A DNA stretch of 64,000 bases. It comes from Terriglobia bacterium (GTDB lineage Bacteria > Acidobacteriota > Terriglobia > Versatilivoradales > Versatilivoraceae). This document shows, one piece after another, positions 1 through 64,000 of the stretch (position 1 is the stretch's first letter; the number at the start of each line of letters is the position of its first letter). The position numbers and the translations under genes are program-made. Where the stretch lies: assembly GCA_041476565.1 (NCBI GenBank), contig JBGOTQ010000001.1:6280-70279 (forward strand), in the 5' to 3' direction. The notes under the pieces were generated by a model. It made no database searches. It was not told the origin of the DNA and worked only from the letters and a program-made list of their open reading frames with translations.

Positions 1-249
1 TCAGCCCATGTAGTAGATGAAGGCTTGGGAACTTAGCCCGAACTTCTCACCACCAAGTCACTTAGACACAAAGAAGTTAGCGCAGAAATCCTACCTGTAG
101 AGACTTGCCGGTGATATTAGCATGAGCCATTCAATTCGGGCTGAAAATTACCGACAAGATCGGGGATTCAGATGGCCTTGATTAATCTGAACCTTCGGGC
201 ATGTCTTGCTGTCTTGGTGTCTTGGCGCCTCGGTGACGAGATATGCAAG

Positions 250-1899
250 CTAAGGGTACCGTCTGCCCAGAATCAGATTGGGCAGTCCCATTTGGAATCG
301 AATCTTGTCCAGGGTCCGTGCTGCTTTCATGGGCTCAGGAATGTCAAACTCCCAAAGATTGCAGGGTGAGGCGTTGACACCCGATACGGCGAGAATCGCG
401 TTCGTGGCCCGCCGGGCGGCTTCGTTGGCTCCTTCCATCGTAGCGAGGTCCGTGTAGGTTCGAACATAATCAGAAGCAAGAAAGAGATTCTGGATTTCGG
501 TGTGTGCCTCGGGGCGGAAGGCGAGCGAGCCCGCATGGTTAATGAGCAGCGGTTCGAGGTTCGTGATACCTGTCGGGTTCGGCAGCAGGATATCCGGATC
601 AAGGAACCAATCGACCAGATTGTCGTCCTTGATCTGTTCGAGGCCTCCGACGTTCAGTGCCGCTTTCAACTGCGCCCACACTTCGTTCTTGACCTCTTCG
701 CGAGAAGCACACTGAATGGCCGGTTTGCCGTTGAAATTGCCTGCTGCGGTCCAGTTGGAAACGTCCACTGAAAGGATGCCGCCTATCTGGCCGTTGCCGT
801 AGTTCGAGAGGTCATAGGAATTCCAAAACTGCCGCTGCGAAATGGACGTCAGTGCCCAGTTAGAGTCCAAATAGATGGCGTGGCCGTCCGTCAAGGGTTC
901 GTCTGTCTTCAAGTAAAACTGTATACCGTTCATCCATTCTGTTCTTAACTTCTTCAGCATCGAAAGGGAGGGAGCCTCTCTGCTTAGATCGTCTGTAACC
1001 AGTTCCTGCATGATTTCCACGGGCATCGCGGCTACATAAAAGTCAGCAGAGATCTCGGACGGTTGCCCCGCCCGATCAATTGTGACGCTGCGCAGCCTGT
1101 TGCCGTCAAGGTTCAATGAACGGATCGCTGTGTTCGCTTCCATCCGGGCACCAAGACGCGAGGTGAGATGAGTGCGCCATGGATCGATCCAGACATCGTT
1201 GGTGGGTCCCTTTAGGAGACGATCGAATGCCCGCCCCGGGACAAGAATGCCATAGAAAAGTTGGAGCAGAATGCGCCCTATGGTACGCGTGCTCCCCTCT
1301 TCGGCACGCATCGCAACGAGCGATCTTGTTTGGCCTTGTCCCAAGTATTTCTGGTAGTTCTCGGATTTTGTCTTGGCTTCGATGAAGTCCCAGAACGGTG
1401 TCGGCTCGAACTCCTGGAGGTAACGTTCTTCGCAACTGGTTGCCAGCCCCATCATCTTCTTGACAAAAAATATGACTTCCTCGGAAGGAATATCCAGGTG
1501 GCTGAAAAGCAAAAGAAGAGCGGTTTCCAGATCATCGGGTGTCTCGGGGAAACGGCCCGCTAAAACAACTTCGGGCTTGCCGGCGCGAGCCAGCAGAATA
1601 CGCGTTGCAGTGGTGAGGTTGTCGTAGCAAGTGCCGCCGTGAGGACCGAACGGAATCCGTTTCATCGTGTCGGTGACATGCTTGTAGAAGCCGGGGAAAA
1701 ACCGGAAGCCATGTTCGCCGGGCAAGTCAATCCGCCCGTCGGTACCGGTGCCTGGAATCGGGATACTCCGGGCTTTCCCGCCGAAGGTGCCGCGTCGCTC
1801 GTAGACCGTAACATGAAACTCTCGTTCCGCCAGTTCATGTGCGGCACTTAGGCCTGCTACACCACCCCCTAACACAGCAACAGTGGGCATTGTCGGCAT
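250..1899 (-). CDS. FAD-dependent oxidoreductase (amine oxidase / phytoene desaturase-like Rossmann flavoprotein)
   Basis: The N-terminus VAVLGGGVAGLSAAHEL...VTVYERRGTFGGKARS is a classic GxGxxG FAD-binding betaalphabeta fold plus the GG(K/R) motif of amine-oxidase/CrtI-like enzymes. The 549-aa ORF is uninterrupted. It is transcribed divergently from the GMC oxidase gene. Confidence 0.7.
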   Translation of the reverse strand: MPTMPTVAVLGGGVAGLSAAHELAEREFHVTVYERRGTFGGKARSIPIPGTGTDGRIDLPGEHGFRFFPGFYKHVTDTMKRIPFGPHGGTCYDNLTTATRILLARAGKPEVVLAGRFPETPDDLETALLLLFSHLDIPSEEVIFFVKKMMGLATSCEERYLQEFEPTPFWDFIEAKTKSENYQKYLGQGQTRSLVAMRAEEGSTRTIGRILLQLFYGILVPGRAFDRLLKGPTNDVWIDPWRTHLTSRLGARMEANTAIRSLNLDGNRLRSVTIDRAGQPSEISADFYVAAMPVEIMQELVTDDLSREAPSLSMLKKLRTEWMNGIQFYLKTDEPLTDGHAIYLDSNWALTSISQRQFWNSYDLSNYGNGQIGGILSVDVSNWTAAGNFNGKPAIQCASREEVKNEVWAQLKAALNVGGLEQIKDDNLVDWFLDPDILLPNPTGITNLEPLLINHAGSLAFRPEAHTEIQNLFLASDYVRTYTDLATMEGANEAARRATNAILAVSGVNASPCNLWEFDIPEPMKAARTLDKIRFQMGLPNLILGRRYP

Positions 1900-2235
1900 A
1901 GATTCTTTTCCCTTCCGCTATCTGCTCAGGCTTACATTCCCGGCCTCGCGACGAACCTCCTGATTCCCTGCATTTCTAACCAGGGGAGCACGGTGAAAGC
2001 CGAAACAGCTTTCCCAGGACAGAGTGGCAGGTTTCGTTCGTTCGGAAATTGGATGAAGTGTAACACGTTTCCCCACTACCACATTTCCTTTTTTGAAAGG
2101 CGTTAGGCCCATTTGTGATCCGGTCTCCCCTGAGTCGAGGGGAGTTCATGCTTGACAAGCGGACATACATAGTGGGACTGTTAAGCCAAATTCTCTGGTT
2201 AAAACTGAGTTGTATCCGGGATCGGCCAAAGCAGA

Positions 2236-5200
2236 GTGTCGAAGGAGCGGGGTTCATTTAATGGCATGCTCGCTCTGGATGCTCCTATTCTCTTTGGCTC
2301 TGGTCTCGTGGTTACAACTGCAGTTGTGTTGCAGGCTTGCACTCTGGCACTGATTGGAGTCAATTTATTCGGCGGAGGAACTGGAATGCTTTCAAAACCC
2401 TGGGAGGAAAGAAAGACAGACTATGATTTCATCGTTGTGGGTTCCGGTTATGGCGGAGCCATTACAGCGGCTCGGATTGCCACAGCTGCCCTGATTCCTA
2501 AACCGACTCTGTGCATTCTCGAACGTGGAAATGAATGGCCTATCGGGACTTTCCCGGATTCGCTGGAGGAAGTGTTGCCTGCCACGCGGAATGACCTGAA
2601 CCCTCTGGGACTATACGAATTATTGAACTTTAGAGATATCTCCGTGATCAAGGGGTCGGGGCTGGGTGGAACCTCGCTAATCAATGCCAACGTCGCCATC
2701 GTCCCAGACCGCGATATCTTTCAGCGGGCTGGATGGCCGAGGACCCTCAGCTACGAGGCAATGCAAGCCTATTACGACAGGGCCCGGGCAACTTTAGCCG
2801 CAACCCCGCATCCACGCGCACTGGCCTTGGCCAAGGTGCAGGCTCTGGACAAGCGCGCCCAGCAGTTGGGCAGTCGAGCAGAGCCATTGACCCTGGCTGT
2901 GAACTTCTCCATTGATGGGCCCAACCCGTATGGAGTCGGCCAAAAGCCTTGCACCGACTGCGGGGATTGCGTGACCGGCTGTAATGTTGGGGCCAAGAAT
3001 ACCCTTTACATGAATTATTTGCCAATGGCCAGAAATGCCGGTGCTGAGATCTTCATCCAAACCAGAGTGGAATGGATTGAAAAGCTGGCTGGTGGAGGTT
3101 GGAGAGTCCACGGCCAGCACCAGCAGGGCCTCGGGAGTGAACCCTTCACGATCGATGCGCGACATGTGATCCTTGCGGCCGGTTCACTCAACTCCACAGA
3201 GATCCTTCTCCGCTCCGAAATGCATGGCTTGCGCGTCTCGCCGGAGCTGGGCAGAGGTTTTGGGGGTAATGGGGACTTCTTCGGACTCGCTTACAACGGA
3301 AACTATCAAACCGATGTTCTGGGTTACGGAACCAAACATTCCGTTCAGCCTGGCGACTCGCACCCCCCAGGGCCCTCGATTGTCGGCTTGATCCGATACA
3401 ACTCAAACCTTCCATTAGAGCAGAGGATTTCCGTTGAAGATTTTTCCTTTCCTAGTGCCTACGTGCTAGGCGCCAAGATGGCATTTGCTGCCCTGCACGG
3501 GGAGGACACTGACGTTGGCGATGAAGCCGCGAAGCGGCAACGCATTTTTGCTGACTTCAACCCCTTGCGGACATATTTCCCCGATGGGGCCTTGAATCAC
3601 ACCATGCTGTACCTGGTCATGGGGCAAGACGACGCTCGAGGAACCATGGTGCTTGAGACTCCCTGGAACGACCCGGAAGGGCAGCTGAGGATTGACTGGG
3701 ACGAAGCCGGGCAGCAGGTCGTATTTACGCGAATGAATGAGGAATTGCGCCGGCATGCTTGTGCGCTGGGAGCTAGCTTCATATCTAATCCAACCTGGAA
3801 TATATTTCGCACCCGTCACCTGATTACCGCCCATCCGCTGGGCGGGTGCCCGATAGGGGAAGATTATCTCCATGGGGCGGTCGATGAATTTGGCCGCGTT
3901 TTTTCCGGGGATGGCAGTGTTCATGAAGGGTTGTTTGTCTCTGACGGGGCGCTGATTCGCTCGGCCCTGGGCGTCAATCCTTTCCTCACGATCTCTGCTC
4001 TGGCCGAATGGATCGCCGAACGGAAAGTCCGTCAACTCCAAGGAGACCCCTATCCTGAACCAAATGCGGCAGTCAGTTTTTCAGTCATCGATCCCATGGA
4101 GGTTATCAACCTGCACGATGCGGAGTTGGACCTGTTATTCCAGCGTTGTCCCTCGATGGGAATCGATGAGCTCATCAATACCGGTCAGCGCCGGATCGAT
4201 ATTGCCAATCGACGCATTTTCAACGACAGCTATTGGAAAGGCTTTCTCCCCAAAGGCCTCATCCTGGGCGAACTGGCGGATGGCTTGTTCACGGGCTACA
4301 ACAAAAAGTTCTGGCGGGAAAGAGATAAAGTCTCAGGTGCCACGCTCTACGTCGACAACCGCATCCCGCTAAACCATGCGCTTGAGGAGGTAGTCCTCGA
4401 AGAAAGGACGAACGATCTGGATCCTGGGCGCTACATTCTGGTCAGGTACACTGACCCGCCCTTCGACATCTTCTACGACATGCTGAAGATCGTAAACGAG
4501 GGGATGATCATTTTCCGTGGATATACCGGCGAATATCCGAACGGTCATCGAAGCTTCGACGGGGTTGGGGTCCGAAGTTACGGGTTCGACCAGATGACGG
4601 TGGAAGACCACCGTGACTTGTTTCAGAACGGAACAATGCCTCAGAAACAAGATCTGCAGGGCATCTGGCAGTTGGACATCATTGCCAACGTCCGTCACAC
4701 ACGCCGCATTGGATGGATTCAGTTTGATCTCAAACCGGATGGCCGACTGGAGAGCCGATATCAGTTGCTGGGACTTTTGGAGGGGCTCTTCATCCCACAG
4801 CCTATCCAGGAGCATTTTCAAATGCCGGACTTCACGACCTTCGGTGACGAAATCCGCAAAGTCGATGAGAAATTGCTGGTTGGCAGGTTCATGACGCACT
4901 TGCCATCGGAAGTCCTGGCTATATTGGGGGGCCAGTCCCTCGGTATCTTCCAACCTGAACCCAATTCTGATCAGTTTGGTTTCTATTACATCCTCTCTCC
5001 CGTTGATCAGAGCGTTCTGCCGACAAATGCGCTACTGCAGCCTTTCTTAGATGTGCAACTGCCCGACGGGCTTGGGATGACTTTCGACGAGCAGATGGTG
5101 GGTTGGTTCTTCGAAGGACTTTCCACTTCTGCTGAAGGACGGGCAGGAGATATCGGCATGGCTCATCTCATCCCGGCCTCGGGTGATCCGCAAGGTGGAG

Positions 5201-5763
5201 TGGCCTGCAGTTTCCAGGTGCGGATGACGATCCGCGATTTAAACGAATTCATTGACGGTGTAGAGCACGAAGCAGGAATGCAGGGAACGATTGCGTTTGG
5301 CCGGTTCCTGGGAGAGGAATCGGTTACCTACACCCTCGACTCCCAGAAGAGTCTGTTTAACTATCTGCGAGTCAACGCGGCGACCGGTGAGGCCGAAATG
5401 CGTTACCACCTTGTGTTCCAGACCAAGAGTAACCGGAGTTTTGTATTTGAAGGCCGCAAGTACATGCAGAAAGACGAGAGCAGCGGCATTCGGGCCATGC
5501 AAGAGGTCCTTGAGGACTACACCACGCTGTTCTGCCATGTTTACGAATGCAGCGTCGACAATTCTCTAAAAGAAGTCGGCATCGCCTACCTGAAATTCCG
5601 GACCTTTGAAGACCTGGCAGCCTTAGGCAGTTTGACGGACTTCCTCCGTTCTTTCAAAGTGACAGGCTCGAGCGATCCGTTACTTCAGCTATCAGGACAA
5701 ATGCGCTTTTTGGCCTTTACCGGCCAATTTGTCCAGAGGGAGTACGATCCTCTTGGCTGGTGA
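2236..5763 (+). CDS. GMC-family flavoprotein, cholesterol oxidase (class I)-like N-terminal ~610 aa fused to a ~565-aa C-terminal region of unknown function
   Basis: DYDFIVVGSGYGGAITAARIA (FAD-binding), GSGLGGTSLINANVA, AAGSLNSTEILLRS and the C-terminal HPLGGCPIG...GLFVSDGALIRSALGVNPFLTISALAEW are the hallmark motifs of Streptomyces-type GMC cholesterol oxidases. There is an N-terminal hydrophobic segment (signal or anchor). The ORF then continues in frame for ~565 more residues with no recognisable motif. The start could instead be an internal Met. Confidence 0.75.
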   Translation: MSKERGSFNGMLALDAPILFGSGLVVTTAVVLQACTLALIGVNLFGGGTGMLSKPWEERKTDYDFIVVGSGYGGAITAARIATAALIPKPTLCILERGNEWPIGTFPDSLEEVLPATRNDLNPLGLYELLNFRDISVIKGSGLGGTSLINANVAIVPDRDIFQRAGWPRTLSYEAMQAYYDRARATLAATPHPRALALAKVQALDKRAQQLGSRAEPLTLAVNFSIDGPNPYGVGQKPCTDCGDCVTGCNVGAKNTLYMNYLPMARNAGAEIFIQTRVEWIEKLAGGGWRVHGQHQQGLGSEPFTIDARHVILAAGSLNSTEILLRSEMHGLRVSPELGRGFGGNGDFFGLAYNGNYQTDVLGYGTKHSVQPGDSHPPGPSIVGLIRYNSNLPLEQRISVEDFSFPSAYVLGAKMAFAALHGEDTDVGDEAAKRQRIFADFNPLRTYFPDGALNHTMLYLVMGQDDARGTMVLETPWNDPEGQLRIDWDEAGQQVVFTRMNEELRRHACALGASFISNPTWNIFRTRHLITAHPLGGCPIGEDYLHGAVDEFGRVFSGDGSVHEGLFVSDGALIRSALGVNPFLTISALAEWIAERKVRQLQGDPYPEPNAAVSFSVIDPMEVINLHDAELDLLFQRCPSMGIDELINTGQRRIDIANRRIFNDSYWKGFLPKGLILGELADGLFTGYNKKFWRERDKVSGATLYVDNRIPLNHALEEVVLEERTNDLDPGRYILVRYTDPPFDIFYDMLKIVNEGMIIFRGYTGEYPNGHRSFDGVGVRSYGFDQMTVEDHRDLFQNGTMPQKQDLQGIWQLDIIANVRHTRRIGWIQFDLKPDGRLESRYQLLGLLEGLFIPQPIQEHFQMPDFTTFGDEIRKVDEKLLVGRFMTHLPSEVLAILGGQSLGIFQPEPNSDQFGFYYILSPVDQSVLPTNALLQPFLDVQLPDGLGMTFDEQMVGWFFEGLSTSAEGRAGDIGMAHLIPASGDPQGGVACSFQVRMTIRDLNEFIDGVEHEAGMQGTIAFGRFLGEESVTYTLDSQKSLFNYLRVNAATGEAEMRYHLVFQTKSNRSFVFEGRKYMQKDESSGIRAMQEVLEDYTTLFCHVYECSVDNSLKEVGIAYLKFRTFEDLAALGSLTDFLRSFKVTGSSDPLLQLSGQMRFLAFTGQFVQREYDPLGW

Positions 5764-5872
5764 GTCGCTAGACTAGTGTAAGTTGGGTTGTCGTTGAGGG
5801 CTGGTTTGCTTCGGCAGTTGGGAGACCCTGCCTTGGCTTCAGGTTATCACGCTGGCTGTTGCCTGCTTAGCC

Positions 5873-6229
5873 TTAGGTGTTAGACCCAACCCCTTTGCCG
5901 GGACTAGGACTAAGAGTTTGCCTCGCCTTGTGACCTCCCTTCACATATTCTCGAAAGGTCCTGCCGGTCTTCTGCTGAAACATGGCTGCCAGCGAAGGGA
6001 CTTCACCCACGGGTTCGTCGAGTTCCACTTTCTCGATCCGGTAAAGAGGGAAGAAGATTGTTGCGAGCCCTATGGGACATTGCCCGCTGAGTTGATTGAG
6101 CCACTCATCAAAGGTACTGAGATCAACACCGCGGATTGTGACACCGGCTGAATTCAGCTCTACCATCTGCCCCCAGAACTTCTCTCGAGGTGTGTGTAGG
6201 CTGACGACGACTGTCGCGTCGCGTTTCAT
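5873..6229 (-). CDS. hypothetical protein (118 aa), probably co-transcribed with the downstream symporter
   Basis: This intact ORF lies 12 nt after the stop of the co-oriented symporter gene. It has no recognisable motifs and does not look like a membrane protein. Confidence 0.35.
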   Translation of the reverse strand: MKRDATVVVSLHTPREKFWGQMVELNSAGVTIRGVDLSTFDEWLNQLSGQCPIGLATIFFPLYRIEKVELDEPVGEVPSLAAMFQQKTGRTFREYVKGGHKARQTLSPSPGKGVGSNT

Positions 6230-6241
6230 GTGGGCCCCTTG

Positions 6242-7705
6242 TCAGGCTCTTGAAACAAGCGCACTGGTCCCCCCAGCCACCAAGGTCAGCAGGCAACCCA
6301 TCAGCGTATGCCAGGTGAAATCGATGGGAGTGAAGGCCATGACGATGATCATGCCCGCCAACCCAAAAGTCAAGCCGACATAGGCGTCTTTCTGATCGGC
6401 CCTTCTGAAAAAGAGCCCCAAGAAGAAAGTACCCAACATGCCACCATACGGGACGGCGGCAATCTTGAGCCCCAATTCAACAACGGGACTTCGGACACCC
6501 CGGAACAGCATGGCTGTGGCTATCAGGAGCACTCCCCAAAAAACTGTAAAGAGCCGGGAAATGGTCACCTCTCGTCGCGAGGACAGCGAAAGGCCAGGGA
6601 ACAGCGTTTTGAAGAGGTCCAGATAGGTTGAAGAAGCGAGTGCACTGATGGAAGAGGAGAGTGTTCCCATTGCAGATGCCAGGACTCCGGCGACCACCAG
6701 CCCGGAGACTCCGCTGGGCAGACTCTCTATGATGAACTTGGGGAAAATCTCGTCTGACGAATTCAGTCCAAGACGAGGGAAGGGGACTCCCCTGTAGAAT
6801 GCGAACAGACAAAGTCCCAGCAGGAGGAAGAAGGCAAATTGCACCACAATCAAAGCGGCATCCAACATGAGGGCGCGCTGGCTGTCCCATCGGCTCTTGC
6901 ACCCCAGCAGGCGTTGCACCAACAGCTGGTCTGTCCCATGAGACGCCATGGTGAGGAAAGTTCCACCCAGCAGCCCTCCCAGCAGCGTGTAGGGGCTCGA
7001 AAAGAAATCCAGCCAGCCCTCCCCCCAATAGAAATTGATCACCTCGGCTTTGTTCACCCCAAGCCCTGTGGCAAAGTGGATCACGTCGTGCCACCCCTGC
7101 GGTAGCTGCCACACAATAATCAGCACGGAGATCCCAGCTCCCCCCAGGTAGATGAAAAGTTGTACGACATCCATCGCAACCACGGCCTTCAGTCCGCCCA
7201 CGCAGGTATAAAGCAGTGTAAACCCACCCACCATGAGAATGCAGGCAGGGTAATCGAGGCCGGTAATCAGGTGGATTGGAATGGCGGTAGCGAACAATCG
7301 GACGCTGGAGGCCAGCAAACGCGTGGAGATGAAGACCGAGGAAGTAAACCTCCTCAGTGAAACACCGAATCGGCGGCCGAGAAAGTCGTAGGCCGTCAAG
7401 AGTTCTCCCCGGTAATAGGCGGGGATGAAGAGCACGCTGACCAGCAAGCGCCCGAAGAGGTATCCGAAGGCCAGCTGCAGGAAGTGCAGGTTGCCTCGAT
7501 ATGCGAGACCCGGGACGCTAATGAAGGTCAAGCTGCTGGTCTCACTGGCAACAATGGAGAAGCCGACCGCCCACCAGGAGAGCTGCTTACCACCCAGGAA
7601 AAAATCTTCCGGGGTCCGCTGCCGCCCGCCAACGAAGATCCCGGCCAGAGTGACCCCTGACAAGTAAGCCGCAACCACTGCATAATCCAGCCAGGTAAAG
7701 CCCAT
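6242..7705 (-). CDS. sodium:solute symporter family (SSF) transporter
   Basis: A polytopic membrane protein. Its N-terminus DYAVVAAYLSGVTLAGIFVGGRQRTPEDFFLGGKQLSWWAVGFSIVASETSSLTFISVPGLAY matches the conserved SSF (PutP/SglT-like) N-terminal region. Confidence 0.8.
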   Translation of the reverse strand: MGFTWLDYAVVAAYLSGVTLAGIFVGGRQRTPEDFFLGGKQLSWWAVGFSIVASETSSLTFISVPGLAYRGNLHFLQLAFGYLFGRLLVSVLFIPAYYRGELLTAYDFLGRRFGVSLRRFTSSVFISTRLLASSVRLFATAIPIHLITGLDYPACILMVGGFTLLYTCVGGLKAVVAMDVVQLFIYLGGAGISVLIIVWQLPQGWHDVIHFATGLGVNKAEVINFYWGEGWLDFFSSPYTLLGGLLGGTFLTMASHGTDQLLVQRLLGCKSRWDSQRALMLDAALIVVQFAFFLLLGLCLFAFYRGVPFPRLGLNSSDEIFPKFIIESLPSGVSGLVVAGVLASAMGTLSSSISALASSTYLDLFKTLFPGLSLSSRREVTISRLFTVFWGVLLIATAMLFRGVRSPVVELGLKIAAVPYGGMLGTFFLGLFFRRADQKDAYVGLTFGLAGMIIVMAFTPIDFTWHTLMGCLLTLVAGGTSALVSRA

Positions 7706-7795
7706 AGATTCAACCTTGCAAACGGTGAGTTACAAGTAGTGTTGGTCTATTTCGAAGAGGGATGCAGCCGGTAGATTCCGGGGGTACCAGATTAT

Positions 7796-9148
7796 TCAAG
7801 CATTTCTGGCCGCGACGGCAAACGCTTCCCTGGCTGCTTCAACGGTCTGTTGGAGGTCTCTCTCCGTATGGGCCGTGGAAAGAAAGCCTGCTTCAAATTG
7901 GCTCGGTGCCAGGTACACTCCGCGCTTTAACATTTCCTGGAAGAAGATAGCAAATCGTCCGGTGTTGGACTGCCGGGCTGATTGCCAATCTGTGACTGGT
8001 ACTCCTTTTCTGGAAGGGGATGAGGCCCCAGTAGGTTCGACCCATTCCGAGGAGAAAAACAGCGTGAACATGGAGCCTACCCGGTTGGCCCACACCGGAA
8101 TTCCCGCCTCTTTAGCTGCAGCTACCATGCCTTCGCTGAGCATGCGCGAAAGTCGCTCGAGCGATTCATAGGTGCCGGGACGCTTTAGGATTTTCAGAGT
8201 GGTGATACCCGCAGTCACGGCCAGTGGGTTGCCGGACAGGGTCCCCGCCTGATAGATCGGGCCAACCGGGGCGACACAATCCATGACATCGTGACGACCT
8301 CCATATGCGCCGACCGGCAATCCACCTCCAATGATCTTGCCAAGCGTGGTCAGGTCAGGAGCTATGCCGTGGAGTTGTTGAGCTCCTCCATAAGCTACGC
8401 GAAAGCCTGTCATAACCTCGTCAAAGATCAGCAGGCTGCCACTGTCCGTTGTGACTTGGCGTAATCCCTCCAAAAACCCGGGCACGGGAGGAACACAGCC
8501 CATATTGCCCGCCACCGGTTCAACAATGACGGCGGCAATCTGCTGGGCGTGCCGGGCAAAGATGTCCTTCACAGCGGAAAGGTCGTTGAATGAGCATGTC
8601 AGCGTGAGTTCAGCCAGTTCTGTAGGGACTCCCGGGCTGTCAGGCAAGCCTAACGTGGCGACTCCTGATCCCGCTTTGACGAGAAAACTGTCCGCATGGC
8701 CATGATAGCACCCTTCAAACTTGATGATCAGTGGCCGGCGTGTAAAGCCTCGAGCCATACGAATCGCGGCCATGGTGCTTTCGGTTCCGGAATTGGTGAG
8801 CCGGACTTTCTCAATGGAAGGATAGGCCGCGCAGATTAGTTGCGCCAGCTCGATCTCCCCTTCAGTGGGCGCTCCAAAGCTGATCCCCGTTTCCAAAACC
8901 TGGGAGAGGGCTTCCATGACTTCGGGGTGACAGTGTCCCAGGATTAGGGGGCCCCAGGAACAGACGTAATCGATGTATTCATTCCCGTCCACATCAAAGA
9001 GGCGCGAACCAGCCCCCCTGGAAATGAATAAAGGATTTCCGCCGACTGCCTTGAAGGCGCGAACGGGAGAATTGACGCCCCCTGGAATGGTCATCTTGGC
9101 CACTTCAAACAGTTGCTTCGACTTTTCGTTCAAGAGTCCTCCTGGCAC
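7796..9148 (-). CDS. hemL: glutamate-1-semialdehyde 2,1-aminomutase
   Basis: [31 protein letters not shown] and the aminotransferase class-III PLP region are present. The 450-aa length is typical. Confidence 0.9.
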
Positions 9149-9194
9149 GACCTGTCCGTCAGGGAAGGAACCTCTTCGGTTGAGGGCGCACGCT

Positions 9195-10193
9195 TTAACT
9201 CAATAGCCGAACCGCTTCTTTGGCAAAATAGCTAATAATCATGTCGGCACCGGCTCGTTTGATGCAGGTTAGCGATTCCAGGATAGTGCGATCTTTGTCT
9301 AACCATCCCATCTGATACGCCGCCATCAGGGAAGCATACTCCCCGCTAACCTGATAAGCAGCCACCGGAAGGTCAAATTCCGTCTTTACGCGGTAAATCA
9401 CATCCAGGTAGGGCATGGCCGGTTTGACCATCACAATATCGGCTCCCTCCTCAATGTCCAGCGCCACCTCGCGCATGGCTTCCCGCTGATTGGCCGGATC
9501 CATCTGGTAGGATCGGCGGTCTCCGAATTTGGGGGCAGAATCGGCGGCTTCCCTGAAGGGTCCATAAAACCCTGAGGCATATTTAGCTGCATAGGAAAGT
9601 ATCGGGACACTTTCAAAGTGGTTCTCATCCAGCACTTCTCGTATGGCGCGCACCCGGCCGTCCATCATGTCGGACGGAGCAATGATGTCCGCACCGGCCT
9701 GAGCATAGGCGAGTGCGGCTTTGGCTAGCAATGCCAGGGTCGCGTCATTGTCGACATCCCCTTCTCGGATTTGGCCGCAATGCCCATGTGAAGTGTATTC
9801 ACAGAGGCAAACGTCTGTGATCACGAGCAATCCCTGAGCTGCTGATTTGATGGCCCGAACAGCCTGCGGGACGATACCGTCGTCAGCGTAAGCTTCGCTC
9901 CCGGATTCATCTTTGCTCGAGGGCAAGCCGAACAGCATGATCGCTGGGATTCCCAGTCGCTCGAGCTGGGTGCACTCCTCAACGAGCCAATCTATTGAAA
10001 GATTGTAGTTCCCAGGCATTGAGCTGATTTCCTTCTTGACCCCTCGGCCCGGACACACGAACAGTGGGTAAATGAAATTCGACGGGGAAAGCCGGGTCTC
10101 CCGGACCATGGACCGTAGTGTTTCGTTAATGCGAAGCCGCCTGGGGCGGTAATAAGGGATTTCCATTTGATCACCTGTCCAGCTGATCTCCAT
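9195..10193 (-). CDS. hemB: porphobilinogen synthase (delta-aminolevulinate dehydratase)
   Basis: YRPRRLR...[12 protein letters not shown] and the active-site region match HemB. The true start is possibly the internal ATG at 10166 ([12 protein letters not shown]). Confidence 0.9.
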
Positions 10194-10326
10194 CCTCAGC
10201 CGTTATGAGAGACTCGAACCTCTTTCCGAGAGTTAACCTTGATTCCTCCTCTATCCTGAGACTGTACCCAATCTGCGCTTGCATGGCAATGCCGTTTTCT
10301 TCTTGAGGGGTTTCAGCGGCTTCCTG

Positions 10327-12606
10327 CTAAAAGAGGCGCTCTTGCCTGCGCATGTTTCCGAATGACCCCACGTTTTTCAAGGAAAAGGTGAAGCGAATTT
10401 GTGATTCGTTTTGATAGGTCGGACCGAACTGCCGCAATCCTACCTGCCGCAGTTCCATAGCGATGCCGCAGCAATCCCAATTGTAGGCCAATTGGCCTGC
10501 GATATATTGTCGGGTCTTGCTAGTGAAGTCGTATGCCACGCTCAATGCCGCATTGATCCCTCGCCGCGTGAAGTTGCCGTAACCCCCCATAGCTCGTATC
10601 TGGTTGGAGAGACGCTGCTCAGGGGGGAGGTTCTTGGTGTTGTAATACGTGAGTGCAACAAAGTTGTTGGCAATGTACACCCAACTGCTGACGCTGGAGG
10701 CCCGAACGGTTTGAATCTTGGGATCGTAATCAGTGCGGAAGTCCACAATGTAATGCATTGCTGGAGTAAAACGGACGCGAGTAATCAGCGGCGAGAAGTG
10801 ACGATACTGATCCAGGAAGCCGAAGGCGGTTAGCAGATTGACCGGGTAAAAAACGTTGGGGAGACCAGGAACCAGTGCGTTTCCAAACGTCGGATCAAAA
10901 AAGTAAATCTGCCCGATCCGAACCGATAAGAACTCGCTGGTCGTCGTCCCTCCATCCGAAGTAGGGCGGCGGGAAAAGAAGCGGTTGTTGAGGAAGTATT
11001 CAACCTGGTTGGTATTGCTGAGGATGTCGCGCTCGTCAAAAAGTATCGTCTGGTTGAACTCATTCACCCCTGTCACAAACCGGTAATTCACCTCGGGGTC
11101 GACCACGTGTTTGTATCGCTTCTTGCCGACTTCGAAGACCTTTGCCAGACTGGGTCCATGGAACTTCCCTTGAAAGTCAAACGCCGAGCGAACCAAGTTG
11201 TTTGGGGAGACCCCGGTCGGAGTGCCCGGGGCCAGGCGTTCGGAATAAAACGTCTCCCGGACAGCCACAGAGGGAGTGAAGCTCATCCCTCGAAACCTGA
11301 ATAGCGGAAAAGTCACTCGCGGATAGAAATCAAACCGCTGCACCACGGGAGGAGTCTCCACCTTGGAATCTGTGCGACTCAATCCATCCACGGCTGAGTC
11401 GAAAGAGAAATAGACGGGCCATTCCTTGACTTGATGGGCACGACTGAAGAAATCAAAGCTGGGAAGCGTCCGCGTGGTTACGGGTGTCGGGGAATATAAA
11501 GTTGAGCGATGTTCGCCGAAGAAATTCACACTGTACGTGGAGAAATTTTTTGTGAGAAACCCCGACGAAACCTGATCAGGCCGAAAAATAGTGTTGAAGG
11601 AACTTCCGTAGACCTGGCGGAAGGTCTGAGAACTAACCACATCGACGTTCACTACCCCGCGAAAGCCATTTTCAAAAATGGTGTCGGCAAGGATCCTGCC
11701 GCTTTGCCCGCCCTGGCCCAGACGGTCGATGGCGAAGAATCCTTGAGCGAAGATATGAGTTCTCTCCCCAGGCCTGGCGCGAAACACCACTTCGCCAGCC
11801 TCCCCCCGCAAGGAAAAATACTCCCCCGTCGCTAAGAGATCTGCACTCCTCCCCAAAGTCAGGTAGAAAGAATCCCGAAAGGAGCGCCCTTTTGTGGTGG
11901 AATTCCCGGTCGACGGGATTAGTAATCCGCTCTTGCGGCTAGTATCGACTGTGGGCGCCACCATGTAGGGGCTAAAGAAGATCGGAACCTTCTTGACCCG
12001 AAAAAAGGAGTGCCTCATCTTAATATTACTGTCGACCTTCAAGATCCCATTTTTCACCGAAAAGCTCCACTTTGGAACCCGGTCTTCGCAGGCTGTTACA
12101 GTGCCATCCTTGACTCGATAAGTCATCTCCGACAGCTTCTCAACCTCCTTGGCCACAAAGAAGAAACCCGGATCGACCCTCCCTTTGACGTCATAGAAGG
12201 TACCGGTCTTGCTTCCAAGATTGAACTTGAAATGCTGGCCGTTGACTTTTTGCTGACCCTGCTCAAAGTAGACGTTCCCTTCCCCTTCGACGTCCAGGGT
12301 CTCGTCGTTTCCATGTATTTCATCTGCTTTCAAAAGCATATCCTGGTAGTGGACTTCCACATTGCCTTTCGCCATGAATTCGTGCTTTGCTGTCCTATGC
12401 TGCTCGCGCGCCTCTATGGTCATGGTGTCGCCGGTGCGCGAAGTCGAAAGAGGCGGGCTCGGGAGTGTGGCGGTGGGGGCTTGTCCCCTCGTCATCGCGC
12501 CCAATTGCAGGAGAAGCAACACCGGAAGTAGGTTGCGGACTCGACTCAGCAACTGTTGTCTTTCAAACCAAGGTTGAGGGGAGGGAAAGATAGATGGTCT
12601 ACGCAA
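10327..12606 (-). CDS. lptD: LPS-assembly outer-membrane protein LptD (OstA family)
   Basis: A signal peptide is followed by an OstA-like N-terminal domain (HFKFNLGSKTGTFYDVKG...DGTVTACE) and a long C-terminal beta-barrel region ending in an aromatic-rich segment. Confidence 0.8.
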   Translation of the reverse strand: MRRPSIFPSPQPWFERQQLLSRVRNLLPVLLLLQLGAMTRGQAPTATLPSPPLSTSRTGDTMTIEAREQHRTAKHEFMAKGNVEVHYQDMLLKADEIHGNDETLDVEGEGNVYFEQGQQKVNGQHFKFNLGSKTGTFYDVKGRVDPGFFFVAKEVEKLSEMTYRVKDGTVTACEDRVPKWSFSVKNGILKVDSNIKMRHSFFRVKKVPIFFSPYMVAPTVDTSRKSGLLIPSTGNSTTKGRSFRDSFYLTLGRSADLLATGEYFSLRGEAGEVVFRARPGERTHIFAQGFFAIDRLGQGGQSGRILADTIFENGFRGVVNVDVVSSQTFRQVYGSSFNTIFRPDQVSSGFLTKNFSTYSVNFFGEHRSTLYSPTPVTTRTLPSFDFFSRAHQVKEWPVYFSFDSAVDGLSRTDSKVETPPVVQRFDFYPRVTFPLFRFRGMSFTPSVAVRETFYSERLAPGTPTGVSPNNLVRSAFDFQGKFHGPSLAKVFEVGKKRYKHVVDPEVNYRFVTGVNEFNQTILFDERDILSNTNQVEYFLNNRFFSRRPTSDGGTTTSEFLSVRIGQIYFFDPTFGNALVPGLPNVFYPVNLLTAFGFLDQYRHFSPLITRVRFTPAMHYIVDFRTDYDPKIQTVRASSVSSWVYIANNFVALTYYNTKNLPPEQRLSNQIRAMGGYGNFTRRGINAALSVAYDFTSKTRQYIAGQLAYNWDCCGIAMELRQVGLRQFGPTYQNESQIRFTFSLKNVGSFGNMRRQERLF

Positions 12607-12794
12607 ATGGAACCCAACAGGAAAAGCTTCGCCAGGAAATCGACTATTAATACAGTAAACAGTAATCTAGCATGCACCCGGATGCAATTCAATATTGCCG
12701 CCACAGGGGCCTTTTGCTAACATACCAGTGGTCCGCTGTATCAATTTTTGAGCAACGGAGCCCCATCTGATTTGGGAGCCTGGAAGGTTAGTGC

Positions 12795-13814
12795 GTGTCC
12801 CCTGAAGTAACCTCACAGAAATGTCCCTCCTGTAGTAGGGCGAACCTGATCACCGCGAGCATGTGTTGCCAGTGCGGACGTCCTTTAGTCCAACTGACCC
12901 AAGCCTCCGGCCTGGCGGACAGCATCATGGAACTGAAGACGTCTCGTCTGGGTGCAAAGAAGTCGGAGGACAAGAATCTCTCCCGGAACGGATTCACCCA
13001 AGACGGAGTCCGAAAGGTTCTCGATCGGGAGCTTGTCCGCCCCCGGGTAGAGGCTCAGGGGAACGGTGCGACACCAATCGACCCACCCTTCAGACCCGAG
13101 TATCACCCATTAGCCGAACGCGCATTGGAGAAAGTGAATCGGGTTCGCGTTCAAAAGGAATCCCCTCCTCGGTCTGACATTCAAGAGAACAAAGCCCCCC
13201 TGCCTGAAGTGGAATCTCCCAAACTGAATTCCCCGACTGCTCTGGCAGCCAGGAAGGTCAATCGTCAGACGACTCCAAACAGAGGCAAGGTCGAAAGGAT
13301 TGAAATCAATTTAAGCCAGGGGGTCTTGCCGTTCGAGGATGCTGCGCTTCCGCACAGCCCTCTTCTGGAGGATGCTCTTTCAACGGGTCTGGCGGCAGCT
13401 CCCTTGGCCACACGCGCGATGGCAGGGACAATCGACGCCCTGTTTATTCTTGGGTGTTTCCTCCTATTTCTAGGGATTGTTTTCTTTGTGCCGGATTTTT
13501 CCCTCCCGACGAAATCCTCCCTCCTGGGATTAGCTGTTGTTCTTATGTTGATGTCTGTTTCCTACCTGTTCTTGTTCATTATTACGGGTGCCCAGACGTT
13601 GGGTATGGAGTACGAGAGTTTGAAGGTGGTCGGTTTTGACGGTCGAATCCCCTCGTTGAAGGAGATTGGACTACGAGTGTTCGGCTCTTTCACTTCTCTC
13701 GGGTGTTTTATGCTGGGATTCATTTGGGCCTACTTTGATCCCGATCGCCTGACCTGGCATGATCGCATTTCCAAAACGCTGATTGTCCAAAGAAGAGAGC
13801 GTCCTTTCAAGTAA
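12795..13814 (+). CDS. zinc-ribbon / RDD-family membrane protein with a low-complexity linker
   Basis: The N-terminus has CPSC...CCQCG (a four-Cys zinc ribbon). A charged, Pro-rich linker follows. The C-terminus is an RDD-type three-TM domain (GTIDALFILGCFLL...WHDRISKTLIV). Confidence 0.6.
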   Translation: MSPEVTSQKCPSCSRANLITASMCCQCGRPLVQLTQASGLADSIMELKTSRLGAKKSEDKNLSRNGFTQDGVRKVLDRELVRPRVEAQGNGATPIDPPFRPEYHPLAERALEKVNRVRVQKESPPRSDIQENKAPLPEVESPKLNSPTALAARKVNRQTTPNRGKVERIEINLSQGVLPFEDAALPHSPLLEDALSTGLAAAPLATRAMAGTIDALFILGCFLLFLGIVFFVPDFSLPTKSSLLGLAVVLMLMSVSYLFLFIITGAQTLGMEYESLKVVGFDGRIPSLKEIGLRVFGSFTSLGCFMLGFIWAYFDPDRLTWHDRISKTLIVQRRERPFK

Positions 13815-13952
13815 ACGGAGTCGGTTCCGGTAAAATGAACTTGACTTTCATTTTCATGTAAAGTCTGATATTCTTCTACGTCGATAATTCATTGAAATCC
13901 TGTGGCTTAAGTGGACTCAGGTCCAGAATTGTTCTGATAATGGGGGCACCGG

Positions 13953-14807
13953 ATGTTAGAAGGATTTGTCATTACCTTGCGAGAAGGGATGGAGGCCTTC
14001 CTTATTGTCGGGTTGTGCCTTGCTTATTTGCGGAAGAGCGGTCGCCGACACCTGGAGAGAGCTGTGTACTGGGGCATCGCTGTTGCCCTCGTCCTTTGTA
14101 CTTCCGCTGGAGTAGTCCTCTATCAAGCAACGTTTAACCAGTCTTACTGGGAAGCTATCCTCTCGCTGGTGGCAGCACTCTTTGTGGGAACCCTTACCCT
14201 GCACATGTGGCGGGCCTCACGTAGGCTCAGGAAAGAGATCGAAACCCAGCTGGAGCTGGCTTCCGCCAAAACCGGGGGGGCAGCCGCCTATTGGGGCGTC
14301 TTTATTTTCACCATCCTGATGATTTCTCGGGAGGGCATTGAAACGGCCTTGCTGCTTGGTTCGCTCATGTTCCAGGCACAGGCCCGACCCGTGCTCGCCG
14401 GGGGCGTGCTTGGTCTCTTGGCCGCCATTGGGTTGGCCTTCTTGTGGGCGCATTATGGACGGCGAATCAATCTGTCCCGTTTCTTCCAGGTGACAGCCCT
14501 CTTCCTGTTGATCTTTGTCGTCCAGTTGCTCATCTATTCGTTCCACGAATTTACCGAGGCTTCGCTTTTTTCCAACAGTGAATATCTTCATCGCATTACG
14601 GAACCCTACGGGCCCGACGGTAGATATGGAAAGTTTCTGACGTATTGCTTGGTCCTGATCCCGGCAGGGTGGTTTCTTATCTCCTCAGCGCTGATACGGA
14701 AAAAAGACCACCGCAGAAGCCTGTCCACCCTCCAGTCCCTTGATCCGGTGGGAAGGCCGGTCTTGTCACCAACAGAAAGGGCTCTTGACTGTGGAAAAAG
14801 TAATTAA
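13953..14807 (+). CDS. FTR1/EfeU-family high-affinity iron permease
   Basis: Two RExxE motifs sit in predicted TM helices ([13 protein letters not shown] and [13 protein letters not shown]), which is diagnostic of the FTR1/EfeU family. Confidence 0.65.
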
Positions 14808-15192
14808 GCCTGATGCCCAGTGGAGGAAGATTCTTACACCCAAACAATACCAGGTGACCCGCCGGAAAGGTACAGAACCGGCATTTAGCGGGGAGTACTG
14901 GGACACGCATGACAGGGGGACCTTCCGCTGTGTCTGTTGTGGGAATGATCTGTTCACTTCAAACAAAAAATTCGATTCAGGGACGGGCTGGCCCAGCTTC
15001 TGGGATCCTGTTGCCAAAGAAAACATCCGGACCGTAATCGACAACAGCTTACCCCTGCCGCGAATTGAAGTCCTCTGTAGCCGCTGCGATGCCCATCTCG
15101 GACATATTTTTGAAGACGGCCCAGAACCAACCGGACTGCGCTATTGCATCAACTCTGCAGCCTTAATGTTCGACAGGTCCCCGCAGGAGTGA
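14740..15192 (+). CDS. msrB: peptide-methionine (R)-S-oxide reductase
   Basis: [26 protein letters not shown], the CxxC pairs (CVCCG ... [12 protein letters not shown]) and the catalytic RYCINS region match MsrB. The likely real start is the GTG at 14791, which overlaps the end of the permease gene. Confidence 0.85.
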
Positions 15193-15196
15193 CCCC

Positions 15197-16084
15197 TTAA
15201 CGCTTGGCTTCGAAATCAAAATACTCCTGTTCCACAACATACCCTTTGTCTTTCAGCTCGATCTTTAACAGGGTGTGACCGGGAAGATAGAGTCTCTTTC
15301 CAAACAACGTCTCAGGCCGATAGTCAATTTGGAACTCATATTTGCGCCAGCCTTTGGGGAGCTTGAGTTGCTTAGCAGAGATCCGAAGCAACCGGTTGTC
15401 GTTCACACCAACCCAGAGGAGCCCACGTTGACGGAGGGGGACCGGGTGGCCGAGGATATTGATCTGTTGGCCAGCGAGTTGTGGGACGGTCTCAAATCGG
15501 AGAACCTCGCAATTGTTTCCATCAATTACTTCCTGCCGCTCTTTATGGAAATCGCTGGCAAAACGATTCTCGAAATCAAACATCTGGTTGATGGCGCCTG
15601 TGAAAGGGTTGTCCAGGGTCGGCAAATCCCCCAACGCGCCGGGGTCATTCCCTGCGGCCCCCCCCCCCCACATACGTGTCTCCCGGAACGTTGCTCGAGT
15701 GGCAACCTCCCGGTTTTGTTGGCGCTCGACTTGATAACCGTTCAGAAATTCACGTCTGGCTAGTGTCTGTCCCTTGGCGTCAGATTCCGTGACGACAAGT
15801 CTCTCCCGACATTGAAAACTTCTTAGCGAAATCTGGTCCATGCTCAGGTTTTCGCTCAAGTGTGTCAGAATCTGCTGATCGTCTTCAAATATGATGGATT
15901 CTTCCTGGGCCCAGAGGGGCACAACTCCAGTCCCCAGCAGAAACAAAAAAACTGCGCGCAAGAGTGGTTTTTGTTGGTTCACTTCATCTTTCCGAATCCA
16001 GTGGGGCATGCCGGCCAGGGTCGCGGCCGACCATTGCTCCTGGCTTTCCCAATGTGCTACGATGTCAGAAGGTTGCCTAGTCAA
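15197..16084 (-). CDS. hypothetical secreted protein
   Basis: It has a signal-peptide-like LLRAVFLFLLGTGVVPLWAQ and no recognisable domain. It contains an in-frame G12 homopolymer that encodes WGGGAAG. Confidence 0.5.
   Translation of the reverse strand: MTRQPSDIVAHWESQEQWSAATLAGMPHWIRKDEVNQQKPLLRAVFLFLLGTGVVPLWAQEESIIFEDDQQILTHLSENLSMDQISLRSFQCRERLVVTESDAKGQTLARREFLNGYQVERQQNREVATRATFRETRMWGGGAAGNDPGALGDLPTLDNPFTGAINQMFDFENRFASDFHKERQEVIDGNNCEVLRFETVPQLAGQQINILGHPVPLRQRGLLWVGVNDNRLLRISAKQLKLPKGWRKYEFQIDYRPETLFGKRLYLPGHTLLKIELKDKGYVVEQEYFDFEAKR
15658..15669. repeat. C12/G12 homopolymeric tract inside a CDS
   Basis: Twelve consecutive C residues on the plus strand, counted directly. This is the longest homopolymer in the window. 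Confidence 0.9.
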
Positions 16085-16240
16085 GGGTGTTGGCTACAAG
16101 GCGCACGGCAAGGTTGGACGTTCCGCCACAGACCTTTGCCCCTTGAGACAGTGTGAAGCATCCGTCGGCTGGCGTCAAATTCTTCTTAGCTAGGCCGGTT
16201 GTGGCGTTGTTCGATTTCGAGCTCTTTGGCTGGTCGTCGC

Positions 16241-17104
16241 ATGGCTGGAACGCTGTACGTGGTGGCAACACCCATTGGTAATCTCGAAGACATCACCTTG
16301 CGCGCTTTAAGGGTTTTGCGTGGGGTGGATTTGCTAGCCTGTGAAGACACACGTCAGACATCCAAGTTGCTGGATCACTACCACATCAGCCTCCCTTTGA
16401 CCAGCTATCATGAGCACAACGAGCAGGAAAAAGCCGATTATTTATTGGAACAACTCCAAGCCGGGAAGCAGGTGGGCCTGGTTTCAGATTCCGGAACACC
16501 CTGCCTCTCGGACCCAGGTTACCGCATTGTCCGGGTGGCCCTCGAGAACGGTATCCGGGTGGTTCCTATTCCCGGGGCCAGTGCGCTCATAGCAGCTCTC
16601 AGTGCTTCCGGCCGTCCTACAAATGAATTTGTATTCCTTGGATTCCTGCCCTCCCGCAAGGGTCCCCGCAAAACCTTCCTCCAAAAGCTGAAAGCGGAAC
16701 CAAGAACGCTGGTCGTTTATGAGGCTCCCCGTCGTCTTCTGGAGAGCTTGCTGGATATCCGAGAGATCCTTGGGGACCGTCGGCTCACCGTCGCCCGGGA
16801 GCTAACGAAAATTCACGAGGAGTTTTTCTTCGGTCAGGTGTCAGAAGCTTATGACCATTTTCGCGCCCGTACCGTGAAGGGAGAGATTGTCCTCATCCTG
16901 GAGAGAGGCGAGCTAACCCGAAGTTCTTGTGGAACTTTGAATACCGAAGAAATGGACTTGCTTGTGAGAAATGCGATGGTGGTTCATGGGATCAGTCACA
17001 GGGAGGCTATCAAACTAGTAGCCGGGCAGTGGAATGTCTCCCGAAGGGGACTCTACCAACTGCTCGTATCGAGTAAAAGATCTGCCGCAGGAGGCGAGCT
17101 GTGA
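16241..17104 (+). CDS. rsmI: 16S rRNA (cytidine1402-2'-O)-methyltransferase
   Basis: GTLYVVATPIGNLEDITLRALRVL...LACEDTR...SDSGTPCLSDPGYRIV is the RsmI/tetrapyrrole-methylase fold signature. The ORF-track start at 16199 is probably an N-terminal over-extension. Confidence 0.85.
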   Translation: MAGTLYVVATPIGNLEDITLRALRVLRGVDLLACEDTRQTSKLLDHYHISLPLTSYHEHNEQEKADYLLEQLQAGKQVGLVSDSGTPCLSDPGYRIVRVALENGIRVVPIPGASALIAALSASGRPTNEFVFLGFLPSRKGPRKTFLQKLKAEPRTLVVYEAPRRLLESLLDIREILGDRRLTVARELTKIHEEFFFGQVSEAYDHFRARTVKGEIVLILERGELTRSSCGTLNTEEMDLLVRNAMVVHGISHREAIKLVAGQWNVSRRGLYQLLVSSKRSAAGGEL

Positions 17105-18264
17105 GACTTGCAAAACGATTGGGTCGTTTGGGAACTGAAACAGCCTTCGAAGTCCTCGTCAAAGCGCGAGCCTTGGAGGCTCAAGGAAGGGACATCATCC
17201 ATCTTGAAATCGGAGAGCCAGACTTTGCCACGCCGGCCAATGTGGTGGAGGCTGCCAGCCGGGCTCTGCGTGAAGGGTACACCCACTATTGCCCTTCCGC
17301 CGGACTCAATGAATTGCGCGAAGCAATCGCCTGCGAGATCCGGACAACAAGAGGAGTGAAAGTGGACCCCGACTGGATCGTGGTGACGCCCGGGGGAAAA
17401 CCCATCATGTTCTACTTACTCCTGGCTGTGGTAGAGGCAGGAGATGAGGTCCTCTATCCGAACCCCGGGTTCCCGATTTACGAGTCTATGATCAACTTCG
17501 CGGGTGGGACTCCTGTGCCCATCCCCTTGCGACAAGAACTCAAGTTCCGTTTCGATCCCAGAGAGTTCCAAAGCAAGGTGACCGAGCGGACCAAGCTGAT
17601 CATAATTAACTCCCCTCAAAATCCCACTGGCGGCCTGCTCACAGAAAGTGATCTCCAGACTATTGCCGAAGTGGCCAGGGAGCGAGACGTGTTGGTTCTG
17701 TCGGATGAGATTTATTCTCATATTATTTACGGGGAGGCTCATCAAAGCATCGCCACCCTCAGCGGAATGCTGGAGCGCACCATCATCCTCGACGGTTTCT
17801 CAAAGACTTATGCCATGACAGGGTGGAGATTGGGCTACGGTGTGATGCACCCTACCCTCCAAACCCACGTCTCCAAGCTGGTGACCAACAGCGTTTCCTG
17901 CACAGCCCCGTTTATCCAGCGAGCAGGCCTTGAAGCCCTGGCGAACACCGCGGCGGCTGTTTCCCACATGGTGGCGGAATTCCGGCGTCGCCGTGACTTG
18001 ATTGTACGGGGGCTCAACGAAATCCCCGGCCTGCAATGCTTGTGTCCTTCTGGCGCCTTCTACGTTTTTCCCAACATTCGGGCCTTTGGCAAGAGTAGCA
18101 GTGAGTTTGCAGATCGACTCCTCATGGAGGCTGGGGTTGCAGCACTATCCGGCACGGCCTTCGGATCCTACGGAGAAGGGTATATTCGGCTTTCTTACGC
18201 AAACTCGCTAGAGAACCTGGACCGGGCGATCCAAAGGATCCGTGAGTTCACTGCACATTTGTGA
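17101..18264 (+). CDS. PLP-dependent aminotransferase class I/II (aspartate aminotransferase-like)
   Basis: GEPDF...NPGFPIYE...NSPQNPTGG...SKTYAMTGWRLGY (the Lys-containing SK motif) are present. The GTG start overlaps the rsmI stop (GTGA). Confidence 0.8.
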   Translation: MRLAKRLGRLGTETAFEVLVKARALEAQGRDIIHLEIGEPDFATPANVVEAASRALREGYTHYCPSAGLNELREAIACEIRTTRGVKVDPDWIVVTPGGKPIMFYLLLAVVEAGDEVLYPNPGFPIYESMINFAGGTPVPIPLRQELKFRFDPREFQSKVTERTKLIIINSPQNPTGGLLTESDLQTIAEVARERDVLVLSDEIYSHIIYGEAHQSIATLSGMLERTIILDGFSKTYAMTGWRLGYGVMHPTLQTHVSKLVTNSVSCTAPFIQRAGLEALANTAAAVSHMVAEFRRRRDLIVRGLNEIPGLQCLCPSGAFYVFPNIRAFGKSSSEFADRLLMEAGVAALSGTAFGSYGEGYIRLSYANSLENLDRAIQRIREFTAHL

Positions 18265-18382
18265 CCGGCGGCCATTCTTGCAGGCAGGTCGATGGGTTGA
18301 CAGGTCCGATCCGGAATGGCGATCTTTGTCGAAGATCGGTGACTGCACCTCCTTATCCTCGCCCCTCGATCTTCAACGCTGT

Positions 18383-19081
18383 TCAATCCTGCTTTGAGGA
18401 TGCTTTCAGGTCAATCATCTTGATGCCCGGGACTGGTTCTGTCGTCACCACGCGGATGGCCCGAGCCAACTGGTGAGTGATGCCTTGGATTCGATAACAG
18501 GCTTGAAGAATCGACTCTGCTTCCTTTTTCAGCTCTTCATCTTGGCCAGGTTGGTCCAAGCCCTTAGCAATGAGCCTGGCTGCTCCGACAATCGTGGTAA
18601 GGGGATTATTGATCTCATGACACACGGTATTGGCGGCGCCCCGCAGGGTCAAGAACTTCTCGTCTTCCATTTTCCGCAAATAGCGGCTCTTGGTGTCTAG
18701 AAACCGGTTCACGCGCGCCACGACTTCGAACAACTCGGACAGGCCCGACGGTTTCACCAGGTAGTCGTTGGCCCCGATGTCGATTCCTTTGATCTTGTCT
18801 TCCACCTCGCCTTTGGAAGTCAGCATGATTACGATGGTGCTTGTACCCTCCGGCAACTCCCGGATCTTTTGGCAAACTTTGAACCCGTCCATCTCCGGCA
18901 TGATGATATCCAGTAGTATGATATCCGGTTTGAGTTCCGTTACCAGTTGGAGGGCTTTCTCGCCGGAACTAGCATAGACGACCTGGAAACCGAGACCGGT
19001 AAAGCAGTCCACCAGTAGTCCCGCGTAATTAGCATCGTCGTCGACAACCAGGATTTTGGCGTGAGGCACTTCCAACATGAG
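18383..19081 (-). CDS. response-regulator receiver domain fused to a HisKA/DHp-like domain, with no ATPase domain
   Basis: KILVVDDD...ILLDIIMPEMDGF...LTSKGE is a REC domain. It is followed by an H-box (HEINNPLTTIVGAARL), and the protein ends about 70 aa later without N, G1 or G2 boxes. The start is taken at the internal Met (MLEVPHAKILVVDDD). Confidence 0.65.
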   Translation of the reverse strand, partial: LMLEVPHAKILVVDDDANYAGLLVDCFTGLGFQVVYASSGEKALQLVTELKPDIILLDIIMPEMDGFKVCQKIRELPEGTSTIVIMLTSKGEVEDKIKGIDIGANDYLVKPSGLSELFEVVARVNRFLDTKSRYLRKMEDEKFLTLRGAANTVCHEINNPLTTIVGAARLIAKGLDQPGQDEELKKEAESILQACYRIQGITHQLARAIRVVTTEPVPGIKMIDLKASSKQD

Positions 19082-19325
19082 AAGATCCCGTCCAGAAGAG
19101 GTGCTTCCAAATGTCCCCTGGAGATGAATCGGCAAGATTCCCAAGAACCCTTATGCCGCCTTGTCTCATCATGCCTCGGGTCATCCCTCCTGTCAAACCG
19201 GCCCGCAGGCAATATCACATGAACCCTGCGGCAAATCAGGGCCTCATCGGGCCCTTTGTATATGGAGTCTTAGCTGGCTGAATGGGTTATAATAGTTGGG
19301 GGTGGAAGGGATGTGCGTTTGAGCC

Positions 19326-20981
19326 ATGGTTAACCGTAACGTCAATGCCGTGATTGTAGGCGCGGGGGCCGGCGGTGGCATTGTCGCGAAAGAACTGAGT
19401 GAGGCCGGCCTCACTGTTGTGCTGCTGGAACGCGGGACCTGGCCGAGTTTCGAAGCGCACGACCACGATGAATTAAGCGCCCAAACCTATGGCGTGCTGT
19501 GCAACGCCTTTGGGCCTGATGACGATCGATATCGTCGGGTGATTCAGGACACGACCGGTGTGCGGCATGTGGTGACCCCTATCGAGAGCGGTTATGGGAA
19601 TATTGCAGCCTGCGTTGGCTCGGGTACCGCCAGCTACGGCGCTATGGCCTGGCGGTTCTTGCCCCAAGATTTCCGCATGCGCTCGGTTTATGGTTTTCTG
19701 GAGGGCTCGACGCTCGATGACTGGCCTATTTCCTATGATGACCTGGAACCTTTCTACGAAAAGGCGGAATGGGAAATCGGTGTCAGTGGCAACGGCAGTG
19801 AAAATCCATTTGCAGCGCTGCGTCGGAGACCTTACCCCATGCCGCCTCATGGGTACACGCTGGCCGCCCGCAGGCTGGAGCCAGCAGCCAGGAGACTGGC
19901 GTTCCATCCCTTTCATATTCCCATGCTCCGCAACACCGTCCCTTTCGGGGGTCGGTCAGCTTGCATCCGCTGCCGCTACTGCAGCGGGTACGCCTGCGAG
20001 GTCAACGCCAAGAACGGGACACACAACACAGTGATCCCGGCGGCATTGGCCACCGGCAATTGTGAGCTGCGCATCCAGTGTGTGGCCAGCGAGGTGGGCC
20101 TCGACGAGCGCGGGCGGGCCAAAGGTATCCGCTACTTCGATCAAGACCGTCGAGAACGGTTTCAAAGTGCCGACTTGGTTGTGCTTTCCTGCTCCGCTAC
20201 CGAGACGGCCCGGCTCCTACTGAACTCTCGTTCCCGGCTCTTTCCATACGGCGCAGGCAATCGGTTCGACTGGGTAGGACGGAACCTTCAAGACCATGCT
20301 TACACCGGAGCTTGCGGTCTCTTCGGTGAAGAAGTATACGATGACGTGGGACCAGGAGCTTCCATTGCGATCTCTGATTTCAACCATGGGAACCCCGGAC
20401 TTAAGGGCGGCGGGATGCTCTGTAACCAGTTCATCAGCCACCCCTATGCCTTTACCCAAAAGCGGCCTCCGGGAACAGCTGCCTGGGGGTGGGCTCATAA
20501 GCTATTCCAGCGGGACTACTTCAAGCGGCACATCGGGATCCACGGCCCTGTGCAGGAGATGCCCATGGCTGAGTCCCGGGTTGAAGTGGACCCCGGGGTG
20601 AAGGACTACTGGGGGATTCCTGTGGCGCGGCTCTCGGGACATCGTCACCCGCATACGATTGAGATCTGCCGATACCTGGCTTCCAAGGCGGACGCTTGGC
20701 TAACAGAAGCGGGGGCGATTCAGACCTGGCTCATGATCCCAGGAGCAGGTCTGGGGGGAGGTCCGCATCAGGCTGGCACTTGCCGGATGGGGAAGGATCC
20801 GAAAACTTCTGTCACCAATCGTTATGGCCAGGTTCACGAGATTGATAATCTCTTCATTGCGGACGGAAGCCTGCATGTGACCAACGGCGGGTTTAATCCA
20901 GTTTTAACAATTATGGCGTTGGGCTACTGGGTCTCCAATTACCTAAGGCGCGAGTGGACAGGGACCCGATTTCACTCCTAA
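19326..20981 (+). CDS. GMC-family FAD oxidoreductase (choline/gluconate-2-dehydrogenase/glycoside-3-dehydrogenase-like)
   Basis: VIVGAGAGGGIVAKELSEAGLTVVLLERG is the FAD-binding motif. The C-terminal GMC region (HQAGTCRMG...IADGSLHVTNGGFNPVLTIMALG) is present. The protein is 551 aa. Confidence 0.8.
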   Translation: MVNRNVNAVIVGAGAGGGIVAKELSEAGLTVVLLERGTWPSFEAHDHDELSAQTYGVLCNAFGPDDDRYRRVIQDTTGVRHVVTPIESGYGNIAACVGSGTASYGAMAWRFLPQDFRMRSVYGFLEGSTLDDWPISYDDLEPFYEKAEWEIGVSGNGSENPFAALRRRPYPMPPHGYTLAARRLEPAARRLAFHPFHIPMLRNTVPFGGRSACIRCRYCSGYACEVNAKNGTHNTVIPAALATGNCELRIQCVASEVGLDERGRAKGIRYFDQDRRERFQSADLVVLSCSATETARLLLNSRSRLFPYGAGNRFDWVGRNLQDHAYTGACGLFGEEVYDDVGPGASIAISDFNHGNPGLKGGGMLCNQFISHPYAFTQKRPPGTAAWGWAHKLFQRDYFKRHIGIHGPVQEMPMAESRVEVDPGVKDYWGIPVARLSGHRHPHTIEICRYLASKADAWLTEAGAIQTWLMIPGAGLGGGPHQAGTCRMGKDPKTSVTNRYGQVHEIDNLFIADGSLHVTNGGFNPVLTIMALGYWVSNYLRREWTGTRFHS

Positions 20982-21865
20982 CTAATCAACCTCCTGATCT
21001 TGTTCAAACCGGCTCCGGCCGTGGCATCCAGGTTAGCTTCACTGCCGCCGCCACGCAGGGGGGAACACATTTCGTAGGCAACGTATCCGTCAAATCCCCC
21101 CTCTTTAAGCCCTGCGAAAAACCTCTCCAGGTCAATAAACCCTTCCCCCAAGGGCACCGCCCGAACCATTTCGGGCAACGGCCGATAATTCACCAGCCCC
21201 GGCATGTAGGCAAACCGCTTGAGCCGGATGTAATCTGCTAGGGTAGTCTGAACCATTCGGGGGGCCAAAAGTCTGGCGCCGAGGTAAGGGTCTTCTCCCA
21301 TTAGGGCTGGCGCCCACGGATCGTACATGGCCCGACAATTGGGATGGTTCACGTCGTCGAGAAACTCAGCGAATGCGCCTGAAGCGATCCCGACATCATG
21401 GTGATTCTGGAGTCCTAGAATGATCCCGTAATCTGAAGCAATGGCCGCGCATTCCCGAATAGTTTTGACACACCGGGTCCAATCATCCATGTAATTCGCT
21501 TCCTCAGTCGTGTAGCCCGTAAAGACTCGAACAATCCTGGCACCCAGACATTGAGCCATCCGGGCCAAGTCGCGGACATATGCTACCTGCATCTCCCCAA
21601 AAGGAACTTCCAGGGAACTCTTCCCCACCGTGAAATCGGTATAGCCTGCGAGTGTCGCTATCTCGATGCGATGCGCGGCGGCACATTCTTTGATCCTCGG
21701 CAATTCACTCTCGCTCCAATCCAGTGTTGACAAGTGCGGCCGCTTCCCCATGAGTTCCACTGCCGAGTAACCGAGATCGGCAGCTCTGGCAATGAAACTC
21801 AACAAATCGAGTCCGTGTTGGCCCCAGAGGCCTGCATAGCTGACAGAAAACAGGGTGGGAAGCAT
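20978..21865 (-). CDS. sugar phosphate isomerase/epimerase (xylose-isomerase-like TIM barrel)
   Basis: It has an AP-endonuclease-2/XylA-like TIM-barrel pattern (GYSAVEL...RIVRVFTG...GLQNHHD...YVAYE). It converges on the GMC oxidoreductase gene. Confidence 0.8.
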   Translation of the reverse strand: MLPTLFSVSYAGLWGQHGLDLLSFIARAADLGYSAVELMGKRPHLSTLDWSESELPRIKECAAAHRIEIATLAGYTDFTVGKSSLEVPFGEMQVAYVRDLARMAQCLGARIVRVFTGYTTEEANYMDDWTRCVKTIRECAAIASDYGIILGLQNHHDVGIASGAFAEFLDDVNHPNCRAMYDPWAPALMGEDPYLGARLLAPRMVQTTLADYIRLKRFAYMPGLVNYRPLPEMVRAVPLGEGFIDLERFFAGLKEGGFDGYVAYEMCSPLRGGGSEANLDATAGAGLNKIRRLIS

Positions 21866-21957
21866 AATTTGCAGTCCTGGTTGTCGGGTTCTCGTTTCAC
21901 GGCTAGGCCCTTGGCGTCAATGAAAGCTGGGCTTCCTCCTGCACCCTGCTGATGCTG

Positions 21958-22158
21958 TCACGTGCTGGGCCTGCCTCCCAAAACCCGGGCTGGAAGCAAG
22001 ATCAAGGCTCGCAACAGTTCGAACACCCCCGTGATAGCGATGCCGAGGAGCCGAAACGGCAACAGGAAAAGCCACACAAATGGGTACAAGACCAATGCCA
22101 GCAGCGCCAATGGCCAGCACAGAACCAGCAGAATGCACCAGAGCAGGAATTTGACCAC
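21958..22158 (-). CDS. possible small hydrophobic (two-TM) protein
   Basis: A 66-aa ORF with a GTG start and two strongly hydrophobic helices. It overlaps other frames, and no ribosome-binding site was seen. Confidence 0.25.
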   Translation of the reverse strand: MVKFLLWCILLVLCWPLALLALVLYPFVWLFLLPFRLLGIAITGVFELLRALILLPARVLGGRPST

Positions 22159-22230
22159 GAGTCATCCCCCCGGGAAGGATTACGAGAAGATTAATAAGCT
22201 ATAAGTTAACCGCCCTGGACTTCGGCGGCC

Positions 22231-24699
22231 TCAATGAACCGTCGGAGACTGATTCTCCAGGAACTTCTCGGACTGGCTGGTAATCAGAGAAGCCGCGGCA
22301 ACTTGGTCGTCCTCTCCCAAGTCGATCAGCTTGACACCTTGGGTGCTCCGGCCCGCTGCGCGGATGGCAGAGGCTTCAAGCCGGATAACCTTCCCTTGGG
22401 CCGTGATGAGCATGACCTCGGATTCGTCATCCACCTTCATGATCGCCACTACCGGCCCGTTCTTCTCCGTGGTCCTGACGTTGATGATGCCTTTGCCACT
22501 GCGCGCCTGGAGTCGATATTCGCGGATTCGGGTGCGCTTTCCGTATCCGTTCTCCGTTACAGAGAGAATGAGCCCTTCATCCCCGCTGATAGTCATTCCG
22601 ACCAGGTAATCCCGTTCAGCCAGCTCGATTCCCCTGACTCCTCTGGCCTGGCGGCCCATGTCGCGCACATCATCCTCGTGAAAACGAATGCACTTGCCTT
22701 GGTGGGTACCCAGGAAGATTTGGTTCTTGCCCGTGGTCAGCTCGGCTGCAATGAGTTCGTCTCCCCCATCCAAACTAATCGCAATGATGCCTCGTGCCAT
22801 CGGATTGTTGAAAGCATCCAGGCGAATCTTCTTGACCACCCCTTTGCGGGTGGCGAACATGACGAAGCGTTCCTCGCTGAAATCCGTTACTGGAACGACG
22901 GCTGTCATCTTCTCTTCTGGAGCCAGGCTGACCAGATTGACAATGGCTTTGCCCTTCCCTGTGGTCCCGACGTCCGGGATCTCGTAAACCTTCAGCCAAT
23001 GAACCTTTCCCAGATTGGTGAAGATCAGGATGTAACTATGGGTAGAAGCCACGAAGAGGTGTTCCACGAAATCTTCTTCACGGGTGCGCATGCCGATTCG
23101 TCCTTTGCCGCCGCGATGCTGCATGCGGTAGACATTGACCGGAGTACGCTTGGCATAGCCGCTGTGCGTCACCGTAACCGCCACATCCTCTACTGTAATC
23201 AGGTCCTCGAGCTTGATTTCAGCATGTTCATCGACGATCTGTGTGCGCCGCCCGTCTCCGTACTGTTTCTGGATCTCCTTCAGTTCCTTGATAATGAGTG
23301 CCCTCAAAACCCCCTCATTGACCAAGATCTCCTTCAACTCGGCAATCCGTTTGATCAGGTTTTGATATTCCTCCAGCAGCTTCTCGCGCTCCATGCTGGT
23401 CAGTCTTTGCAGCTGCAAGTCCAAAATGGCCTGGGCTTGGACCAGCGAGAAAGCAAATTGCCTCGTCAACCCTTCCCTCGCCTCCTGGGGAGATTTGGAG
23501 GCTCGGATGAGTTTAATGACGGCGTCAATCTTATCCAGGGCTTTTGTGAGGCCTTCCAGGATATGGGCCCTCTCTTCGGCCTTGCGCAGTTCAAATTGGG
23601 TGCGGCGCCGTACCACATCGATACGGTGCTCTACAAAATAACGGACCGTCTCTAAGAGGGCGAGAATGCGCGGCTGCCCATTGACGATAGCCAGCATGAT
23701 GACCCCAAAGCTGGTTTGCATGGACGTTTGCTTGTAGAGGTTATTGAGGATCACCTCCGGCTGCTCGTCGCGCCGCAGCTCCAGGACGATGCGCATGCCG
23801 TCGCGATCACTTTCATCGCGCAGGTCTGTGATCCCCTCTATCTTTTTTTCCTGAACCAGCTCGGCGATGCGCTCAATCAGTTTGGCCTTGTTGACCTGGT
23901 AGGGGATCTCGGTAACAACAATCATCTCCTTATCGCCGCGCGCCTGCTTTTCAATGGCAGCACGGGCTCGCAGAACTATCGAGCCCCGGCCGGTGGCATA
24001 GGCTTGCTGGATACCGGCGCGCCCGTAGATAAACCCACCGGTGGGAAAGTCCGGGCCGGGGATATGCCGCGCCAGGTCTTCGGTCGTGGCCTCAGGGTTG
24101 TTGATGAAATGAATGACCGCATTGATGACCTCGTTGAGGTTGTGCGGGGGAATGTTGGTGGCCATCCCCACCGCAATCCCCGCCGAGCCATTCACCAACA
24201 GGTTAGGGATCTGGGCCGGCAGATAGGCCGGCTCAAGCTGGCTTTCGTCGTAATTGGGAACAAAGTCGATCGTTTCCTTCTCAATGTCCGCCAGCATCTC
24301 CACGGCGATGCGGGAGAGCTTGGCTTCGGTATAACGCATCGCCGCAGGGGGGTCGCCGTCCACAGACCCGAAGTTCCCTTGCCCGTCGACCAGCGGATAG
24401 CGCAGTGAAAAATTCTGCGCCATGCGAACCAACGTGTCGTAGATGGCTGCATCACCGTGGGGGTGAAAGTTGCCCATCACTTCGCCCACGATTTTCGCGC
24501 ATTTCCGGTAGGGTTTGTTGGGAGCTAGTCCCATTTCATTCATCCCGTAGAGAATACGTCGATGTACGGGCTTCAGCCCATCCCTGACATCGGGGAGCGC
24601 GCGCCCAATGATCACGCTCATCGCGTAGTCAATGTAGGAGCGCCGCATTTCGTCTTCAATGTTGACCGGCGTATGGTTAAAAGAGAGCTGCCCTTCCAT
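22231..24699 (-). CDS. gyrA: DNA gyrase subunit A
   Basis: [26 protein letters not shown], the active-site Tyr region and the C-terminal beta-pinwheel repeats are present. The protein is 822 aa. Confidence 0.95.
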
Positions 24700-24709
24700 G
24701 GGATTCCTT

Positions 24710-27214
<2,505 letters not shown>

Positions 27215-27349
27215 TTAGTATTCTGCCCTAGACTCTTGCAGGGTCGCGAGATCTCGTCTCCGGTTTTGTCGGGGGAGAAAAATAGACAGCCTTCTTGTCA
27301 GAACTTGAACCCTAATCGTGGAATCAGAAGCTGGGATAGGTTCCCTCGT

Positions 27350-28462
27350 TCAAACCCGCATGGGCATTACGATATAGCGATATCGATACTCCTCTTCTGT
27401 GGCTGGTCTCAATTGTCCAGCACTCTGCTCGTCCTTAAACTCAAAGCTGACGGAAGCGTCCTCGGTGACGCCGAGGAAGTCCAAAAGGTATTGGCAATTG
27501 AACCCGATCTGCATGGGACCTGCGCCATAGCTGGTTTCTAGCGTTTCTTTTGCTTCTCCTAATTCCACGTTGCTGGAACTGATCTCAAGCTTGTCGTTGC
27601 TCAATAGCATCTTAATCGCTCGAGATTTGTCGTCCGCCAGAAGTGCAACCCTTCGAATAGCCGCAGTGATTTCCTCCCGATTCAGCACCAGCGTCCGGCT
27701 GTTCTCTTTTGGCAAAACCGCCTCGTAGTTGGGGAACTGCCCACTAAGCATCCGCGTAAACATCAAGCGGCTTTTTATGCGAAAGAACAGGTGGGTCTCA
27801 TCTTTCCCAAAACTGACCAGGTCCTCTTCGCCGCATTCTGCCAATAATCGCTGCAGTTCAGCCATGGCTTTTCGGGGTATCAGCACTCTGACCTCACTGG
27901 TCAAGTGATCAAAATTCTGCTGTTTCTCGATGAATGACAGGCGGTGCCCATCCGTTGCCACCATCGTGACACTCAAGGGCCGTACCAACAGCAGCGAACC
28001 ATTCAAAGTGTAGCGGGATTCCTCGTTGGCAATTGCGAAGATGGTCTTATTGATCAAATTCAATAACACCTCAGAAGGAAGATCCACCACGGACTCCTTC
28101 ATTTCCGGTATGGCCGGAAAATTGTCTTTGGGCAGCCCAACTACTTTGAACGAGGCCGAAGCACAGTTGATCTGCAGCCAGTTGTTCTCCAGTTTCTTGA
28201 TTTTGACCTCTGCATCAGGAAGCAAACGAATGATGTCGAGAAAACTCTTAGCCGGCGTTGTGATGGCCCCTTCTTTCTTAACCTTGGCTGGGCAGGAACT
28301 CCGAATTCCAACATCCAGGTCGGTGGCCGATAGTTGAAGCCTGTCACTCCCGGCATCCAACAACAAGTTGGCAAGAATTGGAATAGTTGTCTTCTTCTCG
28401 ACAACTCCTTGAGCCAAGCTAACTTCCCGAAGTAGATCGAATTTCTTTACAGTGAATTCCAT
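27350..28462 (-). CDS. dnaN: DNA polymerase III beta sliding clamp
   Basis: MEFTVKKFDLLREVSLAQGVVEKKTTIPILANLLL is present. The protein is 370 aa and sits in the classic dnaA-dnaN-gyrB arrangement. Confidence 0.95.
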   Translation of the reverse strand: MEFTVKKFDLLREVSLAQGVVEKKTTIPILANLLLDAGSDRLQLSATDLDVGIRSSCPAKVKKEGAITTPAKSFLDIIRLLPDAEVKIKKLENNWLQINCASASFKVVGLPKDNFPAIPEMKESVVDLPSEVLLNLINKTIFAIANEESRYTLNGSLLLVRPLSVTMVATDGHRLSFIEKQQNFDHLTSEVRVLIPRKAMAELQRLLAECGEEDLVSFGKDETHLFFRIKSRLMFTRMLSGQFPNYEAVLPKENSRTLVLNREEITAAIRRVALLADDKSRAIKMLLSNDKLEISSSNVELGEAKETLETSYGAGPMQIGFNCQYLLDFLGVTEDASVSFEFKDEQSAGQLRPATEEEYRYRYIVMPMRV

Positions 28463-28464
28463 AA

Positions 28465-28745
28465 GCTAATAATCCTAAGCTTTTCTAAGAATAACTTAAC
28501 AATCTAAATAGAAGTAAGAGTAGACCCCATCAAAAATCGGAAATTCCTCTAATACATTTCCAGTCTGCCAATTACCCTGTGGAAAACATAGACTACCCAC
28601 TTAGAATTGTACCACCAAACAGTCATCGGTTCCAAGAGCGATCAAGAACGCACAGATTCCGCACAGGCCGGTTGGCACGGGGTGTGGAAAAAGCCCCCTT
28701 TTTATTGGAATGATTCCAAAAACATGCTGATGAGGTTGTGGAAAT
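28465..28745. promoter_or_regulatory. candidate oriC element: AT-rich unwinding region plus three same-orientation TGTGGAAA(A/T) DnaA-box-like motifs
   Basis: An AT-rich stretch at 28465-28545 sits in an otherwise GC-rich genome. TGTGGAAAA occurs at 28578-28586 and 28683-28691, and TGTGGAAAT at 28737-28745. These are one mismatch from the revcomp of TTATCCACA. The region lies between dnaA and dnaN. Confidence 0.45.
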
Positions 28746-30069
28746 CTTTGTTCTTATTTCTCAGGTCTTCGACCTTATTGATTGAATGCAGTACCGTGGT
28801 GTGATGCTTACCCCCAAATTCTCGGCCGATTTCGGGCAGGGAGGCCCTTGTGAGTTGACGACATAGATACATCCCTATCTGACGGGGATGCGCGATGGCT
28901 TTGGAATTATTCTTAGACTTGAGTTCCACGATTTTCAGGTTGAAGTATTCGGCGACGATCCGCTGAATCTGCTCAATACTGATGTGCTTCTCCTGAGACT
29001 TGAGGATGTGCTTTAAAACCTCTTGTGCCATGGACAAGGACACTTGTTCACCGCGCAAGGAACTGAAAGCCATGAGCCGAACCAAGGATCCTTCCAGTTC
29101 GCGGACGTTTGATTTGATTTTACTGCCAATATAGAAAGCCACATTATCAGGAATTTCAAAATTCTCGCTTTCGGCTTTCTTCTTTAGAATAGCCACCTTG
29201 GTCTCCAAGTCAGGCGGCTGAATGTCAGCGATCAAGCCCGACTCGAACCGGGACTGAAGCCGTTCCTGAATCGAAGGAATCTCCTTGGGGAGTGCATCGC
29301 TGGAAATGACAATCTGCTTCTGAGCATCGTAGAGAGCATTGAAGGTGTGGAAGAACTCCTCTTGGGTGGCTTCCTTCCCGGCAATGAACTGGATATCATC
29401 AATGAGGAGCACGTCCACATTGCGATACTTTTCCCTTAGGGCTAAGGTCTTATCGTATCGGATTGCGTTAATAACCTCATTGGTGAATTTCTCCGAGGAA
29501 ACATAATTGAGGCGGACACGCCGGTCAGTGGTCTTGATCTTGTGGCCGACGGCCTGCATCAAGTGGGTCTTTCCCAAGCCCACTCCCCCATAGATGAACA
29601 GGGGATTGTATGCCTTCGAAGGAGCCTCAGCCACAGCCAGAGCTGCCGCATGGGCGAATTGATTGCTGGATCCCACAACAAATCGGTCAAAGGTATACTT
29701 GGGATTTAACAGGTATTCGACGGAATCAAAATTAAGGGTAGTCTGAACAGGAGCAGGTGACACCTCCTTCTTGGCCGGTCCTTTTTGGCTAAGAAATAAG
29801 ATTCTGAGCTCTCCGAGTTGCAGTTCCTGGATGGCAGCTTGGAGCAAATCCGAGTAGTGCCTGCCCAGCCAGTCTTCAAAAACTTGGTTGGGAACCCCCA
29901 CCACGAGGGTGTCTTCATCGATGGCCTTCAACTGGGTAGGCTTGAACCATGTGACAAAATCCTGCCGATCGATCTTTCTTTCAATGAATTTGAGGATCTC
30001 CTGCCACGTATCCATGCTAAAGACCCACGTACAACCCCCCCCCGCTTCTATAAATGGGAGGGACTCCAA
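28702..30069 (-). CDS. dnaA: chromosomal replication initiator protein DnaA
   Basis: It has AAA+ Walker A (GGVGLGKTHLMQAVGH), sensor motifs and the C-terminal DNA-binding HTH (TVLHS). The likely true start is the internal ATG at 30015 (MDTWQEILKFIE). Confidence 0.95.
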   Translation of the reverse strand: MESLPFIEAGGGCTWVFSMDTWQEILKFIERKIDRQDFVTWFKPTQLKAIDEDTLVVGVPNQVFEDWLGRHYSDLLQAAIQELQLGELRILFLSQKGPAKKEVSPAPVQTTLNFDSVEYLLNPKYTFDRFVVGSSNQFAHAAALAVAEAPSKAYNPLFIYGGVGLGKTHLMQAVGHKIKTTDRRVRLNYVSSEKFTNEVINAIRYDKTLALREKYRNVDVLLIDDIQFIAGKEATQEEFFHTFNALYDAQKQIVISSDALPKEIPSIQERLQSRFESGLIADIQPPDLETKVAILKKKAESENFEIPDNVAFYIGSKIKSNVRELEGSLVRLMAFSSLRGEQVSLSMAQEVLKHILKSQEKHISIEQIQRIVAEYFNLKIVELKSKNNSKAIAHPRQIGMYLCRQLTRASLPEIGREFGGKHHTTVLHSINKVEDLRNKNKDFHNLISMFLESFQ

Positions 30070-30331
30070 TTTCGGTGATTATGATCCAGGGCGATGAGTT
30101 TCGATTTGGTGAACTTTATGGATCCTGCTGTCTTTGATTGTCATCCATGACAGGTTGTCAATATACCATACGGGTGGGATCGATTCAATTCAAATGCGGC
30201 ATTTGGATTGACACGGTAGGAGCACTATGCTATACGTGGTTGTTTGCAATTTTGATCGGGTGGCTATCGCCCACGCCCTCGGTGCCTGCCCGATTTGAAG
30301 TCAATCTACTCTTTCTGGAGTTTTTTCCACG
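30070..30331. promoter_or_regulatory. divergent dnaA / rpmH promoter region (alternative oriC location)
   Basis: A 260-nt non-coding spacer between divergent dnaA and rpmH. Replication-associated genes are oriented away from it on both sides. It has a C9 tract at 30045-30053 and only weak DnaA-box-like matches. Confidence 0.35.
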
Positions 30332-30466
30332 ATGCTGCCGACTTTCAGGCCGAATAGAAGGAAGCGAGCCAAGACACATGGATTTCGCGAGAGGATGAGC
30401 ACCCGAGGTGGTCGCTTGGTGCTAAAGCGCCGTCGTAATAAAGGACGCAAACGGCTAATTCCGTAG
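30332..30466 (+). CDS. rpmH: 50S ribosomal protein L34
   Basis: Manual translation gives [44 protein letters not shown] (44 aa). This matches the L34 consensus MKRTFQPSxxKRxRxHGFRxRMxTxxGRxVLxxRRxKGRxxL. It is missing from the ORF track because it is under 60 aa. Confidence 0.85.
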
Positions 30467-30476
30467 ACCTCTGGCG

Positions 30477-30836
30477 TTGAGCAAAAGTTCTGACAAGAGT
30501 GGCCGGCTGTTGCGCTCCCGGGATTTTCAGAAGGTTCACGCTGAAGGGTGCAAGGTTTCAGGCCGGTGGGTGCAGTTGCTGTACCTCCCCAATTTACTGG
30601 AAAGGTCCCGTTTGGGGCTGGCCGTAGGCCGGAGACTGGGGAAAGCGGTCGAGAGGAATCGGCTGAAACGGCGGCTCCGGGAGATCATCCGGCGAAACGG
30701 GGCTGCCATCGTCGGTGGATTCGACGTCGTAGTTCTGGTAAGGCCACAGGCCCGGGATGCGGACTTTTCCGCGATTACTTCAGATTTTCTTGACTTATTT
30801 GGCCGTTTGAAGAACAGAAAAGTTGGAAGCCTTTAA
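30477..30836 (+). CDS. rnpA: ribonuclease P protein component
   Basis: It is basic and 119 aa, with LLRSRDFQKV...RLGLAVGRRLGKAVERNRLKRRLREI (the RNR motif). It sits directly after rpmH, with a TTG start. Confidence 0.85.
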   Translation: MSKSSDKSGRLLRSRDFQKVHAEGCKVSGRWVQLLYLPNLLERSRLGLAVGRRLGKAVERNRLKRRLREIIRRNGAAIVGGFDVVVLVRPQARDADFSAITSDFLDLFGRLKNRKVGSL

Positions 30837-31041
30837 GATAGTCATCCTGGCCGTTCTTAGACTCTACAAGGGGTTGATCTCTCCCTGGTTGCCTCCAGCC
30901 TGCAGGTTTTGGCCGACGTGTTCCGACTATTCGTACCAAGCTGTTAGCAAGTATGGAGTCTTGCGAGGAGGTGTGCTCGCAGTCAAGCGAGTCTGCAAGT
31001 GCCACCCCTTCCACTCCGGAGGACAAGATCTCCTGCATTGA
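30823..31041 (+). CDS. yidD: membrane protein insertion efficiency factor
   Basis: ISPWLPPACRFWPTCSDYSYQAVSKYGVLRGGVLAVKRVCKCHPFHSGG is the YidD signature. The protein is 72 aa. Confidence 0.85.
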   Translation: MEAFKIVILAVLRLYKGLISPWLPPACRFWPTCSDYSYQAVSKYGVLRGGVLAVKRVCKCHPFHSGGQDLLH

Positions 31042-31065
31042 TTCTCGAGGATCGAGTGGAGACGT

Positions 31066-32760
31066 ATGCAAATGGAAAGACGCCTCTTGATTGCTTTTGC
31101 GCTGTCGTTCTTGGTGATCATGCTTTCTCGCTCTCTCTGGGAACCGGCAAAAGTCCCTGGCTCAAAGGTCCCATTGGCTCCTCTTACTGCCCCACCCAAG
31201 AGGAATTCCGAGGCCCTGCCGATGGACCAAGCAGAAAGTGTTGTTCTTGAAAGCCGCTCCGCTGGAAACGAGAAGACGTTCGAGATTGAAACCGATTTGC
31301 ATAAGCTGGTCGTTTCTAACAAAGGCGCCGTCATCAAGAGTTGGATTCTCAAACGGTACCGGGACAACAGCGGGAGACCCTTGGACCTGTTGGATGGCAG
31401 GAAAGTCGAGTTATTTGGGGCTCCGTTTGTCGTGCGGGTAGACCGTGAGGATGCTGTGACCAAGCAGTTGGCCAGCGCTCTGTTTGCCTGTGAGAGTCCC
31501 GCTCGAATTGCTCTGTCCGGACAAGGTTCTTCTGCGCAAACTCTCACCTTTGACTACGCCGATGGCAAACTCCGCGCGAGCAAGTCAATCCGCATCGTGC
31601 CGGGTTCGTATAAAGTTCAGGTCAGTAGCCGGGTCTGGATCAACGGGCGGCCCAGCGATCACTTTCTGATCTGGCCGGCAGGCTTTGGCGACTCGGCCGC
31701 GGATGAGAGGACGGCATTGCACGCCGCTCTGTACCGAAATGCTCAAAAGATCACGCGACTGAAGGCCGACAAGATCGAGGCGGAGCAGGAAATCTCCGGA
31801 ACCTTCGATTTTGTGGGGGTGGAAGACCAGTACTTTGCCGCGTTGTTTCTTCCAGTGAATTCTGAGCCGATGACGCGGATCCTGGTGGGACGGGACGAAA
31901 ATGTGCAGGAAAGCGGCAAGAAGCAGTTCCTTCCTAGCGCCGGAGTGTGGGTTAGTGCGCAGGACCCACAAGGCCTGAGCGTGTTCGTTGGCCCGAAGGA
32001 TTCTGGGGTACTTCCCAAAGTCGGCCCCAACTTAATCGACATCATCGATTATGGATGGTTTGGAGTGGTCGCTCGGCCGTTGTTTCTTGCCTTGAAGGGG
32101 ATCTATGGGTTTGCTAGAAACTATGGCGTGGCTATCATTATCTTGACTATCTTGATCAATTTGGCTTTGTTCCCTCTGCGCTATAAGTCGATGGTGTCTG
32201 CCCAAAAGATGCAAAAGGTGCAGCCCCAGATGAAGGCCATCCAGGATAAATACAAGAAGCTGAAGCCCACCGATCCCAAGCGTCAGCAGATGAACACAGA
32301 AGTAATGGCTTTATACAAGCAGCACGGGGTCAATCCCTTAGGTGGATGTCTGCCGATGCTTCTACAAATGCCTTTTTTCCTCGCCTTTTATAATCTGTTA
32401 TCGGTTTCCATCGAGTTACGGCAAGCTCCGTTTGTTTTCTGGATCAGGGATCTTTCAGCTTACGACCACACTTTCATACTCCCGATATTAATGACCCTTT
32501 CGATGGTTGTATCCCAGAAGATGACTCCGACCCCCTCCGCCGACCCAGTTCAGGCCAAGATGATGCTGGCTATGCCACTTGTTTTTGGCTTTATGCTGGC
32601 GTTCACCTCCAGTGGCCTGGTGCTCTATTGGCTGACTAGCAATCTGACTGGCATCGGACAGCAATACTTCATGAATAAGTACAGACCCACGGCCGCCAAC
32701 CAGCCGGCCAGGAGGGGCCATGATGGCAAAAGAGAATCCACTCGAAAAGACTCGCGCTAG
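31066..32760 (+). CDS. yidC: membrane protein insertase YidC
   Basis: An N-terminal TM is followed by a large periplasmic domain and the C-terminal conserved 60-kDa insertase core (ILTILINLALFPL...QHGVNPLGGCLPMLLQMPFF). Confidence 0.9.
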   Translation: MQMERRLLIAFALSFLVIMLSRSLWEPAKVPGSKVPLAPLTAPPKRNSEALPMDQAESVVLESRSAGNEKTFEIETDLHKLVVSNKGAVIKSWILKRYRDNSGRPLDLLDGRKVELFGAPFVVRVDREDAVTKQLASALFACESPARIALSGQGSSAQTLTFDYADGKLRASKSIRIVPGSYKVQVSSRVWINGRPSDHFLIWPAGFGDSAADERTALHAALYRNAQKITRLKADKIEAEQEISGTFDFVGVEDQYFAALFLPVNSEPMTRILVGRDENVQESGKKQFLPSAGVWVSAQDPQGLSVFVGPKDSGVLPKVGPNLIDIIDYGWFGVVARPLFLALKGIYGFARNYGVAIIILTILINLALFPLRYKSMVSAQKMQKVQPQMKAIQDKYKKLKPTDPKRQQMNTEVMALYKQHGVNPLGGCLPMLLQMPFFLAFYNLLSVSIELRQAPFVFWIRDLSAYDHTFILPILMTLSMVVSQKMTPTPSADPVQAKMMLAMPLVFGFMLAFTSSGLVLYWLTSNLTGIGQQYFMNKYRPTAANQPARRGHDGKRESTRKDSR

Positions 32761-32772
32761 TGATGGAGGGCC

Positions 32773-33201
32773 ATGACTCTGGAGGATTTTTTCAGCGTTT
32801 TTGTGGGTAGTACGCGACTGCATGTTACTTATGAAATCCAGCGGCAGCCGGATGATGTCGGGGTCGATTTCTCGGGCGAAGACGCGCCCATCCTGCTGGC
32901 GCGAAACGCTGAAGTAATCCGGGCCTTGGAATACCTGGCCAATCACCTTTTTGAAAAGCAGGAGGGCCGCAAAATCCAGGTCGACTGTCAGGGGTATCGA
33001 GCTGTTCGGGCCGAAGAACTGTGCCTCATGGCCTTAACCGCCGCGGAGAAAGTGAAACGGCTTGGGAAGCCTTTTCCCCTGAGCCCGATGTCTCCGGAGG
33101 AACGGCGTATTATCCACTTGGCCGTTGCCGACGATCCTCTTCTGCGCACCGAAAGCGAGGGGTTCGGGGAGAATCGCAAGGTGGTCATCTATCCCAAGTA
33201 G
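32773..33201 (+). CDS. jag: Jag/KhpB-like RNA-binding protein (KH + R3H)
   Basis: It has a C-terminal R3H-like region (ERRIIHLAVADDPLLRTESEGFGENRKVVIYPK) and lies in the conserved position after yidC. Confidence 0.75.
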   Translation: MTLEDFFSVFVGSTRLHVTYEIQRQPDDVGVDFSGEDAPILLARNAEVIRALEYLANHLFEKQEGRKIQVDCQGYRAVRAEELCLMALTAAEKVKRLGKPFPLSPMSPEERRIIHLAVADDPLLRTESEGFGENRKVVIYPK

Positions 33202-33203
33202 TC

Positions 33204-34577
33204 ATGCCCACCCTGACCGAGGACACTATCGTGGCCATCTCGACTCCAATGGGGCGGAGCGGGATTGGCGTGATCCGCCTCAGCGGCAAAGATTCGCTTT
33301 CCCTTATTGACACGGTTTTTCAGCGCTCAGGCCGCGCCTTGCGTGACCGGTCTCCCGCGCTGGGCGACATCGTCGATCCCCAACGCAACCAGGTCCTCGA
33401 CCAGGTGCTTGTGACTTGTTTCCTGGCTCCGCGATCATTTACCCGCGAAGACGTGGCGGAAGTGAGCTGCCATGGTAGCCCGGTGGTGTTGAAGGCCATT
33501 CTGGAACTGCTCATCCGCCAGGGGGCGCGTCTGGCCGCTCCTGGAGAATTCACCTTGCGGGCCTTCCTGAGAGGGCGAATTGATCTGGTCCAGGCGGAAG
33601 CCATCCATGACCTGATTGAAGCCCGCACCTTGTTTCAAGCTAGAGTGGCTCGCCAGCAAGCGGGAGGAGCTCTTTCCCATCGCCTGGGACCGTTGAAAGA
33701 ACAACTGGTGCAGTTGATTGCTTTGCTGGAAGCTGGCATCGACTTTGCCGACGACGACGTTTCAGTTCTCCCCACGGCAGAGGTCGAACAGAGACTGGCA
33801 CCGCTTCTGCAGGAACTGCACCGGCTCCAAGCCAGTTATGCCTTTGGCAAGGTCTTGGCGGAAGGCTTAAGTCTGGCCATTGTGGGGCGTCCCAATGTGG
33901 GCAAATCGAGTCTCTTTAATGCCCTGCTCGAGGAACCCCGAGCCATCGTCACCGAAGTGCCCGGCACGACGCGGGATCTGCTCTCCGAGACTGTCCAGAT
34001 CTGCGGCATTCCCGTCCGGCTTATGGATACGGCAGGTATCCGGCCGGCCCAGGACAGGGTTGAACAATTGGGGATCGATCGATCAATGGAAGCCTTGGCG
34101 GATGCCGATCAAGTTCTAATGGTCGTGGATGGGTCTGAGGAACTGGGTCAGGACGATCATCAACTGCTGAAGCAGATGGAGGGGCGGCCTTATCATCTGG
34201 CGATCAACAAAATGGATTTGCCGCCGCGCTGGAGCCCCGATAGTATTAAGGCAGGTGCCCGGACGGTAACCTCCGTATCCGCCCTGACCGAAGAAGGGGT
34301 AGGGACACTGAAGACCCGGCTGTTTCAGGCCTTCCAGCATGATGAGGCTTTGGAAAACGAAGGGGCACTGCTGACCAACCTCCGCCACGAGCAATCGGTG
34401 AGGGAGGCATTGGACGCATTGCTCCGAGTAAGGGAGGAAGTGACCCAGGGCCTTCCGCATGAGATTTTCCTTTTGGACCTGTACGTGTGCCTGCGGGCTC
34501 TGAATGCCTTGACCGGAGAAACTACCGTGGCGGACATTCTGGACCGCATTTTCTCGACCTTCTGTATCGGCAAGTAG
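33204..34577 (+). CDS. mnmE: tRNA uridine-5-carboxymethylaminomethyl modification GTPase
   Basis: [20 protein letters not shown] is followed by the GTPase G1 motif [10 protein letters not shown] and DTAG, with a C-terminal CIGK. The start is taken at the ATG at 33204, just after the jag stop. The ORF-track N-extension overlaps jag. Confidence 0.9.
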
Positions 34578-34615
34578 GTCAAAAAACTCGGGGCCTGCCC
34601 TTGAGGTCGGTTGAC

Positions 34616-36478
34616 ATGACTTCTTTTGCAAAGGCTTTTGACGAAAATTATGATGTGGTAGTTGTCGGTGCTGGGCATGCTGGTTGCGAAGCCGCTATGG
34701 CGGCGGCCCGGATGGGACAGGAAACGGCTCTCTACACTATGAATCTGGACCTGATTGCTCAGATGTCCTGCAATCCGGCGGTCGGAGGGATTGCCAAAGG
34801 GCACTTGGTTCGAGAAATCGACGCGCTTGGTGGAGTGATGGGCGAGGTCATTGACCGGACCGGAATCCAGTTCCGCCTCCTCAACCGCAGCCGCGGCCCG
34901 GCTGTCTGGTCGCCCAGGGCGCAGGCCGACAAGCAGGCCTACCGGGTCGAGATGCGCCGGGTGCTGGAACAACAAACTCGGCTGCGCATCAAGCAGGCTG
35001 AAGTTATTTCCATCCTAGGGGACGGAGACGTGGTCAGGGGCATCGAGCTGCGCGATGGGCGGCGGGTCGGAGCCCAGGCCGTTATTCTCACCACGGGGAC
35101 CTTCCTGAACGGTCTGATTCACATCGGCGAAAACCGTTGCGCTGCAGGGCGCAGTGGGGAGTTGCCTTCCATTTCGCTGGCCGAGTCGATCAAGTCAATG
35201 GGCTTTGAGTGGGGTCGGCTGAAGACCGGGACGCCGCCTCGCCTGGACGGCAGAACCATTGAATTCGGCTGCTTGGAGGAACAGAAAGGGGACGCCGTTC
35301 CCACGCCGTTTTCCTTCCGCACGGAGAGAATCTCTCAGCCGCAGATCTCCTGCTATATCACCTACACCCACGAGGGAGTCCACCAAATCATACGGGACAA
35401 CATGGCGCGTTCCCCCCTGTACAGCGGACAGATCCAGGGCGTCGGCCCTCGCTACTGCCCCTCCATCGAAGACAAAGTTGTCAAGTTTCCTGACAAGCCC
35501 CGGCACCAGCTCTTCCTGGAGCCGGAAGGGCTGAACACCTATGAAGTCTACGTAAACGGCCTCTCCACCAGCATGCCTGTGGACGTGCAGATGCAAGTCC
35601 TGCATGGCATCCCAGGCTTGGAGAAAGCCGAAGTCATTCGTCCCGGGTACGCCATCGAATACGACTTTGTGCGACCGACCGAGCTTCAGCCCACATTAGA
35701 AACCAAGCAATTACGCGGTCTTTACCATGCCGGTCAAATCAACGGCACGACCGGTTACGAGGAGGCCGCGTGCCAGGGGTTAATGGCTGGCATCAATGCT
35801 GCCCGGCAAGTCCAGGACAAGGCCCCTCTGGTTCTGGAGCGTCACCAGGCCTATATCGGGATCCTGATCGATGACCTGGTGACCCTGGGTACCGACGAAC
35901 CCTATCGCATGTTTACTTCACGGGCAGAGTTTCGTTTGCACCTGCGCATTGACAATGCTGACCAGCGGCTAACCCCCATCGGGCATCGCTTGGGGCTGGT
36001 TACGGAAGAGTCGTTCCAGCGGTTCCTGTCCAAGCAGGCCCGCATGCAGGCACTGGAGTCATTTTTGCGCACGTTGACAATACCGGTAGATTCCGGGCGA
36101 ATTTCAGCCGTGCAGGCGCTGAAGCGCCCGGAGGTGTCGCTGGAGAGCCTGTGGACGGCGCTGCCAGCCGACATACAGCGGTCTCTAACCCCGGAGGAAG
36201 TAAAGAGCGTGGAAACCGCCATCAAGTACGAGGGCTACTTGAGGCAGCAAGACCTGGAAATCGAGCGGATGCGGAAAGCCAGCTCGCGCCGCATTCCGGC
36301 CCAATTCGAGTATCACACGATCCCGGGGCTGTCGCGCGAAGTCGTCGAAAAGCTCTCGCGGGTTCGCCCCTCCAGCATCGGCCAGGCCAGCCGGATTCCA
36401 GGCATCACGCCGGCCGCCCTCTCCATTATTCACATCTACCTGGAACTTCGCGCCCGGGAAAAGCAAGAAACAGCGTAA
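34616..36478 (+). CDS. mnmG: tRNA uridine 5-carboxymethylaminomethyl modification enzyme
   Basis: [23 protein letters not shown]...[22 protein letters not shown] matches GidA/MnmG. The start is the ATG at 34616. Confidence 0.9.
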
Positions 36479-36485
36479 AGCCAGT

Positions 36486-37160
36486 ATGACAGCCCCCTTG
36501 CTTCCTGATCCTGTAAGCATTGAAAGGCTCCTGGCCACTTGTGGCTTACCATTGGGGCCGCAAGTGGCCGTTCAGGTCCAGCATTACCTGAAGCTATTGC
36601 TGAAATGGAATCAGCGGCTTAATTTGACCGGGTTTCGGGAGCCGGAGGAACAGGTGGTCAGCCTGTTCGGGGAGACTTTTTTTGCCGCCGGACTGCTGGC
36701 CGAGGAGGACAGTCCTCTGCTGGATATCGGTTCTGGCGCCGGCTTCCCAGGCTTGGCCCTGAAGCTGGTGCGCCCCCTTTTGCACTGTTACCTGCTGGAA
36801 CCTCGCAAGAAACGGGCAGCCTTTCTGGCCACGGTGCGCCGGGAATTACAGCTGGCCCCGGTCCAGGTCCTCAGCAAGTCGCTGGAGCAATGCCGGCCCG
36901 GCGACTTCGTGCGGCCCCCCCGGGTGATGACCCTGCGGGCGCTGGGCCGGGCGGAGGCCTTGATGGGGAGGGGACTTGGCCTGCTTTCTCCTGGTGCACG
37001 CGTGCTGCTATTTACCACCGGGAGTTCGCTGGAAGCCGGGGTTCCCGCCTCCACGCAAATCCAGTGGGAGGCCCCCGTGCCCATTCCCTGGAGCCGCCAG
37101 AAGGTCATGCTCCTGGGACGGGTGCGGCCTGTCGGGCGGGAAGCTCCACGGGCAACATAG
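36486..37160 (+). CDS. rsmG: 16S rRNA (guanine527-N7)-methyltransferase
   Basis: LKWNQRLNLTGFREPEE...LLDIGSGAGFPGLALKL is the GidB SAM-binding motif. Confidence 0.85.
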   Translation: MTAPLLPDPVSIERLLATCGLPLGPQVAVQVQHYLKLLLKWNQRLNLTGFREPEEQVVSLFGETFFAAGLLAEEDSPLLDIGSGAGFPGLALKLVRPLLHCYLLEPRKKRAAFLATVRRELQLAPVQVLSKSLEQCRPGDFVRPPRVMTLRALGRAEALMGRGLGLLSPGARVLLFTTGSSLEAGVPASTQIQWEAPVPIPWSRQKVMLLGRVRPVGREAPRAT

Positions 37161-37324
37161 CGGGGCCCGTTCCCACCCCTCAGGGCAAGGCCCACCCTGC
37201 CAGGACTCTGGCCGGACCGGGATGGGGTGTTTCACGTGAAACATTTAGCCGTTGAAAAAAAAACGAGCTTCTGTTAGAAGAAGCCTTTGATTATCAACCT
37301 TCCCGGGTTTGCCGAGGAACTACC

Positions 37325-38101
37325 TTGGGCCGAGTCATTGCCATCGCCAATCAAAAGGGCGGGGTGGGGAAAACGACCACCGCCATCAATCTGGCCGCTT
37401 CACTGGCCGCCGCCGAGATGAAAACTCTGCTGGTGGACTGCGATCCGCAGGCCAATGCCACCAGCGGGCTGGGGTTCGGCAGGGATCAGCGCCGCCGCAG
37501 CCTTTACCATCTGCTCTTGGATGAGGAAGCCTGGGGCGGCGTTCTCCTCAATACCGAATTGGAGGGACTGGATTTGGTCCCCTCCGACAGGAATCTGATC
37601 GGCGCGACCGTGGAACTGGTGGGGATGGAGCGTCGCGAGCACCGCCTCCAGGAACTCATTCATCCGCAGCGACCCGCCTACGCCTTTATCTTGCTGGACT
37701 GCCCGCCATCGCTCGATCTGTTGACCGTCAATGCCCTGGTGGCTGCTGATTCAATCCTGATCCCTATTCAGTGCGAGTACTTTGCTCTGGAAGGCGTCTC
37801 GGAATTGCTCGACACCCTGATCCGGATTCGTCGCCACCTCAACCCCCATCTAGCCGTAGAAGGGATCCTGCTGACCATGTACGACGAGCGGACCAACTTG
37901 AGCGGCCAGGTGGCCAATGATCTGCGCGATTTCTTCGGGACGCAGGTTCTCAAGACCGTAATCCCGCGCAATATTCGCCTGGCGGAGGCCCCCAGTTACG
38001 GGAAGCCCATCCTCCTCTATGACATTAAGTCCCGGGGGGCCGAAAGCTATCTGCAGCTGGCCAAGGAGATTATCACCAATGACAAGAAAAGCACTCGGTA
38101 A
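37325..38101 (+). CDS. parA: chromosome-partitioning ATPase ParA/Soj
   Basis: VIAIANQKGGVGKTTTAINLAASLA is the deviant Walker A motif. It has a TTG start. Confidence 0.9.
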   Translation: MGRVIAIANQKGGVGKTTTAINLAASLAAAEMKTLLVDCDPQANATSGLGFGRDQRRRSLYHLLLDEEAWGGVLLNTELEGLDLVPSDRNLIGATVELVGMERREHRLQELIHPQRPAYAFILLDCPPSLDLLTVNALVAADSILIPIQCEYFALEGVSELLDTLIRIRRHLNPHLAVEGILLTMYDERTNLSGQVANDLRDFFGTQVLKTVIPRNIRLAEAPSYGKPILLYDIKSRGAESYLQLAKEIITNDKKSTR

Positions 38102-38930
38102 AGGGCTCAGCGCCCTGCTGCAAGACCGGGAAACAGGTGGGGACAGCGAACTCCGGGAGCTGGACCTGGACCTGCTCACCCCCAATCCCTTCCAGCCCCG
38201 ACAGGTCTTCTCCGAGGCCAAACTGGACGAACTGGCCCAGTCCATCCGGGTTCACGGCTTCGTCCAGCCTCTGGTGGTTCGCCGGGACGGGGAGCGGTTT
38301 CAGATTGTCGCGGGGGAACGCCGCTGGCGAGCCGCCCAGCGGTTGGGGCTGCTCAAGGTCCCGGTGGTGATCAGGCGGATTCCCGATGAGCAACTGATGG
38401 AAACCTCCCTGGTTGAGAATATTCAGCGGGAGAGCCTCAACCCTCTCGAGGAAGCTGGCGCCTATTATCGCCTAACCCACGAGTTTCATCTCACCCAGGA
38501 GGCCGTGGCCCAGCGCACCGGCAAGGACCGGACCACCATCACCAACCTTCTGCGCCTGCTGAAACTGCCCAAAGAAGTCCAGCAACTTGTACTGGAGGAG
38601 AAGCTCTCCATGGGACACGCCCGGGCTCTGCTGGCCCTGGAGCACACTTCAGAACAAAAGACTCTGGCCGAGAAAATCGTCCGTTACGGCTGGTCAGTGC
38701 GTCAGGTGGAACAGGCCGTGTCTGCAAGCAGGACGGAAACGCCTCGCAAAAAAGAACAGTTGCGACAGGATCCCAACGTGCGTGCCGCCGTCGAAAGGCT
38801 GGAACGGGCCCTGGGCACCAGGGTTCGGGTTGTCGAGAAAGGCCAGCGGGGCCGGATTGAAATTGAGTTTTACTCCCCAGAGGAGCTGCAGCGTCTTTAC
38901 GAATACTTGATTCGCAGCGAGGAGCCTTGA
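38079..38930 (+). CDS. parB: chromosome-partitioning protein ParB/Spo0J
   Basis: ALGKGLSALL, the ParB box (IVAGERRWRAAQ) and an HTH are present. The start is taken at the ATG at 38079, overlapping the parA end. Confidence 0.9.
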   Translation: MTRKALGKGLSALLQDRETGGDSELRELDLDLLTPNPFQPRQVFSEAKLDELAQSIRVHGFVQPLVVRRDGERFQIVAGERRWRAAQRLGLLKVPVVIRRIPDEQLMETSLVENIQRESLNPLEEAGAYYRLTHEFHLTQEAVAQRTGKDRTTITNLLRLLKLPKEVQQLVLEEKLSMGHARALLALEHTSEQKTLAEKIVRYGWSVRQVEQAVSASRTETPRKKEQLRQDPNVRAAVERLERALGTRVRVVEKGQRGRIEIEFYSPEELQRLYEYLIRSEEP

Positions 38931-39074
38931 GGTGGACTCGAGAAGGCGGGTCAGTCCGGCCATCCCACGCTCAGCAGCGTTCCAGACCCTGTTTGGGGGC
39001 CAGGACATCGAACCGCCAAGGCGGCAATATGCTCCGCAGCAGAACGACAGCCAGTCAGGGGTGCCTCTCTGCAG

Positions 39075-39803
39075 CTACTTGCTCGTCTCGGTGGAATGGT
39101 CTGGCGGGAGAGGCTGGGGTCTGACATGGGCTCGCGTGAATTGCGAAGCTGGCAGCACGGTGTCTCTGTCGAATTTCATTCGAAAAACGGTCCCGACCGC
39201 GAGTCGAATATCCTTGCCCTTGCTTAAGAGCAAACCTGCCAGGGCTCCCGCCGCGGGTCCGGCGATGGCGGGCCCCACACTGTGAGTGGCAATCGCTGCG
39301 GGCGTACTGGCAATGGAGCCGAGTGTGGCCCCTTTGGCTGCATTCTCCAGAGCCTTGCCTGTCGAACTGTTTGCCTTCAACTTCCCTTCCGAGTCCGTCT
39401 TGATCTTTTCATCGTTAGCCACGTCGTCGGCCGCAGCCACTGAAACGAATACAGGTTCAGCGCCATAGCTGGTGGTGATTTCATTAAACATGGCATAGAT
39501 CTCCGCGCGGCGCTTGGATCGGGTAGCAGCCGTCACCTGCGTGATCTTGCCGGTAATCTCGGTGCCCCGGGGCAGGACGTAACGATCGCTGACCTGAAGA
39601 GGGACCGTCAGCGTCACAGAAATGAAGTCCCCTACCTCCGAGATCTTAGAGCTGATCGGAGTCTGCAGCGAGGCTTGGAACCTCATCCCCGCCGGAATGA
39701 CCACCTTGTCCGGTTCCTGACCGAGTCCATTAGACAGGGTTACGAGGATTATCCCGGTAGTGGCTATGAGTGCTACAAACCGGTGGCGGGGGATTCTGCA
39801 CAT
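39075..39803 (-). CDS. hypothetical secreted protein with C-terminal glycine-zipper (SlyB/17-kDa-antigen-like) segment
   Basis: The start is taken at ATG 39803, six nt after an AGGAGA ribosome-binding site. A signal peptide (FVALIATTGIILVTLS) is present. The C-terminal GATLGSIASTPAAIATHSVGPAIAGPAAGALAGLL is a glycine-zipper pattern. Confidence 0.5.
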   Translation of the reverse strand: MCRIPRHRFVALIATTGIILVTLSNGLGQEPDKVVIPAGMRFQASLQTPISSKISEVGDFISVTLTVPLQVSDRYVLPRGTEITGKITQVTAATRSKRRAEIYAMFNEITTSYGAEPVFVSVAAADDVANDEKIKTDSEGKLKANSSTGKALENAAKGATLGSIASTPAAIATHSVGPAIAGPAAGALAGLLLSKGKDIRLAVGTVFRMKFDRDTVLPASQFTRAHVRPQPLPPDHSTETSK

Positions 39804-39879
39804 GTGACTTTCTCCTTTTGTTCGCCATTTCTCCTTCAGCGAGTTGGCCTGCATTTTCCTGGAGCTCCGAAGTCTCCCG

Positions 39880-40569
39880 TTACTTAAGCTCAATCTCAAA
39901 GAAAAGCAGGTTCCCCTGGGTCCGTAGGTTCCGGATTTCGGGGATATATATTTTGTAACCGTTGAGCGGTTTCTGGTTGTCCCGGAGTTGAAAAAAAACA
40001 AAGCCGGAGGATGTCGACTTAGGGGCGACCCGAGCTTCCTTGAGTGCTTTGTTCGTGAAGTCGGTTTCGATTTCAAATGCATCTTTGCTGGGACCATCCC
40101 GTTTAGGCATGGGGAAAGGCATCGGCATACGCTTGCCGGGCGAGCCGCCCTTGCCTGGGTTTACGAGAGCTTGAATCACTTCATCCACCGGGATTTGGGC
40201 AATCGAGTGGTTCTTAGGATCCAGCAGGGTTACATCCGGGCCGCTGAGCAAAACCGGATCCTCTCCATCGTTGGTTACGATGATGTGAATCGGGACGATC
40301 CCCAATCTGTCCAGGTCCTTGACATCAAAAGCAGTACGAATCTTCTCTTTAGTCCAGTAGGCATCCGCCGCAATCGTGACCGCTCCCTGCTGCTGATGGC
40401 CGGGGTAAGTCGAAGCCGGATCCACTTTGACCCGGACGCTCTTGTAAGCGCCGAGAACCGAGGTCGTCAGAACTAAAGCGAGCAGCCCTCCACAGAAGGC
40501 AGACCTCCATCGAGGTTGAAGAAGAGCAGTCCTCGCATCATGGAAAAGAGGTGGTCTTAATTTAGACAT
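39880..40569 (-). CDS. hypothetical secreted protein
   Basis: It has a good ribosome-binding site (GGAGAAAAAGG ATG) and a signal-peptide-like GGLLALVLTTSVLGA. No recognisable domain was found. Confidence 0.5.
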   Translation of the reverse strand: MSKLRPPLFHDARTALLQPRWRSAFCGGLLALVLTTSVLGAYKSVRVKVDPASTYPGHQQQGAVTIAADAYWTKEKIRTAFDVKDLDRLGIVPIHIIVTNDGEDPVLLSGPDVTLLDPKNHSIAQIPVDEVIQALVNPGKGGSPGKRMPMPFPMPKRDGPSKDAFEIETDFTNKALKEARVAPKSTSSGFVFFQLRDNQKPLNGYKIYIPEIRNLRTQGNLLFFEIELK

Positions 40570-40822
40570 CCTTTTTCTCCTTGATTCATAAGTGCTAATG
40601 GGCCAGTTTCCACCCGTTCAGTCAAAGTTCACAGATCGCTCGCGGCTCTTTTGAATTCTCGCCTCTCAGAACAACCAGGCACCGTAGAAACGAAAAGACA
40701 GGGGCAAACTTTCCCTTTTAAGTATAGAATGTTTGTCTACGTTTTCCATAGCAGATGCGATGGCCTGGCGAGTTCAGCGGTTGGATTGGTAGCGTCAGGA
40801 TTGCACTCAACGGACCTAGAAA

Positions 40823-42418
40823 GTGGATTTGAAGAAGCCTCGGGAATCAAACCCCTCTCATGGTGAACCATGGCAGCCCGTCCTGCTCAGCATGCCCCTG
40901 CTACCGCTGGATGGCTTGGTACCTTCGATACTCTTGCATGTATTGTTTCTGCTTCTTCTGACCCACCTGCCCTCTACCCGGAGGTTCCGTCCCAATGGAA
41001 TCGATTTGGATATAGAGAGGGTTACCTATTACCGAGTTTCCCCATCATTTCCAGATGTTTCACCGCCTGCCAATGAAGTAAAGCCCCCAAGTACCTCCCC
41101 CCAATCTGCTCGGCCAGATGTTGCCAGGAATAGAGACCGGGATGTTCAGATTCATTCAGAGAGTCCGAACCCCGTTCAACAAGTTCTTGACCAACCGGAA
41201 GTCAAACAAGTGGCCTCCTTGCCTAAGCTGGAACTGCCGAACATCCTTTTCCAGCCCCCCAAAAGCAACCGGGGCATTGAGGCCCCCCTACCCCTCTTCG
41301 AAATCTCGGAAGACCTTCGACAGGAAAAAGCGAACCTGCCCAGAGTCGAGTTGCCGAACCAACTTCTGGACCAACCCAAGACCGCGCGGGGAATCGAGCC
41401 TGCGGTAGCTCTGCCTGAACTGTCACCTGAATTGCAGCACGACCTCAGAAGAGATACGTCCGTTCCTACCACTCTGGCGGCTAAACCGAAGATCGCTGCG
41501 CCGCCCCCGTTGCCCCAGTCTGCCCTTCAATGGGGGGACCTGGATAGCCGAACCGAGGTCACGGATTTGTCGGCCCAGCCCAAAACCCCGCTTTTAGCCT
41601 ATTCCCAGGATCCGGTCTTGCCCAAGGGTGAACTGGCCATTCCCAAAGCCAGAACCAGCGGGAGTCTTATTGCCGCTTCCTCAGCAACGGCAGCGAACCC
41701 TCCAGCCGGGTCCCTTGATTTCGGGGCTGCGGACATTACCATCCCCAACGTCTCCATCAGAACCCAGGCCCCTCTGCCGGCGGGGGCTGCCAAAGGGATG
41801 GTTATTCAGGCTCCGGGTACTCCACCGCCGCTTGAAGAGAAAGCCATGGAACCCGAGAAAAAGGCCCCCCAGGCCTTGCAGGACTATCTTGTCTCCATGG
41901 CTCATCCCCTCAAGCTGCCGAACTCCAAACCTGTGGCTCCTTATTCACTGCCGGACTCTCCCTTAGTGGAAGCGGAGCGGAAGGGGCTGGAGATTTACAC
42001 AGCGGCCATTAATGCCCCCAATTTCACGAGTAAACGGGGTAGCTGGATTTTCCGCTTTGCGGAAATCCCGGAGACGAAGCTTATTCCCCTGTCGGTCGAA
42101 AGCACGCCACCGCCCCGGCATACGCAATTAACAGCTCCTTCGGCCACAGTAAAGGTTGACCCTCGTTATCCGCCCGAAGTCATCCGCGACCATGTTGAAG
42201 GGGTGGTCATCCTCTATGCCGTGATCCGGCGAGACGGGAGGGTCGATCCCCTGAGTGTTCGCATTCTGCAAAAACTAGATCCTCGCCTGGATGTGAGCGC
42301 CCGAGATGCCTTGTTGGGTTGGAAGTTCAAGCCTTCAACCAAGGAGGGGGATCCTGTCGACATTCAAGCCGAGGTTTCCATCCCCTTCTATTTGCATCGT
42401 GACATCTTTTCGCATTAG
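40823..42418 (+). CDS. TonB-family energy-transducer-like protein with repeat/proline-rich spacer
   Basis: An N-terminal anchor helix (VPSILLHVLFLLLL) is followed by a Pro-rich region with ~23-aa tandem repeats (LPKLELPNILFQPPKSNRGIEAP / LPRVELPNQLLDQPKTARGIEPA). The C-terminus is a TonB C-terminal domain (VKVDPRYPPEVIRDHVEGVVILYAVIRRDGRV...). An alternative start is the ATG at 40892. Confidence 0.7.
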   Translation: MDLKKPRESNPSHGEPWQPVLLSMPLLPLDGLVPSILLHVLFLLLLTHLPSTRRFRPNGIDLDIERVTYYRVSPSFPDVSPPANEVKPPSTSPQSARPDVARNRDRDVQIHSESPNPVQQVLDQPEVKQVASLPKLELPNILFQPPKSNRGIEAPLPLFEISEDLRQEKANLPRVELPNQLLDQPKTARGIEPAVALPELSPELQHDLRRDTSVPTTLAAKPKIAAPPPLPQSALQWGDLDSRTEVTDLSAQPKTPLLAYSQDPVLPKGELAIPKARTSGSLIAASSATAANPPAGSLDFGAADITIPNVSIRTQAPLPAGAAKGMVIQAPGTPPPLEEKAMEPEKKAPQALQDYLVSMAHPLKLPNSKPVAPYSLPDSPLVEAERKGLEIYTAAINAPNFTSKRGSWIFRFAEIPETKLIPLSVESTPPPRHTQLTAPSATVKVDPRYPPEVIRDHVEGVVILYAVIRRDGRVDPLSVRILQKLDPRLDVSARDALLGWKFKPSTKEGDPVDIQAEVSIPFYLHRDIFSH

Positions 42419-42519
42419 CCACAAGCATTACTCTTGCCTTGGCTTGACGGCCCCGTCTCGATGTTCTAATCTAAGGCAATTGGTTCCGGGGAACCTTCAA
42501 AGAGAACTCGACACTGTCT

Positions 42520-43764
42520 ATGGCCTCTATTGAACGCCGCAACACAGTAACTGTGCAAATGGGTCGAATCCGGGTCGGCTCTGGGCAGCCGATTGTTGTC
42601 CAATCAATGACCAACACGGAAACCGCCGACGCATCGAGCACGGCCGCCCAAGTAGTCGCGCTGGCAAGGGCCGGCTCAGAATTGGTCCGCATCACAGTGA
42701 ATACCCGCGAGGCAGCTCAAGCCGTACCGGAGATCGTCGAGCGAGTCCGGGGCGAAGGAGTAGAAGTGCCAGTCGTTGGGGACTTCCACTATAATGGCCA
42801 CTTGCTTCTGAGTGAATACCGGGAATGTGCCCGGGCATTGGCCAAATACCGAATCAACCCGGGGAACGTCGGGGTGGGCAAAAGACACGATGAAAATTTC
42901 AAGAGGATGATCGAAGTGGCCTTGGAACATGAGAAGCCGGTTCGAATTGGAGTCAACTGGGGATCTCTTGACCAGGCGTTGCTTTCCCGGCTCATGGAGG
43001 CCAATGCCCGTCGTATCAATCCGCTCAGTGCACGGGAAGTCATGATCGAGGCCATAGTCGTCAGTGCCCTCGAATCGGGCGAGTTGGCTGAACGGTACGG
43101 TTTGTCTCACGACCGGATCATCTTGAGTGCGAAGGTATCGGCGGTACAGGACCTGATCGATGTCTATCGTTCCTTAGGCCGACAGTGTGACTATCCGCTC
43201 CATCTGGGGCTCACCGAAGCCGGAATGGGCTCGAAAGGCATTATCTCCAGTTCAGCGGCCTTGGCCGTCCTGCTTCAAGAAGGGATTGGGGATACAATTC
43301 GAGTCTCACTCACGCCGGCACCCAACGGTGACCGCACGGAAGAAGTTTTCGTTAGCCAGCAAATCCTCCAATCCCTTGGAATCCGCAGTTTCCAGCCGCA
43401 AGTGACTGCCTGCCCAGGATGTGGGCGAACCACCAGTGCCTTTTTCCAGGAGATGGCCAAGGAGATCGAAAGTCACCTGCGGGGCCGGATGCCATACTGG
43501 AAAGAGCACTATCGAGGCGTGGAAGAATTGAGTGTGGCCGTCATGGGGTGCGTCGTTAATGGACCGGGAGAGTCGAAGCATGCCCATATTGGCATCTCAC
43601 TGCCCGGGACTGGCGAAGAACCCAAGGCCCCGGTTTACGTCGATGGCCGGCTCTTGAGGACCCTTCGCGGGCCAACTCTGGTCACGGAGTTCATTTCCAT
43701 CCTTGAACATTACGTTCAGGCCCATTACGAGCCAGCTTCCGCCCCGGAGCCTACCGCCCGCTGA
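42520..43764 (+). CDS. ispG: 4-hydroxy-3-methylbut-2-en-1-yl diphosphate synthase
   Basis: [15 protein letters not shown] and the C-terminal [4Fe-4S] Cys motif ACPGCGRT are present. Confidence 0.9.
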
Positions 43765-43801
43765 TTGCGCGAACTGGATCATTCTGAGAGGAGAAGCCAC
43801 G

Positions 43802-44572
43802 GTGCTCAGCTATTCCGAGAAGGGAAGCGGCCAGCCCTTGGTCCTGCTTCATGCCTTTCCCCTGAACCGTTATATGTGGGATCGGCAATTGGAAAGCTGG
43901 AGCAATCGCCACCGAGTCGTTGCTCCAGACTTCCGGGGCTTTGGCGAGTCGCCCTTGGGAGAGGATGAGTCCCGCATGGAGTCTTTTGCCGACGACGTCC
44001 GGGACTTGCTCGACACTCTGAAGGTGTCGGGAAGAATCATCCTGGTGGGCCTCTCCATGGGTGGTTACGTAGCATTTGAATTTTGCCGCAAGTATCCGGA
44101 ACGGCTTATGGCCATGGTCATGATTGCCACACAACCCGTTTCGGATTCTGAAGAATCCAGGAAGTCCCGTTATGAACTGGCGGAAATGGTCCGCACTCGA
44201 GGGACTGAGGTTTTGATTGAGCAGATGACTCCGCGGCTTTTGGGGAAGACCACACGGCTAAGCCGGCCGGATGTCGTCGAAACAGTCCGGCGGCTGATGA
44301 TTTCGAATTCCATCAGAGGAGTTTCAAAGGCCTGTTACGGCTTGGCTTCGCGCCGGGACTCCACCCCGATCCTGGGGGCGATTCCTGTCCCAGTCCTCAT
44401 TGTGGCTGGAGCTGAAGACCCAATCATACCCGCCTCCCAATTGGAAGCTATGAAGACGGGCATCCGGCAGTCTCAGTTGGTGCTCATACCCCAAAGTGGC
44501 CACCTGGTCAACCTGGAACAACCCCAGGAACTTGACCGCCTCGTGCAAGTATTCTTGGCGGGGTTGGGTTAA
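43802..44572 (+). CDS. alpha/beta-fold hydrolase
   Basis: LVLLHAFPLN...GLSMGGYVA is a nucleophile elbow (GxSxG). The start is taken at the GTG at 43802, seven nt after GAGGAGAAG. Confidence 0.75.
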   Translation: MLSYSEKGSGQPLVLLHAFPLNRYMWDRQLESWSNRHRVVAPDFRGFGESPLGEDESRMESFADDVRDLLDTLKVSGRIILVGLSMGGYVAFEFCRKYPERLMAMVMIATQPVSDSEESRKSRYELAEMVRTRGTEVLIEQMTPRLLGKTTRLSRPDVVETVRRLMISNSIRGVSKACYGLASRRDSTPILGAIPVPVLIVAGAEDPIIPASQLEAMKTGIRQSQLVLIPQSGHLVNLEQPQELDRLVQVFLAGLG

Positions 44573-44615
44573 GGAGGGCGAATTGCAGGGCTACCCGGCA
44601 CAAATCGGAGACACC

Positions 44616-44918
44616 ATGAGCTTCTCCTTGCAGGAGCTAAGAAAGTTCGCCATTCAGGAGCAAGTTGAGATCACCTTTCGCGATAAGGCCACGGGCCATT
44701 CCTGGAGGATTTCCCGCGATGGAATTGTGAAATTTGGAGTCTCGAAGCCCTGGGGAGAGAGGGTGGACCATACGGCGGAGTCCACTCTTGCCCTGGCAAA
44801 TGAGTTTTCCCTGGAGGGACCTGAGAAGGCACGCCTCCTAACTAGGACCCAAATGACCCAGCTTTTGGCGGACTCCCTGACAAGAACGGCGACATCCCGC
44901 AGCGAAGATGAGAGCTGA
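44616..44918 (+). CDS. hypothetical protein (~100 aa)
   Basis: An intact ORF starting at the ATG at 44616 (MSFSLQELRKF). No motif was recognised. Confidence 0.4.
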   Translation: MSFSLQELRKFAIQEQVEITFRDKATGHSWRISRDGIVKFGVSKPWGERVDHTAESTLALANEFSLEGPEKARLLTRTQMTQLLADSLTRTATSRSEDES

Positions 44919-44924
44919 GGTCGG

Positions 44925-45791
44925 ATGGAGAACACCGCCAATAGGCGCGTTCTGATAATCGGGCGTTGCCAGGCCGCCAGGCTCGGAGGCCGATGCGGCT
45001 TGGTGGTGCTCCTGTTGGCGGGCCCTCCTCCATTCCGTGCCGCTGCTCTCCACGATCCGCAAGATGTTTTCCCTCCGGGAGAAAAGCTAGTCTACCAAGT
45101 GCGATGGGATCCCCCCGCCTGGGCATTCTTCCTACCGCCCGTCACGGCAGGAGAGTTGACATTTCAGGTCCGACCCTTGAGCACCATCGATGGTCGGCAA
45201 GTACGACGAATCACGGTAGACGCCATCTCGTCAGGTTTTTTTCTTAAGATAGCCGGCATCTCCGTAAAGGATCATTTTGAATCGCTCATCGACCCGAAGG
45301 AATTCTGTTCCGTCAAGATGACTAAGGTCCTTCGAGAAGGCAAGCGGCAGCGGGATGTGTTTCTTACCTTCGACAGGGAGACTGGAATTGGACGATATCT
45401 GGCCTTCGACGTGAGCAAGTATCCGCGAGTTGCATTAAAGGACCAGCAGCTACAGGGCCTGCCTCACTGTGTCCAAGACGTCATTTCCGCCATCTATCTC
45501 ACAAGGCTTTACGACCTGAAGGTGGGTGTCGAGTCTCCCTTGACTATCAGTGACGACGGCGTGGTCAAGGAAGTGAAGCTACGCATCGTAAAACGGGAGA
45601 CCGTCGAAGCCGAAGCCGGCAAATACACGGCCCTGAGAGTCGAGGCCTTTTCGGTATTTGGCGGGTTGTTCCGACAAGGAGGTACCCTGATCGTTTGGGT
45701 CAGCGACGACGCCAAAAAAGTCCCAGTCCGGTTTGAAGCCAGCTTGAAATTCGGAAAGGTGTATGGATCGGTCAAGCGGTGGGGTGAGTGA
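44925..45791 (+). CDS. DUF3108-like protein
   Basis: It shows a DUF3108-type pattern (YQVRWDPPAWAFFLPPVTAGELTF ... VPVRFEASLKFGKVYGSV). Its stop codon overlaps the 3' end of the convergent tRNA-His by about 12 nt. Confidence 0.55.
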   Translation: MENTANRRVLIIGRCQAARLGGRCGLVVLLLAGPPPFRAAALHDPQDVFPPGEKLVYQVRWDPPAWAFFLPPVTAGELTFQVRPLSTIDGRQVRRITVDAISSGFFLKIAGISVKDHFESLIDPKEFCSVKMTKVLREGKRQRDVFLTFDRETGIGRYLAFDVSKYPRVALKDQQLQGLPHCVQDVISAIYLTRLYDLKVGVESPLTISDDGVVKEVKLRIVKRETVEAEAGKYTALRVEAFSVFGGLFRQGGTLIVWVSDDAKKVPVRFEASLKFGKVYGSVKRWGE

Positions 45792-45856
45792 TGGGGATCG
45801 AACCCACGGCCACTGGAGCCACAATCCAGCGCTCTACCAGCTGAGCTACACTCACC
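45780..45856 (-). tRNA. tRNA-His (anticodon GTG) with encoded G-1 and CCA
   Basis: The reverse complement is GGTGAGTGTAGCTCAGCTGGTAGAGCGCTGGATTGTGGCTCCAGTGGCCGTGGGTTCGATCCCCATCACTCACCCCA. It has a 7-bp acceptor stem, a D-arm GCTC/GAGC, an anticodon stem CTGGA/TCCAG with loop TTGTGGC, a T-arm GTGGG-TTCGATC-CCCAT, and a G-1:C73 pair typical of tRNA-His. Confidence 0.93.
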
Positions 45857-46097
45857 ATATCAACAAAGGGCCTTTGACGACGGGCCCGGCTTCAACTCGA
45901 TCCTCCCCAACAACCGACTCAGTCTAATACAATTGACGATGCGGTGCAAGAGTCAGGTGTGGCAAGAAGGCACGCGACAGGTTTGAGGGGGGATTAAGTT
46001 CAGAAGAGAGCCGGATTGAATTCTGTGTGGCAAAAATGCTAAATTGCCATGCTATTCTAATGCGTGTCTTGGAGAGGGCAGTTTGTGGAGTCCTGAT

Positions 46098-47120
46098 ATG
46101 AAAGCTCTAATCCTGGCAGGTGGAGAGGGCACAAGGCTGCGTCCGTTGACGATCAACACGCCCAAGCCCATTGTGCCTGTCGTGACAATTCCGTTACTGA
46201 GATACCAGATCGAACTCCTCAGGCAACACGGGATCCGGGAAGTTGTACTCTCTCTCTCTTATCAACCCCACCGAATCGAGCAGGTTTTGGGGGACGGGTC
46301 CAGCTTCGGGGTTCGTCTTCATTACTTGGTAGAGACTGTTCCTTTGGGAACGGCTGGCGCTTTCAAGAACGCTGAAACTCTGCTCGACACTGCCACGGTG
46401 GTCTTCAATGGCGACATCCTTTGTGAACTCAACCTCACCGAAGTCATCAGGCTGCATCAGGACCGGCAGGCGACAGCCACTCTGGTGCTCACCCGCGTGG
46501 AAAACCCATCGGCTTACGGGCTGGTCGAGACTGAGAAGGACGGGCGGATTACCCGCTTCCTGGAGAAGCCGGCTCTTCACGAGATCACCTGCGATACCAT
46601 TAATGCGGGAGCCTATGTCCTGGAACCTGAAGTGCTGCGATGGATTCCTGCTGCCCAAGCGTACTCTTTTGAAAAGGGCCTGTTCCCCGCACTCCTGAAG
46701 CACAGCCGGCCGATGAGCGCCTTCATATCAGACGGCTATTGGATAGACATCGGAACCCCACAGAAATACCTTCAGGTTCATCAGGACATTTTGCGCCAGC
46801 GTTTTTCACCCGCCTTAATGGTTCCGTCGTCCTTGCTAGAGATTGCCGAAGTCCTCTGTGCAAATTCTGTTGTCGACCCGACTTGCCGGATTGGGGAAGG
46901 CTGCCAAATCCTCTCGTCTTGCATTGGGAGCGATAGTGTAATCGGCAGGAAAGCAGTGATCGAAAACTCCGTTATCTGGCCCGGGGTGACCATCGGGGAG
47001 TCTGCCCGATTGAGTGGTTGTATTGTCGGTGGTCATTGTGAGATTGGTTCCAACACCGTCCTCTCACCAGGAGTCGTCTTGGGGGACCGCTGCAGGGTCA
47101 CGGATTACAGCCGGTTGTAG
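46098..47120 (+). CDS. NDP-sugar pyrophosphorylase (mannose-1-phosphate guanylyltransferase-like) with C-terminal hexapeptide-repeat domain
   Basis: MKALILAGGEGTRLRPLT is the nucleotidyltransferase G-loop. Left-handed beta-helix repeats occur at the C-terminus. Confidence 0.75.
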   Translation: MKALILAGGEGTRLRPLTINTPKPIVPVVTIPLLRYQIELLRQHGIREVVLSLSYQPHRIEQVLGDGSSFGVRLHYLVETVPLGTAGAFKNAETLLDTATVVFNGDILCELNLTEVIRLHQDRQATATLVLTRVENPSAYGLVETEKDGRITRFLEKPALHEITCDTINAGAYVLEPEVLRWIPAAQAYSFEKGLFPALLKHSRPMSAFISDGYWIDIGTPQKYLQVHQDILRQRFSPALMVPSSLLEIAEVLCANSVVDPTCRIGEGCQILSSCIGSDSVIGRKAVIENSVIWPGVTIGESARLSGCIVGGHCEIGSNTVLSPGVVLGDRCRVTDYSRL

Positions 47121-47197
47121 TCGGGTGAAACCTGTCGTGCCAAAGCATTGGGCTGAGTTGACTCACTGTCTGGCTGGCAAGGGTTTGCGCGACGATC

Positions 47198-48385
47198 TTA
47201 CAATCGGCTTCTCAGTATCTCCAGTAGTTCTTCGTCGAGCAGGATGATCGGGTTGGTCTTCATGCTTCCGGCGCGACACTTTGCTGCCACCATTCCCAAG
47301 TCGGACTCTGCCACCCCAAATTCACCAAGCCTGGGCAATCCCAATTGCTGAGTCCGTTCCACGAGGCCTTGGACCAAGGCCTCCCAGGCCTCCGCAAATT
47401 CAAGATCGGGTTTTCGACTGAAGACCCTCCCCAACCGAGCGTACTTGACAAGCGCGGGACTCTGTGGGTTCCTCGCTTGCAGGGCTCGGATATTCATCGC
47501 AGTCGAAGCCGCCAGCAACGTTCCGCAAACCACCCCATGGGGAATAGGAAAGGAGGCACCCAGTGGTGAAGCCAGGCCATGAACCGCTCCTAATCCGGCT
47601 TGCGCCAGAGTGATACCTGAAATCAGGGCCCCATAGGCCATCCGGGCACTCGCCGCAGGGACTGTGTTTTCGGCCTCGAACAGCACCGGCAAGCTCTCCC
47701 AGACTCTTCCGATCGCGTCAAGGGCCAGGCTGTCAGTGAAGGGGTTGGCATTGAGAGAGGCAAACGATTCAATCAGCTGAGTCAACGCATCCATCCCGTC
47801 CGCAGCAATCAATGGGGGTGGGCAGGTGGAAAGCAAATCTGGGTCAACTACGGCATATTGAGGCACCAGCAATTCGTGGCGAAACGACTTCTTGAACCCA
47901 TTGGGTCCACGTTGGCTCAGCACAGCGTTCTTAGTGGCTTCGCTTCCAGTACCCGCCGTAGTTGGAACTGCCAGAAAAGGGACCGACGGTCCAAGGTAAG
48001 GCATCTCCGGCCCAACCCCTTCCAGGTGATCCATGACGGAGTTACCGGGAAGTAACAAACCAGCAATGGCCTTGGCCGCATCCAGGACGCTCCCACCCCC
48101 AATGCCGATCACAACCGAAATACCCGTGCCCTTCAGGGACCGTACCTGCTCGTCGACAAACTGAGGAGAGGGTTCTCCTCCCACTCTTATGTGTTCCCAG
48201 GAGAAGGCTTTCTTCTTCAGGTCATCCAGAAATGGCTGGCAGAACCGGGAATTCTCAAATGACGAAACCCCCGTCACCAAGAGCGCCCGTTTGCCAAAGG
48301 GTGCAGCAAAGTCGGGCAGCTGGCACATCGATCCCGCTCCGAACACAATCCGGGGAAGGCGGGAAATAGCAAAAGGGAGGATCAT
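47198..48385 (-). CDS. iron-containing alcohol dehydrogenase family protein
   Basis: VVIGIGGGSVLDAAKAIA is the Fe-ADH GGGS motif, and metal-binding His residues follow downstream. The start is taken at the ATG at 48385 (MILPFAISRL). Confidence 0.75.
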   Translation of the reverse strand: MILPFAISRLPRIVFGAGSMCQLPDFAAPFGKRALLVTGVSSFENSRFCQPFLDDLKKKAFSWEHIRVGGEPSPQFVDEQVRSLKGTGISVVIGIGGGSVLDAAKAIAGLLLPGNSVMDHLEGVGPEMPYLGPSVPFLAVPTTAGTGSEATKNAVLSQRGPNGFKKSFRHELLVPQYAVVDPDLLSTCPPPLIAADGMDALTQLIESFASLNANPFTDSLALDAIGRVWESLPVLFEAENTVPAASARMAYGALISGITLAQAGLGAVHGLASPLGASFPIPHGVVCGTLLAASTAMNIRALQARNPQSPALVKYARLGRVFSRKPDLEFAEAWEALVQGLVERTQQLGLPRLGEFGVAESDLGMVAAKCRAGSMKTNPIILLDEELLEILRSRL

Positions 48386-48690
48386 TTCTGGACAACCTCG
48401 GTGGGGAAGAGCCCCTTGTACACGATTCCCTGTCGGGGAGAGGCCATCCAATCTGCCACGCTGTCCCGCCATTGCAGATAGTGGGCAGTCTGCTTGTGTG
48501 CAGCCGCATCGCCAGCTGTGGCATAGGCCTCGTAGAGAATGAACATCGAAGGATCTCCGGGCGAGTGCAGGACGTCAAAGCGACAATTGCCGGGCTCCAG
48601 GAGCGAGGCTTCATGATTTGCCTTAGTGGCCGAAATGAAGTCGTCGATTCGGCCCGGCTTCACGTGGACATGAACCAAGGTGACATACAT
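48382..48690 (-). CDS. antibiotic-biosynthesis-monooxygenase (ABM) domain protein
   Basis: It is 102 aa with an ABM-like ferredoxin-fold pattern (MYVTLVHVHVKPGRIDDF...FDVLHSPGDPSMFILYEAYA). Its stop overlaps the start of the Fe-ADH gene (ATGA). Confidence 0.65.
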   Translation of the reverse strand: MYVTLVHVHVKPGRIDDFISATKANHEASLLEPGNCRFDVLHSPGDPSMFILYEAYATAGDAAAHKQTAHYLQWRDSVADWMASPRQGIVYKGLFPTEVVQK

Positions 48691-48907
48691 CGGGAATCTC
48701 CTCTTAGAAGATTATCTCAAAGGACTTTGGTGTCGAAAACACCGAGCGGACCGGGGCACTCAAGTTAGCAGGTTTGGCCGGCAGTTCAACGTACCCGAAC
48801 TCCTCGCTTCGGTCACGGTCGCAAACGATGCGTGAGGGCGGCCCCGTGCGTGGAGCACGGGTCGCAACGCCCACTTCGGGCAGTCCTCTCGGGGATTCTT
48901 CCATCAG

Positions 48908-50296
48908 CTATTCCGCTGGACTGACCTTGAACAACCTGGAAGCGTGGGGGCCCAGGCGCCAGCTCGGTTTGTTTCTGAATATTCCTAAATCCTGTTCCTG
49001 CCAAAGATCCCGGAGTCGGCAGATTTCCGGCATTCCCAATTCACTCCAGTTGAGCTCAAGGTTGGCTTCGTCATCGGCGAGGTTGAATACAGCCAGGTAC
49101 TTGGCTGATGTGCCCGGGACGTCAGCGGTCCAGGCAATTAGATCTCCTCTGGCAAACAGCTCTCGGTTCCGGGTACTGTTCTGGTTCACTGCCAGGACTT
49201 CCCGATTCGTCAGCAGGGTCAGCGTAAATTCACTATTGCTCGGCAGGTCGCCTCCAAACATTAACGGGGAACGGAGGATGGACCACAGAGTCAGAAGGGT
49301 TACCTGCTCATCCCGTGTCAAATTACTCTGGCGGTCTTCACCCTGTTCGGCACGAATTCCAATTCTTCCAAGGGGCAGCATATCCGCGTCCGGCCAGGAA
49401 TCAGGCCCTACCGAATCCGCCCACTTTCGGCACAGGCTGAACTGGGCCTTTAGATCAGGCCAACGATCCCAAAAGTCATTGGAAATTCTCCACAGCTGAG
49501 CATGGTCCCGAACATGTTCCTTGCGAGCTGTGTCAGTTGGACCCGGGGACAGGCTCAGGACCATGGGTCGTCGTACTCGCTTAATGGCGTTGGACAGGGC
49601 TTCAATCTCTGCGGCGTGATAGGGTTCAGTCATATCGTCCGCCTTGATGAAGTCTACTCCCCAGTCGGCGTAGAGCTGGACAATCGAGTCGTAGTAGGCC
49701 TGCCCGCTGCGGCTTGAAGTGTCGATCCCATACATGTCTGTATTCCACGAGCACAGGCTCTGAGTGTCAGCAATTTCGCGAGCGCTCGCGGATGTTCCCA
49801 GCACCGGGAGTTTCAGTTTAACCGCCAGACGGGGAATGCCCCGCATGATGTGGATTCCGAATTTCAGCCCTTTGCCGTGGACATAGTCGGCTAGAGGCTT
49901 GAAACCTTTTCCCTGAGCAGCAGAGGGGAAACGGTTTGGAGCTGGAAGCAACCGGCCATACTCATCCATCACAATGTCAGCATTTTCCCGGTAACCATGG
50001 GCTTTGGCATTCGGTTCATACCATTGGATGTCGACCACCACGTACTGCCACCCGAAGGAAGCCAAGTATCGGGCCATGTAGTCGGCATTGGCCTTGACCT
50101 CTTCCTCTCGAACGGAAGTGCCATAGCAATCCCAGCTATTCCAACCCATGGGCGGCGATGGCGCCAATCTCGCAGCAGGCAATGAATTCGTGGCTCTGGA
50201 CCCAGTTCGAGGATTCCTGTTGCTTCCTGAATTAACACCAACAAGAACCCCCAGGATTAACATTGAAAAACAACCTGCTAGGGTTGATCTCCTCAT
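48908..50296 (-). CDS. glycoside hydrolase family 27 alpha-galactosidase-like, secreted
   Basis: It has a signal peptide. PPMGWNSWDCYG is the GH27 hallmark, and catalytic Asp regions follow downstream. Confidence 0.8.
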   Translation of the reverse strand: MRRSTLAGCFSMLILGVLVGVNSGSNRNPRTGSRATNSLPAARLAPSPPMGWNSWDCYGTSVREEEVKANADYMARYLASFGWQYVVVDIQWYEPNAKAHGYRENADIVMDEYGRLLPAPNRFPSAAQGKGFKPLADYVHGKGLKFGIHIMRGIPRLAVKLKLPVLGTSASAREIADTQSLCSWNTDMYGIDTSSRSGQAYYDSIVQLYADWGVDFIKADDMTEPYHAAEIEALSNAIKRVRRPMVLSLSPGPTDTARKEHVRDHAQLWRISNDFWDRWPDLKAQFSLCRKWADSVGPDSWPDADMLPLGRIGIRAEQGEDRQSNLTRDEQVTLLTLWSILRSPLMFGGDLPSNSEFTLTLLTNREVLAVNQNSTRNRELFARGDLIAWTADVPGTSAKYLAVFNLADDEANLELNWSELGMPEICRLRDLWQEQDLGIFRNKPSWRLGPHASRLFKVSPAE

Positions 50297-50474
50297 CTAC
50301 TCAATATCTCCTGCGATTGGAACTCGTGGGTCAAATGTTAGTGCAGGGCACATTTCTGAGAGCCTTCAGGGTTCCTGAGCACTTACAGCTATTCTATCAT
50401 TGTTAGTAAATGGGGCCGAGTGAGGCTTTGCGCGGTGATGAAAGTCACAGCCAGACGTCTGGACTAAACCGACA

Positions 50475-51563
50475 ATGCCTTCCATGAACCTAGCATGCGA
50501 CGAACCCCCCGCAATCCAGTCAGTCAATCCGGCTTCAGAGAAGCGGCTCAAGAAAAAACTATTCCGCCGGCGCTCAATTGACCGATCCCAGCAGATACGC
50601 CACGGGGTGCAGGCATTATTTGTGTTGCTGAATCTTTGGATTGGGGGAGAGTTCTATCTCTTTGTTCGCTACTGCGAAAGTGGAGGAGCCGGGACCAAGG
50701 TGGAACGTCCGGCCGGGGCCGAAGGCTGGCTTCCCATTGCGGCCCTCATGAATCTCAAATACTCTTTGTTGACCGGACACATGCCTCCAATTCATCCCGC
50801 TGCCATGTTCTTGCTCATCGCTTTCCTGGGGGTCTCCTGGCTCTTCCGGAAATCCTTTTGCAGCTGGCTTTGTCCGATCGGTACAATCTCCGAGATGCTT
50901 TGGAACTTAGGGCGGCGCCTTTTCAAGAGGAATCTGGATTTACATCGTTGGTTAGATCTGCCGTTCCGCACCTTGAAGTATTTCCTGCTTGGCCTTTTTG
51001 TCTATGCTGTGGCGAGTATGTCGCCGCCGGCCCTTCTGGCGTTCATGAAAAGCCCGTACGGACTTATTGCTGATGTCAAAATGCTGAACTTCTTCCGCTC
51101 TTCGTCTTCGACGGTGCTTCTGGTCCTGGGGTTCCTGGCCCTGGCTTCCCTCTTCGTCAAAAACTTCTGGTGCCGGTATCTCTGTCCGTATGGGGCGTTG
51201 ATGGGGCTAGCTGCACTACTGAGTCCCAGTCGTATCCGGCGGGACCCATTAGTTTGCATCGATTGTGCCAAGTGCTCCCGGGCCTGTCCATCCCTCCTTC
51301 CAGTAGACCGGCTGTTGATGGTACGATCCGCTGAATGCACCGGTTGCCTGGAATGTGTAGCTATCTGCCCGGCTGAAGGAGCTCTCCGGTTGTCTCTAGG
51401 CAGGAGAAGAACCGTGCCTACCTGGGCATTGGCTGCCGGGATCCTCACTGTTTGCCTGGTCATTGTGGGTTACGCGAAGTGGTCGGGGCACTGGCAATCC
51501 AATATCCCGCAACAGGTCTATTTCAATCTCGTCCCTCGGTCCGGCGAATTGGCGCATCCCTGA
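50475..51563 (+). CDS. NapH/MauN-like membrane-bound 4Fe-4S ferredoxin-type protein
   Basis: The TM helices carry CxxxCP motifs (CSWLCPIG, CRYLCPYG). The C-terminus has two ferredoxin motifs (CIDCAKCSRACP, CTGCLECVAICP). The start is uncertain. Confidence 0.7.
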   Translation: MPSMNLACDEPPAIQSVNPASEKRLKKKLFRRRSIDRSQQIRHGVQALFVLLNLWIGGEFYLFVRYCESGGAGTKVERPAGAEGWLPIAALMNLKYSLLTGHMPPIHPAAMFLLIAFLGVSWLFRKSFCSWLCPIGTISEMLWNLGRRLFKRNLDLHRWLDLPFRTLKYFLLGLFVYAVASMSPPALLAFMKSPYGLIADVKMLNFFRSSSSTVLLVLGFLALASLFVKNFWCRYLCPYGALMGLAALLSPSRIRRDPLVCIDCAKCSRACPSLLPVDRLLMVRSAECTGCLECVAICPAEGALRLSLGRRRTVPTWALAAGILTVCLVIVGYAKWSGHWQSNIPQQVYFNLVPRSGELAHP

Positions 51564-51713
51564 CCAAGCCGTTTTTCATCCGACCATGAGAAATAGGACC
51601 CCTCTGTTGACGACGAGTCGGGCCTCTATCTTCAGCACCCACGGATCGGACTGCAATGATGAATCCGGGCCGCTGTGCTTTCGATCTTGAGTATCCAACC
51701 CAAGGCATTTATC

Positions 51714-52637
51714 ATGGAGGCCATGTCGAACCCGCTCATTTTTGACGCGCACGTCCATTTCTTCTCTCGCGAGGTCATTGGCTTTTATGCCAGGCAGTCT
51801 CCTGAACTAAAGGGACTGCCTGATCCGGAGGCCGTTGCGGTTGAGCGTCTGGGCATCGAGCCTCCGCCGGCTGAACCGGAGGCCTTGGCCCGGCGCTGGG
51901 CGGAAGAACTGGACCGTTTTGGGGTTCAGAAAGCCGTCCTGTTTGGGAGCGCTCCACACGAGCAGCACTCCATTGGGAAGGCCGTACGTGCCTACCCTGA
52001 TCGGTTCGTCGGGTTCCAGATGGTGAATCCGAGTGTCCCAAACCTGCAGGAGGTTCTGGAGGAGATGGTCACTTGCGGACTGAAAGGGGTGTTGCTTTTT
52101 CCTGCCATGCATTCCTACTATGTGGATGATCAGGTCTGCCGACCAGTCTACGAGGCTGCGCGGAAATACCGGCTAATTGTCTTCATCCATCTCGGTCAAT
52201 TAAAGATTGCCATCCGTGACAAGCTGGGCATATCCGGCAGGATGGAAGAACGCTACGGAGACCCTCGTCGGCTTGTCAAAATCCTTCGGGAAAATGAGGA
52301 TTTGGCCTTTATTGTCCCCCATTTTGGAAATGGCCACTTGACGTCCCTGCTTGCACTGGCCCAAGGGGTCCGGAACCTTTATCTCGACACATCCAGTTCA
52401 AACTCATGGATGCAGGCCACTCCCGAATATCCAAACCTGGAATCAGTCTTCCACACGGCCCTTGACGCGCCCTCCTTCGGGCTAACCCGGATCCTGTTCG
52501 GGACCGATTCCACAGTCTTTCCCCGGGGTTGGCGTCGCGATGTCTTCGACAGCCAGCTGGAAGTGATGAATCGACTGGGGTTGTCTCGCCACGAAGTCCA
52601 CGCAATCCTTTACGGGAACCTGGCGCGGCTCCTGTAG
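51714..52637 (+). CDS. amidohydrolase-2 (TIM-barrel metal-dependent hydrolase) family protein
   Basis: IFDAHVHFF is the HxH metal motif. Later His/Asp residues (HFGNGH, GTDS) are present. The start is the ATG at 51714. Confidence 0.7.
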   Translation: MEAMSNPLIFDAHVHFFSREVIGFYARQSPELKGLPDPEAVAVERLGIEPPPAEPEALARRWAEELDRFGVQKAVLFGSAPHEQHSIGKAVRAYPDRFVGFQMVNPSVPNLQEVLEEMVTCGLKGVLLFPAMHSYYVDDQVCRPVYEAARKYRLIVFIHLGQLKIAIRDKLGISGRMEERYGDPRRLVKILRENEDLAFIVPHFGNGHLTSLLALAQGVRNLYLDTSSSNSWMQATPEYPNLESVFHTALDAPSFGLTRILFGTDSTVFPRGWRRDVFDSQLEVMNRLGLSRHEVHAILYGNLARLL

Positions 52638-52736
52638 CCTCAACCCGCCTCATCTTGGATCCTAATCCAATGGGCCCATCTAGCCGATAGGATCAGTTTG
52701 AAGGGATAATGCTCACCGTTCTCCTACACTAAACAA

Positions 52737-54509
52737 ATGCTGAAACTCAGACGCCCCCGATTACTCCACCATGTTCTATTGGTCCTGCTGGTGGTTAGCA
52801 TCGGGCCTTTGAGTTTCTATGGATGGGAACTCATCCAGCTCAACAAAGAGAAATTGGAAACCAATGAAAAGTTGACGCAGCTCATTATTGCCAAGTCCCT
52901 GTCTCGAGAGATAGCTCAATACCTCAATGGTTGTCGAGAGCAAATCTTGGCGTTCGCCGGTGCGGTGGAACTCACAGGTCTTGACAACCCTGGGAAGATA
53001 GCCTTATTGCAGAAGAAATTGGAGGAATTTGTCAACCAATCCAAAAACCTGCTTTACATCAACATCGTCGATAACCGGGGTAAAGGCGTCCGTGCGGGAC
53101 GTTTCAAAGCAGACGACCCGGTCATTCAGCGCTTATTTCAGATCGCTTTCCTGGAGGCCAGTAAGCGAGACTCCTACATGTACATTAGTGCTCCCAAAGA
53201 AATCGAGTTGGGTAACCAGCGTGAGCCTGTCATCATCATGTCCACTCCCGTTCGCTCAGTGGCGGGGTGGACTGGTGCCACGACCGTGGTCTTAGGTTTG
53301 GACGATCTGATCCGTTGGGTGACGGACTATAGCAAGGGTGGCAAGACCGTTTATGTTGTCGATTTCAGCGGTCGGATCGTGGCCCATCCCAATCGGGAGA
53401 CCATCCCGGCAGGGATGGATTTCAGCAGAATTGAGATCGTCAAAGAGTTCATTGATGCCTGGAACCTGTCCAAGGGCAATGTCCGACTCCCGGGAACCCG
53501 GCCGTTTAAGCTCCAGGAAAACGGTCGGGACAAGGAGATGCTGGGCACATATTATCCCATCCCCGATGCTTCCTGGGGGGTCATCGTCCAAATCGCCGAA
53601 AGAGACGCCTATGCCACGGTAACCAAGATGAAGGGGGAGACCATCAAGTGGGGAATCCTGATGCTGCTCCTCTCTCTTTTAGTGGGGTCGATTAGCGCAC
53701 GATCGATCGCAACCCCCATTCAACAGCTTGCCGAGAGCACCCGTTCTATCGCCAGAGGAGACTTCTCCAAGAAAATCAAACTGAGGACAAAGACCGAAAT
53801 CGGGGAATTGGCGGAGACCTTCAACAAGATGACCGACGACCTCGAGGCCTACATCCGGCAGATCAAGCAAGCCCTCGAGGATAATCATCACCTGCTCTTA
53901 AAGAATAAAGCTTTGTTCCTGGGAACCATCCGCGCCCTGGCCGCGGCCATTGACGAAAAGGATCCATATACTCGAGGTCATTCAGAAAGGGTGACCGAGT
54001 ATTCCCTTATTTTAGCCAGGCGTCTGGGGATGAGTGAGCAGGAACTGGAGACCCTTCAAATTGCCGCGCTTCTTCACGATGTAGGGAAAATCGGCATTGA
54101 TGATAAGGTCCTGAAGAAGCCGGGCTATTTGACCCCGGAGGAATTCGAAGTGATGAAGCAACACCCGGTCAAGGGAGCCAACATCATGAAATCCATTGAT
54201 CAAATGAAAGAAATGCTCCCTGGATTGAAGCACCACCATGAACAGTGGGATGGCAACGGATACCCGGATCAGCTTCAAGGCACGGGAATCCCCCTGGTTG
54301 CGCGAATCATCAGTGTGGCGGATACCTTCGATGCCATGACCACAGATCGCCCTTATCAAAGAGCGATTGACCTCGATTTGACCTTGCAAAAAATCCAGCA
54401 GAATGCTGGAATCAAATTCGACGCAGAAGTAGTCGGTGCGTTGATCAGTGCGCTGGCTTCCGGGGAAATTACACTCACCCGGGCCCTGGTGCCGGCGCAG
54501 GCAATCTAA
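52737..54509 (+). CDS. HD-GYP phosphodiesterase with periplasmic sensor (Cache-like) and HAMP domain
   Basis: TM1, a ~280-aa extracytoplasmic region and TM2 are followed by HAMP (IARGDFSKKIKLRTKTEIGELAETFNKM). The HD-GYP core is HSERV...LHDVGKIGI...HHEQWDGNGYP. Confidence 0.8.
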   Translation: MLKLRRPRLLHHVLLVLLVVSIGPLSFYGWELIQLNKEKLETNEKLTQLIIAKSLSREIAQYLNGCREQILAFAGAVELTGLDNPGKIALLQKKLEEFVNQSKNLLYINIVDNRGKGVRAGRFKADDPVIQRLFQIAFLEASKRDSYMYISAPKEIELGNQREPVIIMSTPVRSVAGWTGATTVVLGLDDLIRWVTDYSKGGKTVYVVDFSGRIVAHPNRETIPAGMDFSRIEIVKEFIDAWNLSKGNVRLPGTRPFKLQENGRDKEMLGTYYPIPDASWGVIVQIAERDAYATVTKMKGETIKWGILMLLLSLLVGSISARSIATPIQQLAESTRSIARGDFSKKIKLRTKTEIGELAETFNKMTDDLEAYIRQIKQALEDNHHLLLKNKALFLGTIRALAAAIDEKDPYTRGHSERVTEYSLILARRLGMSEQELETLQIAALLHDVGKIGIDDKVLKKPGYLTPEEFEVMKQHPVKGANIMKSIDQMKEMLPGLKHHHEQWDGNGYPDQLQGTGIPLVARIISVADTFDAMTTDRPYQRAIDLDLTLQKIQQNAGIKFDAEVVGALISALASGEITLTRALVPAQAI

Positions 54510-54556
54510 CAACAATCCAATTTGCCAGTGAACATTGGCTCGGCTTCCCTGATTCA

Positions 54557-54910
54557 ATGCCGTACCAGTCAATCTTGAAGACCTTGCTCGAGAGTATCGA
54601 TGGCGCTGTCGGTGCCGGATTTGTTGACTATGATGGTGAGGCTGTTCAATTGGCTGGACAATTTGAGGATTTTGCCCATCGTGTTCATCTTGCTTACCAG
54701 GGACTCTTTTTGGAAAGCCTGAAGAGTTTCCACGAGCAACATTTGGGCGCTCCCTTATCCCTGGTCTGCGTTTACCAGAACCTTACGCTGGTGATTAAGC
54801 CGCTTAAAAGCGGTTACTTTCTGGTCCTGACTCTGGCCCACCGCAAGCAATTAGCCAAAGCGCTGCGAGCTGCCGAAGAGGCGGCAGCCCATCTGAACCT
54901 CGATCTATAA
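54557..54910 (+). CDS. Roadblock/LC7 (MglB-like) domain protein
   Basis: It is 117 aa. The sequence pattern LLESIDGAVGAGFVDYDGEAV ... YFLVLTLAHRKQLAKAL resembles the Roadblock/LC7 fold. This is a weak recognition. Confidence 0.45.
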   Translation: MPYQSILKTLLESIDGAVGAGFVDYDGEAVQLAGQFEDFAHRVHLAYQGLFLESLKSFHEQHLGAPLSLVCVYQNLTLVIKPLKSGYFLVLTLAHRKQLAKALRAAEEAAAHLNLDL

Positions 54911-55013
54911 CCGGTGATTTACTGGGGTTCAGTGGTATCATAAGGCTGTCAGCCTGGCTTGGTGCGGGGCGGAGTGCCTGCCTTGAGGGGCCACGGTTGA
55001 GATGAGGAAATGA

Positions 55014-55964
55014 ATGCAGACTCTGTTTGGTACACCGGAAAAGAGAGAAGGGCTGTTCAGCAAATTAAAGTCAGCTGTGAGCTCGACTAAGGCTAATTTG
55101 GTCGCCCGGATCGAGGAGGTTGTCAGCGGCAAGAAAGAAATTGATGCCAGCCTCCTCGATGAATTGGAGACTGTTTTGATCGGGGCTGACCTCGGTTTTC
55201 AAACCAGCACGGAGATTCTGGGTGGCATCCGCGAGAAAGTCAGACGCCAGGAGGTCAGAGATGCTGCCTTGCTGAAGCCCCTGATCAAAGCAGAGATTTT
55301 GAGAATCCTGGAGTCTACGCCTTCACTTCCTAAAGAATCCGAGGCCCAACGCCCCAGGGTCATCGTGGTCGTGGGCGTCAATGGAGTTGGGAAGACGACC
55401 ACCATTGGGAAGCTCGCTAACCTCTACCAGCAGGCAGGTCAGAAGGTTCTGATTTGTGCTGCAGACACCTTCCGGGCTGCAGCCGTCGAACAACTGGAGG
55501 TGTGGGCTCGGCGGGCAAATGTCGCGATCATCCGCCAGAAACCCGGTGCAGACCCGTCAGCTGTTTTGTTTGATGCCATCATGGCATCGAAGGCACGCGA
55601 CGTCGGGGTGCTGATTGTGGATACCGCCGGTCGACTTCACACCAAGGACAGCTTGATGCGCGAGCTTGAAAAGATGAAACGCATCGCTGGACGGGAAATC
55701 CCCGGGGCGCCTCATGAAGTGCTTCTGGTGATCGATGCCGTGACCGGACAGAACGGCCTGAACCAGGCCAGAGAGTTCACTCGCAGTGCCGGAGTCAGTG
55801 GCATTGTGTTGACCAAGCTGGACGGAACAGCCAAGGGGGGGGTGGTCGTGGCCATTGCGAAGGACCTCAAAATACCGATCCAATATGTGGGCGTCGGAGA
55901 GAAACTGGATGACCTTGTGGAGTTCTCCCCCCAGCAGTTTGTGGAGTCGCTGTTTAACGGATAG
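55014..55964 (+). CDS. ftsY: signal recognition particle receptor
   Basis: The NG domain is present: [25 protein letters not shown] and [10 protein letters not shown]. The acidic A-domain is short. Confidence 0.9.
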
Positions 55965-56004
55965 GGACGGCATCAACACGAATGCGCAAAGGGACTAATC
56001 CCGC

Positions 56005-57117
56005 ATGTCTGACGCAGATTCAATTTATATGGGCCGTGCCCTGGAACTGGCGGCGCGGGGAATAGGACTGGCCAGTCCTAATCCGATGGTGGGTGCAGTC
56101 CTGGTCAATAACAAGGTCATAGTCGGTGAAGGCTTCCATACCTATGCCGGGTTAAAGCATGCCGAGGTGCTAGCCATCGAGCGGGCAGGAGAATCAGCCC
56201 GGGGGGCCACTCTTTACGTAAATCTTGAGCCCTGTAGTCATACGGGCAGGACTCCTCCCTGTTCGGAGTTGCTATTCCGTTCCGGGATTGTTCGGGTTGT
56301 GGCTGCCATGGAGGACCCCAATCCCAAGGTAGCGGGACAAGGGGTTCGAAATTTGAGACAGGGTGGGGTCGTGGTGTCCCTGGGCTTGTTGCAGCAAGAG
56401 GCGCAAAAACTCAATGAAGCCTTTTCTAAATATATTACCGTACGGCGGCCGTTTATAAGCTTGAAAGCAGGTATTACTTTGGACGGGAAGCTTGCAGACT
56501 TCCGGGGGGAATCCAAGTGGATCACCTCTGGGGAGGCCCGTCAGAGGGTTCAGCAATTGCGGTTCGAGAATGACGCCGTCTTGGTTGGAATTGGGACCGT
56601 GTTAAAGGACGACCCTCTTCTGACAGACCGGACCGGCCACCCTCGACGGAGACCGCTTGTGCGGGTCGTGCTCGATTCACGACTCCAGCTTTCCGTATTC
56701 AGCCAGTTAATCAAGTCCTCAATCCGGGGTGATATAATGGTGTTTTGCTCTCTGGGTCGGGATCCTCGTCGGGAAGCCGAACTAAAAGACCGGGGAGCCA
56801 ACGTCATCTTGGCGCCTGTGGCCACCGGGAAAATCCCTTTTGACTTTGTTCTTGAGGAACTGGGCCGACGCGAGATCACCAGCTTGTTGGTCGAAGGCGG
56901 CGCAGAGATCAACTATGAAGCGCTGCAGTCCCATCAGGTCGACAAACTGATCTTGTTCATGGCACCTAAGATTTTGGGGGGCAAGGACTCTGTACCCATG
57001 GTCGGAGGGACTGGCTTTGGTGAACTGCAGCACAGTCAAGTGTTTCAGTTTGCTTCTGTAGAGAGAATCGGGCCCGACTTGGCGATTGAGGCGTATCCCC
57101 CCAAAACCTGGACTTGA
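56005..57117 (+). CDS. ribD: bifunctional riboflavin biosynthesis deaminase/reductase
   Basis: HAEVLAIERAG...EPCSHTGRTPPC is the CMP/dCMP deaminase zinc motif. It is followed by a RibD C-terminal reductase domain. Confidence 0.9.
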   Translation: MSDADSIYMGRALELAARGIGLASPNPMVGAVLVNNKVIVGEGFHTYAGLKHAEVLAIERAGESARGATLYVNLEPCSHTGRTPPCSELLFRSGIVRVVAAMEDPNPKVAGQGVRNLRQGGVVVSLGLLQQEAQKLNEAFSKYITVRRPFISLKAGITLDGKLADFRGESKWITSGEARQRVQQLRFENDAVLVGIGTVLKDDPLLTDRTGHPRRRPLVRVVLDSRLQLSVFSQLIKSSIRGDIMVFCSLGRDPRREAELKDRGANVILAPVATGKIPFDFVLEELGRREITSLLVEGGAEINYEALQSHQVDKLILFMAPKILGGKDSVPMVGGTGFGELQHSQVFQFASVERIGPDLAIEAYPPKTWT

Positions 57118-57124
57118 ACCAATC

Positions 57125-57769
57125 ATGTTTACTGGGATTATAGAAGAAGTGGGCCAGATTCGAGAGCTTCGACTTACCGGGAAAACTGCCGAGATTCAGG
57201 TTGAAGCCCGGAAGGTCTTGAAAGGTCTGCAGCCGGGGGACAGCATTTCGGTCAATGGGGTTTGCCTCACGGTGCGAAGCTTAACAGGGGAGGGCTTTCA
57301 TGCGGAAATCTCTCGAGAGACTTTGGCACGGACCAGCTTTGCCAGATCTAAAAAGGGCGACTCCGTAAACCTGGAGCGGCCCTTGCTGCCGACCAGTCGC
57401 TTGGGCGGTCATTTTGTCCAAGGTCACGTGGATGCGATTGGGAAGGTGGAAAAGATCCAGCCGGAAGGGGAGTTTGCGGTCCACTGCTTTTCACTGCCAG
57501 AAGCTATTCTGCCCTATGTGGTTGAAAAAGGCTCCATTGCGGTCGACGGTGTCAGCCTGACTGTCTCTAAGCTTGGTTCCGGCCAATTCGAAGTTGCTCT
57601 TATCCCCCACACCCTTGAGAACACGAATCTAGGCGATCGACGGGCGGGGGACTGGGTCAACCTGGAGTGCGACATCCTGGCCAAATACGTGGAGTCATTA
57701 CTCAAGGCCAGAGAGAAATCGAAGAAGGCCCCCGTGACCTTGGAGTATCTGAGGGAGCAGGGGTACTAG
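57125..57769 (+). CDS. ribE: riboflavin synthase alpha chain
   Basis: [10 protein letters not shown]...SVNGVCLTV repeated in two lumazine-binding halves (AVDGVSLTV). Confidence 0.85.
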
Positions 57770-57929
57770 CCTCACACGATAAAGAGAAGGGCGAAATGAA
57801 GCAAAGGGGGGAGAAGGGTAATCTTTGGAGTTGAGGTCCTGGGACCCCAGCTTCCAACATCCGTCAGGGTCTATGAGGTTTGTTCTGCTACTGAAGGCAA
57901 CGGCCATTTGAAAGAATTGGGCAGTCCAA

Positions 57930-59054
57930 ATGTATTTCTCCACTATTGAAGAAGCCATCGAAGAATTCCAAGCTGGGCGGATGGTCATCATCGTAGACGA
58001 TGAAGACCGGGAAAACGAAGGTGACCTGACCATTGCTGCTGAGAAAGTTTCTCCAGAGGCCATCAATTTTATGGCTCGCTTCGGTCGTGGATTGATTTGC
58101 CTGGCCATGACTGGCGAGCGATTGGACGAGCTGCAGATTCCACTGATGGTGACGGAAAACAATTCCAATTATGGGACGGCTTTCTGCGTTTCCATTGAGG
58201 CACGCAGGAACGTCTCGACCGGCATTTCAGCAGCCGACCGGGCCACAACCATACTGACGGCCATCAGTCATGCCGCCAAGCCGCAGGACTTGGCGCGACC
58301 AGGCCATGTGTTTCCTCTGCGAGCCCGCAAAGGAGGAGTGCTGATGCGGGCCGGACAGACCGAAGCTTCCGTGGACCTGGCGCGGATTGCAGGGCTTTAT
58401 CCGGCTGGAGTGATCTGTGAAGTCATGAACGACGATGGAACCATGGCACGTGTGCCAGAACTTCAGGAGTTTGCACAGCGGCATCAATTAAAGATGATCA
58501 CCGTGGCCGACCTGATCAAACACCGGCTCCGGACCGAATCATTTGTGCAGCAGGTGGCGGAAGCTGAGCTGCCTACCCAATACGGGACCTTCCGGATGAT
58601 GGTCTTCAGCTGCGAGATTGATGGCGACACCCACGTGGCCTTGGTTTACGGGAAGATTGATCCGGAGAAGCCCGTTCTGGTCCGAGTCCATTCACACTGC
58701 CTGACGGGCGACGTCTTTGCATCGTCCCAGTGCCATTGCCGGGCCCAATTGGAGAAGTCCCTGGAGATGATTGCCCGGGAAGGGAATGGAGTCGTGCTTT
58801 ACATGCACCAGCCGGGCCGCGGTTTCGAGCTGCAGAGAGGTGAGAACCGCATCACCTATCATGGCATGGCTCACGTTGATGAAGAGGCCTACAGCATGAA
58901 GCGGGCCAAGCGCGATTATGGCACCGGCGCGCAAATCTTGTCGAAACTCAATCTCAGACGAATCCGTATACTCACCAACCATCCCCGGAAGCTGATCGGC
59001 CTGGAGGGCTATGGCCTCACCGTGGTGGAGCAAGTGCCGATCCGGATCTCCTGA
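57930..59054 (+). CDS. ribBA: bifunctional 3,4-dihydroxy-2-butanone-4-phosphate synthase / GTP cyclohydrolase II
   Basis: The DHBP synthase region is [11 protein letters not shown]. The GTP cyclohydrolase II zinc motif is [14 protein letters not shown]. Confidence 0.9.
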
Positions 59055-59063
59055 TGCCCCGGA

Positions 59064-59224
59064 GAGTGCAATTCAAAGTGCGACAGAATTAACTCATATA
59101 TTCACGGTTCGGGCGCCGCGGGGGCGCGGCGTCTCCAAGGACTTGGAGACGGGACGCCCTCGTCCCGCTTCCGGCAACACACCCTGGACACATGGCCTCT
59201 CCAGTCGCACTTTGAATTACACCC
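59064..59224. mobile_element. putative MITE-like non-autonomous element (161 bp) with 21-bp terminal inverted repeats and 9-bp flanking direct repeats
   Basis: The left end GAGTGCAATTCAAAGTGCGAC (59064-84) matches the reverse complement of the right end GTCGCACTTTGAATTACACCC (59204-24) at 19 of 21 positions. The element is flanked by identical TGCCCCGGA at 59055-63 and 59225-33, which look like a target-site duplication. The interior holds three GC-rich hairpins and no ORF. Confidence 0.45.
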
Positions 59225-59333
59225 TGCCCCGGAAATCATGTTGACATTCCGGGCTGAAGCCGTCAGACTTTAATGTTTCCAAATCTATCGATCTGCACAC
59301 ACCTCTTAGAGGAGAAACAGGCCAAAGAAAGCC

Positions 59334-60902
59334 ATGGTGACCCTGCCGCGGCTGAATAGTCGCTATGAGATTCGAGATGTTCTTGGACAGGGGGGAATGG
59401 GGATTGTTTACAAAGCTTATGACTCAGTGATTCGGAGAGAGGTGGCTCTTAAGACGCTTCGGGACGCCCCTGATCCTGCTGCTCTTGAGACTTTCCAGAA
59501 GGAATGCGGAGTGCTGGCCTCCATGGCCCACCCCAATACGGTCGAGATTTTTGACCTGGGGGAGTTTGAAGAAAACGGGACCCACAAACCCTATTTCGGC
59601 ATGCCCTTGCTTCCCGGGATGACCCTGGAGGCCTTGATTCGAATGGCCAGCCAACGGCTGACCGTGGAGCGGGTGGTAGAGATTATCACCCAAACATGCC
59701 GGGGGCTGCAGGCCGCTCATGAACGCGGGCTGATCCACCGAGACCTTAAGCCCATCAACATTTTTGTTCTGGATGACGATTCGGTGAAGATCATCGACTT
59801 CGGGGTTGCGCACATATGCGACAGCCGCACGACTATGGGTTTGAAGGGAACCCTGGCGTACATGTCGCCTGAGCAAATCGAGATGAAACCGCTCTCCCCC
59901 CTGTCCGACCTCTTCTCCCTGGCAGTCGTGGGTTACGAAACGCTGGCACTCCGCCGTCCCTTTCAAGGCAAGACCCAGAGCGAGATCGTGGAGGCCATCC
60001 TGCATCAAATCCCGCCACCTGTATCGGAATTCAACCCTGCAGTCAATTCTTTGATCAGCCGGGTCATTCACAAGGCCTTGGCCAAACAACCCTTTCACCG
60101 GTTCGCCTCCGCCAGGGAATTTGCTGAGATCGTACAAAAGGCGCTTCGCAATGAAAGGCTCGAAATCTTTGATCCGAGCCGGATTCAGCCCCGCGTTCAA
60201 CGGGCTGCCCGGGCATTTGAGCAGGAAGATTACCAGTTTGCCGCCGCGATCCTGGGGGAACTGCTGGCGGAGGGATTGCCGATCAGATTCAGAAAAGCAT
60301 CGGAACGGTGGATATGGTATGGAGTCGCTCTGCTGTTGGTTGTGATGCTGGGCGGAATCTGGGCCCATCGGCGTCGTCCTCCTTCCACGGCGTCGCAGCC
60401 TACCCTGCCGAATCCTGCGCCTTCACACCCCATTCGTCTGGACGTATTGACGACCCCGCCCGGGGCGAGGATATTCATCAATGATCGAGTGCGCGGCACT
60501 GCCGACTTGGTCTTGGAGCTGTTGCCAGGTTCGCATCAGATTCGCGCAGAGGTAGAGGGTTACGTTCCGACTACCACCCCGCTGGAGCCTAAGCCCGATT
60601 CGGCATTGCCCCCGATGGAAATTGTCCTTCAACCAGCGTCTGGAGCAAGCACTTCCAGTACTCAATCACCTTCAGAATCGGGCGCACAGCAAACTCAAGG
60701 TTCCTCTGCCTCCCTGGCGAAAAGAAGGAAGGCTTTGGAGACTCGGGCCCCTGTCTCCAGCTTGGCTGTTGAGTCGGCGCCACTCCCGGGCACTCTGCGG
60801 GGCTATCTCCAACTGAAGCGCTCTCCTGCCAGCAGCCAGGTGGTGTTGGAAGGGGGGGAGAACCGCAACCCCGCCTGCTCACTGAAGACCGCATGGAATT
60901 GA
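59334..60902 (+). CDS. Ser/Thr protein kinase with TM segment and extracytoplasmic PEGA domain(s); C-terminus apparently truncated by frameshift
   Basis: The Hanks kinase motifs are GQGGMGIVYKA, VALK, HRDLKPINI and DFGVA. A TM helix (WIWYGVALLLVVMLGGIW) and a PEGA domain (LDVLTTPPGARIFINDRVRGT...GSHQIRAEVEGYVP) follow. A second PEGA-like start is cut off at the stop just after a G7 run. Confidence 0.8.
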   Translation: MVTLPRLNSRYEIRDVLGQGGMGIVYKAYDSVIRREVALKTLRDAPDPAALETFQKECGVLASMAHPNTVEIFDLGEFEENGTHKPYFGMPLLPGMTLEALIRMASQRLTVERVVEIITQTCRGLQAAHERGLIHRDLKPINIFVLDDDSVKIIDFGVAHICDSRTTMGLKGTLAYMSPEQIEMKPLSPLSDLFSLAVVGYETLALRRPFQGKTQSEIVEAILHQIPPPVSEFNPAVNSLISRVIHKALAKQPFHRFASAREFAEIVQKALRNERLEIFDPSRIQPRVQRAARAFEQEDYQFAAAILGELLAEGLPIRFRKASERWIWYGVALLLVVMLGGIWAHRRRPPSTASQPTLPNPAPSHPIRLDVLTTPPGARIFINDRVRGTADLVLELLPGSHQIRAEVEGYVPTTTPLEPKPDSALPPMEIVLQPASGASTSSTQSPSESGAQQTQGSSASLAKRRKALETRAPVSSLAVESAPLPGTLRGYLQLKRSPASSQVVLEGGENRNPACSLKTAWN

Positions 60903-61495
60903 GAGAAGGGGCTTACACAATGACAGTCACAGCTCCGGGGTTCAATAAGCTCATCGTCCCGCTCCACATCGAGCCGAGCAAGACCGAAATAGTGGAACTC
61001 AGCCTTCAGCCGGTCAAGGAACCCGAGCTTGACTGGAAAAACGCTTGGGAGGATGTAGCTGGGTGGTCCAGTGAGGGAGATTGGCTGGTTCATCGGGGTG
61101 GCAACTTCGTGTTGTCAACGCTGCACCCCATTACCGGAGCGTATGAATTCACCCTCTGGCGCAAGAGCAAGAATGTTCAGTGGGTTCTGAACTACACCGA
61201 TGACCGCAACTACGACCTGTTTGAGATCGACAAGAAATACTTTTTGCGGACACGAATTCGAGATGGCAGGAAGAGTCAGACGGCGAAGGCTTCCCACAAA
61301 CTGGAGAAACAGTCTTCCTATTCCTTCCAATTAGAGGTCACTCCACAAGCGATTGTCACCAGGGTCCTGGACGGGGGGGTGTGGGTAGCCCTTGATGAGT
61401 GGAAAGATGCCGGGCCCGTGACAGGCAAGTTTGGGTTTTACATCCAAGGCAAGGATCAAGTAGGATTATCTCACTTCATGTACAAACCTCGGTAA
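60893..61495 (+). CDS. DUF1080-like (ConA-like / 3-keto-disaccharide-hydrolase-like) domain ORF, probably the displaced C-terminal part of the upstream kinase
   Basis: The C-terminal GKFGFYIQGKDQVGLSHFMYKP resembles the DUF1080 terminal GxIGLQxHGxxVxFRNI motif. Its reading frame is reached from the kinase frame by a single extra G in the G7 tract at 60852-60858. That would give a continuous PEGA-like sequence ...VVLEGGGEPQPRLLTEDRMELREGAYTMTVTAPGF... Confidence 0.5.
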   Translation: MELREGAYTMTVTAPGFNKLIVPLHIEPSKTEIVELSLQPVKEPELDWKNAWEDVAGWSSEGDWLVHRGGNFVLSTLHPITGAYEFTLWRKSKNVQWVLNYTDDRNYDLFEIDKKYFLRTRIRDGRKSQTAKASHKLEKQSSYSFQLEVTPQAIVTRVLDGGVWVALDEWKDAGPVTGKFGFYIQGKDQVGLSHFMYKPR

Positions 61496-61524
61496 TACTC
61501 CCGAGTTGCGCCCGGGTGTAGAAA

Positions 61525-63201
61525 ATGATCCCACAAGTTCAGACGAATATGGAAAGAGAACTGATCATAAACTTTCCTGACGGGAAGACCAAGACCATCC
61601 CGCTCACGAAGGCCCGATGGACGGTGGGCCGGTCCAGTGAGAATGACCTCAGTTATCCAGAGGATTCCGGCCTGTCGCGACAACACTTCGTTCTGGAACA
61701 GGAGGAGGAAGATTGGGTACTTTCGGATTTGGGCAGCAAGAACGGAACCTTCCTGAATGGGGCTCGGGTTCACGCTCGACAAAGGCTCAAACCCGGGGAC
61801 CGTGTGACCGCGAGCCACCTGGTTCTGGCCTATTGTAGTTCCAAAGAGGCCATCAACCAATGCTCGATCATCTTCGAGAAGAGTCCGGAGGAACTCCTGA
61901 CCCGGCGAGGCCTGAGCACCACCTCGCTGGATCAGATTATCTCAACCCATGCGACCTCCGTCCGCCCTGCCTTGGGACCATCGCGGGAGCAGTGGAGGGC
62001 CCCCTTGGACGCCTTCCGGCGCGCCGGCCGGGAACTCTCACTGGGCCGGCCGTTGCAGGAACTGTTCCAGGTGATCCTCGATCTTTCCATAGAGGCAGTG
62101 GGGGCGGAAAGGGGAGTTCTGCTTACTTTGGAAGGAGGGAAATTGATGGTGCGGGCTTCCCGGGGCGACGGTTTCCGAATCAGCACCACAGTTCGGGACC
62201 GGGTCATCAACGACAAGACATCTCTGTTATTGAAAGACGTTCAGGGTGACGAAGCATTCCGCGCGATGCAAAGCATCGTTGCTCAGAAAGTCAGAAGCCT
62301 GATGGCCGTGCCGCTACAAACTGACGATCAGGTGATCGGATTGATTTACGTCGATTCATCGCACTTGGCCCACGAGTTCACTAATGATGACCTGGATCTG
62401 TTGACTGTAATGGCGAATGTGGCCGGCATCCGGATTGAGCGTCAACGAATGACGGAGATTGAGCAATCCCGGCGCCGATTAACGGCGGAACTGGAGCAGG
62501 CTGCCGAGATTCAACGAGAGTTCCTGCCCGCCCAGGCTCCCGTGGTGCAGGGGCTGGATTTGGCCGGATACAATGCCCCTTGTCGCACGGTGGGCGGGGA
62601 CTATTACGACTTCCTGACCTACCCTGATGGGAAAGTGGTTGTGCTGGTTGGAGACGTTTGTGGCAAAGGGATGCCAGCCGCCCTCCTCATGATGAGCCTG
62701 CAGGCCCGAGTCCAGGTACTTGCTCAGGAGCCCGACAGCCCTGCCTCATTGGTCGAACGGCTCAACAGAATTCTCACTACTACTTCATCGAATAATCGTT
62801 TCGTTAGTTTTTTCTTCTCTCTTCTCGACCCCTGCACCGGGGAAGTGGTTTATTCCAATGCCGGCCATAACCCGCCCGTTTTGCTTCGCTCTGATGGAAG
62901 CACTCAACGCCTCGAAGGAGGCGGTCCGGTGTTGGGGATCCTGCCCGAAGCTTGCTATGAGGAACATCGGTGTCTCATGCAACCTGGAGATGTCGCCCTT
63001 CTATATAGCGACGGCGTTACGGAAGCCAATGACCCCCAAGGTGAGGAGTTTGGAGAAACCCGCTTGGTGGAGTTGCTGAGGAACACTCGGCAACAACCGG
63101 CAGCCAAGATTCTCAACACGATCACTCAAGCCGTGCATGACTGGATGGCTGGAGCACCAGCCGCCGATGACATCACATTGGTCGTTGTGCGAAGAATTTG
63201 A
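61525..63201 (+). CDS. FHA-GAF-PP2C (SpoIIE-like) Ser/Thr phosphatase
   Basis: The N-terminal FHA is WTVGRSSENDLSY...SRQHFVL...GSKNGTFLNG. A central GAF-like region follows. The C-terminal PP2C/SpoIIE region is GGDYYDF...VGDVCGKGMPAALLM...YSDGVTE. Confidence 0.8.
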   Translation: MIPQVQTNMERELIINFPDGKTKTIPLTKARWTVGRSSENDLSYPEDSGLSRQHFVLEQEEEDWVLSDLGSKNGTFLNGARVHARQRLKPGDRVTASHLVLAYCSSKEAINQCSIIFEKSPEELLTRRGLSTTSLDQIISTHATSVRPALGPSREQWRAPLDAFRRAGRELSLGRPLQELFQVILDLSIEAVGAERGVLLTLEGGKLMVRASRGDGFRISTTVRDRVINDKTSLLLKDVQGDEAFRAMQSIVAQKVRSLMAVPLQTDDQVIGLIYVDSSHLAHEFTNDDLDLLTVMANVAGIRIERQRMTEIEQSRRRLTAELEQAAEIQREFLPAQAPVVQGLDLAGYNAPCRTVGGDYYDFLTYPDGKVVVLVGDVCGKGMPAALLMMSLQARVQVLAQEPDSPASLVERLNRILTTTSSNNRFVSFFFSLLDPCTGEVVYSNAGHNPPVLLRSDGSTQRLEGGGPVLGILPEACYEEHRCLMQPGDVALLYSDGVTEANDPQGEEFGETRLVELLRNTRQQPAAKILNTITQAVHDWMAGAPAADDITLVVVRRI

Positions 63202-63354
63202 AGGCCCTCCTCACTCCACACGAGGCTGCTCAGCAGAGAACTTAACATTGCCAGGAATTGCTCATCTGTCAGTCTGTGGCGCCACCGACAACGAAACTTG
63301 GACGCATAGGTGGGGAGGTTTCCTCACCCTTTAGACCTCAACAAAGGAGATTCT

Positions 63355-63858
63355 GTGATCCATACAATTAAGGATTTCGAGGGGATATGGACAGAGGAAA
63401 GCGACAGGACCTGCAAAATTTTTGGCCAGCTGGACGACCTATCTCTCTCTCGGGCCGGCGAGCCGGAGGGACGAACTCTGGGGAGGATGGCCTGGCACAT
63501 CACCTTGTCTATTCCTGAAATGATGTCCCAAACCGGCCTGACTTTTTCGGTAGGCATTGAAGAAAGTCCGGTCCCGACGTCGGCCGATGAGATCCGAACG
63601 ATTTATTCGTTACTGTCTAACGAACTGCTGGCCCAGATCAAAACTCATTGGACTGACCAGACGCTCGAGATTAGCGATGAGATGTATGGGCAGCATTGGA
63701 AGCGCGGCTTTACCATGACCGCCCTGATATTTCATCAGATTCACCACCGTGGCCAAATGACTCTCCTGATGCGGCAGGCCGGGCTCAAAGTGCCAGGGCT
63801 GTTTGGGCCTGCACGCGAGGAATGGAGTTCCATGGGAATGTCGGCTCCGGCGATCTGA
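63355..63858 (+). CDS. DinB/YfiT-like (DinB_2) metal-dependent hydrolase-fold protein
   Basis: It has a HxxxHRGQ motif (HQIHHRGQMTLL). The start is taken at a GTG seven nt after AAGGAGA. Confidence 0.6.
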   Translation: MIHTIKDFEGIWTEESDRTCKIFGQLDDLSLSRAGEPEGRTLGRMAWHITLSIPEMMSQTGLTFSVGIEESPVPTSADEIRTIYSLLSNELLAQIKTHWTDQTLEISDEMYGQHWKRGFTMTALIFHQIHHRGQMTLLMRQAGLKVPGLFGPAREEWSSMGMSAPAI

Positions 63859-64000
63859 CTTCGAGCCCCCAGTTTCCGCGCTCCCAAGACGTCGACCCGA
63901 AAATCCTTCCTGACCCTCTCACCAGGAGGGGAGTCTCCAGACAAAAAGGCTGTCTATACTCAATCAGCGGGTTATCATGACCTCAGAACCCGGTTTTTTT

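Follow-up and report, generated by a model that had tools for sequence, protein, structure and literature searches.

A conserved, uncharacterised C-terminal extension of three predicted beta-barrels on a cholesterol-oxidase-like GMC flavoenzyme, most likely a ligand-handling accessory module

In the window, the stretch of 64,000 nucleotides from a Terriglobia bacterium (contig JBGOTQ010000001.1) that was analyzed here, a cholesterol-oxidase-like GMC flavoenzyme is followed in the same frame by a 566-residue tail (residues 610-1175 of the 1175-codon frame, nt 4063-5760). The tail represents a real uncharacterised domain family that most likely serves as an accessory module for ligand handling. 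It consists of two conserved, modular domain families, A-B and C, neither of which is named in any library searched. The bacterium is a soil acidobacterium; Acidobacteriota rank among the most abundant bacteria of soils, and the majority of their large multi-domain proteins lack annotation. The features of the gene and its surroundings are listed in Table 1.

Table 1. Positions of the fusion gene, its predicted parts and the adjacent genes in the window
Feature	Position (nt)	Strand	Basis or remark
Amine-oxidase-type flavoprotein gene	250-1899	divergent from fusion gene	Pfam/NCBIfam
Open frame	2236..5763	+	1175 codons if counted from GTG 2236
Gene for GMC-A-B-C fusion protein, 1125 aa from the most likely start	2386..5763	+	ORF, RBS-like GGAGGA, homolog starts
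GMC oxidoreductase domain, cholesterol-oxidase-like	2386..4062	+	Pfam, NCBIfam, PDB 1b4v matches
C-x2-C-x2-C-x3-C motif (CTDCGDCVTGC) inside GMC domain	2950..2982	+	conserved Cys; weak Fer4 matches
Short helical linker, GMC domain to barrel A (predicted)	4063..4173	+	module residues 1-37, AF2
Sub-domain A, beta-barrel then two helices (predicted)	4174..4656	+	module residues 38-198
Sub-domain B, second beta-barrel (predicted)	4657..5028	+	module residues 199-322, AF2 strands, subB HMM
Sub-domain C, 8-stranded up-and-down barrel and long C-terminal helix (predicted)	5050..5760	+	module residues 330-566
Gene for 118-aa protein	5873-6229	opposite to fusion gene	ORF
Sodium:solute symporter gene	6242-7705	opposite to fusion gene	Pfam/NCBIfam

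The frame of 1175 codons described in an earlier, sequence-only reading of this DNA does exist, but its product is probably shorter. Translation most likely begins at ATG 2386, which yields a protein of 1125 aa, because GGAGGA is located at 2374-2379, 6-7 nt upstream of this codon, because the L004 ortholog (approximately 84-85% identity) was called at 30..3407 from MLSKPWQ with exactly 1125 aa and a gap-free alignment, and because the full-length homologs P0090 and P0117 share this start. The 50 codons from GTG 2236 to ATG 2386 are probably untranslated. Neither a signal peptide nor a transmembrane segment was detected in the fusion protein read from ATG 2386, and promoter and terminator scans gave background levels only.

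As judged from its sequence, the N-terminal half belongs to the cholesterol-oxidase-like GMC enzymes, in agreement with the assignment made earlier for residues 1 to ~610. PF00732 (GMC_oxred_N) was matched at residues 65-329 with 60.7 bits (cut-off 23) and PF05199 (GMC_oxred_C) at residues 469-590 with 38.5 bits (cut-off 24.6), both in the 1175-codon count. The features that define the GMC superfamily were thus present, namely GxGxxG (VVGSGYGG, near the N-terminus of the domain) with PF00732 above its gathering score, and PF05199 with the His/Asn pair. Among solved structures, class-I cholesterol oxidases are the nearest (1b4v, E 1.2e-26), and the HPLGGC and GVNPF...TI.ALAE blocks align with theirs; the predicted catalytic residues, His483 in AHPLGGC and Asn531 in GVNPF (1125-aa numbering), both align to ChoA 1b4v. 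Membership in the ChoA/ChoB cholesterol oxidase equivalog (NCBIfam NF058674) was ruled out, as the score was 169.3 bits in two partial stretches against a curated whole-protein cut-off of 850 bits.

The four-cysteine motif within the GMC domain, Cys189/192/195/199 of the 1125-aa protein, possibly forms a putative Fe-S site. Its region gave weak Pfam matches to Fer4_9 and Fer4_7. The motif is kept in P0026, P0022, P0090, P0117 and P0184 and also occurs in the GMC domain of P0191, which is 21% identical, whereas it is missing from the Streptomyces cholesterol oxidase ChoA, which has EVIYGNNHG at the place of the four-cysteine insertion. The region aligns, with weak similarity (E 6.5e-4), to the 3Fe-4S-binding loop of the FAD-dependent dehydrogenase FAD-GDH (6a2u), the motif falling within the stretch that aligns to residues 204-299 of the chain. 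In BcGDH alpha, the 3Fe-4S cluster is bound in the loop Glu197-Asn229 by Cys212/218/222, and the FAD-GDH cluster relays electrons from FAD to a partner (PMC6719666). FAD-GDH is also built on a GMC scaffold, with its cysteines clustered in the loop that follows the FAD-binding half, but the spacing differs (C-x2-C-x2-C-x3-C in the window, CC-x4-C-x3-C in FAD-GDH). Fe-S dehydrogenases of the FAD-GDH type are characterised by companion genes for a small (hitchhiker) subunit and a multihaem cytochrome c subunit; the genes directly next to the fusion gene encode the amine-oxidase-type flavoprotein, the 118-aa protein and the symporter.

The tail gave no match to Pfam, NCBIfam or PDB sequences even at E<=10, apart from noise in Pfam/NCBIfam such as Sld7_C (E 0.07), and nothing was found for the tail, B or C among all PDB chains by phmmer and profile searches (E<=10). 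The earlier statements that the tail lacks a recognizable motif and that a GMC oxidase is fused here to an uncharacterised region were therefore borne out. The description as one large novel domain, on the other hand, did not hold, since the tail divides into two separable units, which together contain three small barrels whose fold class is very common. With confidence, the tail is predicted to be all-beta, as three calycin/avidin-type beta-barrels; in the models, the 8-10-stranded antiparallel up-and-down barrel characteristic of calycins was found. The matches in the Foldseek search, which covered the PDB libraries, were generic in fold, with 4-17% identity.

The predicted barrels are preceded by a linker with helices at module residues 11-14, 19-28 and 34-37 (pLDDT 65-92, AF2). 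In sub-domain A, the family motifs take a form specific to the lineage (GATLYVDNRIPLNHALEE; FDGVGVR). Sub-domain B, which always follows A, begins with an invariant G-x-W (columns G5 and W7 of alignment A2) and contains a DEIR...VG motif; its predicted strands lie within 200-314, where residues 240-254 form a disordered loop (AF2). Sub-domain C shows the motifs KYMQKD, DYTTL and LKFRTFE and many invariant polar residues, about a dozen (E14, H73, S101, N109, E116, Y119, K137, D156, T158, K182). Comparison by hhalign showed weak similarity between A and B (E 0.005) and no relation of C to either. In evolutionary terms, the tail comprises two units, A and B as a pair and barrel C on its own.

Either unit might instead be a second catalytic domain, such as an isomerase, cyclase or hydratase that acts on the GMC product, for which the allene oxide cyclase, PhnH-type and DynF-type barrels offer models. 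This reading is unlikely, because no enzyme family was matched at the sequence level and structural matches to enzymes scored no better than those to binders. In addition, the TSDTD and FTFPM motifs of A are replaced in the lineage of the window while purifying selection persists, and this makes a fixed catalytic site in that sub-domain less likely.

The extension is far beyond chance, as the frame stays open, is conserved in 203 genomes and is under purifying selection. The GMC domain and the tail lie in a single frame in approximately 70 of the 80 independent assemblies, and the L004 ortholog has the same 1125 codons as the window gene, with no indel and a dN/dS of 0.11 in the tail. The exact protein of the window was not found in the assembly index. 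The metagenome scan was run with a single protein, P0146, as the query. In a minority of relatives (L001/L040, L002, L003, L031, L059, L060 and L074), the two parts occur in different frames or as separate genes, as would be expected if a sequencing or assembly error had merged two genes into the long ORF, or if its tail were a decaying pseudogene. Such an artefact has a virtually negligible probability and was refuted by the single-frame assemblies, the intact ortholog and its low dN/dS; base composition is also even across the junction. The fusion is therefore conserved in related genomes, a check proposed in the sequence-only reading.

That reading had also asked whether the tail occurs alone or with other partners, and the A-B unit does both. 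It is repeatedly fused to SRPBCC/START-like lipid-binding domains, and free-standing A-B proteins make up at least 243 clusters in addition to the fusions. The tail is modular and tied to GMC enzymes by several independent routes, and the A-B unit is not exclusive to GMC enzymes. The proposal that free-standing A-B genes always lie beside a GMC gene was rejected, because most of them have no GMC neighbor, an observation that also speaks against ligand handling.

The adjacent genes lie where they had been reported, namely a second FAD oxidoreductase, which is of the amine oxidase type, and a small gene separated from the symporter gene by 12 nt, but this context is kept in no relative. Of 80 loci, one has the amine oxidase and none has the 118-aa gene, the symporter or HemL, and the synteny of L004 with the window stops at the borders of the fusion gene; the window neighbors were therefore rejected as conserved context. 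In the main clade, an ALO-type VAO flavoprotein recurs as a neighbor in 46 of 82 loci, and a Metallophos protein, a peptidase S8 and two large unknown proteins recur as well. All of these are absent from the window, and they gave no clue to a pathway. The search of a defence-system library returned no matches.

These data bear on a further alternative, in which the tail is a structural or docking device for oligomerisation, for association with the membrane or envelope, or for docking of a partner protein, whether an electron acceptor or another. It is doubtful, because the window gene has no conserved partner gene alongside, its product from ATG 2386 lacks a signal peptide and a transmembrane segment, the recurrent SRPBCC-A-B fusions suggest small-molecule biology, and the free-standing A-B proteins are abundant in heterogeneous gene contexts.

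Our tentative preference, at somewhat below an even chance, is that the tail is a non-catalytic accessory module whose ligand would be a small hydrophobic or amphipathic molecule, exchanged with the GMC flavoenzyme. The barrels would supply capture, solubilisation or gating of the substrate, and the tail would present the molecule to the flavoenzyme or take it from it. The GMC half would carry out the redox chemistry with FAD and the His/Asn pair, and electrons might leave by way of the four-cysteine, possibly Fe-S, site instead of being passed to O2. A role in substrate delivery or lipid binding, as suggested earlier, agrees with the three barrels and the SRPBCC/START-like fusions, and we infer ligand binding itself, the hydrophobicity of the ligand and its hand-over to the active site.

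Three further observations weigh against ligand handling. The fold matches are generic, and barrels of this class also occur as purely structural domains and in some enzymes. The invariant polar residues of C exceed the usual need of a passive lipid pocket. The GMC half falls outside the cholesterol oxidase equivalog, at 169 bits against 850.

A broader and decidedly improbable extension holds that A-B and C are two new small-molecule-handling barrel families which, with the four-cysteine dehydrogenase, form an unrecognised pathway of hydrophobic-metabolite oxidation, largely specific to Acidobacteriota, with C perhaps an enzyme. The compound oxidised would be a membrane lipid or other hydrophobic metabolite, and C may act on the product of the flavoenzyme as a new barrel enzyme instead of a passive binder.

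In summary, the analysis yields definitions of two new domains, a link to a redox enzyme that can be tested and a possible Fe-S variant among the cholesterol-oxidase-like enzymes. If the barrels deliver substrate, the protein would be a naturally occurring GMC oxidase with a fused carrier domain and could help in engineering oxidases for insoluble substrates; if they do not, they are simply another domain family of unknown function.

Compared with known systems, the two-domain GMC scaffold with GxGxxG, the HPLGGC His and the GVNPF Asn is common to the window protein, ChoA of Streptomyces (PDB 1b4v) and the Brevibacterium enzyme (1coy). ChoA ends at approximately 500-550 aa, has no tail and is secreted, whereas the window protein is tailed and has no signal peptide from ATG 2386.

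For the tail, the sole Pfam families recurring among the weak matches of family members were GXWXG (PF14231) and DUF4334 (PF14232), small proteins that are themselves uncharacterised. These matches, seen in few members (E 0.03-0.13, 15-23 residues), fall on FYDvFKv.n..LiGk of A and DEIR.vd...vGkw of B. Membership was not assigned, as the best scores of 13.8 bits for DUF4334 and 12.7 bits for GXWXG lie below the cut-off of 25, and hmmscan gave no match to either family for the window sequence itself. Literature searches on DUF4334/GXWXG, on GMC enzymes with a C-terminal extension and on GMC with lipocalin-like domains retrieved nothing relevant.

Among solved structures, Tcur_1030 of Thermomonospora curvata (PDB 4mve) is an uncharacterised barrel protein of 148 aa with just 15-17% identity; profile searches detected no sequence relation, no literature on it was found, and it gives no functional transfer. 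Avidin/streptavidin, lipocalins, FABP/CRABP and nitrobindin, which are calycin-type barrels of 8-10 strands, are 4-13% identical to the predicted barrels, with no family-specific motif or Pfam match of these families in the tail. Unlike these calycins, the window protein is predicted to carry three barrels in tandem joined to a flavoenzyme, and its sub-domain C to have helical inserts and, at the C-terminus, an additional long helix.

The single open frame of the fused gene is present as the sequence-only reading had described it. Translation most likely starts at ATG 2386, giving 1125 aa, because a Shine-Dalgarno sequence (GGAGGA) lies 6-7 nt upstream and the starts of relatives agree: the nearest ortholog, at locus L004 (85%), was called from MLSKPWQ with exactly 1125 aa, and the homologs P0090 and P0117 start at the same position. 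The 50 codons in front of this ATG are probably untranslated. The Pfam domains GMC_oxred_N (ORF residues 65-329) and GMC_oxred_C (469-590) scored above gathering, and the closest solved structures were class-I cholesterol oxidases (1b4v and relatives, E ~1e-26; 1coy, E 3e-23), with which HPLGGC and GVNPF...TI.ALAE aligned; both results agree with the cholesterol-oxidase-like GMC half proposed earlier. The NCBIfam cholesterol oxidase equivalog scored 169 bits with a cut-off of 850, so this half resembles a cholesterol oxidase without counting as one under that model. Both defining features of the GMC superfamily were tested and found in the N-terminal half, which is a member. The catalytic half is an intact GMC flavoenzyme, in which the FAD motif and the paired residues His483 and Asn531 are present.

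From about residue 600 onward, no match was obtained in Pfam, NCBIfam or all PDB chain sequences, even at E<=10, as expected from the motif-less extension that had been noticed. The tail alone found 128 relatives in a word-indexed collection. When 1.84 billion representatives were searched exhaustively with a profile, 541 matched at E<=1e-3 (126 at E<=1e-30), and among genomes sampled at one per species the tail was present in 203. The best 80 of these 203 were nearly all Acidobacteriota MAGs, including Terriglobia, Bryobacteraceae, Solibacteraceae, Ca. Solibacter and Ca. Sulfopaludibacter. The GMC part lay directly upstream of the tail in all 80 loci examined, and about 70 of the best 80 held a complete GMC domain and the tail in one open frame. 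A few loci split the two, as in L002 (a 555-aa GMC gene, a gap of 20 nt and a 541-aa tail gene) and L001 (genes overlapping by 53 nt). The L004 gene, the nearest relative (84% DNA identity, window 2359-5790 versus L004 3-3435), has the same 1125 codons without an indel. With the fusion conserved in this way in related genomes, the chance that the long ORF is an artefact is vanishingly small, and that explanation counts as excluded. Comparison of the window gene with that of L004 gave a dN/dS of 0.070 over the GMC half and 0.111 over the tail (barrel A, 0.105; B, 0.182; C, 0.086); the tail is functional and under constraint within the fused protein.

The AlphaFold2 model of the 566-residue tail, built on a 22-sequence alignment, was nearly all beta (mean pLDDT 80.3, pTM 0.65), and barrel C modelled alone reached a pLDDT of 86.7 and a pTM of 0.85. 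The tail is confidently predicted to form three beta-barrels of calycin/avidin type, all under constraint and arranged as two mobile units.

Features of the fused gene, its predicted tail and its surroundings (window positions unless stated otherwise)
Feature	Position	Strand	Remarks
Open frame of fused gene	2236..5763	+	1175 codons from GTG
Codons upstream of ATG 2386	2236-2385	+	50 codons; hydrophobic, transmembrane-like stretch
C-x2-C-x2-C-x3-C motif	2950-2982	+	CTDCGDCVTGC, within GMC domain; conserved; weak Fer4 matches
Barrel A motif swap	4336-4365	+	GITSDTDGRI to GATLYVDNRI (TSDTD to TLYVD)
Barrel A motif swap	4555-4575	+	FTFPMTR to FDGVGVR (FTFPM to FDGVG)
Short helical linker	module residues 1-37		AlphaFold2 model
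Barrel A	module residues ~38-198		two helices at end; AlphaFold2 model
Barrel B	module residues ~199-322		one disordered loop; AlphaFold2 model
Barrel C	module residues ~330-566		helical inserts, long C-terminal helix; AlphaFold2 model
Amine-oxidase/phytoene-desaturase-type flavoprotein	250-1899	-	divergent neighbour
118-aa protein	5873-6229	-	no match in Pfam, NCBIfam, PADLOC
Sodium:solute symporter	6242-7705	-	118-aa gene 12 nt downstream
Second GMC oxidoreductase	19326-20981	+	551 aa, ordinary length, no tail
Recurring main-clade neighbourhood	L001 72-16338		other examples: L018, L049, L057, L063

A Foldseek search of the PDB with the tail gave weak whole-chain matches alone, all to small calycin-type barrels: Tcur_1030 (4mve), nitrobindin, CRABP-II, DUF3598, lipocalin-like proteins and TbpB. 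The match to Tcur_1030 (probability 1.00, TM 0.58 on target) falls in the N-half of the tail and probably in barrel A, because the alignment, at 133 residues, is longer than the ordered part of B. Among weak Pfam matches, GXWXG and DUF4334 were the sole recurring families (15-23 residues, E 0.03-0.13, 12.7-13.8 bits where 25 is the cut-off), a tentative link at most; these matches fall on a motif that A and B have in common. The barrel B and C profiles had no match in PDB sequences. By sequence the tail fits no described family, and by structure it is one of a very common class of barrels.

Domain order among the homologous proteins was determined with purpose-built HMMs for A, B and C and Pfam scans. 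The window protein and P0122 are GMC-A-B-C, and the class of 1440-1500 codons (including P0001, P0003, P0121 and P0123) is GMC-A-B-C-A'-B'; this long form, with a second, diverged A'-B' after barrel C, was found in about one third of genomes (for example loci L008-L010, L013 and L018). GMC-A-B occurs in P0191 and P0216, with a GMC domain merely 21% identical to that of the window, and GMC-C in P0184 (55%). As to whether the tail exists alone or with other partners, its parts do: A-B stands alone in at least 243 clusters (~310-335 aa, every one labelled hypothetical), follows an SRPBCC/Polyketide_cyc2 domain in P0163 and P0446 and a transthyretin-like N-terminus in P0152, and C stands alone in P0250 (249 aa, metagenome). 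In all these combinations A and B occur as a pair, and C is a separate unit. The lipoprotein-type signal peptide of P0250 (…LAIVGCGG) suggests that barrel C also works outside the cytoplasm, without a GMC domain.

The two swapped motifs of barrel A are near-invariant elsewhere and replaced in the window and L004, and the free-standing A-B family (P0146, P0149) has the same variant. Barrel A of the window protein is as close to that family (49-50% identity) as it is to the fused clade (43-48%); for barrel B, the window protein clearly sides with the fused clade. By these comparisons, the window/L004 lineage would be either mosaic or basal.

The neighbours of the fused gene are present as first described, and none is kept beside its relatives: of 80 loci, one had the amine-oxidase-type gene again, and none had the 118-aa gene, the symporter or HemL. 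The 118-aa gene and the fused gene are convergent, with 109 nt between them, and no relative of the fused gene has the pair of the 118-aa gene and the symporter beside it. One other genome, L060, has a 59% homolog of the divergent flavoprotein at a distance of ~5 kb from its fused gene. The best NCBIfam match of the window's flavoprotein, the hopanoid enzyme HpnE, was rejected as far too weak (85 bits, cut-off 283). Synteny with L004 stops where the gene does on either side, and the genes around it are different, a BBE-type FAD_binding_4 flavoprotein gene lying downstream in L004; the fused gene appears to have been relocated or its surroundings rearranged. The main clade has an ALO-type VAO flavoprotein (~451 aa, same strand) in 46 of 82 loci and, less often, a Metallophos protein (15 loci), peptidase S8 (10 loci) and proteins of ~720 aa (24 loci) and 1100-1230 aa (14 loci) that matched nothing in Pfam, PDB or PADLOC; none of these five is in the window. 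The second GMC gene of the window is a distant relative of the fused one (32% identity over 74 residues). In 9 of 28 metagenome loci and in L112, a divergent GMC gene, ~29-31% identical to that of the window, lay just upstream of the free-standing A-B gene; others, with 5-6 kb of flank, had no GMC gene beside them. GMC enzymes are thus the dominant, not obligatory, partner of A-B, in fused, downstream-adjacent and divergent-adjacent arrangements and with at least three GMC lineages.

A-B and C are repeatedly found with GMC oxidoreductases, and A-B with SRPBCC domains. Cholesterol-oxidase-type enzymes act on poorly soluble substrates, and carrying hydrophobic ligands is a classical role of both the calycin and the SRPBCC fold. 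The most likely reading, at somewhat less than even odds, is that the barrels would hold a small hydrophobic or amphipathic ligand and either deliver it to the flavoenzyme or receive it from there. A rival of low probability, in which barrel C performs a second catalytic step, is supported by about a dozen invariant polar residues kept even at 27-36% identity and by the lowest dN/dS of the three barrels; the finding would gain interest if barrel C proved catalytic.

No source named a member other than as hypothetical protein or GMC oxidoreductase, and the literature search found no paper describing the GMC-tail architecture and no report on the uncharacterised Tcur_1030. What is new is a GMC flavoenzyme with two accessory domain families lacking prior definition, which a specialist would regard as a useful, hardly startling addition. 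It would be of greater interest if, within an enzyme of cholesterol-oxidase-like type, the four-cysteine site proved to work as an Fe-S relay. This motif is kept in every fused relative examined, even in the 21%-identical GMC of P0191, and the window enzyme may be a dehydrogenase with an Fe-S relay and not an O2-using oxidase. The cysteine motif is absent from Streptomyces cholesterol oxidase, and its stretch aligns weakly to the 3Fe-4S-binding loop in the FAD-glucose dehydrogenase of B. cepacia (PMC6719666).

Follow-up and report, generated by a model that had tools for sequence, protein, structure and literature searches.

Classical bacterial MITEs, among them the Correia elements, RUP, Nezha and Chunjie, are derived from IS families other than the one considered here. 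The elements reported in this work are like them, by description only, in being short and non-coding and in having IS-matching inverted repeats, target duplications, many copies, intergenic locations and hairpin potential; they differ in that the present family appears to inherit a promoter-proximal choice of target. Such target choice has been reported for TnGBS, ISLre2 and 13 ISs of the ISKra4 group, which insert 15–17 bp upstream of the −35 box of sigma-A promoters, with both insertion orientations for elements that have near-perfect inverted repeats (Guerillot et al. 2014, PMC3942029). That survey does not have Acidobacteria among its host phyla, and it gives a −1 frameshift as a feature of the ISMich2 group, not of the promoter-targeting ISKra4 group.

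Here we analyse a 161-bp element lying between ribBA and a protein kinase gene in the window, the whole 64-kb stretch of Terriglobia DNA under study. We conclude with high confidence that positions 59064–59224 are a MITE moved by an ISKra4-family transposase that picks sites 16 bp upstream of promoters. This conclusion is carried by direct observations of the element's structure, its family, an IS with the same ends (the partner IS), empty sites in relatives and a statistical association with promoters at 16 nt.

The ISKra4 group (ISKra4, ISAcce1; p-MULT 4; PMC3942029) resembles the partner IS in its length of around 1.5 kb, its transposase of around 440 aa with NF033572 as best match, its near-perfect inverted repeats with a GGGTGCA... 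tip, its 9-bp direct repeat and its insertion 16 bp upstream of a sigma-A −35 box in either orientation. In the part of Table S1 of that study available to us, ISAcce1 is given a 9-bp direct repeat and a GGGTGCAT... tip, and ISAcas3 a 9-bp direct repeat. Unlike the ISs of this group, the element in the window is a derivative of 161 bp with no coding capacity, and a −1 frameshift divides the transposase of the partner IS. A transposase in two ORFs, likewise restored by a −1 frameshift (here at A8–A9 in the IS copies L048, L050/L051 and L073), is found in the ISMich2 group, whose elements are not among the promoter-targeting ISs of PMC3942029. TnGBS and ISLre2 (p-MULT 3) are alike in inserting 15–17 bp upstream of a sigma-A −35 box, but they have a transposase of another family (the ISLre2 HMM gave the partner transposase only 56 bits), insert in a fixed orientation and occur mainly in Firmicutes.

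The element in the ribBA–kinase spacer

The features of the locus, in window coordinates, are as follows.

57930–59054, + strand: ribBA, bifunctional DHBP synthase / GTP cyclohydrolase II (Pfam)
59055–59063, no strand: target-site duplication, left copy, TGCCCCGGA (repeat finder)
59064–59224: MITE, 161 bp, non-coding
59064–59084, + strand: left terminal inverted repeat, GAGTGCAATTCAAAGTGCGAC (repeat finder, core-match scan)
59085–59203, no strand: non-coding MITE interior, not related to that of the IS
59204–59224, − strand: right terminal inverted repeat, GGGTGTAATTCAAAGTGCGAC reading inward, the promoter-proximal end
59225–59233, no strand: target-site duplication, right copy, TGCCCCGGA, a perfect match to the left copy
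59241–59269, + strand: putative sigma-70-type promoter of the kinase gene, not part of the element
59334–60902, + strand: Ser/Thr protein kinase gene with Pkinase and PEGA domains (Pfam)

The upstream gene is intact. Its ORF contains DHBP_synthase (PF00926, 6e-88) and GTP_cyclohydro2 (PF00925, 7e-54) domains, and its TGA stop at 59052–59054 directly adjoins the left copy of TGCCCCGGA; the downstream kinase gene is itself untouched by the insertion. The first-pass annotation had placed a 161-bp segment with 21-bp terminal inverted repeats immediately after this stop, flanked by perfect 9-bp direct repeats, and its coordinates and sequences proved correct. The arms at 59064–59084 and 59204–59224 are identical at 19/21 positions; in the extension made by the repeat finder they reach 22 nt at 91%. 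With up to three mismatches allowed, the 19-nt repeat core occurs at these two sites only in the 64-kb window; 0.01 core matches were expected from shuffled windows, and two or more matches were seen in 0/100 shuffles. The probability that a perfect 9-bp direct repeat would stand flush with both repeat tips by chance is around 4e-6.

With its terminal inverted repeats, a length below about 500 bp and no transposase coding, the window element has several of the properties that define a MITE. The sole ORF crossing it is a 77-aa frame overlapping the 3′ end of ribBA. It is single-copy within the 64-kb window (blastn, with all family members as queries), and tblastn detected no transposase related to that of the partner IS encoded there. 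Its interior contains GC-rich hairpins at around 59114–59131, 59131–59150 and 59151–59166. All three had been described in the first-pass annotation, which was one base off in its parse of the first; this is a 7-bp stem, CGCCGCG/CGCGGCG, with a GGGG loop. The fold of the whole element has an energy of −79.3 kcal/mol (z = −4.8 versus shuffles), and in the centroid structure nothing remains but the arm-to-arm pairing and the central hairpins.

Some features of the neighbouring genes are recorded here as separate observations. The rib cluster, ribD-ribE-ribBA (window 56005–59054), is followed by the kinase gene and not by ribH, and Rfam at gathering thresholds found no FMN riboswitch across the whole window, the sole match being a tRNA at 45783–45855. 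The architecture of the kinase gene is variable. The window kinase has 522 aa, whereas its orthologue in the MAG DATKMG01 (L064:4242-7125) is called as 1342 aa; residues 1–314 align at 94% with that orthologue and the next match comes only at residue 933, so that around 620 aa of the DATKMG01 kinase, with faint TPR-type Pfam matches, are missing from the window gene. In the more distant locus L056, the gene call at the kinase position is without a kinase domain.

Empty sites, family copies and the partner IS

The first-pass annotation had read the segment as a MITE-like insertion and had suggested looking for further copies, for a full-length IS with the same ends and for an empty site in relatives. 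That reading is borne out by the family copies, by an IS with the same ends and by empty sites, each described below.

Empty sites were sought on contigs that encode other members of the 90%-identity protein cluster of the window RibBA, with the spacer gap placed by pairwise alignment with cheap gap extension after MAFFT had misplaced it. Two contigs were left out: L055 (ribBA 84.5% nucleotide identity, RibBA protein 94%) ends 5 nt past the stop, and L067 (JBGPHY01) has a different downstream gene, its spacer not being orthologous. The closest relative, L068 (ribBA 97.9% nucleotide identity), reads TGA-TGCCCCGGA-AATCCTG-TTGACA, with a single target copy and without the element. A single copy of TGCCCCGGA is likewise present in the empty site of L070 (93.4%), and the sites of L069 (96.4%; target TGCCCCCGGA) and of L063–L066 (around 90%; target TGCCCTGGA) are also empty. 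The latter group, which includes DATKMG010000308.1 from the Terriglobia MAG GCA_035541995.1, differs from the window by a single clean alignment gap of 170 bp, corresponding to the 161-bp element plus one 9-bp duplication. Finally, taking the element and one duplication copy out of the window sequence makes it collinear with L056 (ribBA 79%). The orthologous site is therefore empty in seven contigs at 90–98% ribBA nucleotide identity, as well as in L056 at 79%. Judged from these sequences, the insertion is very recent or still polymorphic, because contigs with 93–98% identical ribBA keep the empty site, and it post-dates around 2% sequence divergence.

The family was surveyed by scanning one genome per GTDB species (596 Gb) for the repeat core GTGYAATTCAAAGTGCGAC. 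Exact matches were found at 46 loci, 42 of them in five Acidobacteriota/Terriglobia MAGs and several at contig ends; one further match, from a MAG with the label Acidimicrobiia, is likewise a genuine copy. Three others, L008 (Bdellovibrionales), L016 (Hyphomicrobium) and L025, were rejected as lone 19-mers in coding sequence with neither a GGG tip nor a partner arm, and we treated them as chance matches because a 19-mer with one degenerate base should turn up around nine times in 596 Gb. The inverted repeat is accordingly present at 43 loci of Acidobacteriota-type MAGs, of which a mismatch-tolerant search for paired arms showed around 26 to be complete elements of 114–427 bp. The consensus inverted repeat of the family is GGGTGYAATTCAAAGTGCGAC. 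Perfect 9-bp duplications, differing in sequence, flank the elements at L009, L012b, L015, L027, L033 and L045, with near-perfect ones at several other loci. Copies number at least 20 in CAWDMN01, 9 in DATKMG01 and 7 in JAHBSF01, with one in the 64-kb window. Clustering separates several subfamilies that have only their ends in common. The 161-bp subfamily of the window copy also comprises L005, L022, L033 and L041, all from DATKMG01 and 86–93% identical; this MAG therefore holds 161-bp copies elsewhere while its own ribBA spacer is empty.

Several observations on individual copies are given for completeness. The copy in the MAG labelled Acidimicrobiia (L009:2731-2945, on the 1.12-Mb contig CAWBAT010000006.1) is a MITE of 215 bp whose inverted repeats are perfect, as is its 9-bp duplication, tggcgaatg; it is 90.7% identical to L010 in the Acidobacteriota MAG CAWDMN01, and the GC content of its locus, 52%, is similar to that of the Acidobacteriota loci. 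Either the element has passed between phyla or the MAG is mislabelled. At L039:3209-3420 and L013:872-1100 the hairpin modules GGAGACGCC...GGCGTCT and CGGGACG...CGTCCCG are tandemly duplicated or reordered, which suggests that the MITE interior may have grown modularly. In the MAGs JAKEER01 and JBGPHY01, seven contig ends (L018, L021, L026, L037, L040, L042 and L046) stop 98–134 nt, or around one assembly k-mer, inside IS ends. The IS/MITE family accordingly breaks assemblies, and full-length copies are probably absent from MAGs.

The copies at contig ends are of two types, one of which has a conserved protein C-terminus (...LRTCRAN..WN.YW...AA*) lying 17 nt inside the repeat. A metagenome scan with this C-terminus/repeat junction recovered the full-length IS in three copies.

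L048:1604-3084: partner IS copy with the same inverted repeats
L050:1-1482: partner IS copy with the same inverted repeats
L051:429-1910: partner IS copy with the same inverted repeats and a perfect 9-bp duplication, caggccatt

These copies are 1481–1482 bp long, and element bases 3–23 (59066–59086) are identical to their ends. The similarity between MITE and IS is confined to the terminal 21–23 bp, the interiors being unrelated. Among the contig-end and full-length loci, no other type of transposase was seen beside these repeats.

The transposase coding sequence is split at an A9 run, where an 89-codon ORF (MRP...SRKEKK) continues in the −1 frame (NLYWYSRFGK...). When fused, the two parts give a 441-aa protein that matches NF033572 (ISKra4 family) over profile positions 19–422 of 422 with E = 1.5e-59. 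This is by far the best family, ISLre2 being next with 56 bits, and the score of 202.2 bits is 2.8 below the NCBIfam curated cut-off of 205. Database homologues of around 440 aa (39–53% identity) are named ISKra4 family transposase. We would thus file the partner IS in the ISKra4 family sensu ISfinder and NCBIfam, marginally under threshold. Closer homologues are mostly 330–370-aa calls covering the second ORF alone, which suggests that the split is conserved. Indeed, the same arrangement is present in the divergent copies L048 and L050/L051, and in P0197, a 53%-identical transposase from loci L073 and L071, an A8 run stands at the same position (SRKEKK/RLYW), within an IS with the inverted repeat GGGTGTAATCAAAAGTGAGAC and the 9-bp duplication TCAGTATTT. 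The frameshift sites are located as follows.

L048:1733-3058: transposase coding sequence, A9 run at around L048:1993-2001
L051, minus strand: A9 run at around IS position 391
L073:793-800: A8 run

The −1 frameshift at these A8–A9 runs is probably programmed ribosomal or transcriptional slippage.

Insertion sites and promoters

The putative kinase promoter consists of a −35 box, TTGACA, at 59241–59246, a 17-nt spacer and a −10 box, CAGACT, at 59264–59269. Its −35 box starts 16 nt from the right repeat tip at 59224. The −10 box is weak and the site was not listed by a separate promoter scan. The −35 box reads TTGACA in L056, L063–L066, L068 and L069 and TTGACT in L070, and the −35/−10 pairs of empty-site relatives include TTGACA/CAGAAT (L064), TTGACA/CAGACT (L068) and TTGACA/TAAACT (L056). 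We infer that TTGACA/CAGACT is a working promoter in the window.

To measure the association across the family, sigma-70-like sites were scored out of 12 against an E. coli-type consensus at 80 unique repeat-flank junctions. With a score of at least 9/12, the −35 box lies exactly 16 nt from the tip in 10/80 junctions, compared with 0.04 expected per offset; with a score of at least 8/12, 13 lie at 16 nt and 6 at 17 nt, compared with 0.17 expected per offset. Offsets besides 16–17 nt gave at most two matches each, with no second peak, and in an initial promoter-offset scan the binomial test had given P = 4e-16. At 16–17 nt, an E. coli-type promoter can be recognised in only around a third of elements; counted per element, the 16-nt peak exceeds the 20% criterion of PMC3942029. 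The matches at 16 nt include the window copy and the IS copies L050 and L046. Among the IS copies, the offset is seen at the right end in L050/L051 and at the left end in L046 and L073, and the 53%-identical IS relative in L073 lies 16 nt from a TTGACA-17-TATACT promoter reading toward rpsT.

The site of the window element would thus have been set by the −35 box of the kinase promoter, 16 bp downstream, and not by the ribBA stop codon; the element is flush with the stop because only 16 nt part the stop from TTGACA in the ancestral allele. In the mechanism we propose, the MITE shares its 21–23-bp ends with the 1.48-kb ISKra4-family IS, whose transposase would be a Mutator-like DDE enzyme of group p-MULT 4. 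Supplied in trans, this transposase would bind both inverted repeats, pick a site whose near edge is 16 bp upstream of a sigma-70/sigma-A −35 box, here that of the kinase promoter, and integrate the element with a 9-bp staggered cut, so that TGCCCCGGA becomes duplicated. That the partner IS moves the MITE in trans is suggested by the identity of the repeats, the common duplication length and the common target preference. The insertion is probably near-neutral, since both genes and the core promoter are intact. An outward hybrid promoter formed from the repeat was considered and rejected: the right repeat contains TTGAAT without a usable −10 box at 17 nt (atcatg).

Alternative readings and significance

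If the segment were instead a conserved structured spacer, that is, a palindromic rib-operon terminator, cis-regulatory RNA or small RNA that never inserted, its strong fold, its position in the ribBA 3′ UTR and the GC-rich hairpins kept among the 161-bp copies would all be accounted for. Such an origin is very improbable and, on the alignments described above, refuted by the empty sites: the segment is precisely absent from seven contigs of close relatives and from L056, with one 9-bp target copy retained, and other copies stand at unrelated loci. The first-pass annotation had also suggested that the element could serve as a terminator or structured RNA as well, and this found no support. A terminator scan of 58800–59500 found no hairpin with a T-run on either strand, and no T-run follows any of the hairpins; Rfam gave no match to the element at gathering thresholds, and a permissive scan of 58900–59400 gave only a chance match (E = 0.62); and among four full 161-bp copies, compensatory changes were seen at 0/53 predicted pairs. 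A terminator or functional-RNA role for the element is therefore unsupported; the stable hairpin may have a passive effect on read-through transcripts.

A 9-bp duplication is not unique to ISKra4, being also produced by IS1, the IS903 group of IS5, the IS10/IS50 groups of IS4 and IS256. Because the duplication is not specific and the interiors of MITE and IS are unrelated, one of these families might have moved the MITE, yet we regard this as very unlikely: the protein encoded by the IS with identical 21–23-bp ends is of the ISKra4 family, IS and MITEs have both the 9-bp duplication and the 16-nt promoter offset in common, and no other transposase type was seen beside these repeats. The promoter offset is, moreover, reported for TnGBS, ISLre2 and the ISKra4 group and was not found for IS256 (PMC3942029). 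Least probable of all is a chance combination of inverted and direct repeats, or an assembly artefact, in the window. It is favoured by the single copy in the window and nothing more, and it is refuted by the 0.01 matches expected from shuffles, by homologous elements in independent assemblies from several projects and by an indel relative to the relatives of exactly 161 + 9 bp.

We therefore return to a MITE mobilized by an ISKra4-family transposase with promoter-proximal target choice. Literature searches found no description of MITEs from ISKra4 or ISLre2, or of such a family in Acidobacteria. In the parts of PMC3942029 available to us, neither the main text nor the supplementary text mentions MITEs or Acidobacteria, and the inverted repeat of the family is not in the supplementary tables. 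It is conceivable, although we hold this more tentatively, that this is the first described MITE family to inherit sigma-A promoter targeting from a Mutator-like (ISKra4-family) transposase, and that the partner IS is part of a large and as yet unnamed clade, associated with Acidobacteriota, that joins an ISMich2-like frameshift to ISKra4-like targeting.

For riboflavin and kinase biology the insertion has no demonstrated effect, as both genes and the core promoter are intact. As an example of transposition it is textbook-clean, the occupied and empty alleles differing by exactly 161 + 9 bp at around 98% flanking identity, and this clean allele pair shows recent transposition in uncultured soil and sediment Acidobacteriota. 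Contig breaks in several MAGs are likewise accounted for by the family repeats. The insertion is a useful and clean case of principles that are already known; what is added is the mechanism of site choice. It extends the published promoter targeting of TnGBS, ISLre2 and ISKra4 to non-autonomous elements, to a phylum absent from the hosts of the 2014 survey and to a lineage of transposases in which a frameshift is conserved. If the more tentative reading above is true, dozens of MITE copies per genome would, in uncultured Acidobacteriota, be natural tags set 16 bp upstream of promoters that are active. Copies of the family can be used as markers of sigma-A promoters in genomes without transcriptome data.

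Follow-up and report, generated by a model that had tools for sequence, protein, structure and literature searches.

Our analysis showed that two overlapping open reading frames at 59334-60902 and 60893-61495 of the window, the whole 64,000-nucleotide stretch of Terriglobia DNA that was analysed, are one Ser/Thr kinase gene split at a run of seven G. The split is derived, is sited at the G-run, occurs in two diverged strains and in several assemblies, and is accompanied by no recoding signals. It is probably a real and evolutionarily young slipped-strand frameshift allele, that is, a heritable contraction by one base of an ancestrally single gene. The features of the locus are as follows.

59334-60902, + strand: truncated kinase ORF of 522 aa (Pfam Pkinase, E 8e-44; PEGA, E 6e-6)
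59364-60104, + strand: Hanks-type Ser/Thr protein kinase domain, residues 11-257 (Pfam PF00069, 149 bits)
60265-60275, + strand: junction of an in-frame deletion of 1866 bp (622 codons), from blastn against L005 and L007
60309-60362, + strand: single hydrophobic TM segment WIWYGVALLLVVMLGGIW, from the translation
60438-60596, + strand: first PEGA domain, residues 369-421 (Pfam PF08308)
60773-60902, + strand: region open in both the kinase frame and the -1 frame, from the translations
60798-61003, + strand: predicted second PEGA-like beta-sandwich, lying across the frameshift (AlphaFold2 residues 8-76, pLDDT 83-90)
60852-60858, + strand: G7 homopolymer; intact relatives have 8 nt at the equivalent site, one base more
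60893-61495, + strand: downstream ORF of 200 aa in the -1 frame, encoding the rest of the second beta-sandwich and the C-terminal domain
61064-61489, + strand: predicted C-terminal jelly-roll with a concanavalin-A-like lectin fold (AlphaFold2 residues 97-238)
61525-63201, + strand: neighbouring gene for an FHA-GAF-SpoIIE/PP2C phosphatase (Pfam)

The kinase frame at the run reads GAA GGG GGG GAG AAC and the 522-aa ORF terminates as ...VVLEGGENRNPACSLKTAWN, 14 residues past the second Gly, the out-of-frame tail being ENRNPACSLKTAWN. Both frames are open only across 60773-60902, so the change of frame must fall within this region. Blastn comparison with L005, an 87–90% identical contig, identified a sole uncompensated single-nucleotide coding gap, at window position 60859, immediately after the run. 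Addition of one G to the run gives an uninterrupted product of 720 aa by computed translation, in agreement with the initial annotation, which had proposed that one gene was split at the G7 and that an extra G would join both ORFs. This G8 version aligned free of gaps with the continuous homologues P0122, P0125 and P0131.

One continuous gene was shown to be the ancestral state and the split to be derived, because relatives read through the junction. Contigs with read-through were 94%, 88% and 71% identical to the window. L006 (protein P0131; 93.7% identity) is continuous and reads ...VVLEGGGEPQPR..., exactly the junction that had been predicted from the window; L005 and L008 carry one 1342-aa ORF with the same synteny (87–90% nucleotide identity) that reads ...VVLEGGAEPQPR..., and L009 (71% amino acid identity) likewise has a single ORF. 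Junction homologues were searched for with the C-terminal 239 aa, a full-length query being swamped by kinase domains. A single tblastn HSP extended over the junction in 80 of 80 inspected Acidobacteriota genome loci, and the split is thus not due to chance; the module formed the C-terminal end of ORFs that were mostly 1350–1740 aa long, and a kinase motif was present within the same ORF in 52 of the 80. The ancestral protein had a length of approximately 1340 aa. The comparison with related genomes that the initial annotation had suggested thus found separate ORFs only in the very close strain L007, with the same G7, and single ORFs in all others. The tree ((window, L007), L006, L005) was supported by 36 sites versus 7.

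Several homologues of approximately 192–230 aa (P0123, P0124, P0127 and P0128) were also considered as conserved separate genes and were rejected. In P0123 and P0128 the ORF was called from the first Met beside a contig edge, up to which the frame is open, and P0124 and P0127 originate from long-read MFD-type assemblies carrying scattered frameshifts. Such 'stand-alone' database homologues (about 190–230 aa) stem from gene calling at contig edges or from frameshift artefacts of long reads.

Kinase membership of the upstream part was clear, with a PF00069 score of 149–150 bits against a cut-off of 31.7, the motifs GQGGMG, VALK, HRDLKP, DFG and SPE in the translation, and dN/dS values of 0.06–0.20 in comparison to relatives. 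All parts C-terminal to the TM segment should lie outside the cytoplasm. The first PEGA domain belongs to PF08308 (26.5–32.1 bits against a cut-off of 20.8, the value of 32.1 being that of the fused protein). A second PEGA-like domain had been proposed to span the break, and structure prediction bore this out: the AlphaFold2 model contains one 7-strand sandwich that the G-run cuts, with two strands before and five after, and hhalign matched it to the first PEGA of the same proteins over 64 columns (probability 66%, E 5.6e-5). Pfam returned no PEGA match for this stretch, which therefore falls outside PF08308 by that measure, and returned only PF13620 CarboxypepD_reg at 15.8–18.8 bits, below its cut-off of 32.3. 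These results support a PEGA-like sandwich, as modelled, that is outside formal PEGA membership. Placed by the model within a single beta-sandwich, the break would be destructive to the structure.

The C-terminal domain, described initially as DUF1080-like, retained that likeness at the level of fold and lacked it at the level of Pfam. Its AlphaFold2 model had a mean pLDDT of only 75, and the predicted jelly-roll was superposable on CBM66, a family that has been equated with DUF1080 (PMC5673643). In a Foldseek search of the PDB the best matches were the CBM66 entries 4b1l, 4b1m and 4azz (E 1.6e-5; target TM 0.64, on B. subtilis CBM66), followed by galectins and GH16. In contrast to this similarity of fold, sequence identity to CBM66/DUF1080 is 14–17%, no Pfam DUF1080 (PF06439) match at E ≤1 was found in the window protein or in 11 homologues, a PDB sequence-profile search with the domain found no CBM66 match, and a carbohydrate ligand is only putative. 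The adjacent FHA-GAF-SpoIIE/PP2C phosphatase gene was syntenic in all relatives examined (L002, L003, L005, L088 and L089), and its product is likely to be the partner of the kinase. The locus as a whole resembles acidobacterial TPR/PEGA Hanks kinases (Terriglobia SMAG_U14705, which is L008, and 52 further loci) in its kinase, TM and PEGA domains, its C-terminal jelly-roll and its FHA-GAF-PP2C neighbour, and differs from them in the absence of a 622-aa TPR-like region from the window copy and in the frameshift within its ectodomain.

A frameshift in a homopolymer may reflect a sequencing or assembly error in a genome that truly has eight bases and an intact gene. The lesion does lie at a classic site of indel error, the downstream frame resembles that of a working gene, and long-read assemblies of related species (L002 and L003) carry scattered frameshifts in this gene; in L003 both the kinase and phosphatase genes are split, whereas the related L010 is intact. 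Against an error, the same G7 sequence was found in L001 (Logan SRR35969162), L004 (JGI 3300052991) and L091 (GCA_041497875.1), which together with the window form four 100% identical, differently bounded assemblies that may be non-independent samples. A distinct strain from another metagenome, L007 (JGI 3300069122), shares both the G7 and the split while differing from the window at 3.2% of sites (96.8% identity). Other runs within the window are in frame, namely a G8 in ftsY at its conserved TAKGG motif, two further G7, a C7 and a C12; of these the ftsY G8 and the C12 in particular argue against error, as does the lack of any other uncompensated coding indel relative to L005 over approximately 7.5 kb of the window. 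An error is accordingly considered very improbable. Searches for exact matches to the neighbouring phosphatase and to RibBA found no further strains. By eye, two other candidate homopolymer-split pairs in the window (39075-40097 with 39880-40569, and 13953-14807 with 14740-15192) were attributed either to start sites placed too far upstream or to distinct genes.

Between the two G7 strains the downstream frame showed moderate purifying selection, with a dN/dS of 0.30 for the window and L007 (11 synonymous and 12 non-synonymous differences, a small sample of 23). A binomial test rejected neutrality at P = 0.006, a simulation at 0.022 and a test on polarised sites at 0.03. The rise in dN/dS over deeper comparisons was roughly 3-fold, matching that of the intact neighbouring gene and of the kinase domain. 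The frame is disrupted relative to orthologues, as in a decaying pseudogene, but the relaxed, near-neutral evolution of one was not observed. If the ancestor shared by the window strain and L007 had already carried G7, drift of the downstream frame would be expected, yet it is absent; this can be interpreted as an allele that is very recent or recurrent, or as a downstream part that is still made. Recent recombinational spread of the G7 block was considered and rejected, the identical window/L007 stretch around the run being 132 nt in comparison to up to 218 nt elsewhere in the alignment. Import of differences from intact lineages was also rejected, as most window/L007 differences are lineage-unique.

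One way in which the downstream part could still be made is a leaky bypass at the level of expression, where RNA polymerase inserts an extra G or translation slips by -1 on GGG GGG G, so that the 522-aa kinase is accompanied by some 720-aa receptor and the downstream frame is kept under selection. The purifying selection described above would fit this reading, and a -1 slip on GGG re-pairs perfectly and gives the exact orthologous EGGGEPQP. A precedent in its favour comes from E. coli, where frameshifting indels in homonucleotide repeats of 3–8 nt, G and C repeats among them, are bypassed at measurable levels (PMC3812077). However, the selection signal is only moderate (P 0.01–0.03), relatives at ≤94% identity lack the frameshift, and the programmed transcriptional slippage known from bacteria takes place on A/T runs (PMC3711429). 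Dedicated signals were also lacking at the junction. The zero frame GAA GGG GGG GAG offers the candidates A GGG GGG and G GGG GAG and no canonical X XXY YYZ heptamer for a programmed -1 frameshift; no stimulatory RNA structure was found (60859-60960 folds at -20.2 kcal/mol, less stably than shuffled sequences with their mean of -24.6; z = +1.38); and no Rfam match, promoter or terminator was found there. Nor is the frame change conserved among orthologues, being restricted to the window strain and L007, with L005/L008, L006, L009 and 80 of 80 loci in frame. We regard a leaky bypass as distinctly unlikely. The locus shares with the 'savior' indel cases (Rockah-Shmuel et al. 2013, PMC3812077; reviewed in PMC5009743) an indel in a G repeat of ≤8 nt at which slippage could restore the frame, and a downstream sequence that is kept; it differs from them in that no stimulatory elements were found at the window locus and in that documented natural cases are mostly A/T runs.

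Alternatively, the run may be phase variable, with replication slippage converting G8 (full-length, sensor attached) to G7 (sensor-less kinase) and back, the ON state being selected and the assemblies showing a majority OFF state. Slipped-strand phase variation at poly-G and poly-C tracts is known from surface genes of Campylobacter, Neisseria and Haemophilus, although G7/G8 is at the short end of the tracts known for high-rate switching. At the window locus the homopolymer does lie inside the ORF at the change of frame (G7 at 60852-60858, indel at 60859). An uninterrupted run was present only in the two frameshifted strains, while the three closest intact relatives all have an interruption in it (GGCGGGGG, GGGGGGGC and GGGGGCAG), the 8-nt equivalents of G7 being GGCGGGGG in L006 and GGGGGGGC in L005/L008. 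Phase variation would also account for a G7 common to strains 3.2% apart while the downstream frame stays constrained, and the affected part is predicted to be surface-exposed, which is typical of phase-variable genes (PMC3711429). On the other hand, the G8 allele occurred in none of the assemblies examined and only two lineages were sampled: the pure tract was seen solely as G7 (five assemblies, two strains). G/C runs of at least 7 in the window are about as numerous as its base composition would give (7, with approximately 11 expected). Phase variation is therefore an unlikely explanation, albeit one to be kept in view. Poly-G/poly-C contingency loci (PMC3711429) and the window locus have in common a coding G-tract in a surface-exposed protein, the length of which decides the fate of the distal part; unlike those loci, the window tract is short (7/8) and known in its pure form only as G7, the host is a free-living soil bacterium, and in the OFF state a kinase that may be active would remain, in place of a complete loss of protein.

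A broader reading, which we consider rather unlikely, is that in this free-living acidobacterium of soil the G-run acts as a heritable switch, whether reversible or leaky, deciding whether a lectin-like sensor is attached to a Hanks-type kinase, with selection keeping the detached coding part across strain divergence. If true, this would extend contingency-locus behaviour or recoding logic to a signalling receptor of soil bacteria, beyond host-associated pathogens.

A further alternative is gene fission with both halves expressed, where termination at TGA 60900-60902 would be followed by re-initiation at ATG 60893 to give a separate 200-aa protein with its own role and the predicted N-terminal peptide MELREGAYTMTVTAPGFNK. 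This ATG is 7 nt upstream of the kinase stop, a geometry compatible with translational coupling as described for such pairs (PMC3711429), and the downstream frame is constrained. The product, however, would begin inside the beta-sandwich, at strand 3 of 7, and would have neither a signal peptide nor a TM segment for a domain that is normally extracytoplasmic. In intact orthologues the Met itself occupies an unremarkable internal position, and P0122 and P0125 lack it; as a Shine-Dalgarno-like match, the upstream GAAGA is weaker than the GAGGA found in the intact L006; and the database homologues of about 190 aa that might have served as precedents are the artefacts noted above. Fission is accordingly the most improbable of the readings considered here.

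Of the three alternatives raised by the initial annotation, error is thus unlikely, a slippage-prone switch possible and a genuine frameshift the most likely. In this preferred reading, that of a real and young frameshift, slipped-strand mispairing in replication would have shortened GGG GGG GGA (G8) to G7. The ancestral product would be a single-pass receptor-type Hanks Ser/Thr kinase, with a cytoplasmic kinase, a TPR-like region, a TM helix, and an extracytoplasmic PEGA, PEGA-like sandwich and CBM66/DUF1080-fold lectin-like domain in that order. Ribosomes in the kinase frame of the G7 strain would stop 14 codons past the run, giving a 522-aa kinase that retains the catalytic domain, the TM helix and the first PEGA, has its second sandwich cut after two of seven strands and loses the putative ligand-binding lectin-like domain, presumably with loss of sensing as a consequence. 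The remaining 200 codons would be a still-intact, probably non-functional remnant, and the allele would be young on an evolutionary scale and devoid of a dedicated recoding signal.

The mutation is real but is an ordinary homopolymer frameshift, slightly unusual in that a second strain shares it and that the detached part still looks conserved. It resembles the homopolymer fs-genes and young pseudogenes of GeneTack (PMC3711429), where a single-base indel in a run of at least 7 splits a conserved ORF into two overlapping ones while orthologues are single. It differs from them in that the window allele is common to strains 3.2% apart and that the detached part shows no extra relaxation. For annotation, both ORFs are best handled as a single receptor-kinase gene with a frameshift and not as a kinase and a hypothetical protein. 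As a natural allele that uncouples a kinase from an ectodomain putatively sensing carbohydrates, and in the window strain from the TPR region too, it could help reveal the roles of modules in the very large, unstudied acidobacterial PEGA kinase family.

The in-frame deletion and the approximate ancestral length are features of the locus beyond those described in the initial annotation. The deletion removed a TPR-like cytoplasmic region that is present in L005, L006, L007 and more distant homologues, and it is flanked by an imperfect direct repeat of approximately 10 bp (GGCGGAGGGA / GGCTGAGGAA). As a second lesion in the gene, it is consistent with a locus under changed constraint; its in-frame nature is also as predicted by continued use of the downstream part.

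The seven G residues at 60852-60858 stand in the kinase frame as GTG GTG TTG GAA GGG GGG GAG AAC, and all the features that the initial annotation had described at this junction were found at the positions it assigned:

59334-60902, + strand: kinase ORF, 522 aa, with its stop 14 codons past the second Gly
residues 11-257: Hanks-type kinase domain (Pfam, about 150 bits)
60309-60362, + strand: hydrophobic segment between the kinase and PEGA parts
residues 369-421: PEGA domain (Pfam; one copy matched)
60893-61495, + strand: downstream ORF, 200 aa, in the -1 frame

The -1 frame of the downstream ORF is open already from 60773, and one extra G in the run joins both ORFs into an uninterrupted 720-aa protein, as had been proposed. 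Comparison of the window over ~7.5 kb with L005 (JGI contig Ga0335069_10014798), whose DNA is 87–90% identical and which shares the gene order ribBA, kinase, FHA-GAF-PP2C phosphatase and DinB, identified window position 60859 as the sole uncompensated 1-nt coding gap.

Ortholog comparison supported the claim of one gene split at the G-run. L005 (99.95% identity to L008, Terriglobia bacterium SMAG_U14705) carries a single 1342-aa ORF through the junction (GAA GGG GGG GCA GAA) reading ...SQVVLEGGAEPQPRVLNEDHMELREG..., while the 93.7% identical locus L006 and its protein P0131 are continuous through GAA GGC GGG GGA GAA, where EGGGEP exactly matches the joined junction predicted beforehand. Junction DNA in L009 (71% aa identity) is GAA GGG GGC AGT GAA, and the homologous proteins P0122 and P0125 are likewise continuous. 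With each GTDB species represented by a single genome, a scan for the C-terminal module recovered 279 relatives in Acidobacteriota, and in all 80 loci kept a single tblastn segment crosses the junction; the module forms the end of ORFs of mostly 1350–1740 aa, with a kinase motif within the same ORF in 52 of the 80. An FHA-GAF-SpoIIE/PP2C phosphatase gene (61525-63201) lies directly 3' of the kinase gene in the window and in every relative examined (L002, L003, L005, L088 and L089), which suggests that the two genes form a conserved pair.

The hydrophobic segment lies between the kinase and PEGA parts, and the C-terminal half of the protein should therefore be extracytoplasmic. Across the junction the sole Pfam match, to CarboxypepD_reg, was below threshold, and DUF1080 was not matched at E ≤ 1. 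For the C-terminal 239 residues of the repaired protein, AlphaFold2 (mean pLDDT 75) predicted a single seven-strand beta-sandwich (model residues 8–76, pLDDT 83–90), with two strands encoded upstream and five downstream of the G-run, followed C-terminally by a jelly-roll domain. Profile-profile alignment matched this sandwich to the first PEGA domain (E 5.6e-5, probability 66%) and placed the G-run at the turn where the PEGA signature has its 'DG'. The jelly-roll was closest among solved structures to B. subtilis CBM66 (E 1.6e-5, TM 0.64), with galectins and GH16 enzymes ranking next, and CBM66 and DUF1080 are two names for one domain (PMC5673643). The labels 'PEGA-like' and 'DUF1080-like' are therefore valid at the level of fold but not as Pfam membership.

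Several apparent stand-alone homologues of the C-terminal part were rejected as separate genes. P0123 and P0128 (192–194 aa) are first-Met calls at contig edges with the frame open to the edge, and P0124 and P0127 originate from long-read assemblies L002 and L003 with scattered frameshifts. The kinase orthologs of both are broken, L002 (ERZ25039469; 5930-5960) by an additional C in CCC, 4–5 codons past the site that corresponds to the G-run, and L003 (ERZ25039547; 5850-5905) ~50 codons upstream of it. These breaks are probably long-read indel errors, since L003 has its kinase and phosphatase genes both split and the related L010 is intact; that the L002 break falls so near the same loop is taken as coincidence. 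P0126 (322 aa, JGI/ENA, 2159-bp contig) joins the activation-loop region ...MSLKGTL straight to ...TARPITEDRLELLEG... of the second sandwich and lacks the remaining kinase, TPR region, TM helix and PEGA1, and is the product of a large natural deletion or of chimeric assembly. A 208-aa TM-to-tail query gave no homologue match at E ≤ 0.001 even though the database contains the identical P0001; scoring was probably defeated by the low-complexity linker.

Sequencing error in the homopolymer would also produce the split, and is considered very unlikely because the identical G7 occurs in other assemblies and other homopolymers of the window are in frame. L001 (Logan SRR35969162), L004 (JGI 3300052991) and L091 (GCA_041497875.1, JBGQHI010000611.1) match the window at 100% identity over 3.0–4.0 kb including G7, although they are possibly not independent samples. 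More telling is L007 (JGI 3300069122), a distinct strain with 96.8% identity over 2,458 nt downstream of a deletion junction and 95.5% over 515 nt upstream, which keeps the TPR region yet shares both the G7 and the overlapping ORFs with the window. A G8 run at 55835-55842 within ftsY (55014-55964) is in frame, coding the conserved TAKGG motif, and serves as an internal control that the assembly copes with G8 runs; two further G7 runs, one C7 and one C12 are also in frame. The C12 run (15658-15669, G12 on the minus strand) codes ...MWGGGAAG... in ORF 15197-16084(-), for which Pfam gave no match; the chance expectation of such a run is about 0.01 in 64 kb, making it a candidate hypermutable tract.

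The deletion mentioned above is a second lesion, in which 1866 bp (622 codons, in frame) are missing at 60265-60275 in the window, L001, L004 and L091, with boundaries at an imperfect ~10-bp direct repeat. L005, L006, L007 and more distant homologues retain the deleted stretch, which codes a TPR-like cytoplasmic region; the ancestral protein is therefore about 1340 aa and not 720. The kinase gene copy of the window strain has been remodelled twice.

None of the defining features of programmed frameshifting was found. No X XXY YYZ heptamer stands in the zero frame at the G-run, shuffled controls fold better than the 100 nt that follow it (z +1.38), Rfam gave no match and no promoter-like or terminator-like site was detected at the junction, and no relative at ≤94% identity has the frame change. 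In the tree ((window, L007), L006, L005), favoured by 36 informative sites against 7, G7 is by parsimony older than the split of the window strain and L007. The downstream frame differs between these two by 11 synonymous and 12 non-synonymous substitutions (dN/dS 0.30), and neutrality was rejected by a binomial test on Nei-Gojobori sites (P = 0.006), by simulation (P = 0.022; 0.011 with absence of stop codons counted) and at polarised lineage-unique sites (P = 0.03), a moderate signal based on 23 differences. Deeper comparisons among intact genes gave 0.11–0.18. In the close pair the values for the intact phosphatase neighbour (0.15 vs 0.05) and the kinase domain (0.20 vs 0.06–0.08) are raised by the same factor of about three, and the detached part therefore shows no extra relaxation. 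Neither a recent spread by recombination nor import from intact lineages was evident, as the identical window/L007 block around the run (132 nt) is not exceptional and the differences are mostly lineage-unique.

This constraint argues against an old silent pseudogene and leaves three readings: a G8 hot spot contracted recently or repeatedly, the run switches reversibly between G7 and G8, or it is bypassed at a low level. Phase variation through homopolymers is an established category for surface proteins (PMC3711429), and a reversible contingency switch at the G-run is considered an unlikely alternative. Leaky bypass, transcriptional or ribosomal, is rated a little lower; measurable bypass is known for indels that shift the frame in G or C repeats of up to 8 nt (PMC3812077), and the junction has no recoding signal. 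Gene fission, the 200-aa remainder being translated by coupling, fits the overlap of the two ORFs and the constraint on the second, but is the least probable. We favour, with somewhat better than even confidence, a genuine slipped-strand event that would have shortened the G-run by one base, truncating the receptor kinase within its second ectodomain sandwich and thereby detaching the CBM66-fold domain, without a dedicated recoding device. The split would then be a fresh instance of a known event type, gaining greater significance only if read-level or expression data revealed switching or bypass.

Elsewhere in the window, a C9 run at 30035-30043 (G9 on the minus strand) falls within the extreme 5' end of ORF 28702-30069(-) or immediately before it; this ORF by eye resembles DnaA, and its likely true start, MDTWQEIL, is downstream of the run. 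Within 28702-36478 the order, also by eye, is dnaA on the minus strand and then plus-strand ORFs resembling jag, mnmE and mnmG/gidA, and the window probably adjoins the chromosomal replication origin.
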